This document shows positions 1-47,689 of a stretch of DNA of 47,689 nt, piece by piece. The stretch spans positions 1-47,689 of the forward strand of contig JWZX01002429.1 of the NCBI GenBank assembly GCA_001275005.1, written 5' to 3'. A model generated the notes under the pieces. The model saw nothing but the letters and a program-made list of their open reading frames with translations. It searched no databases and was not told the DNA's origin. Origin of the DNA: Chrysochromulina tobinii. Lineage: Eukaryota. The stretch's first letter is position 1. Each line of letters starts with the position of its first letter. A program made the position numbers and the translations under genes.

Positions 1-12
1 AACACGGACTTA

Positions 13-45
13 GCTCAACACGGACTTGCTAAGTCCGTGTTGAGC
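13..45. repeat. Perfect inverted repeat (15-bp stem, 3-nt loop) within a small cluster of the same motif
   Basis: GCTCAACACGGACTT-GCT-AAGTCCGTGTTGAGC. Further partial copies at 1-13 and about 65-77. Confidence 0.85.
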
Positions 46-437
46 ATGTGGTGTAACTATTAGATCCGTGTTGAGCAATAACCTCGTTATCAACCTTCGT
101 TGAGTCCGGGTCCGTCACGCGTCCATCACGTCCTCCACACACGCACCACCCCACCTCTCACCTCTCCCCATCCTCCATGCATGGAACTCCCGTCAGAGAC
201 TCAGCATGAGAACCCTCACACATAGTCACACACCCGCGGGGAGCAAAAAAGACGACCCCCCATCATAGCCATCTCGGAGCAATCCAATCGCCCGATGAAG
301 ACGCGCCGCTTTGGGCACCAATAACTGGACGACAATCTCGCTCACGAGCTCGAGCCTCATCTCGTTGATCGAGCTCCAATCTCGCCCACGAGCTCGAGCG
401 TTATCTCGCTGCTCGAGCTCCAATCTCGCCCACGAGC

Positions 438-1757
438 TCAGCACTGGACGACAATCTCGCCGGAGAGCGACGGATCTTGCTGCGCGAGCTCCTCGTCGAT
501 CCCGCGGTAGTACGTGACCGAGGCACATGCGTCCGCCTGAGAGCCACAGAGGCGGCAAGATTCGGGGGCGAGATTAAGGGCGAGATTAGGGCGAGCTCGG
601 GGGGCGAGATAGGTCGTCGCAGGCAGGCGAGGGCACAGGAGAGAGAGTGGGAGAGGGAGAGGGAGTGGAAGCGAGAGAGGGAGGGAGGGGGAGAGAGAGA
701 GGGAGGGAGAGGGAGAGAGAGAGGGAGGGGGAGAGAAGGTATTTGGCGGAGGGGCCCGCCTCCCTACCTTGACCTGATGAGGGAGGCCATCAGCATGCAA
801 TCAGAGGCGTCAATTGGAGGGGCCCGCCTCCCTACCTTGACCACGTCTTGACCGAGCAGCTGCGTTCGCACCACGTCGTACCGCCCCATCTTATACGTGT
901 CCTTACCTGATGAGGGAGGCAATCAGACGTCATCAGAGCTCATCTTATACGTGTCCTTACCTGATCAGAAAAGCACTCGGCCGTCATCAGAGGCACCGCC
1001 CCATCCACTTTGCTGATGAAGGATGCAATCAAGAGGCACTCCGAGGTCGTCAGAAGCAATCAGGCCCCCCATCTCATGAAAGTCATCAGAGGCCATCAGG
1101 CCTCCCAATCTCATGAGCTTCCTCACCTGTGTGCACAGCAGAGTACATGTTCCAATGCTTCGGGGTGACCCCTTTCTTATCGGCGTACGCTTGCATGTTC
1201 TTGAGGTGCTCCATGAACGCGATCCGGGCAGCCGATCGCTCCTCGCTCTTGCGACCAGTCCAGCCGGCCGCGGCGGCCGCCTCCGCCGCCTCCTGCACCG
1301 CCGACTTGGTGCTGCTGCGCACGATGTCGGGACGGCCCTCCAAGGACCCGTGGCGTTTGGAATTGGGGCTCGTGAAGCGCAGGTCGGTGCTGGAGACCTC
1401 CGAGCTGGAGGCGAAGATGCCCGCCTCCGAGCTCGCTACCGAGGTCAGATCCGATCCTGAGCAATCGCTCTCGGTGGGGGACAGTGGCCGCTGCGGGGCG
1501 CTCGGGTCGGCAAACCGCTGCTGCTTCACGGTGACATACTGCGGCGCTCCAAAGACGGCGGCGCACTCGCAAGAGGCGGGCACCCCGGAAAAGCCGCTCG
1601 AAGACGGTTGTGGCTGCCAAGGCTTGGGCTTTTCCACGATGCCGGCCGACGGGTTGAACAGGTTGATGTTCTGCAACGTCGGTCCCATCGCGGAAATCGC
1701 ACCGCTGTCGTAGGGGTTGGCATCGCCGCGGTCCGCGACTGATTGCTCGGCTCCCAT
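438..1757 (-). CDS. Hypothetical protein, probably 3 exons (1757-1127, 906-836, 536-438)
   Basis: ORF 1086..1757 reaches a CAG|GTGAG donor. The acceptor CCTCCCTCATCAG at 907 and a CAG at 537 give an in-frame splice (..HTGKDTYKMGRYDVVRTQLLGQDVVK|ADACASVTYYRG..). No family recognised; the 3' end is uncertain. Confidence 0.5.
638..737. repeat. GA-rich microsatellite (polypyrimidine on the minus strand) inside a predicted intron
   Basis: Run of GAGAGG/GAGGGA units. Confidence 0.85.
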
Positions 1758-1905
1758 CCTACAAGAGCTCCCGGCGTCGTGCGACGGGTGCCGAGAGAGG
1801 ATGCGGTTTTGGGGAGAGGAGCGAGTTTAGGTGCTCGGCAAAACTTGAGTTGGGTGTGGGGAAAAAGCCTCCTCTCCGTCGACGGATACCTACTCGGGGG
1901 GAAAT

Positions 1906-3384
1906 TCAACCTCTGGCCCGCTGCCGGATGGTCTCCTGCAGCCGCGCCTGCCGCTCCGCCTCTCGCCGCGCAGTCTCTTCCTTCGCCTTCTCCTGCTTGC
2001 GCTTATTCTTGCGCTGCTTGTCCGTCAGAGCCTGCGCCTCCCTCGCCTCTCGAAGGGATTGGGCTTGGGCTGCGGCGGCCTTGGCCGCGTAGGATTCCGC
2101 AATGGCGCCCGGCCCCATGCGCTTCGGTGCGGTGCTCACCTCGGTCCAGCCGCCCGCGTTGTGCCGAGCGCCGAGCATCCCGTGCGTTCCTAATCCTTTG
2201 GGAAAGCCGGGCGTTCCGTGTTCGGCGACCGCCTGCTGGTAAGTCTGCCACCGCTCGCGCTGCTCACTCGCTGCAGCCTCCACCTCCACCTCTGACTCGT
2301 CGTCCTCGTCGTCCTCGTCCTCGTCGGCAACGGCGGCGGCGGCTTCGGAACCGCCGCCCGGGACGACGCCCGACGGAGCGCTCCCCTCCACCGCCCCCAC
2401 CGCCCCCACCGCCTTGGTACGCTCATCACGGCGCTTTGAGCGGGAGAGGCTCAGCACCAGTTTGGAGAGCCTCGCCGCCTCCCGTGGCGCCGCCCGTAAC
2501 CGCCCAGCCGTTAGCGAGCAAATGCGGGCCGAGGCGGCCTCGCCATCAACGAGGCTCTCGTCCACGGAGGCCACGAAGGCGGCCGCGACGCACGCCGCGT
2601 ACGCACCGCTCTCGCAGTGCAGGTACACGCGCACCGGTCGCGTCGTACTGGGCGTCGGCGTCGTCTCGGCGTCGACGTCGGCGGCTGTGGCGTCGGCGCC
2701 GGCGCCGGCGCTGCGTGTGCCACCCGCCGGGGAGCGTAGCAGGCGCTTGAGGGCACCGACGGTCTCGAGAACGTCCGTGGACGCGGCAGGCTGGCGCATC
2801 TGCTCGATGCCCAGATCGGAGTAGGCGTCCGTCCACCCGCCCCACCATCTGCATGCATTCAGCACGACCACGCGCGGGCCGGCGCCGTTGGCGTGCGCGC
2901 TCGCGAGCTGGCGCACGTGCCGCGGCGATGGCAGCGCGCCGACGTGCAGAGAGGAGCCGTCGGTGCCGTGCCACACCTCGACCGACCACGGTGCGCCGCG
3001 CAGCTCGGCCCATCGATACACTGCCTCCGGCACGAACGTGAAGGCAGCGACGTAGCCCGAGAGCCCTGCCTCAGGGCGGTCGAGCGGGTGAGCACTTTCC
3101 TCGTCCATGTTCAGCGCCTTCCAGCGCAGCGCGGCCGCGATCAGGTGGGCGAAGACGATGCATAGAGCCGTGCGGCTCGCCGCCCCGAGCAGCAGGACGG
3201 GCAGGCTGGCGAGCGCGATGGGAGCGCTGAGCGCGCCAGCGACGGCCAGCAGTGGGTGGAGGCGCGAGGCGCGATCGTTCACGGCCGCGCAGCAAACGAG
3301 CGCCAGCACATCGGCAATGTGCTGCGCGGAAAAGACGCTCGTCGTCGGCCTTGGCGCCGTGAGCTTGTTCGTCGGCTTCGGCAT
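1906..3384 (-). CDS. Membrane-anchored dual-specificity-phosphatase-like (PTPMT1-like) protein, probably catalytically degenerate
   Basis: N-terminal hydrophobic helices, then LHVGALP..VVVLNAC..YSDLGIEQMR..VYLHCESG, resembling the DSP fold, then an acidic and coiled-coil tail. ATG 3384 chosen because the longer ORF overlaps the opposite-strand gene. Confidence 0.55.
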   Translation of the reverse strand: MPKPTNKLTAPRPTTSVFSAQHIADVLALVCCAAVNDRASRLHPLLAVAGALSAPIALASLPVLLLGAASRTALCIVFAHLIAAALRWKALNMDEESAHPLDRPEAGLSGYVAAFTFVPEAVYRWAELRGAPWSVEVWHGTDGSSLHVGALPSPRHVRQLASAHANGAGPRVVVLNACRWWGGWTDAYSDLGIEQMRQPAASTDVLETVGALKRLLRSPAGGTRSAGAGADATAADVDAETTPTPSTTRPVRVYLHCESGAYAACVAAAFVASVDESLVDGEAASARICSLTAGRLRAAPREAARLSKLVLSLSRSKRRDERTKAVGAVGAVEGSAPSGVVPGGGSEAAAAVADEDEDDEDDESEVEVEAAASEQRERWQTYQQAVAEHGTPGFPKGLGTHGMLGARHNAGGWTEVSTAPKRMGPGAIAESYAAKAAAAQAQSLREAREAQALTDKQRKNKRKQEKAKEETARREAERQARLQETIRQRARG

Positions 3385-3565
3385 TCCGGTCTCGAGAACG
3401 TGACGTGGCGCCCTTTGATTTTGAAACCGGCGAGAATTTTGTCGAATCCTACTCGCAACCATTGTGGAAAAGGCGTCGGAGGTCGTGAAGGCCTGAAGTG
3501 GTTGCCTCATTGTTACACACATAACTTGCGCGAGAGCTCGGCACGAGCCGCCGTCGACTAGGCCA

Positions 3566-6181
3566 ATGCCCTGGTCCTGTGCAGCGTGCACGTATGAAAA
3601 CGTCGACGGTGCACGCAATTGCGAGATATGCCGGACGCCACGGCCGGGCGGCGGTCCGCCGCCGCCGATGGCCGCCGATCCGTTTCCATCGACCGATGCT
3701 TCCGGCAGCCGACTTCTCGACATGGCGCTCGAAGACGGCGCCCCGCGCTCACCGCTCTCGGGCCTCTTTCCGGCCAATCTTCCACTGCCGTCTCTCGAGG
3801 TAGCTCTTACGCCCCATTCTGCCACGCTCCCGCATCTTCATCCGTCAACCGGTCCCTCGGTGAAGATCGCACGCAAACAGGCCAAACGTGCTCAGGCGAA
3901 GCACCCAGACATTACACTCGACGAGTGCACCGCGATCGTTCTCTATACTATGGAAGAGATTCCGCGCGAGACGTCCCTCTACTATGTCCTCAATCTCGCC
4001 CTGCGCAATAAAGTGAGGGCTGCTGTCCGCCCATGGCGCGATTACATCTGGCTCTTGCTTCACGCGCTTCGCAAACTGCCGCCTTCGACCGAGGTCATTG
4101 TCTTCCGCGGCTGCAAAAAGAGCCCGGACGAATTAGGGCTTGAGCTGACCAAGGACTTCGAGTTCACCTGGTCGTCTTTCACCTCGACTGCCACGACGCA
4201 GGGAGTGATGCAGACTTTCTTGGGCCAGTCGGGTCCGCGCACGCTCATGACCATCAAGATGGCTGAGAACTCTGGGCGCGACGTTCGGGACTTTTCTCTG
4301 TATCCAGGAGAGAACGAAATACTTTTCCCCCCAAACTTGTGCTTTGAGGTCGTCGATAGCTTCGACGCCGGAAACCAGCTCATCATGGTGCAGTGCCGGC
4401 AGACAGAAACGGTCGATGTCATCCTCGACTTGAACTCGGCAGGAAACGCCGTCGGTGCATCGGCCGCCAAACCCGGGTCGTCTACGCAGCCGAGCGAGGC
4501 TGGTCAGCTCGAGAAGGCTGTGGTTAAAAGGGCGGTGGACGAAAAGGCGGCGGACGAGCTGAAGCACTGGAAGATGGAACTGGACAAGATGGCCAACGCC
4601 CGCGCGCTTCTCTGCACGGAGCAGGCTCGCGTGCGCCTCATGGCCGCGGCGGCGGCTGATGAGGACGAGTCACTGCGCGACGCCGTGCAAGAGTGGAGGA
4701 ACGCCGTGCAAGCGAGGAACGCCGCGCGTGTCGCCTTGGTCCGCGCGCTCGATGATGCGCTCCGCGTACACGACGAGCGCCACGCCGAGGAGCAGCGGCG
4801 GAGCCTGTCCATGGAGGCGGCCGCGTTGCAGCAGCAGCAGGGGGCGCGCAAGCTCACGCTCGCCGAGCAGCTGCGGCTCGAGTGTCTGCACAGTCAGGTG
4901 CTGCCCGTGCTCGACGAGTGGGTGAAGCAGATCGGCAGAGTGCGCGAGGAGCGCGAGGACTTGGACCGCCACGCTGAACGGCCAAGCACCGATAAGCTGC
5001 ACGCGCTGCATGAGGCATGGCTCACCGCCCATGAAGCATTCGATCTCTTTCAAGCCAGAGAGAAAGATGAAAGGCGCCGTGGGAGTGCATCAGACGCAGC
5101 CATCCAGGTCACCCGCCAAGCGCGACGTGACGTGCAGAGCGCCGAGCGCGCGCTGCACCGGGAGCGCACGATGCTGGCCCAGGTCGCCGCCGCGCACTTC
5201 CCGGAGCTCTTTGCGATGGAGCCGCTGCTGCAAGTGGGCAAGGCCGAGGGCCTGGACGATGATGAAATTCGTGCGGTGCTCGTACTGCGCGAGCTCTCGC
5301 ACTACGAAGATCGGGTAAGTATCAGCGCCAAGGAGGGACGGCACGAGGTTTGGAAGGCGAGCTACGACGGCAAGGCGTGCGTGCTGAGGGAGTACAAGCT
5401 GGACAACCCGTCCGAGTGGAAGCTGCTCGCCAAGGAGGTGAGGCTCCTCAGTCAGCTCTCCCACTGCCCGTTCATTGCCCCCGTCGAGGCCGTCTTTGTG
5501 CAGCACTCCCCCGAGCGGTTATATTTGGCGTACATTCAGCTGCCCTACTTTTCGGGTGGCAACATGCGATCGTGGCTGAGTCGCGAGCCGGCGCCCGAGC
5601 TCTTGCAGCGCAAGGTGCTGCTCGGCCAGCTTTGCGAGGCGCTCCGCCACGTGCACAACCACGGCCTCGCGCACGGCGACGTCAAGCTTGAGAATGTCCT
5701 CGTGTCTCTCGAGGGCGAGCGCGCGACGGCGCACCTTGCCAACTTCGAGTCCGCGCGTCGCCAGCAAAACAGCCTGAGCATGAGCACGGATGGAAGATGC
5801 TTCCACCCTAGTTATTTTTTACCACCATTCACCGAGCTCTACGCGGCGCCGGAGATCCTCAAGGCCAGCAAAGAGGGCCGCGAGCGAGATGCGAAGCCCT
5901 CCGCGATGGGCGACATGTTCTCCTACGGTGTCTGCTGCCTCTTTGCGTGCTGCTTTCCGCCGAATGTCGAGGCGCAGCAGCAAGACATCCGCCGCTTCCG
6001 CGAGGACGGTCGCACGCTCAGCCCGTGGTCGCGCGACAAGGCGAAGCACGCCGACGCGCACTTACCGGACTTACTTGAGAGCCTTCTTGCTGGTGCGGCG
6101 ACCAACGAAGAGGCCCTCGCGCGGCGCCTGAGTGCGAAGCAGACTCTGTTGCATCCATTCCTCGACACGGCTCACGCGTAG
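3566..6181 (+). CDS. RanBP2-type zinc finger + NAD:arginine ADP-ribosyltransferase (ART) domain + coiled coil + protein-kinase-like domain
   Basis: WSCAACTYEN..CEIC (RanBP2 ZnF). AIVLYT..VFRG..WSSFTSTAT..YPGENEILF (R-S-E ART). HGDVKLENVL..LANFE..YAAPE..DMFSYG..LLHPFL (kinase). Confidence 0.85.
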   Translation: MPWSCAACTYENVDGARNCEICRTPRPGGGPPPPMAADPFPSTDASGSRLLDMALEDGAPRSPLSGLFPANLPLPSLEVALTPHSATLPHLHPSTGPSVKIARKQAKRAQAKHPDITLDECTAIVLYTMEEIPRETSLYYVLNLALRNKVRAAVRPWRDYIWLLLHALRKLPPSTEVIVFRGCKKSPDELGLELTKDFEFTWSSFTSTATTQGVMQTFLGQSGPRTLMTIKMAENSGRDVRDFSLYPGENEILFPPNLCFEVVDSFDAGNQLIMVQCRQTETVDVILDLNSAGNAVGASAAKPGSSTQPSEAGQLEKAVVKRAVDEKAADELKHWKMELDKMANARALLCTEQARVRLMAAAAADEDESLRDAVQEWRNAVQARNAARVALVRALDDALRVHDERHAEEQRRSLSMEAAALQQQQGARKLTLAEQLRLECLHSQVLPVLDEWVKQIGRVREEREDLDRHAERPSTDKLHALHEAWLTAHEAFDLFQAREKDERRRGSASDAAIQVTRQARRDVQSAERALHRERTMLAQVAAAHFPELFAMEPLLQVGKAEGLDDDEIRAVLVLRELSHYEDRVSISAKEGRHEVWKASYDGKACVLREYKLDNPSEWKLLAKEVRLLSQLSHCPFIAPVEAVFVQHSPERLYLAYIQLPYFSGGNMRSWLSREPAPELLQRKVLLGQLCEALRHVHNHGLAHGDVKLENVLVSLEGERATAHLANFESARRQQNSLSMSTDGRCFHPSYFLPPFTELYAAPEILKASKEGRERDAKPSAMGDMFSYGVCCLFACCFPPNVEAQQQDIRRFREDGRTLSPWSRDKAKHADAHLPDLLESLLAGAATNEEALARRLSAKQTLLHPFLDTAHA

Positions 6182-7586
6182 CAGGCGGCGGCCAAGGCGA
6201 GCAGCAGCAGATGGCTGCCATCGAGCTTGAGGTAGCGCGTGTGCATCGCGAGGCTGCCTGGCGTGAGGCCGAGCAGCGCCGCAGGCAGGCGGAGCAGGAG
6301 GAGGCGGAGGAGGCGCTCGAGGTGGCTTTGAAGCAGAGCGAGCGCGAAGTGGCGACGAAGCGCAACGAGATACAAGAGCGGACAAAAGTGTGCAAGCTGG
6401 AGGCAGCGGCGAAGGCAAAGGCGCAAGCGGCGGCGCAGCTGACGAGCGATGCTAACGCTGCGCGCGCGTATGCGGATCGCGAGGCCACGCAAGCACAGGC
6501 GCAGGCTAGGCGCAAGGAGCTCGAAGCCTTGGAGAAGCGAGTGGCGGTCGAGTGTGCGCGGAGAAGGGCCGAGGCGGAGCGAGCAGAGGCCATGGCCACC
6601 AAGGTGCGTGATGAGCTTCGCGACGAGCGCAAAAAGGCCCATGCCATGCCCGACTACTGGGAAGAGCGCATTGCGAACAGATCGCCCTCGACCGCACTGG
6701 ACGTGACCGCGGCACATGTACTGCGCTGGAGCGGCTGCTGCAGACCGACCAAGTGAAGCTGAGAGTCGACGGTGCCGATCGGCGTGGCACGACGCATGAC
6801 CTGCTGAATCTCGCGTGCGCGTGGCGCATCGAGAAGCCGGCGCTGTGGGAAAAGTACATGGCTGGCTTTCAGGCGGTGATGCAAGACATCAAGCTTATCC
6901 AGCAGGAGCGCGTGAAGAGACCCTCGGGCGGCGCGCCGCCCCTTACGTGCGGCGTAGCCCTACCCCGAGACCTGCGCGTGGACGTCAATGAGGCCTTCCT
7001 GATGCACGGCACGAGCGCCGGCGTGCTCATCAACATCCTCTCCACGGGCATGAACGAGCGCTTCGCCGGCACGGCCGCCGGGGCCGTATACGGCAAGGGC
7101 TCAGCGCTCGAAATGAAACCGTCGCTCACCTGCTTGCATGCAAGTGCTCACTACGGCGCCCTCCCCTCCCCACTGTGGGCTCCTACCTGGCCGAGGACGC
7201 GGGCAAGACTGACCAGTATACCAAGGCAGATCCGCAGTACGATGGGAGCTCGGAACTGCACAAGCGGCTGTACGCGCACGGCGCGCGCCACCAACCGGGC
7301 AAGGTCTTCTACATCTTCGTGTGCCGCGTGGCGCTCGGCCATCACGTGCGCACAAAGCAGGCTGGTCGGGATGCCGTGAGTACCGATACGGGTCGACGCG
7401 TGTTCCCCATCTCGTTCCGCGAGCTCGACACGGTGGCTGGCGTTTCTCCGCCCGTGCACCACCACTCGCTGCTTGCACCCGACCCGACCCCATCACGTGC
7501 GCTACCGCGAGTACCTCGTCTTCCACTACCCCGAGTACCTGCTGGCTTACCAGCGGTACGAGGGCAACCGCGGACCGTTGGAGTGA
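6182..7586 (+). pseudogene. Frameshifted continuation of the preceding gene: coiled coil + PARP (ARTD) catalytic domain
   Basis: Segments in different frames join to AWRIEKPALWEKY..NEAFLMHGT..GMNERFAG..VYGKG|SYLAEDAGKTDQY..YIFVCRVALG..RYREYLVFH-YPEYLLAYQRY (TGA 7584-7586). Frame breaks near 6180-6200, 6710 and 7490, plus an 80-nt insert at about 7100-7180. Confidence 0.75.
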
Positions 7587-8038
7587 GTTTGCCCCTCAAT
7601 GTCGCATGTCCACTATCAGGGTTAGGGTTGGGTTGAATGAGCCTATATTAGGGTGTGCCGCGTGGCGCTCGGGGTCGGGTCATCGTCAAGAGAAGTGCGC
7701 ACGCACCCGCAACGGTGGGTAAAGACGTGCGTGTATCGTCGGCTGTCGCCTGTGCGGCTTTTCACCTTTTGGTTTTGCGTGAAAATAATTCAAAGTGTGA
7801 AATTCAAGTGTGAAAATTTCACGATTACTAACGATGACGCTGTGCGCGCATTATGGCACAAATACCCATCGCACACGCTCGTCTGACCGGTCTGAAGACT
7901 GAACAGAGTCCACTATCCCCCCTCATAGCCTGCCATTCAAGTATACTTTTAAATGGCCCCTTGCTGCGTACTTCTCTGCCAGCACACTCACCCCTCCAGT
8001 GGCAGCTGCCCGAGTAGCGCCGTCATGATGGCCACCCC

Positions 8039-11000
8039 TCAAGAGGTCTCCAGGCTGTCGGCCCCAGCCCCAACCCCACCTTCGAGCCCGCCCAGACCGT
8101 CCCTCAGAGCGCCGTCGTGAGCGAAGCCACCATAGCCAGCGCCGTCGTGGGCGCCAAAGTTGCCCCCCAGGCCGCCGAAGTCAGCGCCGTCGTGAGCACC
8201 ATAACCAGCGCCGTCTTGGGCGCCAAAGTTGCCCCCCAGGCCGCTGAAGTCAGCGCCGTCGTGGGCGCCATAACCAGCGCCGTCATGGGCGCCAAAGTTG
8301 CCCCCCAGGCCGCCGAACTCAGCGCCGTCGTGGGCGTCATAGCCAGCGCCGTCGTGGGCGCCAAAGTTGCCCCCCAGGCCGCTGAAGTCAGCGCCGTCAT
8401 GAGCACCATAACCAGCGCCGTCATGGGCGCCAAAGTTGCCCCCCAGGCCGCCGAACTCGGCGCCGTCGTGGGCGCCATAACCAGCGCCGTCGTGGGCCCC
8501 AAAGTTGCCCCCCAGGCCTTTGGCTGCATAGCCATCCTGGTAGCCATCCATGAAACTGCCATCCAGGCCGTCGCCGAAGCCAACGCCACAGCCAGCGCCA
8601 AAGCCATCGCCATCGCGGGCGTCAACGCCAAAGCAAGCGCCATCGTGGGCGCCAACGCCAGTACCGTCGTGGGCACCAAAGCTAGCACCAACGCCGGCGC
8701 CGTCGTGGGCACCAAAGCTAGCGCCAAAGCCGGCGCCGTCGTGGGCGCCTCCCCCCAACTCCTCTCCTGCCAGCAGCCCGCCACCGAAAGCGCTGTTGTC
8801 GTTGGCGCCGTCGTGGGCATCAAAGCTAGCGCCAAAGCCGGCGCCGTCGTGGGCGCTAAAGCCAGCGCCGTCGTGGGCGCCCACGCCAGCGTCAAAGCTG
8901 GCGCCGTCGTGGGCGCCAACGCTAGCGCCAAGAGCGTCACCGAGCCCGGCGCTCAGCCGGCCCTCGACGAGGTCCTCGAGGCGATCGAGGTGGTCGAAGG
9001 CGGACGAGAAAGGATCGGCGAGCGCGGCGGTGGCGAGGGAGGCAAGCCCAGGCTCGTGGGCGCTCGAGACGGCGCTATGATCCCAACGGCCAAAGGCACT
9101 CGAGTGAGGATCGAGAGCCATATTAGGCAGCGAGGGCAGCGAGGGCCATGGATCGTCCGCGAGATTGGGTCCGAGATTGGGTCCGAGATTGGGTCCGAGA
9201 TTGGGTCCGAGATTGGGTCCGAGATTGGGTCCGAGATTGGGTCCGAGATTGGGTCCGAGGTGGCGGCTGGGCCTGGGCCCAAGAGGGGCGGCGAGGGGGT
9301 CGTCGGGGAGGTCGATTGTGCCGCGGACGACTTCGCCACTCACGGGCAAGCTCAGGTCGATGGCGGCCGAGTGCTCGCCTTTCAGACCGAGCCGCTCGGC
9401 GAGATCGTCATCTCGCAAGCCGAGATCGCCCAGCTGGGTCGCGAGCGCGCTCAGCCGGTGGCCGAGGGTACCTGACGGGTAGCTGCCCAGACGCGCGGCG
9501 AGCGAGCCGGGCGCCGTGCCGGGCGCCGGGCCGGGCGCCGTGCTGGGCACCGGCTGCGAGGCGGCGCGCGCTGTGAAGGAGGAAGGGGGGGCCACCGGTG
9601 GCGTCCTCGCGGCCCGAGGCGACGGCTTGGTCGATTGGGGCGCTGTCGTGGGCGCGGCTCGTGGCGACGGCTTGGTCGATGCGGGCGATGGCGGCTTGGT
9701 CGAAGCGGCCGGCTTGGTCGAAGCGGGCGCCGTCGTGGGCACGGTCCGAGGCGACGGCTTCGTCAAAGCAGCCGGCGACGGCTTCGTCGAAGCCATTGGC
9801 GACGGCCTCGATGCGGGCGCTGTCGTGGGCGCGGTGGACCTCCCAGCGGGCGCCGTAGTGGGCAGAACGCTTGGCTGAGGGATGACGTGCGGCGTCGAGC
9901 GTGGCGCGGCGCTGTCGTGGGCGTCCGCGCTGTCGTGGGCGCCAGAGGTCTGGACGGGCGCTGTCGTGGGCGCTCGCGGCTTGCGGGGCTTGGCGCAGCC
10001 GCCGCCACTCAAAGCCGCCGCCGCCGCCGCCGCCGCGACCTCACTCGCCACCCGCTGTGAAGGCTCACGCGCCACCCGCTGTGAAGGCTCCACCCGCCGT
10101 GAAGGCTCACGCGCCACCCGCTGTGAAGGCTCCGACGGGGCCAATGCCATTGCCGTGTTGGGCAGCATGGTCCCGGCGTCATGTTGGGCACGCGGTGCGC
10201 AGTCTGCGCGTCGGGGCGGTAGCGCCGTGTTGGGCGGCTCATTCAGCGCCGTGTTGGGCGTCGGTTTCGCAGTCTTGGCGGCAGCTTTGGCGGCCGCCTC
10301 AGCCGCCCAACACGACGCCTCAGCCGCTGCGAACGCCGCCTCCGATGCGGCCGACTTTGCGGACCAGGCCGAGCGCTGTGACGAGCGCTGCCCGGCAGGC
10401 GCCGTGACGGGCGCAGGCGGCGGCGGCAGCGGCGGCGGCGGTGGCGGGTCGAGGTCGGCGTCGGCGTCGGCGTCCTCCGGCGAGGCCGGCAGATCAAACG
10501 AGAGCGCGCTTCCCGCCACCGCACCGGGCGGGACGGTGATCGTCACCTGCTGCCCTGCGGGCGTCGTCGCGAGCAGCACCTGCCCAGGCGTCGCCCCCGG
10601 CGGCACGATCACCTGAAACGCCTGCGAAACAGGCGAGCCACACGCGGCGTCGTCCTGGGCGGCGGACGAGAGCGGCGGCGGCGCCGCCCAGGACGGCGCG
10701 TTCGGGGGGGAGGTGCTGCTGGGCGCCGAGTTGGGCGCCGAGGGTCGCGAGCCCGAGGAGCCGGGCGCCGAGCCGGGCGCCGAGGGCGGCGGCGTGCTGC
10801 TGGGCGGCGCGGGCGGCGCGGGCGGCGCGGAGAGGCATGAGCACGACGAGTAGGGCGCCGAGTTCGGGGCTGAGGGCGGCGGGCTGGGATAGCCTGGGCC
10901 CGATGGGTGTGAATGGACCGACGGGTGTGAATGGCCGGTAGGCGGGCCCGTGAGCGGTGGGCACTGCGCGATGTGCCGCTCGTACGAGAGCATGTTCATG

Positions 11001-12172
11001 GGTGCCGTTGGCGTGCTCGTGGTGCAGGCCTCGCCCTCAAGCATTGCCACGGCGTCCGCGGCTCCGCAGGCGTGCGCCGCCGCCAAGCTCGACATCAGCG
11101 ACGACGACGCCGACCCCGCGCCCTCGCCGTCCTCCTCCTCGCCGCCCTCCTCCTCGCCGTCGTCGTCGTCAGTCTCGTCATACTCGTCATTCTCGTCGCC
11201 GGTCTCGTCATTCTCAGCGAGCATCGCCGAGCGCTCCGCAAAGTACTGCGCCGCCGGCGTGCTGTACTGGGGCGGCGGCGGCGGCGGCGGCGGGGGAGGG
11301 GGAGGCGGGCCTCGCCCCGGCGGCATCGGCGATGGCTTGAGGCTCTTTCGCGCGTGCTTGCCGCGCGATCTCGACGCGATCTCGGTCGCTGCTCGAGCGG
11401 GCGCCGTCGCGGGCGCCGTCTTGGGCGCCGTTGTGGGCGGCGGTCGACCTGGGCGCCCTCCGTAGTGCCCGAGCGCCGTCCCGAGCGCCGCCAGGCATGC
11501 GGCCGTCTCCGCCCCGCCCACGACGGCAGAGGCAGCGGAGGCGCTCGGGACGGCGCTCGTTGTGGCGTGTAGGGCCGTTGACGAAACCGGATGGGACCAC
11601 GCGGGCGGTTGGCTCGGTCGAGAGAGCCCTTGACGAAACGCCGCCAACGGGTTCTCGGCCAGCGTGCTGCCGTCGGCGTCCACGACGAAGCGTGCCGCCT
11701 TGGCGCCAACGGCCGTTTGAAGGTTGACGAAATCGGCCTTGGCGACCCCGGTGGCCATCTCTTCGACGTTGCCCAGCCGGCGCCCAAGGCTGACTTCGAT
11801 CCCGCCGCCCAGGCCGAGCCCGGCTGCCAACGAGCAGCGGCCGGGCGGTTGGGCATGCCTAATTTGGACATGCATGGCCTGCGCCATGCGCTCGATCGCC
11901 TCATCGGCCTCCCCTGGCAAGCGGCCGGACGCCGATGCGCTCGCCACGGCGCTCGCGCTGTTGCGGGCGGACGCCGACGCGCTCGCCACGGCGCCAGGGG
12001 GTCCTTCTCCAAACTCTCCGAGCAACCCTCCGTCGGCGGCGAGTTCGTCTCCCCGTGCGCCATTCGACGAGCGCGAGCGCGACGACGCCGCCGCCGCCGC
12101 CGCCGATGCCGCCGGCAGCAGCGGGGCCGCGCCAAGTTCGGAAAGCGAGCACTCGGTGGTCCCTCGTTTCCA

Positions 12173-12206
<34 letters not shown>

Positions 12207-13557
12207 AGATTCATATGAATCTCATCCTTTTTAGGCGCGGTTGGCTTGCCTAATTTGGGAGAGCCCTCCCACGTCTCCTTAAAGTGGCGCGCGAGCATCG
12301 CCTCGTGCCTCTGCATCTCCTTGGCCGCCACACCACGCGCCACCGCCCCGGCAGGGTTGGTGTAGGCCGCATACGCCTTCGCGCGTCGGTCCGCGGCTTC
12401 GACCGACTTGAGCTCGATGGCGAGATCGACGTGCGCACGCTCGAGGAGGGCACGCACCTGATGAGGGAGGCAATCAGACGTCATTAGAGGACATCAGAGG
12501 GTATCAGAGGTCATCAGAGGTCATCAGAGGTCATCAGTGGGTCATCAGAGGTCATCAGAGGTCATCAGCGGGCACGCACGTGCGCCTGGCTTCCCCGCGC
12601 CGCCGCCGCCTGACGCGCCGCCGCCGCGTCCGCCGCCGCCGCCGCCAGCCGCCTCTCCGTCGCTCCAGCCACCTCTTCCGCGCGCTCGCGCGCCGAGGGC
12701 CCGTTGACGAACCCGTGCTTCTCCGTCGCACCCCAATCGATCTGACGACGCACGCGGGTGCCCGGCACGGCGCCGCGGCTTGCGGCCGCCTCGAAGCGAG
12801 CGACGCCGCCCGGCACGGCGCCGCATGGGCCGCCATTCGCACCGCCGCCGCCCGCGCCGCCGTTCGCACCGCCGCCCGTTGCAAGCCCGAGGGCGGCATG
12901 GCGGCGGACGGCGGCGAACGCATAGGGTCGCGAAGTACCGCCGGCGTCATGCAGATGCGAGGAGGCGTAGTCGACGCGCACGCGCGAGCGCTGCACCGTG
13001 AGCGGCACCATCGCCGCCTCGGCCGCCGCCTGCGCCGCCGCCTGCCGGGCTGCCTCGACGCTCGCCGCAGCCGCCGACTGCTGTGACGTGGCCACCTGCT
13101 TGGCACGCGACGCCTCCGTCTCGGCCACGTAGGCGCGGCGGGTGGCCGTCGCCTGGCGCGCCCAGTCCTCCTCGGCCGCGCGCGTCGCCACGGCCAGCGC
13201 CGCGCGTGCCTCGCGCGCAGCCTCGTGCTCGAGCTCCCGCTTCCAGAGCTCAAGGTTGGCGGCTGCGTCGGCCGCCTGCGTGGCGACGACGCCCGCGGCA
13301 GCGCCGTGCGCCTCGCCGATGCCGCGCAGAAGCTGCTGCACCTTGGTGCGGCCCAGGTTTACCTCATCCTCGTGCCGCTCCTCCCACGCGCGAGCCTCCT
13401 GCGAGAGCAGCACGCCCTCGTACCTCGCCGACGTCTCGCGGAAGGACGAGCGCGTCGCAGCGGCGATCTTCTTCTCCTGCTCGCGCACCTCGCGCAGGCG
13501 CTGCTGCCGGCGCTGGGCCGCGTCCTCCGCCATGCGGCGCTCCTCAGGAGTGAGCAT
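8039..13557 (-). CDS. Large low-complexity protein with a CEP295/Ana1-like N-terminal coiled coil; 2 exons (13557-12580, 12457-8039)
   Basis: The N-terminus RRQQRLREVREQEKKIAAATR..ARAWEE..LRGIGEAH resembles the CEP295 N-terminal motif as recalled. GT-AG intron 12579-12458 joins the two ORFs in phase 0. The rest is Pro/Ala-rich with a VIVPPGATPGQ module and C-terminal repeats. Confidence 0.6.
8115..8520 (-). repeat. Coding tandem repeat, 69-bp unit (GLGGNFGAHDGAGYGAHDGAxFx), about 6 copies; degenerate GAHDG units continue to about 8930
   Basis: GTTGCCCCCCAGG recurs at 8159, 8228, 8297, 8366, 8435 and 8504. Confidence 0.9.
9161..9256 (-). repeat. Perfect 12-bp coding tandem repeat x8 (GPNL)
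   Basis: (GAGATTGGGTCC)8 on the plus strand. Confidence 0.95.
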
Positions 13558-14258
13558 GGAGCGACTTTGGGGGCTCAAGCCCGGAGCGCGCGCGCCACAC
13601 GGCCCGATGGCGCGGGGCTTCTCGCGCGCTTTCGGCTTCACGCGGGATGCTGCTGTGAAACACACGATTTAACTTCTAACACACAGGACCCCGTTGCACA
13701 AGGCGTCTCTCGCTATGGTCGACGCTTTTCACGCACACGCTCTCCGGGACCCCCTGCACGATATACCAGAACAACGAGCATGCAAGTAAGCACAGCAAGC
13801 ATGAAGCAAGCTTTCTACCCGGGGCTGGCTACTGGAGTAACTGAGGAGTATTCGGTTACGCTTGTTTAGATACGTGTGGTGTTTCGACTAATTCGGCCTG
13901 ATATTAGCTTGCTCTACATACTACAACGCAACCATTGAAAGAAACACGCTCATGGAAACACTGCTTGATATAAAACCCCGTTGCGGGGAAAAGTGTAATG
14001 TCACAACGGACGCAACAATGTGAACCCCGGCACCCAACACCCGAACTCGGAACAGAACACACGTGGCGCCGCGCACGCGGGCGGTGGGCACAGCGGCACA
14101 CAGAGGCAATGGTACAGGGGCGCACGAGGCGCACACAGCCTGAGCCTTAGCCACAGCCTTAGGTTTGGCACAGCCGAGGCCCATGTTTGCATGTAACCGA
14201 GCTAGCTCAGCCACACTGAGCCTCACCGAACGCAGCACTCAAACTTACCAATGCCAAT

Positions 14259-15032
14259 TCAAGCTGCTGGATGCTCACGCAGCCATGTGGCTGCTTTCTC
14301 TGTGGCAGTGGGGTAATCATCGATCGAGGCGCTCGCCACCATCGAGTAGTAGCGGCGCGCCATCTTCTCGTCTTTCGGGAAGCCCCAGTCGCCAACAGCG
14401 TATGCGCGCCCCAGAATGTAGCACGCGTATTTGCTGCCGCGTGCGGCGGTGTCGCCCATCAGCATAGCGCCACGCACAGGGCACTTTGGCACGCCATACC
14501 CCAGCAAGTAGCACCTGCCAAGGCCGACAGTCCCACATGCATTCACAGCCTCGTGGCTCTTCTCGTACCACTCGAAAGCCTTGGCATCGTCCTTTGCGAG
14601 GCCCTTCTGACCACTCTCGTAACAAACTCCCAGGTTGTACATCGCCGCGCCATCACCAGCCTCGGCCTCACGCAGCATCTCCGCCACCTCCTCCTCCTCC
14701 TCCAGCTTCAGCTTCCACGCGTCAACCTTGTCGCCCGTGAGAGTGCCCGAGGTGACCATCGCGCGGATCATGTTCTTGACCCGCAGCGCCGGCTGCAGCC
14801 TCATGCCCATCGCCAAGTTCGTCACCGGGCTCTTGTGCTGCTGCTTGAGCCACTCCTCGATGGCCGAGCGCTCGTACACGTTGCCGTCCTCTGCCATGAC
14901 GGGGTCGACGGGCAGCGAGAAGGTGATGGGGCAGAGGAACTCGTTCATGGCCTCGTTGACCGCGCTCTTGGTTCGACGTAGCTCCTGCGACGTCTCGTCC
15001 TCGGCAGGCGCGCGGCCGCGCTTGGGCGGCAT
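14259..15032 (-). CDS. U-box + Sel1-like repeat protein (putative E3 ubiquitin ligase), copy 1
   Basis: EFLCPITFSLPVDPVMAEDGNVYERSAIEEWL..SPVTN (U-box). AMYNLGVCYESG..KAFEWYEKS (Sel1). Starts MPPKRGR. Confidence 0.9.
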   Translation of the reverse strand: MPPKRGRAPAEDETSQELRRTKSAVNEAMNEFLCPITFSLPVDPVMAEDGNVYERSAIEEWLKQQHKSPVTNLAMGMRLQPALRVKNMIRAMVTSGTLTGDKVDAWKLKLEEEEEVAEMLREAEAGDGAAMYNLGVCYESGQKGLAKDDAKAFEWYEKSHEAVNACGTVGLGRCYLLGYGVPKCPVRGAMLMGDTAARGSKYACYILGRAYAVGDWGFPKDEKMARRYYSMVASASIDDYPTATEKAATWLREHPAA

Positions 15033-15429
15033 GGCGATGCCGGTGGGCACAAGGAGGAAGGCGCGCACCAACCTCGCCGCTCAACACGACGCTTTAATCT
15101 CGATGAGCGATGACGCGGGGATCCTCGCGCTTACGTTGCTAGCAACAACGCGCGCGCAGAAACTTGCGAAGTCAGAAATATGTCCCGACGCAACATTAAA
15201 CCCGGTACCCAACACCCGATCTCGGAACAGAACTTGCCTCTTGCGTGGCGCCGCGCGCGCGGGCGGTGGGTTCAGTTCAGTTTCAGTTCAGTGGGCACAG
15301 TGAGAGGCAGTGGCAAGGGGCGCAGCCACGCACAGCCTTAGGTTTGGCACAGCCGAGGCCCATGTCACCGAGCTAGCTCAGCCGCACTGAGCCTCACCGA
15401 ACGCAGCACTCAAACTTACCAATGCCAAT

Positions 15430-16206
15430 TCAAGCTGCTGGATGCTCACGCAGCCATGTGGCTGCTTCCTCCTTTGCGTCGTCGGAGCAATCATCGATCG
15501 AGGCGCTCGCCACCATCGAGTAGTAGCGGCGCGCCATATTCTCGTCCTTCGGGAAGCCCCAGTCGCCTTTAGCGTATGCGAGCCCCAGAGTGCAGCACGC
15601 GGCTTTCCTGCCGCGCTCAGCGGCCTGGCTCATCAGCGTACTGGCACGCATGGGGCACTTCGGCACGCCATTCCCTTCCAAGTAGCACCAACCAAGGCTG
15701 CAAGTCCCACTTGCGTGCCCAGCCTCGTGGCTCTTCTCGTACCACTCGAAAGCCTTGGCCTCGTCCTTTGCGAGGCCCTTCGTACCACTCTCGTACCAAA
15801 TCCCCAGGACGCACATCGCATCGCCATGACCAGCCTCGGCCTCACGCAGCATCTCCGCCACCTCCTCCTCCTCCTCCAGCTTCAGCTTCCATGCGTCCAC
15901 CTTGTCACCCGTGAGAGTGCCCGAGCTGACCATCGCGCGGATCATGTTCTTGACCCGCAGCGCCGGCTGCAGCCTCGAGCCCATCGCCAAGTTCGTCACC
16001 GGGCTCTTGCGCTGCTGCTCGAGCCACTCCTCGATGGCCGAGCGCTCGTACACGTTGCCGTCCTCCGCCGTGACGGGGTCGACGGGCAGTGAGAAGGTGA
16101 TGGGGCAGAGGAACTCGTTCATGGCCTCGTTGACCGCGCTCTTGGTTCGACGTAGCTCCTGCGACGTCTCGTCCTCGGCAGGCGCGCGGCCGCGCTTGGG
16201 CGGCAT
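15430..16206 (-). CDS. U-box + Sel1-like repeat protein, copy 2
   Basis: Same architecture; near-identical U-box to copy 1. Confidence 0.9.
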   Translation of the reverse strand: MPPKRGRAPAEDETSQELRRTKSAVNEAMNEFLCPITFSLPVDPVTAEDGNVYERSAIEEWLEQQRKSPVTNLAMGSRLQPALRVKNMIRAMVSSGTLTGDKVDAWKLKLEEEEEVAEMLREAEAGHGDAMCVLGIWYESGTKGLAKDEAKAFEWYEKSHEAGHASGTCSLGWCYLEGNGVPKCPMRASTLMSQAAERGRKAACCTLGLAYAKGDWGFPKDENMARRYYSMVASASIDDCSDDAKEEAATWLREHPAA

Positions 16207-16592
16207 CGCGACGCCGGTGGGCACCAAGGAGAAAGGCGGCACCAACCTCGCCGCTCAACACGACGCGTATGATCTCGATGCCCAATGACGCGGGGTTCCT
16301 CGCGCTTACGTTGCTTGCAACAACGCGCGCGCAGAAACTTGCGGAACTCAGAAATATGTCCCGACGCAACATCAAACCCGGTACCCAACACCCGATCTCG
16401 AAACAGAACTTGTGTGGCGCCGCGCGCGCGGGCGGTGGGCACAGTGAGAGCTGAGAGGCAGTGGCACACCGGGCGCAGCCACGCACAGCCTTAGGTTTCG
16501 GAGGTTTGGCACAGCCGAGGCCCATGTAACCGACGCTAGCTCAGCCGCACTGAGCCTCACCGAACGCAGCACTCAAACGTACCAATGCCGAG

Positions 16593-17375
16593 TCAAGCTG
16601 CTGGATGCTCACGCAGCCATGTGGCTGCTTCCTCTTTGTTAGCAGCGGTGCAATCATCGAGCGCGGCGCTCGCCACCATCGAGTAGTAAAGGCGCGCCAT
16701 CTTCTCGTCCTTCGGGAAGCCCCAGTCGCCTTTAGCGTATGCGAGCCCCAGAGTGCAGCACGCGGCTTTGCTGCCGCGCTCAGCGGCCCGGCCCATCAGC
16801 GTACTCGCACGCACAAGGCACATTGGCACGCCATGACCATGCAAGTAGCAATTGCCAAGGCTGCCAGTCCCACTTGCATCCCCAGCCTCGTGGCTCTTCT
16901 TGTACCACTCGAAAGCCTTGGCCAAGTCCTTTACGAGGCCCATCTCACCATACTCGTACGAAACTCCCAGGTCGTACATCGCCCTGCCATCGCCCGCCTC
17001 GGCCTCACGCAGCATCTCCGCCACCTCCTCCTCCTCCTTCAGCTTCAGCTTCCACGCGTCCACCTTGTCACCCGTGAGAGCGCCCGAGGCGACCATCGTG
17101 CGGATCATGTTCTTGACCCGCAGCGCCGGCTGCAGCCTCGTGCCCATCGCCAAGTTCGTCACCGGGCTCTTGTGCTGCTGCTTGAGCCACTCCTCGATGG
17201 CCGAGCGCTCGTACACCTTGCCGTCCTCGGCGATGACGGGGTCGACGGGCAGCGAGAAGGTGATGGGGCAGAGGAACTCGTTCATGGCCTCGTTGACCGC
17301 GCTCTTGTGTCGGCGAAACTCCTGCGCCGTCTCATCCTTGGCCACGGCAGCCGCGCGGCCGCGCTTGGGCGGCAT
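16593..17375 (-). CDS. U-box + Sel1-like repeat protein, copy 3
   Basis: Same architecture. The upstream sequence differs from copies 1 and 2, so this marks the array edge. Confidence 0.9.
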   Translation of the reverse strand: MPPKRGRAAAVAKDETAQEFRRHKSAVNEAMNEFLCPITFSLPVDPVIAEDGKVYERSAIEEWLKQQHKSPVTNLAMGTRLQPALRVKNMIRTMVASGALTGDKVDAWKLKLKEEEEVAEMLREAEAGDGRAMYDLGVSYEYGEMGLVKDLAKAFEWYKKSHEAGDASGTGSLGNCYLHGHGVPMCLVRASTLMGRAAERGSKAACCTLGLAYAKGDWGFPKDEKMARLYYSMVASAALDDCTAANKEEAATWLREHPAA

Positions 17376-17961
17376 CGCGACGCCGATGAGCGCCGTCGTG
17401 GCGCGAATTCTCAATTCACAGCGCCCCACTGCGCCCCGACGGCTTCCCAGGACGTGCACAGGACACTCTAGCATGATTATCCACACTCTCGACGCGTGCT
17501 AGAGACCTTCAGTCGTATCCACTGCTGCGAGTCGGTAAACCGGGTCCGGGACGTTCCGGTCGCATGCACGTAGAGTTACGTCAAGCGCCGTCCCGGTGAA
17601 AGGGCGCGCGGAGTCCCCGCGCGCGAGTCGAAGAGTGTTTGTCCGGTGTGACATCTAAGAACCTCTGACAGACTTCAGCCCGCTCTCGAGAGGTCAGGTC
17701 AACTCGCCGGACCTCCTAAGCGGCATGCAAGGGTCCCAGGAGCCGAGGGCTCCGGTTCCCACCCCGCGTTGAGTGGAGTCAGAGTCCTTGAGAGTGACAG
17801 TGAGTCTCTCTAGTAACTTCTGTATTATGTAGTCGTGTACGAAAGCCCACAATTTGGTGAATCCCCACGTCAAGCAGAAGCACCACGACACTCCCGCACA
17901 CCGGTGCACAGTCCATACAGACCCCGCAATGCGATGCGCTTGCGAGTACTCGTACACACGC

Positions 17962-20463
17962 TCAGATGCTCCAGAACCTATCCTCTGGCGTGTCCAAGTC
18001 TGCAACTTCTGTCGGCTGCGCCGTGCGCTGAGGCGGCGGTAGCGCAGAGACCCGCGGCATCGAGATGGGCGGTAAGTCTCTCGAATTCGGCTCGAACTTC
18101 GCCCGGCTTTGGTCGAAACTCGCGCGGCGCGCCACCGCCAGGCGCCAGGAGCGAGCTCGCTCGAGGGCCGCGTGCTTCGCAGGTGGGGGTGGGGCAGACA
18201 CAGGGTCAGACTCTGAAGTGGGCGACTTCTCCTGTGTGGACGCACGCTTCGTGCGGGTGAACGAAGGCCGGCGCCGGAATAAAGAAGTGTGACTCTGCTT
18301 GACGTCGGTGGACTGCGCATGCTCATCTGGCTCATCTGCTGCGAGCATCTGGAGCAACTCATCCGCTTGTTCGAGCCACTGCAGCTGTCTGTGGAACGTT
18401 TGGCTATAGGAGCTCTCGACGTGGAGTATGGGGTTCGTCGAGGCTTCTGCCTTCTCTCGCAACTCGCGCTGCAGCTTCGACCGTAGCATGAACAGATCGA
18501 GCTGCAGGCTACTACCTGTCGCACCACCTGATCCCGAGGAGCCGTTACCTGCTGCACCACCTCCCTTGAACGAGGCTGCATGCACCGAGGCCCCCTCGAC
18601 GTCTGCTTCCTTGACTGACGCCGCGGCCGGGGCAGCCGCTAGACTGGCCGGCGCAGACCAAAAGCCCAGGGACGGCGCATGGCTCAGAGTGGACAGGGAG
18701 ACCCGGCGCAAGAACGAGGCCGTGCGCCTCAGCTTCACGCCACCTCCGACCGTCGCTGTGGCCTCAGAAGGCGGAAGGGCGACCGGTATGGGTAGCGAGG
18801 GCGACGGCTCGATTTCGAGCACGAGCCTTCCCACCGCCACCTCGGCTTGCTCGAGCCACTGTAGACGGCTTTGGAAGCGCTGGCTGTAGGGGCTCTCCAC
18901 GTCCAGCACCGGGCTCGTCGAAGCCTCGATCTTCTCTTGCAATTGGCGCCGCAGCTTTGCTCGTAGCTCGCTCAGGCCGTGTGGCAGGCTACCTGCTCCG
19001 GCGGCCTCCTCGGCAAGGCTCGCCGCGGGCGGCAGATAGTCAAAGGCGGGCGAAAGGCCAACCGTTGAGCCGACCGTTTCTACAGCGCGGGTCGCAGCAT
19101 CACCGCTGCCGATCGTTGAGCCGACCGTTCCTACAGCGAGAACCACGGCATCATCACTGCCAATGTCAACACGACGGCGCGGCAGGCGGAGTTGCGTGCC
19201 CGTCTCGGCGCCCGTCTCGGTACAAGTCGAGTGATGCATGGGCGGCGCTGTCGGCTGAGCGCTCGCATTCCTGGGAGCCTGCTCGGGGTGCGACAATCCC
19301 TTCGTCCCATTTGTGACCGACTCCAAAGCGGGTGAGTGTTCCGTCCCGTGCTGACACAGCGCCTTGATCGCGCGCCAGCCACGTAGCAGCTTCAGCCTTG
19401 TCGCGTGTGATGTCGCGAGGGAGGCGGTGGCGAAGGCGGTCGCGGCATGCGACCGAACATACGGCCGGCCCTCCAAGCAAAACGCGCGTGCGGTCGCCTG
19501 ACCAGCGTGCGCGCGTGCACTTGTTTGGAAGGCCCGAAACCCGCGCCGCAGCCGACGAAGCCCCTCCCATGTGGCAAGGGCTCTGAGAGCTTCGTTGGTA
19601 GAATTGTAACTGGAGGTGGGATCAGTGGCGGGCCTCGGCGTCGACCTCGGCGACGGCCGCGACGCTTCTTCTCGCCGCACCAGCCGAGTGCGCACGACCA
19701 GAGGGCTAAGTGGCTCCCAGCCCCTCGGCACGACCTGCAGCATGCCTTCAGGCGACTGGCGTGGCACCTCTTCGGTGTTCACCAGCGTGGAGGAGGCGCG
19801 CCGAAGGCCAGTGAGGGAGAAGAGCGACGTAGGGCGAGGCGAGGCGGGCGAGGCGGGCGAGGCGGGCGAGGCGGGCGAGGCGTTCGAGGATCGGCGAGGC
19901 GCTTCTTCTGGGCGCACGAGATGACGGCGCGCCACGGGCACTTCTTCGATGACGACAAGCGAGGTGCGCTTGAGGGCCTTGAGACGCGGCATTTGTTTGA
20001 GCCGCACGAGCCGACGGCGCTGTTCGTGCCACCACGCTAGCCAGCGCACCCAGTGCCGCGTCACGCCGGTGCACTGCATCGGACGCCGTGATGAGATCGC
20101 GCTGATGAGATCGATGAGCCTGTGCCTCGTAGCAGCCTCGTGCGTCCACGTCGCCATGACCGCTTCCACCGCGCGAATGACTGCGCGCGTACGACCGCGA
20201 TCGCGCAAGTGCTTGTTGAACCGTCGTTGGCGCGACAACTCTATCCAACGAGTCATCGCAGCTGCGAGCTCCGCGTTCCGCAAGCGCCGCCCTGCAAGAC
20301 TGAGAACAACGTCCACCGCCTGGAAGCGCATCTGGTTGTGGCCAAACGGGTCCAGTGCACCTTGGACTCGGGCGTGGACCCCGAAACGCCACAGTAGGCC
20401 TTGGACCCTATCGGACAGACTGCTCACGTGCTGGCTGGCGCCCGCCTCACCGTTTCCGACCAT
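17962..20463 (-). CDS. Hypothetical protein (833 aa) with a duplicated internal ~45-aa module
   Basis: Long ATG-started ORF between recognised genes. LRAKLRRQLQEKIEASTSPVLDVESPYSQRFQSRLQWLEQAE recurs as LRSKLQRELREKAEASTNPILHVESSYSQTFHRQLQWLEQAD. Confidence 0.65.
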   Translation of the reverse strand: MVGNGEAGASQHVSSLSDRVQGLLWRFGVHARVQGALDPFGHNQMRFQAVDVVLSLAGRRLRNAELAAAMTRWIELSRQRRFNKHLRDRGRTRAVIRAVEAVMATWTHEAATRHRLIDLISAISSRRPMQCTGVTRHWVRWLAWWHEQRRRLVRLKQMPRLKALKRTSLVVIEEVPVARRHLVRPEEAPRRSSNASPASPASPASPASPRPTSLFSLTGLRRASSTLVNTEEVPRQSPEGMLQVVPRGWEPLSPLVVRTRLVRREEASRPSPRSTPRPATDPTSSYNSTNEALRALATWEGLRRLRRGFRAFQTSARAHAGQATARAFCLEGRPYVRSHAATAFATASLATSHATRLKLLRGWRAIKALCQHGTEHSPALESVTNGTKGLSHPEQAPRNASAQPTAPPMHHSTCTETGAETGTQLRLPRRRVDIGSDDAVVLAVGTVGSTIGSGDAATRAVETVGSTVGLSPAFDYLPPAASLAEEAAGAGSLPHGLSELRAKLRRQLQEKIEASTSPVLDVESPYSQRFQSRLQWLEQAEVAVGRLVLEIEPSPSLPIPVALPPSEATATVGGGVKLRRTASFLRRVSLSTLSHAPSLGFWSAPASLAAAPAAASVKEADVEGASVHAASFKGGGAAGNGSSGSGGATGSSLQLDLFMLRSKLQRELREKAEASTNPILHVESSYSQTFHRQLQWLEQADELLQMLAADEPDEHAQSTDVKQSHTSLFRRRPSFTRTKRASTQEKSPTSESDPVSAPPPPAKHAALERARSWRLAVARRASFDQSRAKFEPNSRDLPPISMPRVSALPPPQRTAQPTEVADLDTPEDRFWSI

Positions 20464-20812
20464 CCTGCCGAGGAAGAACGTTTCGTTGAATTTTGTTTTG
20501 CTTGCGGAGAATCAAATTTGGAGGTTTCGTCGGCCGGGTGCTCTTGCATGCAATCCCAGTCGAACTCGTCTGGACAATAGCCCTCTTTCTTCTACCCTAC
20601 ACATACACAGTGCACGCACAATTGTGCACGTATACTGACTGTTCATGCAACAACACTCGCCTTTGGATTCTCGAATGCGAGTATCCGAATAGTCTCAACA
20701 GTCGCGGCGCCGACTCCGCCTCGCCTCGCCGTCCGGTCCCTCGTGCGACGTGGAAGGGCCCACACGCAATCGCAAACAGCTCGAGCCCAGGCGTACACGC
20801 CCCCTCTAGCTC

Positions 20813-23800
20813 CTACCAGTTATCGCGCTTCCCGTCCTTCCTGCGCCCCTCGAAAGTTGCCTTGAGCTCCTTCTCGAAGTTGGCCGACTGGCTGAAGAAC
20901 CCTTGCACCACCTCGACGCTCTCCTCGGCTTCGTCAACCGCAGGGTCGGCGTAGATGCCGCCGCCGCCCACCACTATGGGCGGCAGTCCTTCCTTGGCGC
21001 GCCAGTGATTCGAGTCGCGCAGTGAGTACGAGCAGCCGCAGTACTCTTGCTTGTAGAAGCTCTGCTCGGCGTTGATTCGGTACCTGAGGAGGTCATCAGT
21101 GGGTCATTAGTGGGTCATCAGTGGGTCATTAGTGGGTCATTAGTGGGTCATTAGTTGATTCGGTACCTGAGGAGGCAGGCAATCCAGAGGTAATCAGTGG
21201 GGCGACCAGAGAGGCCATCAGAGGCCATCAGAGGTCATCAGTGGGGCGACCAGCGAGGCCATCAGTGGTCATCAGAGGTCATCAGCTCGAGCCCTCCTCA
21301 TCGTACTTGCGCTGCGTCATCTCGGCCGTCTGCCAGTCGGAGACCCAATACTCGACCCCCTCGTACTTTGCCGCCGCCTTGAGCCCCGAATCGTTCACCT
21401 GCTTCTCATCCTTCCACCGGCTCGTCGCGTTCGTCGTCGTGAACGAGTCGAACCCGTGCTCATGCGCATAGAGCGCGGTGCGCTCGAGCCGCATGTCGAA
21501 GCACATGGAGCAGCGAGCGCCACGCTCGGGGCAAAACTCCATCCCCTTCGCCCGTCGGTACCTGTGGGGAAGTGGCAGGGGGCGTCGTGGTGAGCACTTG
21601 CATGCACGAGGGGGCAGAACTCCATTCCTTTCGCCCGTCGGTACCACTCGTCCACGTCGCCGTCGACGTCCACAAAGTCGATGCCGAGCTTGGCGGCGAA
21701 TCGCTTATTCTCCTCCTTGCGGATCTCGTACCTGATGAGACAGGCAATCAGAGAGGTCATTAGGGGTCATCAGGGCCCGTAAGGGTGTCCTCAAGGGCAA
21801 TCAGAGGCCATCAGAGGTCATTAGGGTTCGTTCGGGCCCGTAAGGGTGTCCTCAAGGGCAATCATGGATCCAATTCGGAGCTCGTACTCCTTTCGCGGGT
21901 GGATGTTTGGGTTGTAGAAGAAGATTGTCACATCATGGCCGGCGGTCACCATCGCCTCGACCATCGCGCCGCTGCACGGCGCACAGCACGAGTGCAGCAG
22001 CACCTTGCGCCCCGTGCGCAGGCCAAGATGCTCGGGCAGTGCGGGAGGCGATGCGGGAGGCGATGCGGGAGGCGATGCATGCGTGGTCGACATCGATTGC
22101 TGTGGCCGCTCGTCGGGCGCCGGCATGGGCACCTCCCAACGGACTTTGCGCACCGAGGGCAGCGCCGCGGCGACTGCCGCAACGAGCCGCTCGCCTGCAG
22201 ACCTCGTGGGCGTGTGGGGAAAGAAGAGGCAGGCATCGCCGTACGAGAGGAAGCGGTAGCGCTGCGCAATCGCATGCGCGTACGCGGCGTGCACCTCGGC
22301 TGAGGAGCCCAGCAGCGCGCTGACCAGCAGCATGAGCGTCGAGTCGGGCGCATGGAAGTTGGTGATGAGCGCATCAATCACGCGGAACTGGTAGCCAGGT
22401 GCGATGCACAGCGCCGTCGAGCCACTGACAGAGGTGCACCCGCGCGCCGTAGCGGCGCTTGCCAGCCCTCTGAGCACCATGGATGGCGACGGGCTGCCCA
22501 CGACGGCGCTACCCACGACGGCGCTACCCACGACGGCGCTGCCCACAACGGCGCTGCCCACAACGGCGCTACCCGTGCCCGCTGCCGCCTCGTATGGCGT
22601 CCATTGCTCGAGATGGCCGAGCTCGAGCGCCGTCTCGAGCGCCGTCCCGCTCGCCAGCGCGCCCGTGCCAAACGTCTCACCAGCCGCGCTCGGCGCCTCG
22701 CAAGCCACATTCAGTTCCCCAAGACGGTGCACACCAAACCAGTACAGGGACTCGAGCACGCGCGTCGAGGTCGTCCCTACCGGTACGATCGGCCGCCCCT
22801 CGTCGAGGCTCCGCGCGATCGCCGCGAGCTCGTGCACGCGCATCGAGAAGCGCTCTGCATGCATCTGGTGCTCAGCAAGGCGCGGGGCGGCGATGGGCTT
22901 GAAGGTGCCCGCGCCCACATGCAGTGAAAGTCTTGAGCTTGCCACCCCCGCGGCGCTCAGGCGGTCGAGGAGCGCACTGGTGAAGTGGAGTCCCGCGGTC
23001 GGAGCTGCCACGCTGCCCTCGTGCGCAGCCGAGGCATAGACGGCTTGATAGCGCGTGGCGTCCGACGCCTCGGGCTGGCGCTGGATGTAGGGCGGGAGCG
23101 GAATGGCGCCGAGGGTGCTGAAGGCGTCCCGCAGAAGCAGCGGTGACGTGGCAGCGGCGCCGGCGGCGGCGGCGGCGGCGGAGGAGGAGGAGGAGGAGGA
23201 GGGCAGCGATGAGGCGAGAGCGTCCGTCGAGGCGGCTATCTGATCACCCGATGTGGAGGGCACGAGGTCGAGGCGCACAGCGACCTCGACGCCAGGCGAC
23301 TCTCCCTCCTCCCGCCACTCAGAGACCACTCGCTCGACGCGGAGCGAGAGTGCTAGCGCACTCGCTGTCGCCGCCGCCGTGGCGCGCAGCTCAAGCCCGG
23401 TCGCCTCCAGAGGCAGCCTCACCATCGCCCGCCAGAGCTGGCCACACACTGGCTGGGACAGCGCGTGTGACGCGTCGGCGCCATCCTCGGGAGCGAGGAA
23501 CATCACTTCCACAGGCGCGTCGGCGGCGCACGAGCCCATGCGAACAGGGCGTGCGAGCATGCGAGCGGCGAAGACGCGTGACTCATTGAAGACCAGATGC
23601 GCATCGGGGGGCAGCAGTCGAGGCAGGTCCGAAAACGTTGCGTCATGGAGCCTGCTGCCCTCCGCAACGGCGGTCGCGGGCAGCCGCACCAACAGCCTCG
23701 CCGCGTCGCGAGGCTCGGCGGCGTGCTGTGCGATCAGCTCGTCTGGGAGGTCATAGCGGAAGGCTGCCGACGCCATGCCCAGTGGCGAATGCGCTGCGTC

Positions 23801-23899
23801 GCCGCTGCCGTGTGGGAAATAGCCGGGCTGCAAGTGGACCGTGTGCACTGGCCGTCTGCAAAGGCGCGTGCTCAAAGGTTGCAGGCGAGCGCGCAACAT
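20813..23899 (-). CDS. queA-queH: QueA-QueH fusion: SAM:tRNA ribosyltransferase-isomerase + epoxyqueuosine reductase (DUF208); 4 exons (23899-21888, 21731-21645, 21561-21307, 21083-20813), 874 aa
   Basis: QueA motifs: [86 protein letters not shown]. QueH motifs: [45 protein letters not shown]. Three GT-AG introns splice in frame (2625 nt). Confidence 0.92.
21562..21610 (-). repeat. Dispersed intronic element TGCATGCAAGTGCTCACCAC..CCCCACAG (other copies 7133-7176 +, 44101-44148 +, partial 41013-41024 +)
   Basis: The same core occurs in sense orientation near the 3' end of introns or inserts in three unrelated genes. Confidence 0.75.
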
Positions 23900-24234
23900 C
23901 AGCGCAGTCGACCTCCCGAGGGAGGAGTGCGTGTGCGCCTTCTGGTTTTGCTGAAAATGTGCTGTGAAGATTAGCGTGAACGAACATTTTCTGATGCCAG
24001 ACCTTTGTACAGTACTGGTGGTTGGGCTGTGGTGTACATGTAGCTCGAAGCGTTCTCGGAAAGGGTGTGGCTTCTTCTACACACTTGCAGTCGACTCCAA
24101 CGACGATTACCTCAACGAACCCCAAACCTATGCACCTGGAGGCCCACGCTCCTCCTCAACACCCTATTTCTGCTAGCCCTACCCAGCTGCCGAGTGTTAA
24201 CAGCCAATTCACACAAACTCCTACAGCGGACGCC

Positions 24235-24831
24235 ATGTTCTCGCTGTTCATGGGCTTCTATCGCTACCTATTCCAGAAGCATCAGTTCCAGGTGCTCATA
24301 GTCGGCCTCGACTATGCCGGCAAGACGAGCGTGCTGGAGCAGATCAAGACCATCTTCTGCGGAATGGAGCCGCTGCCGCCCGGCAAGATCACGCCGACAA
24401 TCGGGCTCAACATAGGGAAAGTAAGCATTGACGGGGCTAATCTTGTCTTCTGGGACGTCGGCGGCGCACGCAGCCTACGCTCGCTCTGGGAGCGCTACTA
24501 CGGCGAGGCGCACGGCCTCCTTTTCGTCATAGACGCCGCCGACACGGCACGCCTTGAGGAGGCACGGGAAGTGCTTCGGCAGCTGCTCAACAATGCGGAG
24601 CTCGCCGGCATCCCCCTGCTCGTGTTTGCCAACAAGCAGGACGCCGCGGGCGCGCTGACGCCGCACGAGGTGCAAGCGCGCTTTGGCCTGCACCACGCTG
24701 AAGGCAGCAGCCAGCCGCAGCATGTGCTCGGCACAACGGCTATCCGCGGCGAGGGCATCGACGAAGGCGTGCGCTGGCTCGCAGAGACGCTGCGCACATC
24801 GCCGCGGGCGCTCGCGCTGCAAACCGGATGA
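24235..24831 (+). CDS. ARFRP1: ADP-ribosylation factor-related protein 1 (Arf-like small GTPase)
   Basis: MFSLFMGFYRYLF N-terminus (no Gly2), GLDYAGKT, ITPTIGLNIG, FWDVGG, SLWERYY, ANKQD. Confidence 0.88.
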   Translation: MFSLFMGFYRYLFQKHQFQVLIVGLDYAGKTSVLEQIKTIFCGMEPLPPGKITPTIGLNIGKVSIDGANLVFWDVGGARSLRSLWERYYGEAHGLLFVIDAADTARLEEAREVLRQLLNNAELAGIPLLVFANKQDAAGALTPHEVQARFGLHHAEGSSQPQHVLGTTAIRGEGIDEGVRWLAETLRTSPRALALQTG

Positions 24832-25033
24832 TGACACACGGAGGCGCCAGCCACCCAGCACACTCCCGTCTCAAACAGCTCAACTCGGGCAGCACAACAG
24901 CTCCATATGTTACGGCGTGCGCTGTCACTGGTCTGGTGATTGAAAGCGAGAGCAAGTTGGAAGGTCGGCGCCGTTGGGGATCGCCCACGTCCTCTATATA
25001 CGGCAGGTGTAGCTTACAATAAGGTCAGATTGG

Positions 25034-25498
25034 CTATGTCTTGTTGCATGGTCTCGCATCTTGAAAGGGAATCCGAGCAGGGAAAACCGAGCAGGGAAAC
25101 CTGCAGGAAACCGAGCGCGCGCGCGCGCGCGCTGCGCGCGCCCCGCCCGCTCCGCCCGCCGCCCGCTCGCATTCGAGAACTTGAGAGCAATGTGGCAGCT
25201 CCTCCTCCTTCGATTCTCCAGCAGCACTTTCAAGAGTAAAGTCCTGCACTGCAGCCGTATCCTGTATGACGGCTTCAAGGAGAAGCCCTTTTGCAACAAC
25301 AAAGTAGCGCTCCAGCATGCGATCCTCGTCACCGCCACAATGCCGCAGCAAAATGCTCGTCGTCTCTTCATCAAGGCCGATGATCGCGGCAAGGGCATCC
25401 ATTCGTCTCCTTCGAATAGCTAGTTTGCTCGAAATGACATCATCTATTGCCGCCGGGAACGCCGTCTCCAGCACCTCGACATCGCTCCCATACTCCAT
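25034..25498 (-). other. Possible gene fragment resembling the N-terminal UBA-like region of Ariadne/RBR ligases
   Basis: ALAAIIGLDEETTSILLRHCGGDEDRMLERYF is reminiscent of LLxHxxWxxExLxExY, but no intact RING follows. The plus strand also has coding-like patches. Confidence 0.25.
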
Positions 25499-26416
25499 TT
25501 CTCGAGCACCTCAACTGTATCGCTTGGCTCTGCGACCTCGGCCGTGTCCTCTGCGATTGCGACCACTACCCGGTGCGATGCATTCACATGCTCAACGAAA
25601 GGCTCGACGCCGTGCTGCACGCGGCGAGGCGGCCGGCGGTGCTCAAGGCCAAGGCACGCGCACTCACCGTGCTGCTGTGCCTTCGTGCTCGAGTCGTCGC
25701 TCGTGTGTTTTCGCCCAGAGGCGCGGGCTTCGTCGAGGCGAAGGCGCACTTCTGGCAGGTGAACAACGACCTGATGACGCTCTCGCGCACCGCCGAAGTG
25801 GGGTTGGGGGACACGACTGCAGAGGAGAGGCGATTGGGTTCACTGAGTGCGGTCTGTTGAGGCTTGAGCACTGTAGTGGTCTGTGCCGCCGCGCGACCGG
25901 GTGTGAGCGGGTGTTGCACCACAATCATGGCATGATTGGCGCGTCTGAGGCTGTGAGCGCTTCTTAGTCTGACGGTGACGCGTACCGTGTAGTGAAGTAG
26001 GGCGGTGTAGTGGAGTATGGGGCGGCGTTCGCCCACCGTAATCAGACCCACCTGGCGCCTCAGATTCCCGGGACCGGGGACGGATTCAGATTGGATCGGG
26101 ACGGTGACCTGACGTGATTCGGTGTTCGCCCCCGCGCCAGTGGGCCGGCACCCGGGCAGTGAATACACGATAAGTGAACTAACGGGTGCGCTCAGAACGG
26201 AAGTCAGATGAGATGGGGGCTCTCCTCCCTCACCCACGTACTCGAGGTCCCACACGAGTCGGCACGAGATCTGACCGCCGCACGGAGCCCGCCACATTGG
26301 CACTCGCAAAGTCCGACAGTTCCATCATCGATCTCTTCTGTACACCGCCGAGCTGCCCCGAATATGCTCAGGGGGCTTGCCAAGGAGGTTCCTCACAACT
26401 CAGCGACCTACGCGCT

Positions 26417-28060
26417 TTACACCACAATGCCCACGACAGCGCGTCGCGCGGAGATGTGGAGTTTGCCCGCCTTTTTGGCGAATTTGGCGCGTGCGCTGTC
26501 CTCGTCGATGGGCGTGGGGAGCGCCAGGTCGAGGAACGGCTGCGTACCCACGTGGACCTGCACGTGCTCGGCGGAGATTGCGAGCTCGAGCTGCTCCATG
26601 GACGTCACGCCCGCCGGCACGTGCACCACGAGCGAGATCTCATCTGCGCTCTCGAGATTGAGCTCATACTTGGCTGCCTGCGCGTGCTGGTTACGGTCTC
26701 CTAGTACCGCCGGCGGCGCGGGCGGCGGCGTTGGCGGCGCGGGCGCGGGCGTGGGCGTGGGCGTGGGCTGTGCAGCCAGCTTCGGCGGCGGTGGTTTCGG
26801 CTTCGGCTTCGGCGGCGCGCCGGAGGACTCCGCGTCGTCATCGTCGCTGTCAGGCTCGTCGGGCATCGCACCCGCCGTCAGCCCGCTGGGCAGCGGCCCC
26901 AGACCGGCCTTCTCGGCCGCTGCCTGCAATTGGCCCGAGGCGACCGCCGCGCCCAGCTCGTTCCCGAGCATCATCTGCGCAATAGCGAGCATCTCAGATT
27001 CGTCAAGAGGCGACGCATCACCACGACGCTCGAGCGCCCGGCGCAGCGCGTCCTGGTCCCCCGAGTGCAACGCCGCCGCCGTCGCCGGGTCGCGGCTCAG
27101 AGGGGGCGGCGCTGGCGAAGGGCCAGCTACCGGTCTCTTTGCTGAAATCACCTTCCCCGGTCGAGGCTCATCGGGCAGTACCGGCACCTTGGGCGTGGTC
27201 GTGGGCGGCGGCGGCGCGGCCGGCGCGGTCGGTGCTGCTGGCGGCGCGGACGGCATGGGCTCGGATGGTGGCGCCGGCGCCGGCGAGGACGGCTCTTCGG
27301 GCTCATCCGGCTTCGCACTCCCACGGCGGCCGTTCATCTTGATGACGGTGCGAGACTTGGCACCCACACCGGCATTCTCGCCACCCGCCTTGGGCGCGGG
27401 CGGACGCTCGGGCACGCGGGCACGCAGGAAGTCGACCATGACGCCCATGGACTTCAACGAGAACTTGTGCGCCGTGTCCTCGAACGAGCGAAAGATCACC
27501 TGCTGGCAGCCAGCCGCGCGCAGCGCCGCCCCGGCCGCCTCGACTGCAGATCGTTCGACGGTCTCGTCCTCGTCTCCCGCGAGAAGCATGATGGGAGTCT
27601 CGAGATTGGGCGCGGCGTGAGGCATGGAGCCGAACGCGGAGAGCTCGAAGGCGGGCTGGCACATCCACCCAGAGTGGCTCAGGATGGCCGCAAGCGGTCG
27701 GCGGTAGGACAGACCCGCCGCAATTGCAAGCGCGCCGCCCATCCCGAAGCCGCCGATGGCGATGCGCGACGGTGCAAAGTTGGTGACGACGAGAAGTTCA
27801 TCGAGGCGCTCGTGTACGTGCTTGATGGCATCGGCGAGGCCGTCCGGCGTGCGCATGGCGAGGCCGCGGATGGGTGTTGGCGGCATGTCAAACCAAGCTG
27901 GTACCGGCGTGCCTTTGAGGGTGGTGCGAAGGCCAGGCGACGGGCACGTGAACTGCAACCATGGGATGTGCGGCCGTGCGTGCTCCTCGATGGCGTAAGA
28001 TTCGCGTTCTCCGTAGTCGGCGAGCCACAAAATGGCGCCAGTCGGCGTAGGAGCGGGCAT
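26417..28060 (-). CDS. Acyl-protein thioesterase/carboxylesterase-like domain + Pro-rich linker + C-terminal PIH1-type CS domain
   Basis: PAWFD, SRIAIGGFGMGGALA, LSHSGW, TPIMLLAGDEDETV, AHKF (Abhydrolase_2 fold). VHVPAGVTSMEQLELAIS..LDLALPTPIDEDSARAKFAKKAGKLHI (CS domain). Confidence 0.8.
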   Translation of the reverse strand: MPAPTPTGAILWLADYGERESYAIEEHARPHIPWLQFTCPSPGLRTTLKGTPVPAWFDMPPTPIRGLAMRTPDGLADAIKHVHERLDELLVVTNFAPSRIAIGGFGMGGALAIAAGLSYRRPLAAILSHSGWMCQPAFELSAFGSMPHAAPNLETPIMLLAGDEDETVERSAVEAAGAALRAAGCQQVIFRSFEDTAHKFSLKSMGVMVDFLRARVPERPPAPKAGGENAGVGAKSRTVIKMNGRRGSAKPDEPEEPSSPAPAPPSEPMPSAPPAAPTAPAAPPPPTTTPKVPVLPDEPRPGKVISAKRPVAGPSPAPPPLSRDPATAAALHSGDQDALRRALERRGDASPLDESEMLAIAQMMLGNELGAAVASGQLQAAAEKAGLGPLPSGLTAGAMPDEPDSDDDDAESSGAPPKPKPKPPPPKLAAQPTPTPTPAPAPPTPPPAPPAVLGDRNQHAQAAKYELNLESADEISLVVHVPAGVTSMEQLELAISAEHVQVHVGTQPFLDLALPTPIDEDSARAKFAKKAGKLHISARRAVVGIVV

Positions 28061-28400
28061 GTACCTTCGCTAGGAGTTGCCGTCGAGGGGCCGTTGCCGC
28101 GTGCGAGACGGAAAATATTCGAACCAAGCGAAACGTCCCACCGATCCGGTTACACCGGGGGAAGCCGGGACGGTCCAGGTTCGTTCCTGTTTCCATCGTT
28201 TTCTCCGCTTCATGCCGCCAAGGATCCATGGATCCTGCGATCCTCGTCCTGTCGTCTGCCTCAACACAAGTCTATCTAAAATTTAGACAGCCAAACAGAG
28301 GCCTAACAAAAATGTGCTCCACGCGGCATGTTTAGTCAACTCTGCACCTACGAAACAGCCCATGCCAGGAATCCAGGGCAGCAGCCTTAGAGTCGCGCAA

Positions 28401-28946
28401 ATGCGCACCTCGATCGTCTTGTTGGCGGCTCTCCTTTGCGTAGATGCCTTGAGAACCATGCCGCCCGCAACGGCTACTCGCGGCGCGCATCCATTCATCG
28501 CTGGCGCTGTCAGCAGCACGCCACCACGCGTGCCGACCCCAAACAATTCTCATCCGAGCAGAACCATCGTGCCTCGTCTCAGCTTACTCACCACCGCCAG
28601 TTCTGCCGTGCTCGGAGCCGCTAGCTTTGTCGCACGCCTACCAGCTCCTGTTTTGCTCGCCCTCGCTGTCGTGTCGGAGATCGGTGGGACCACTTCCATG
28701 AAGCTCGCGGCTACAAGCTCGCCGCTCTGGTCTATTTGCGTCTTCATCTGCTACGCGCTGTGCTTCACCCTCTTACCCCTCGCGCTGCGTACGCTGCCTT
28801 TGAGTGTCGCGTACGCCACATGGTCGGGTGCGGGCACGGTGGCCTCGGTCTTCATCGGTGCGCTCATCTTCTCCGAAAAGATCACGCCATTCAAGCTCTT
28901 CTGTTTATCGGCAATCGTCTTTGGCATCGTGGGCATCAATCATTGA
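28401..28946 (+). CDS. Small multidrug resistance (SMR/EmrE-like) transporter with an N-terminal signal/transit extension
   Basis: LALAVVSEIGGTTSMKLA (conserved TM1 Glu), LPLSVAYATWSGAGTV, IFSEKIT, GIVGIN; four TM helices. Leader MRTSIVLLAALLCVDA followed by a Ser/Thr/Arg-rich stretch. Confidence 0.88.
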   Translation: MRTSIVLLAALLCVDALRTMPPATATRGAHPFIAGAVSSTPPRVPTPNNSHPSRTIVPRLSLLTTASSAVLGAASFVARLPAPVLLALAVVSEIGGTTSMKLAATSSPLWSICVFICYALCFTLLPLALRTLPLSVAYATWSGAGTVASVFIGALIFSEKITPFKLFCLSAIVFGIVGINH

Positions 28947-29220
28947 ACCATGATTGATGAAGTGTACTATTATATTGTCAGTCTCAATTCGGCTCAGGGT
29001 TAGGAAAGTAGTAGGGAATGTTTGAAAGTGTAGAAACTAGTGTCTAGTGTCCGCGCGCCGGAGGGCTCGCGCGCCGTCGCCGGCGCGCACTCGTGGCCTC
29101 GTCGCCCCCCGCGCCCCGCCCGAGGGAAACGACAGACGGTGTATGCGGTCCGACTGTGTTTCGTTTCGACTTTGCACCTTCGTCTGTCCACACTGCCGTT
29201 CTCTGTGGGCGAGCGACGCG

Positions 29221-32100
29221 TCATCGCATGGGCACGCCTACCGCCACCGGCGGCTCGCCGCAGTGACGAGAGCTCGGGTGAGCCGCCAACGACAGCAGCC
29301 ACGCGGGTGGACGGGCGACGGCCTCCTCTTCGTCATCAGTGCCACGCAGCGAGTAGATCTCGTCGAGATCTCCCGTCCACATCTCGCCGTCATCGTAGTG
29401 CACCGTGGCGCGGTGGCCCTGCAGCCTCAAAATCGTCCCCGCGTACCAGCCATCATCGCCACCCTCATCGCGCGTCCATTGGGTCTGCACCGCCTCGCCT
29501 GATGGGGGAAGTCATCAGTGCTCATCAGTCGCAATCAGTGGCCATTGGGTCTGCACCCTACATCCCTCATAGGCGAGCTCGCCGTCGGCCAACACGGGCG
29601 GCGTGCCTCGCGCCGCACCGCCGCCGCCGCTGCTGCTGCTGTCGCCGCCGATGCTGCTGCTGCTGCTGCTGCTGCTGCCGCTGATGCGCGGGTAATGCCG
29701 AGTGCCACAGCGTGCGTCTTCCTCGTCGCTCGAGGTTGCGCCTCGGCTGAGGAGACGAGCAGCTGCTGCATGGTGGGCGACAGTGGCGGCGGCGCTGGCG
29801 CTGACGCTGCTGCTTGAGGGGACGTCGTCGACGGCATTCTGGAAGCCAAGCACGCCCATGGCTACGAGTGCCGCCATCAGCCAGAACGCCACGGATTGGA
29901 ACACAAGCGCCATGACCGGTGAGCAAACGCCTGCCCAGCACGACGCGTCGGCTGTCGCCGGGGGCGCGGCTCGCAGCCCTACGAGAGGGACCGGCGGCCC
30001 CCCTGACGCGTCCGAGGCGCCTACGGGCGGGAAGACGGCGAGAGAGTGCACGCGCAGCTGCAGCGGCCAGCGAGCGTCCGAGTGCAGCTTGTGTGCACAG
30101 GGCTCCAGCAGTGCACACCGCTGTGAGTCCAAAGGCGGTGTGAAGAAGAGCGGCTCGAGTAACACAAAGCGATCGTAGTCGCTCGCCAGGCCGCGCGTCA
30201 GAAGGTGGCCACGCTGGTGCGTGTGCACGAGCCCACCATGCACGAGGGCATGGGCGCCGTACATGTATGCCCCCGCCCCGAGGCTGGGCGGACTGCCGCC
30301 GCTGGCGCCACCGCTGGCGCCGCTCCCATCATGCGCGCCGCCTCCGCCGCCGCCTCCGCCGCCGCTCCCTGCGCCGCGGCTGCCGCCAGTGAGCGCCTGA
30401 TGGTGGGGGGCCGCGTGGGAGTGCCGATGCGGCATGCGCAGCACGTGGGCAACGGCAAATCCCAAGGCCACGTCGCGTACGACGGAGTGCTGGTAGGACG
30501 GTGCGATCAGGTAAGGATGCAAGCGATGAGGATGCAAGCCACCACCGACGAACCTATAAGGATGGGCAGCGGCCGCGGCACCAAAAGAACTGGCGGCAGG
30601 GAGAGTGCGCACGGTGGGGAACGTCTGATGGTAGGCATGTGACGCGAAGGCACTCGGAAATGACGAAGCCGTGTGCGGCAGCCGCCCCTGTGCCAGCGCG
30701 GGTACTCCATGGACGACTGGTATGCCATGTGTCACCGTACCGCCTACTGTCGAACTGGCGCGGAAGGGTGACGTGAAAGAGCCAGCGCCCACGCGCGCGC
30801 CGACGCTGCCCCCAAAGTGGCCTATGTGGCCAATGCTGCCACCCTTGAGCCGGCGCCCAACACGACGCCGGTCCACGTGAAGACCTCTGGGTGCCTCGGA
30901 TGGACTCTGATGACCTCTGATGACTTCTGATGACCTCTGATGGCCTCTGTGTGCCTCGGATGGACTCTGATGACCTCTGATGACTTCTGATGACCTCTGA
31001 TGGCCTCTGGGTGCCTCGGATGGACTCGGGTTGGAGACGGACAGCCGGCGAGAGCTTGCGTCGAAGACCTGCACCGGTGCCGCCGCCGAGTGGGCGCTCG
31101 AGGACGTGCCCTGCGCGGGAAGAGCGGAAGCATCGGCCGTGGAAGCATCGGCCGCCATCTTCTGAGCAATCCATTTCGCCAAGGTGCCGCTGCCCATCCC
31201 ATAGCCGCCTGGCAAACGTCTGTAGTCTCGCGTCTGAATCTTCGGCGGGGCGCCCCAGTGCGCGGGGAAACGACCGCCGGGCGTGGCGGCGATCCGCACG
31301 GGCGTGGCGGTGGTCGGCGTGGGCGCGGCGACGACCGTGGCAGAGGTCGTGGCAGAGGTTGCGGCAGGGGTCGTGGCGGCTGCGGCGGTCGTGGCGGCTG
31401 TGGAAGGTGAGAAAGGAGTCCCTAACAAGGAAGAGGAGGTCGCGGCGGCTGTGGAAGGTGCCGCCTCGTTCTCAGCCAGAGCCCACGGCGGCGCGTCGTC
31501 GGGACCCACCTCGAGGCTCGTCAAGGGCAGCAGCACGGCGCCGCTTGCGTCGCTCACTGAGATGTTCGCCCTTGCATAGGAGCCGGACGCAAGCAGCAGC
31601 ACGAGCCGGTAGGCCGTCTCGGGCGCCACATGCACGGGCGTGCGCAGCTCGATCGAGGTGGGCGCTGCGAGCGCGGCCGAGGATGCTACGCCGGCGGCCT
31701 TGATAGGACATGCGGTGCCCAGCTCGCCGCCGTCGCTGCGAAGGGTGAAGGCACTCCGCTTGAACTGGGTGCCACCATCGCACATCTCGAGCTCATGGTA
31801 GGGCGCATCTGCGAGCGACAACGGTGGCGTGGATGCGGGCGCGATGGCCGCCGCAAGCAGAAAACAGGCGCAGGCGAACCCTCCGAAGGAGCGGCAAATG
31901 GTTGGCCGGAACGAGGTTGTGAGCTGCGCTGCTAGCCAGCCCAACAACATGGCGATGGTGAGATAATCCGAATGGATGGGCGACAGCATGCGAATGGGTA
32001 GAAATACGAGCACGAGCAGCAAGAGGACGCCACCCGGGTGCTCAGGACATTCGTCCGCGGCGAGCGTGAAGCGACGAAGGAGCGTCTGGCTACGCCGCAT
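29221..32100 (-). CDS. Multi-pass membrane protein with low-complexity ectodomain and C-terminal Tudor-like domain (at least one intron near 29500-29560)
   Basis: N-terminal hydrophobic segments and a late TM (VMALVFQSVAFWLMAALVAMGVLGF). Last exon VQTQWTRDEGGDDGWYAGTILRLQGHRATVHYDDGE is Tudor-like. Acceptor CCCCATCAG at about 29499. Confidence 0.6.
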
Positions 32101-32225
32101 GCCGAGAGTGGGCTTCCGCTTAGAGCAACGAATTCACATGAACACACACACACACTCAACGACGCGTTGACAAGTAAGCACGCACACTGTATTGACAGGC
32201 GTTCCTGCAGCTGTGAATTGCACAA

Positions 32226-33932
32226 ATGCCATTGACCCCATTCGTTCGCGTCCAGGGCGCTCGCGCCCGTGCTCTCGGCGAGCCTCTGCCAGGCCCGAGC
32301 GATGCTGTGTGCCTTCACTATCAGCGTGGCGTGTGCCGCTTTGGTGAGGCGTGTGCCTTCCGCCACGTGAGTCTCTTCGATGGCAGAGTTGTCGAGGAGG
32401 CGGATGGCCAGATTGAAACGAGTGAGGATTCGGCGCTCGTTGCTTGCCAGCGCGCCTTTCGAGCCGCAGAGGCGCGCCTCGCGAATATTCGCGCGGCTGG
32501 AGGGCCGCGCGAGGAGATCGCTGACGCGGCGGCCACGCTGCGCGAGATCCAAGTCCGAGTTCGTGCGATGCTCAAGGGAGCGGCTTCGAATCGTTTGGCC
32601 ATTCCGCGCCGGCAGCGTCGCCCCAAGAATGAGAACCGAGCAGGCATTTTCCGCCGCTTCCTACTGGATACATACGGCCATGCTGCACTCGCATCGGGGA
32701 GCGGCGTGCTGGACGTGGCTGGTGGAGCAGGCCTGCTCAGCTTCGAGCTGCTCAACTACAGTCGTGTGCCGGTGACTGTCGTAGATCCCCGCGAGACGCT
32801 ACGCCTCACGCAGCACGAGTGGCGTGTGGCCGTGGCCGCGCGCCGCAGAGCCAGTACTGCCGTGTGCAAGCCCGACGCCGAAGCCGCCACTGGCGACGAG
32901 GTCGGTGATGACGGTGATGACGGTGATGACGGTGATGATGACGGTGATGACGGTGATGGCACGGCCGGTGGCGACGCTGAGGCCGGTGGCGACGCTGAGG
33001 CCGGTGGCGACGCTGAGGCCGGTGCCGAGGCTCCCACTGAGGCCGAGGCCGAGGCCGACACCGAGACGGACGCCGAAGCTGCCACCGACGCGGTCGCCGA
33101 GGCTGCCACCGAGGCCGAGGCTACCATCGAGGCCGAGGCCGCATCTGGTCATGTCGTCGTTCCGATAACAGCGTTGCCATTCGAGCGCTCTACTGGCACA
33201 CCGCGCCGGCCTCGGCACTGGCGCCTCTACTGGCGGGACGCGCTCTGGAAGCCGGTGCTCGAGCTGGAGGACGGATCTCCCGCCTCCAGCTCCGGATCTC
33301 CCTGCTCGAGATCGCGCCTTGCCACGTGCCCGAGCGCCGTACCGAGCGCCGCCGCACTCGCCGCTGTAACGGCTGCACTGGTCGAGGCGCCGCCGCTAGC
33401 GCCGAGCTCGCGTCGTCGTCGCAAGACGTCTTCGACACAGGATGCGGCCGCGGTGACCGCCCCTCCCGCCAACGTCGCCGCGGTGGGTACGGCCGCCAGT
33501 GCCACCAACGGCGGCGACGAGGCGCACGGCCAGTTGGGCGAGGCGCCGCCGGCGCCAATGGCGCCAACGGCGATGGAGGTGTGCACTATTCTTCAGGGGT
33601 GCTCAGCCGTCGTAGGCATGCATCCCGACGCTGCCACCGAGTCGATCGTGGACTTTGCCCTGGCGGCGGGCAAGCCGTTCGCGGTGGTGCCGTGCTGTGT
33701 CTTCGCCGTCGACTTTGCACACCGGCGCGGGCCCGAGGGGCAGCCCGTGAACAATCACAGCGCCTTCGTGCGCTACCTGCAGGCCAAGGCGCCCGACCGA
33801 ATCGGGGTGGCCACGCTCCCATTTGAAGGGAAGAACGTAGTCTTGTACTCGTTGCCCAAGCGTGTGCAGGGTACCCGCACGATGGCCGGCGGCGATGCGT
33901 GCGAGCTGTGCGCGGGTCCGAGCGAGGTTTGA
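32226..33932 (+). CDS. CCCH zinc finger + class I SAM-dependent methyltransferase-like protein (probable RNA methyltransferase)
   Basis: CLHYQRGVCRFGEACAFRH (C-x8-C-x5-C-x3-H-like). VLDVAGGAGLLSFEL, TVVDPR, VVGMHPDAATESIVDFA, FAVVPCCVF, GKNVVLY. Long acidic insertion. Confidence 0.8.
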   Translation: MPLTPFVRVQGARARALGEPLPGPSDAVCLHYQRGVCRFGEACAFRHVSLFDGRVVEEADGQIETSEDSALVACQRAFRAAEARLANIRAAGGPREEIADAAATLREIQVRVRAMLKGAASNRLAIPRRQRRPKNENRAGIFRRFLLDTYGHAALASGSGVLDVAGGAGLLSFELLNYSRVPVTVVDPRETLRLTQHEWRVAVAARRRASTAVCKPDAEAATGDEVGDDGDDGDDGDDDGDDGDGTAGGDAEAGGDAEAGGDAEAGAEAPTEAEAEADTETDAEAATDAVAEAATEAEATIEAEAASGHVVVPITALPFERSTGTPRRPRHWRLYWRDALWKPVLELEDGSPASSSGSPCSRSRLATCPSAVPSAAALAAVTAALVEAPPLAPSSRRRRKTSSTQDAAAVTAPPANVAAVGTAASATNGGDEAHGQLGEAPPAPMAPTAMEVCTILQGCSAVVGMHPDAATESIVDFALAAGKPFAVVPCCVFAVDFAHRRGPEGQPVNNHSAFVRYLQAKAPDRIGVATLPFEGKNVVLYSLPKRVQGTRTMAGGDACELCAGPSEV

Positions 33933-34255
33933 GATCAAGTGACGTCGTTCCGGTCTGACCCACCGAAAGAGGTACAATCGCTAGGGGTCCCCGCCCGTCC
34001 GGCATCCGAGACGCGGGGCGAGTGGGTTACGGACCGGTGGTTCCGATTCTGTAATCTGTTTGTCTTCCGCTCAACTAACGGTAACGCTCAACGTTTACAA
34101 TAAATCTACCTACGCGTTCGTGATTTTTCGAGCCGACCCAGTCGCCAGGTTCCTACCCTGGATACATCTGCTTTACCTGGCGCTGCGGCCGTGCGGGTGG
34201 GTCCGACGGCACACGTGTGGCACGCACTGAGGGCAACGCCGCGCCCGGAAGGCGC

Positions 34256-36942
34256 TCAAGCCCCGACCTGGCAAAGGCAGAGTGTCGTGATCACTAGCCC
34301 CAGTGCGGAGGTCAGACGCCAGGCGACGCTCCCGGTCCGCGGCGGGGCCTCCGAGGCGAAGAGACCGCTCGCCTCGCACACGGCGGCCGCGGCGTCGTCG
34401 AGGGCCTTGACGGCGGCTCGATAGCCGGGCATGGCACTCGTGGGGCATTGCATGCAGGCGGAGGCTCCGAAGGCGCTGTTGTACGTGCCACGTGTACAGG
34501 GAGCGCACGTGTCCACGCTGGTCGCGCCGCGCCGGGCACTCGCGGTGCCGTTCGGGCACGGGATGAAGGAGCTCCTGCCGCGCGTGTTGCCATAGGTGCC
34601 CGGGGGGCATGCGGTGCAATTGGGGTGCCCGCCGCCCGAAAAGCGGTTGAAGGAGCCCACGGGGCACTCGGTGCATGCGGTGCGTCCGAAGCCGTTACTA
34701 AACGTGCCCGGCGCACAGATGTCGCAGAATGGCTGGCCCGTGCGTGGCTGCGCCTGCGTAGGCGTGCAGTTATGGCAGCGCGCCATGCCCGGGTTGCCAT
34801 TCGACATGCCCGCGGGACACGGCACGCACGCTGCCGCGTACGAGCGACCACCCGAGTGTGGCGCGACTGTGCCTGCAGGGCACGCGATGCAGTCCTCGGG
34901 GCCGTCGTTGCCATGGTCGGGGCTGTACGTGCCAGCCGGGCATTCGACGGGGAGTGGGATGGCGCCAGTCATCGCGACCTGGCGCAGAAGCCGTGTGATG
35001 GGATCGAGAGACCAGCCATCGGCACAGAAGGCGCCAGGTGGGCAGGGCCGGCAGGCCGTTGCGCCGTGCACTGGGCTGTACGACCCCGGGGCGCACGAGG
35101 CACATGCCACCGCCGCTGTGCTCGCACGCGGCGTAGCGCCACTCTTTCCGATCGGACACTGGCGGCAGATGCCGTCCCCGGTCCCATACGTGCCGAGAGT
35201 ACAGGGCGAGCACTCGTCGATACCCGTCGCACGGCCGCAACCGGGCGTGCAGTTGCCATATAGGAGTGGACCGGGGGCCATCGGCGGCGGCGGCGCGGAG
35301 TACCGGCTCGGTACGCTGCCGTTGCCGGTGCCGCTGCTGGTGCCCGAGGGCACGTAGCCCAAGGGCGGGAGGCGGGTGGCCGTGACGAGGGCCAGGTGGG
35401 TCGGGTCGCCCCACGAGACCGCCTGTGTCCCGATTTGGACATAGCCGCCCACGAAGAGCATCGTCTCGTTGTCGACGCTCATCAGGCTGTAATCGCGAAC
35501 GGGTAGGATGGGCGCGAACGCCGCGGTGTAGTTGGCGTTGAAGACGCCTGGCGGCGTGCGCGGCGGCACTGGTGGTGCCGAGGGCGGCCGGACGCCGGGC
35601 GGTAAGCAAATGAGAGCGCAGCCCATGCGGACCGACGTAACCGTCGCACAGCAGCACTCGGCAAGGCCGGGCGCACGGCCGGTAGTAGTGGTGGTATCCG
35701 CTCGCCAGCTGCATCCGAGCCGCGAGATACGGCCGAGATTGCGCCGCGTGCATGCGAGTGCGCCGGCGCCGGCGTTGGCAGTTGGGTCACAGTCCCCGCG
35801 CGCCGTGTCGAACGTGTCGAACTCGACCACCGCCACGGCGCCATCTGAGGGTGCGCACCGCGAGGCCATGCGGCTCGTCAGTGGCCATCCGAGGGCCATC
35901 AGAGGCCATCAGAGGCCCATTAGAGGGCCATCAGAGGGCCATCAGAGGGCCATCAGAGGGCCATCAGAGGGCCATCCGAGGGCCATCAGTGGGCCATCAG
36001 TGGGCCACGCGTACCGGAGGGATCCACCGCGAGGCCGCGTGGCTCGAAGAAGCGCTGTGACGAAACATGCTTCTGGTAACGGCCGTCGTACGACGAGTAG
36101 AGGATCGAGGCGCCCTGCACGGCGTGGGTCACGTAGAGGGCCTTGCGGCTCGTGTCGACGGCGACTCCGGACACGTGCAGGAGCAGCATGAGCTGCAGCG
36201 GCGAGCTCCCGTCGAGATTCGATCTCATGAGCGCGCCGCCCGACCGCATCGCATCTGTCCAGAACAGGTAGCCGGCGATCGGGTCGAGCGCCAGGTAGCG
36301 CGGTGTGAAGAGGCCGGTGGTGGCGGGCGTGACCACGTCCGTCGGCCGCGAGCTCCCGTCGGCCGCGGCCGCCAGGTCGAACCGCGTGATGCGCGGCTCG
36401 CCGCCGCACGAGAGCGAGGCGGTGCTCGAGTTGCCGCCGCCGTACTGGATCACGTACGCGTGGCCGCGCGTGTAATCGAGCGCAAAGTCCTGCGGGCAAT
36501 TGATGCGCCCGATGATCACCGTCGGCTCCGCGACGCACCTTGACGTCTGATAGTCCACCGGGCAGCGCTTGAGCGTGCCCTGCGGAGGTTGGAGAGAGTT
36601 GTCGAGCTCCTCGACCCACAGCAGCTCGCCGCCCGCGACCATCAGGCCTAACGGCGTGCCGAGTCGGCCCCGGAACTTACGCGCCGTGTGCGTCGTGCGG
36701 CCGTAGCGTGTAAACCCTGCGGCCGCGCCGCTGCTGGCATTCGAGACCTGCTGCACAGCGAGGCCCGACCAGATTGCCGAGTCCTCGACGACGCCACGGT
36801 CCGACGGGCAGTTCTGGTCAGCGTAGAGCACCCACGGCGGCTCGGTTGCCTCCCAGCGATGGCGGTAGCCTTCCGTGAGTGAGCACGACGGCGGCAAGGC
36901 GGCCACGAGTGCGGCCGCCAGGCCAGGGACGAAAGCAGCCAT
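34256..36942 (-). CDS. Secreted/surface protein: YWTD-like beta-propeller + Cys-rich ephrin-receptor-like (GCC2_GCC3) repeats; intron 36014-35845
   Basis: Signal peptide MAAFVPGLAAALVAAL. LALDPIAGYLFWTD..RSNLDGS, GVAVD, PRGLAVD. Many CxxCPxGxY repeats. Hydrophobic C-terminus. The splice restores PS-D-GAVAV. Confidence 0.8.
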
Positions 36943-37152
36943 CTTGCTGCTCACGACGGCGTCTTCCACGAATCTGCGAGGCACGAAATCCAAAAGGCAG
37001 AATCCCGGAAATGGGATTGCCGCTGCGATTGTGCTCGCTTTTGGAGTCAAGCTGCGGCCGATGATTCGGAATGTTCACAACATTCCGTTCACAGCACTTG
37101 GACTGACGACGTGGGCGCGGGTCGCTCGCCGACGACTCAGAAAGGAGGCCGA

Positions 37153-38037
37153 ATGCGCACCTCGCTCATCGCGTGCAAGGTCACGCCGGGCGACAAAGGG
37201 TGCAAAATCGCGATGCCCGGCTGCTCCGCACTCGAGATCAAGCACTGCGCGCTCGCGCCGGGCGCTCCGCCTGACGCAAGGTGTACGCTCGCATTGGACC
37301 TTGCGACGCACAACTTCGTGCTGTGCTCCTTGCCACCGGGCGGCCGCATGCAGGCGACGCTCAGCACGGTGGTGACCAACGACCCCGACCAGATGGCATG
37401 GCTCTTCCTCAAGGCGACTGGGCCTCGCGCCTTCCACGTGCTCGGCCGACTCATCGTGGACAGCAAGGAGCGCACCGGCGTCGCTGCTGCCAACAAGGCC
37501 GCCTGGGCGGCGGTGCGCGAGCAGCGTCGGCGCAGCGGCGCGCCCGTGAGCATCGGCGTGGGCACTGGCGACGGCGAGTCGGACGAGGACGGGTGGCCGA
37601 CCGCCGCCGACATCGCGCCATCGCGGACCGCGGGTGGCAAGAAACCAACAGCGCGCGAGGCCGAGGACGCCCAGGACGACGCGGAGGAGAACATCGAGGT
37701 GCTGCTGCCCGAGGGCGACGACCGCATCGAGTTCGAGAGCGGCGCCGAGGACGACCCGAGCGAGGCGGACTCGGAGGAGTTCGTCCAATGGATGGTCGAG
37801 CGAGCATCGACCGGTGCAGCGAGCGGTGCGGCGAAGCGGCCGCGGCCGTCCAAAGCGGCGGCGCTGGCACCGAGCAACAGCAGAAAGAGCAGCGGCAGCG
37901 GCGGCGACGGCGGCGGCGGCGGCGGCGCCAGCCAGGGTGGCAGCCAGGGTGGCAGCCAGGGTGGCAGCCAGGGTGGCACGCGCGCGCAACGCCGACAAGC
38001 AGCGTCGAAGCGATCACGAGGTATGGCGATGGCATGA
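37153..38037 (+). CDS. Nucleoplasmin-like (NPL) domain protein with acidic tract and basic tail (histone-chaperone-like)
   Basis: LEIKHCAL..FVLCSL..FLKATGPRAFHVLG pattern of NPL domains, then a D/E-rich tract and a KRPR NLS-like motif. Confidence 0.65.
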   Translation: MRTSLIACKVTPGDKGCKIAMPGCSALEIKHCALAPGAPPDARCTLALDLATHNFVLCSLPPGGRMQATLSTVVTNDPDQMAWLFLKATGPRAFHVLGRLIVDSKERTGVAAANKAAWAAVREQRRRSGAPVSIGVGTGDGESDEDGWPTAADIAPSRTAGGKKPTAREAEDAQDDAEENIEVLLPEGDDRIEFESGAEDDPSEADSEEFVQWMVERASTGAASGAAKRPRPSKAAALAPSNSRKSSGSGGDGGGGGGASQGGSQGGSQGGSQGGTRAQRRQAASKRSRGMAMA

Positions 38038-38283
38038 GATCAGAACGCATGCAAGAGTTGAGAATCCTCCGGTCGGCCGAGTTGTAAGGACGTTCCGGTT
38101 CAGTACTTCGGAGAGAAGTTTGTCTCGAGGCACGTGACTCGGATAAGTTTCGGGGTGTTTTCGGAAGTCCTCGGCCGACGCCCCGGGCGCCGCTGCGCCG
38201 CTGCGCCGCTTTGCCGCTGTGCCACTGCGCCGCTGTGCCGCTGTGCCGCTTCTGCGCCGCTTCTGCGCCGCTGCGCCGTTGCC

Positions 38284-45050
<6,767 letters not shown>

Positions 45051-46316
45051 ACAGGGCCTGTGGTTCCCACCAATCCTCATGGCGCCTGCGCTTGGCGCGT
45101 TGCCGCACGCGGCTGCGGCGGACGTTTCAGTTTCGGCGCGCATGCTTCGCAGAGGGCGTTCGCCGTCTGAGAACGACAGCCCGCTAAACCTCTGCTGGCG
45201 CAGCTCGCTGAAATCGAATGGCACGGAGTCGCTCAGGAGTTTATCGTCTGCACAGCCAGGGCCTTGTACGTGGTGCGCTGGCTGTGTGTACGGCCGAAGT
45301 TGGAGACCTAGAACGGCTCCATCTCGCCGGACTCGTGGATCTCGACGACCTCTCTGTACCCAAACAAGAAGTCAAGTCATTCTATACATGTATGAACAAC
45401 AAACAACAACATTCGGAAGCTCTACATGTAACGAATGTGCTCCGGAAGCCAGCCGTTGTGGAAGGGAATGGGCTAGGATTGGGCGGAGATGGACGGCATG
45501 GGGGGCAGGGTGTGTCTCCGCTTCGTTTTGGGGAGTGTTTCCAGTTTCCTATCCGATACGTATCCTGGCGTATTAACTATTATGATGTACCTGAAATGTA
45601 TCCTAATTTCTCTTCTATCTCCAAAGAAGACCAAGACGCATGTATCTTGTCCGGGCTGCTCTGGATACACACGGGGATACACCCGAGATACACTGCTGCT
45701 TCATGTGGTACGTACGGCCTACTTCTGGGAGTGGGACGGGCTTGGTCGCTTGGCGAAATTTCGAATTTCTCGGATCCAGGACAGTGGTCAGTGCACAGTC
45801 CGCAATATTCAAATCGGCATTTAGACACCGTAAGACACCGGTGTAAACAAACGAACCTCAAGAATCGAAGTTCGAACTGACTCCGCTCACCGACAGACGC
45901 GCATGACCACGCCAACCCCGGAGCCCACACGGCGACCGGCTCAGAAGAGGCTGCTCACCGCGATCAACCCGACCCTGCTCAAACGGGGGTAGGTGAGATG
46001 TACCTTCAGTACAGTACCCATCCACATCATTCAGTCAATCAGTTATGTTGCGGTCCCCCGCGCTTACCACACCGCTTCTCCCTAACATGATACAAGGGGT
46101 GGGGGAGTAAGTGCACGCGTTCACGCGCGCTTTGCCTTGGGCCGGTGTGTGGCCTTCGGTCGGCCGAAGATGAGGGTCTGGGGACACGCTGGTGCCGGTA
46201 GCCCCTCTTCCAAAGTCGCATCACCAACACAAGCACATCCGGTTGCGATGGGGTTAAGACACGCCCCCTGCCTCTTAGCCGTAGCCGAGTCGTTTGAACA
46301 TGCTGAGGAGAGGCTT

Positions 46317-47689
46317 TTACACATTTTGCACAACTTCTGGCTTCGGCGAAAACATCCCCATGAACGTGGAGACAAGCGGCGTGTTCTGGAGCTCGAATCC
46401 TTCTTGGACAGCGAGTACCGGTGGGAGCTTCGAGGCCTCCAGGGCTTTGGTTGCGCCTGTGGGGAATCCTCCTTCGATTGCGAGTAGGAGCTTCGGGGCC
46501 TCCGGGGCTTTGGTTGCGCCTGTGGGTTTGGGCTCGACCGGGGCCGCCATCTCATCGGTACTCTCAGCTTTGGCTTTCTGAGCAGCTGAGGCCCCCTTCT
46601 CGTCCGATTGAGCCTCCCGGCCATATGGTACTTGCAGGCCAACGTTCTTGCGGCGCTTCTCGTTGAGATGGCGACGATGACGCATGAAGACCATGGCGAG
46701 GACAAGAGCAAGGATGACGCCGACGATGACGCCGATAATGATCCAGATTGAGCTGCTCGTCTCGACTGCCAAGGCACCGGTCAACAGCGCCGATGGAGGC
46801 GGTGCGACGTTCGCAATTGCAGGTGGCGTCACGACCACGAGCACGGCGATCGATACGCCGGTGACGCTCGAGAACATGGCAGTGGCGCTGCTTGGGCTGC
46901 TCGTCGCGCTGGCCATCGCCGACTGCACCAAGGCCGCCGTTGCCGTGGGCGTCAGGATGCGCACGCCGACGATGACGCTGCCTGACAATATGGTTAGCTC
47001 CACCGCATATGGGTCGACGCCCGCCCGGGCCGCTATCGCGCTCTTGATCTGGGATTGCACGCTTAGGGTGAAAGAGGAGACGTCGCCGGCGAGCCGAAGG
47101 GTGAACCCGACGAAGCTCATTGGCGTCGCTGCCGTCGCCGTCGCCGTTGCCAGTGGCGGCGGTGGCGGTGGCGACGGCGACGGTGGTGGCGGCGACGGCG
47201 GAGGTGAAGGTGGCGGGCTTGGCAGAGGCGGCGAAGGTGGTGGGCTTGGTGGTGGCGGTGAGGGCGGTGGAGATGGGGGAGGCAGGGAATGGTGGCGGTG
47301 GCGGAGGCGGTGATGGCGGTGGGGACGGGGGTGGTGATGGGGGAGGCGATGGTGGAGGAGAAGGCGGCGGTGAGGGCGGTGGAGATGGCGGCGGTGAGGG
47401 TGGCGGTGAGGGAGGAGGAGAAGGTGGCGGTGATGGAGGTGGCGACGGCGGCGGCGACGGCGGCGGTGAGGGCGGCGGTGAGGGCGGCGGTGAGGGCGGT
47501 GGTGAGGGCGGAGGAGATGGTGGTGGCGGGCTCGGTGGCGGTGCCGGAGGAGAGCTCGGTGGCGGAGGCGAAGGTCGCGGCGGTTTAGGCGGCGACGGCG
47601 GTGGCCTGCATCTCACACCGCAGTCGCTGCAGTCGCTTGAGAAGCTACAATCGTCGTCGTAGTTTCCGGGGCCTCCATCATCGCAGAGA
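46317..47689 (-). CDS. 5'-truncated type I membrane protein: CDDGGP Cys-rich module + (SPPP)n extensin-like stalk + globular domain + TM helix; apparent 1-nt frameshift near 47285
   Basis: LCDDGGPGNYDDDCSFSSDCSDCGVRC at the window edge, PPSP repeats, FVGFTLRLAGDV..GSVIVGVRI, TM IWIIIGVIVGVILALVLAMVF. The Pro repeat switches frame at about 47280-47290. Confidence 0.65.

Follow-up and report, generated by a model that had tools for sequence, protein, structure and literature searches.

Can a eukaryote complete queuosine (Q) on its own tRNA with enzymes of the bacterial type? Papers up to 2026 still state, in the sections available, that the enzymes of Q biosynthesis are missing from eukaryotes, whose sole source of Q is salvaged queuine (PMC10639084, PMC13737055), and nothing on eukaryotic QueA, QueH or a fusion of the two appears in the accessible portions of PMC13737055, PMC6593275, PMC11130926 and PMC7694415. 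The question is raised by a gene on the minus strand of the window, the 47,689-nt stretch of Chrysochromulina tobinii DNA analysed here, whose product carries QueA, a linker and QueH in that order. From its sequence we think it reasonably likely that this protein is mitochondrial and finishes the conversion of preQ1-tRNA to Q-tRNA, starting from salvaged preQ1.

Gene structure and expression

Four exons (Table 1) join into a 2625-nt frame that encodes 874 aa and ends in a single stop codon, and the three introns are all in phase 2. The polyA RNA run X11 yielded one 1447-nt contig over positions 20582-22477 that aligns in four pieces, skipping 223, 83 and 156 nt, which means that all three introns were removed in one RNA. 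The same contig bridges the two domains, from the C-terminal part of QueA (about aa 475, where it starts) to the end of QueH; among the RNA contigs listed, none covers the whole gene. The 83-nt and 223-nt skips are confirmed by RNA from X12 and X13, respectively, and neither is seen in the DNA run X1, whose long pieces show 0 differences from the window. At the other end of the gene, RNA contigs extend to 23913-23937, 5' of the first ATG, and expression is present in RNA runs from three studies. An independently annotated protein of Chrysochromulina parva (EukProt, 875 aa) shares this structure, with 97% identity over exon 1. A preliminary description of the locus, made from the DNA letters, had read three spliceosomal introns and a resident nuclear gene in this region and had named RNA across the domain junction and introns as a check; the X11 contig and the unspliced X1 DNA bear that description out. 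The QueA-QueH fusion is a resident, spliced and transcribed nuclear gene.

Table 1. Features of the QueA-QueH fusion gene (positions in the window).
Feature	Position	Strand	Description
N-terminal extension	23777..23899	-	aa 1-41; predicted mitochondrial presequence
QueA domain	22220..23764	-	aa 46-560; member of the long, Bacteroidota-type lineage, interrupted by low-complexity insertions; PF02547
Linker	22004..22219	-	aa 561-632; a single predicted helix followed by a disordered stretch rich in Pro, Ala and Ser
Exon 1	21888..23899	-	2012 nt; presequence, QueA, linker and first 38 QueH residues including CCxxC
Intron 1	21732..21887	-	156 nt, GT-AG; skipped in polyA RNA contig X11 record 9
Exon 2	21645..21731	-	87 nt; QueH
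Intron 2	21562..21644	-	83 nt, GT-AG; skipped in X11 and X12
Exon 3	21307..21561	-	255 nt; QueH core with CxxC motif; PF02677, 78.5 bits
Intron 3	21084..21306	-	223 nt, GT-AG; skipped in X11 and X13
Exon 4	20813..21083	-	271 nt; end of QueH with the CxC motif, the eukaryote-type C-terminal extension and the stop codon
Probable 3' untranslated region	20582..20812	-	X11 and X13 RNA contigs continue to 20582 and 20597; contig ends do not define the transcript end

Introns 1 and 2 begin much like the exons that follow them: 11 of the first 12 nt of intron 1 agree with the start of exon 2, and 31 of the first 34 nt of intron 2 with that of exon 3. Within intron 3 the acceptor is duplicated at 21167, and the 13 nt after it repeat the beginning of exon 4; it is the distal acceptor that is used in RNA.

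N-terminus and predicted location

The first 25 residues include 5 Arg and no Asp or Glu, a hydrophobic signal stretch is absent, and the N-terminal extension is disordered in the predicted model (pLDDT <50 for residues 1-36). By a home-made composition rule (net charge of at least +3 and at most one acidic residue in the first 25), a presequence-like start is found in 19 of 22 fused proteins, scored if they start with Met and have at least 20 aa before QueA and with near-duplicates included, against 11 of 78 stand-alone eukaryotic QueH; the start of the remaining three fused proteins is not of this kind.

It is possible that the enzyme acts instead, or as well, on cytosolic tRNA, for example when translated from Met42, and so rescues preQ1 from prey that QTRT1/2 has inserted; we regard this as unlikely. 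A second Met at aa 42 (23776-23774) does lie just ahead of QueA, as it does in several homologues, and several other fused proteins (Cymbomonas, P0021, P0013) begin at QueA, without an extension, but such short N-termini may reflect truncated gene calls, and the first ATG is included in the RNA contigs. Human TGT takes preQ1 in vitro and guanine is unable to displace it, although the same paper, in the part available, also states that there was at that time no evidence for preQ1 in eukaryotic cells (PMC8136771). The presequence-like starts of the fused proteins come from distant lineages and argue against the cytosol. Lacking such a start, 67 of the 78 stand-alone eukaryotic QueH look cytosolic, which a mitochondrial reading of the fusion leaves unexplained.

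The QueA half

Pfam searches uphold the earlier view that a complete QueA is joined in frame, within exon 1, to the start of QueH, since exon 1 alone scores 298 bits for Queuosine_synth (PF02547; gathering cut-off 25) and 46 bits for the beginning of QueH (PF02677; cut-off 23.5). QueA entries in the PDB match this half by sequence and by fold, and it has both the fold and the conserved motifs in common with bacterial QueA (EC 2.4.99.17; PDB 1yy3, 1vky, 1wdi). When columns at least 92% conserved in 25 canonical sequences are taken as the conserved positions, P0066, a 97%-identical homologue, keeps 76 of 81, and none of its 5 differences falls at a column invariant across all 25. Judged by these residues, the catalytic core of the QueA half is intact.

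Unlike canonical QueA, this half belongs to a long lineage (about 410 aa) that has a lineage-specific insertion, and the protein adds the low-complexity insertions, the presequence and the joined QueH. P0066 also misses the two curated NCBIfam equivalog cut-offs (314.7 against 324 bits for NF001140 and 251.9 against 267.45 bits for TIGR00113), as three further fused proteins narrowly do, and we accordingly class the QueA half as QueA-family, long lineage, and not as a canonical QueA equivalog. The long lineage is commonest in Bacteroidota, where it occurs in 22 of the 121 genomes searched.

These features also bear on another explanation, that the QueA half, as a paralogue, acts on a different substrate and that only QueH works in the Q pathway, for instance by reducing salvaged epoxyqueuosine. 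In keeping with this, all but one of the 22 Bacteroidota carriers (21) have the long type in addition to another QueA-family copy; no queuosine gene was found among the 65 ORFs that flank it in these genomes (about 1.5 kb per side, E <= 1e-8); and long-type QueA is also joined to other domains, namely NMT1-like, FolD and pterin-4a dehydratase domains in other eukaryotes and HPPK, EPSP synthase or Ham1 in bacteria. The conserved core is unchanged, however, in one Bacteroidota genome (G120) the long type is the sole QueA match, and fusion to the enzyme acting next in the pathway, retained in five lineages, is a classic sign of consecutive steps. We think a change of substrate quite unlikely, and a QueA activity for this half remains the favored reading.

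The linker and the QueH half

In the predicted model (P0066 numbering), the linker forms a helix at 572-591 and has pLDDT <50 at 591-629; in the transcript it is bridged by X11 record 9. Beyond it, PF02677 is matched well above its cut-off by exon 3, exon 4 reaches only 20 bits, below the cut-off, and exon 2 gives no match. As the preliminary description had noted, all the Cys motifs are kept: CCxxC (C638/639/642), CxxC (C717/720) and CxC (C800/802) are present in the translation and align with those of T. maritima QueH; we take them to be the ligands of the metal sites. The predicted QueH domain superimposes on T. maritima QueH (7lc5) at 1.7 Å rmsd, with a TM score of 0.91 by target. A difference from that protein is the replacement of Asp13 by Cys, which is found in all 80 of the nearest bacterial QueH retrieved; the PDB titles of QueH structures name C9S and D13N mutants. 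Eukaryotic QueH further departs from bacterial QueH in having a C-terminal extension of about 60 aa, ending in NW in 166 of 181 eukaryote-type QueH domains. The family is described as a cobalamin-independent epoxyqueuosine reductase (PMC5615194, in the part available). The intact conserved residues and the folds of both halves, those of the fusion being modelled, support the earlier suggestion that the protein may take preQ1 to Q without cobalamin.

Distribution and ancestry

Both Pfam domains are present in 41 of 60 matches from a search that reached proteins of 368-1173 aa. Carriers of the fusion include the haptophytes Chrysochromulina parva and Diacronema lutheri, the pelagophytes Pelagomonas calceolata and Aureococcus anophagefferens, the dinoflagellates Symbiodinium spp., the chlorophyte Cymbomonas tetramitiformis and, in a transcriptome, the choanoflagellate Stephanoeca diplocostata. 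The fusion is thus common to five eukaryotic lineages, which speaks against the private acquisition by this alga that had been proposed at first.

Each half forms a eukaryotic clade, and the same subgroups recur in the QueA and QueH trees, indicating that the halves were inherited together and that the fusion is old and not a recent one-off transfer. Stephanoeca, Cymbomonas and P0019 group together in both trees (SH-aLRT 98 in each), as do four members around P0066 (SH-aLRT 99 for QueA and 96 for QueH). In the QueA tree, a quick LG+G4 analysis of 59 of 128 rows, the Galdieria QueA (P0262) lies in one clade with the fused proteins (SH-aLRT 86). The eukaryotic QueH form a clade of their own with SH-aLRT 100 against 35 bacterial rows (a tree of 28 + 35 rows), and their bacterial neighbours in this unrooted tree, drawn from a GTDB donor scan over 6 of 64 parts, are Midichloriaceae, Chlamydiota and Rickettsiales. 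A bacterial origin of both halves, part of the first account of the locus, is supported by these sequence comparisons, and the nearest bacterial kin differ between the two halves.

No bacterial fusion was seen, the fused rows of the QueH tree all falling in the eukaryotic clade (74/181 eukaryote-type and 14/80 bacterial rows); as the search was confined to proteins of 368-1173 aa, this does not prove that bacteria lack one. A search of viral contigs for close relatives of the QueH half found none. Only 1 of 80 bacterial QueH loci, in a Simkania metagenome-assembled genome (MAG; locus L038), has queA overlapping queH. The Simkania QueA is of the canonical type and is placed apart from the long lineage (SH-aLRT 100), and we reject this chlamydial operon as the direct source of the fusion.

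That the enzyme serves plastid tRNAs is very improbable. The named carriers are mostly algae, and plastids keep bacterial-type tRNAs, but haptophyte plastid import needs a hydrophobic signal peptide, which the N-terminus does not have; the fusion is also found in the choanoflagellate Stephanoeca, which has no plastid, and neither half shows a cyanobacterial affinity among the relatives retrieved. A dispensable leftover, or two adjacent genes joined by accident, would agree with the patchy distribution of the gene (the fused state requires 6 changes on the QueA tree, 3 of them forced by starred branches), but this idea is already largely refuted by the open frame, splicing, expression, intact motifs and 41 fused relatives, and we give it hardly any credence.

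Proposed pathway partners and published precedent

A eukaryotic route of this kind has been described, contrary to what was first thought of this locus. Turmel et al. 2025 (PMC12301720) proposed, in the portion available, a mitochondrial, bacterial-type preQ1 salvage by BL-TGT, QueA, 'QueG' and YhhQ in Chloropicon and in red algae (Galdieria). Their proposal is in silico and concerns separate genes in a few green and red algae, with mitochondrial targeting predicted for the separate Chloropicon enzymes. Like the fusion, it involves a nuclear QueA and an epoxyqueuosine reductase in algae, for which a mitochondrial location is predicted; in the fusion, both steps are on one polypeptide. Its reductase is named QueG (a comparison by name, the supplement text being without 'QueH'), whereas that of the fusion is a clear QueH, and the carriers of the fusion are haptophytes, pelagophytes, dinoflagellates, a chlorophyte and a choanoflagellate. 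The same paper, as far as available, argues that the BL-TGT pocket suits queuine, in which case QueA and QueH would be optional. Relative to the literature found, the fusion, QueH as the reductase, the breadth of the distribution and the long-lineage QueA are new; earlier mentions of eukaryotic QueH or of haptophyte BL-TGT are possible.

Queuine salvage by QTRT1/QTRT2 and QNG1 has the same end product, Q34 on GUN tRNAs, and also uses a bacterial precursor. It inserts finished queuine, whereas with the fusion the cyclopentene ring would be assembled on the tRNA. We suggest the following sequence of events. The Arg-rich N-terminus would direct import into the mitochondrion, where a TGT, probably the chlamydial-type BL-TGT of algal mitochondria, would insert preQ1, acquired from prey bacteria or from bacteria living nearby, at position 34 of tRNA Asp, Asn, His and Tyr. 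QueA would then form epoxyqueuosine by transfer and isomerisation of the SAM ribosyl group, the linker may hold the intermediate tRNA close to the second active site, and the tethered Fe-S QueH would reduce the epoxide to Q without cobalamin. The usable precursors would be widened beyond queuine, and preQ1-tRNA, which guanine would not displace, would be cleared. Chrysochromulina tobin is phagotrophic and requires external B12 (PMC4580454), and its mitochondrial genome encodes 25 tRNAs (PMC4226036), according to the parts of these papers available.

A bacterial parallel to such a set of genes is seen in the Simkania MAG, which has a single BL-type TGT adjoining YhhQ in addition to the overlapping queA-queH. 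Its genes are split over two contigs and its QueH groups with Midichloriaceae, so a binning error is possible. In a protein search with the Simkania TGT, the best 120 of 7886 matches were all at least 70% identical, with the named ones chlamydial, and are too close to bear on haptophytes. A motif scan of metagenomes for BL-TGT gave 101 loci, with eukaryote-like ones among them and some GC-rich ones with N-terminal extensions. By blastn none of the 101 matched the window; the GC-rich candidates had no match to repeat motifs in the style of the window, which gave at most 2 in any locus; and no single locus stood out by tetranucleotide likeness as belonging to this organism. Two loci, L129 and L192, have a similar GC3 (0.80-0.82), but no tie to Chrysochromulina tobinii was found.

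Implications

As one gene with both late steps, the fusion makes the proposal of Turmel et al. directly testable, and it extends the proposed route to haptophytes, pelagophytes, dinoflagellates and a choanoflagellate, major plankton groups among them. The route, if real, would be a B12-free completion of Q in an alga with a close relative that depends on external B12. The fusion also hints at what the second QueA copy of Bacteroidota may do. A broader scheme, which we offer only tentatively and consider doubtful, is that in at least five protist lineages an ancient QueA-QueH makes mitochondrial Q from bacterial preQ1, that tRNA turnover then feeds queuine to the cytosol, and that the stand-alone, cytosol-like QueH repairs salvaged epoxyqueuosine. 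If this were true, the fusion would tell what the long QueA of Bacteroidota, so far uncharacterised, does in the cell, and algae would be net producers of a micronutrient for which bacteria are held to be the sole source.

A spliced and transcribed gene fusion

The QueA-QueH gene (see the table) has three introns of 156, 83 and 223 nt, all GT-AG and all in phase 2. Exon 1 encodes the complete QueA domain, a 72-residue linker and the initial 38 residues of QueH, the remainder of which is encoded by exons 2–4. A 1447-nt contig from the polyA RNA run X11 lacks all three introns, so that in RNA the C-terminal end of QueA is continuous with QueH up to its stop; RNA runs X12 and X13 each confirm the removal of one intron, and the introns are retained in DNA run X1. 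No single RNA contig among those listed spans the whole gene and, being assembled contigs, they do not show RNA level or ends. The adjoining genes are eukaryotic (ARF-like GTPase, U-box/Sel1 and kinase), the GC3 of the two halves (0.80 and 0.86) matches that of the ARF-like gene (0.81), and EukProt includes a C. parva protein that shares this architecture, with 97% identity across exon 1, which places the window in that species or one very closely related. The spliced eukaryotic fusion claimed in the preliminary description is real.

Features of the window, with retrieved loci and proteins
Feature	Position or identifier	Strand	Remarks
QueA-QueH gene	20813-23899	-	four exons, 874 aa, single stop at end
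Span of X11 contig	20582-22477
Introns of QueA-QueH gene	within 21084-21887	-
ARF-family GTPase gene	24235-24831	+	intronless; head-to-head with QueA-QueH gene, ~335 bp between
Kinase-domain frame	3497-6181	+	894 codons; ADP-ribosyltransferase-like domain (PF01129, 43.7 bits), then protein kinase domain
U-box + Sel1-repeat genes	14259-15080; 15430-16254	-	tandem pair, near-identical
Stop-free frames	8039-12493; 17962-20511; 29515-32133	-	1484, 849 and 872 codons; no Pfam match
Simkania MAG queA-queH	L038:4893-6714
Simkania MAG BL-TGT/YhhQ	L084:324-2128
Long QueA paralogue carriers	L087-L108		Bacteroidota genomes
NMT1/THI5-like-FolD-pterin dehydratase-QueA fusion	P0238, P0240, P0241, P0247, P0248, P0250, P0278, P0337, P0014, P0219		Symbiodinium and eukaryote-like sequences
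Stand-alone eukaryotic QueH	P0026-P0211		large set; diatom, dinoflagellate and foraminiferan members

All three introns, and each downstream exon, start with GTAC. The 5' end of intron 1 repeats the start of the next exon at 11 of 12 nt and that of intron 2 does so at 31 of 34, the three mismatches all being synonymous third positions, while intron 3 contains an additional acceptor and a 13-nt copy of exon; the very high DNA depth of the intron bodies marks them as repeats spread across the genome. The pattern resembles Introner insertion with a donor derived from the target-site duplication, but the Introners described from Chrysochromulina have 4-bp duplications and the opposite polarity (bioRxiv 10.1101/2022.06.06.494994).

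Distribution and origin

The fusion had been presented as a feature of this alga, which underestimated its spread, as five lineages carry it. When the initial 45 QueH residues were used as query, both Pfam domains were present in 41 of 60 matches (proteins of 368–1173 aa). Carriers include the haptophytes C. parva and Diacronema lutheri, the pelagophytes Pelagomonas calceolata and Aureococcus anophagefferens, the chlorophyte Cymbomonas tetramitiformis, Symbiodinium spp. (with extra domains ahead of QueA), and the choanoflagellate Stephanoeca diplocostata, known from a transcriptome alone, so that prey contamination is possible. Some carriers bear the automatic database labels epoxyqueuosine reductase or queH. 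QueH of this type also exists as a separate protein: the best 120 of 5765 matches include examples from Tetraselmis, Heterosigma, Thalassiosira, a dinoflagellate and a foraminiferan, and some of the short sequences may be pieces of fusion proteins. The stand-alone eukaryotic QueHs, most of which lack a presequence-like start, may represent an epoxyqueuosine reductase of the cytosol. Separate QueA proteins belonging to the lineage of the fused ones are found in Galdieria, Cyanidioschyzon, Nannochloropsis and Aplanochytrium. In a second eukaryotic fusion QueA, sometimes accompanied by QueH, is joined to an NMT1/THI5-like binding domain, FolD and pterin-4a-carbinolamine dehydratase. This fusion connects QueA with folate/pterin metabolism, and its NMT1/THI5-like domain could be a module binding a precursor.

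Set against the closest bacterial sequences, eukaryotic QueH falls in a single clade (SH-aLRT 100; 28 + 35 rows); those bacterial sequences belong to Rickettsiales, Midichloriaceae, Chlamydiota and assorted gamma- and betaproteobacteria. In a quick QueA tree of 59 rows, a clade with support of 95 unites 14 fused with 9 other eukaryote-type rows, and the wider clade that adds Galdieria, Nannochloropsis and three more rows has 86; the Cyanidioschyzon cluster has no firm placement. Matching subgroups in the QueA and QueH trees indicate that the two halves travelled together. The fused state requires six changes on the QueA tree, three of them forced by strong branches, and part of the six are probably due to truncated gene calls.

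A putative mitochondrial pathway

We infer, as the probable mechanism, that the fusion protein would enter mitochondria, where a TGT would place preQ1, drawn from prey or nearby bacteria, in GUN tRNAs; the QueA domain would then use SAM to form epoxyqueuosine, and the QueH domain would reduce this to Q independently of cobalamin. SAM and Fe-S assembly are available in mitochondria, as are bacterial-type tRNAs. C. tobin, a phagotroph, requires external B12 (PMC4580454), and its mitochondria encode 25 tRNAs (PMC4226036).

Residues 1–41 are Arg-rich, disordered in the model and free of a hydrophobic signal stretch, with no acidic residue in the first 25. By a simple and crude charge rule, applied to sets that contain near-duplicates, a presequence-like start is present in 19 of 22 scorable fused proteins, those that begin with Met and have at least 20 residues ahead of QueA, versus 11 of 78 stand-alone eukaryotic QueHs (67 lack one), a contrast that points to a mitochondrial location for the fusion. 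Action in the cytosol, or in both compartments, is unlikely, even though human TGT accepts preQ1 in vitro (PMC8136771).

As to the partner enzyme, a protein search for BL-TGT, the chlamydial-type TGT described for algal mitochondria, gave, among the matches listed, only close chlamydial-type sequences; metagenomes contain eukaryote-like BL-TGT genes, none assignable to this organism. In a Simkania MAG queA overlaps queH, and the only TGT, on a different contig, is of BL type and adjoins YhhQ, which suggests, provided the contig is binned correctly, a BL-TGT that works with preQ1. The Simkania QueH has a C-terminal tail like the eukaryotic one. As a donor of the fusion this gene pair was rejected, since its QueA is canonical; it is a parallel instead.

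Enzyme domains and the long QueA lineage

All three Cys motifs are present in the QueH domain, and its predicted fold is like that of T. maritima QueH (rmsd 1.7 Å); Cys occupies the position of T. maritima Asp13, a replacement shared by all 80 of the closest bacterial relatives. The QueA half, scored on the 97%-identical fused homologue P0066, retains 76 of the 81 positions that are conserved among 25 canonical sequences, including every invariant one, but scores slightly below the curated QueA equivalog cut-offs. It lies outside canonical QueA and groups with a longer lineage, most Atlas clusters of which are Bacteroidota. That lineage, whose members are about 410 aa long and have an intact core, occurs in 22 of 121 Bacteroidota genomes, 21 of which have a second QueA-family gene alongside; no queuosine gene was present among 65 neighbouring ORFs, and we found no published work on this paralogue. 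In some proteins the long QueA is joined to EPSP synthase, HPPK or Ham1. A different substrate for the QueA half is unlikely, slightly more so than cytosolic action, and the best argument that it would carry out the QueA step is its fusion to QueH. That the enzyme serves the plastid, or that the gene is a relic, is in either case very improbable.

Relation to known pathways

The preliminary description knew of no eukaryotic system of this kind, but the idea that eukaryotes have a late Q pathway has already been published. Turmel et al. (2025) describe Chloropicon BL-TGT, QueA, 'QueG' and YhhQ as mitochondrion-targeted, with red algal orthologues, and claim the first evidence for a mitochondrial bacterial-type Q pathway; theirs is a prediction, and its QueA and reductase genes are separate, whereas here they form one fused protein (PMC12301720). 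A text search of that paper gave no hit for QueH; 'QueG/H' is written once. Enzymes of preQ1 biosynthesis are mentioned in the Physarum genome paper (PMC4758236). Searches of open-licence PMC and bioRxiv yielded no account of a QueA-QueH fusion, nor of a QueH in eukaryotes; the supplementary trees of PMC12301720 may hold haptophyte or pelagophyte rows. The novelty lies in the bifunctional form, the identity of the reductase as QueH, the breadth across five lineages and the tie to an uncharacterised QueA lineage.
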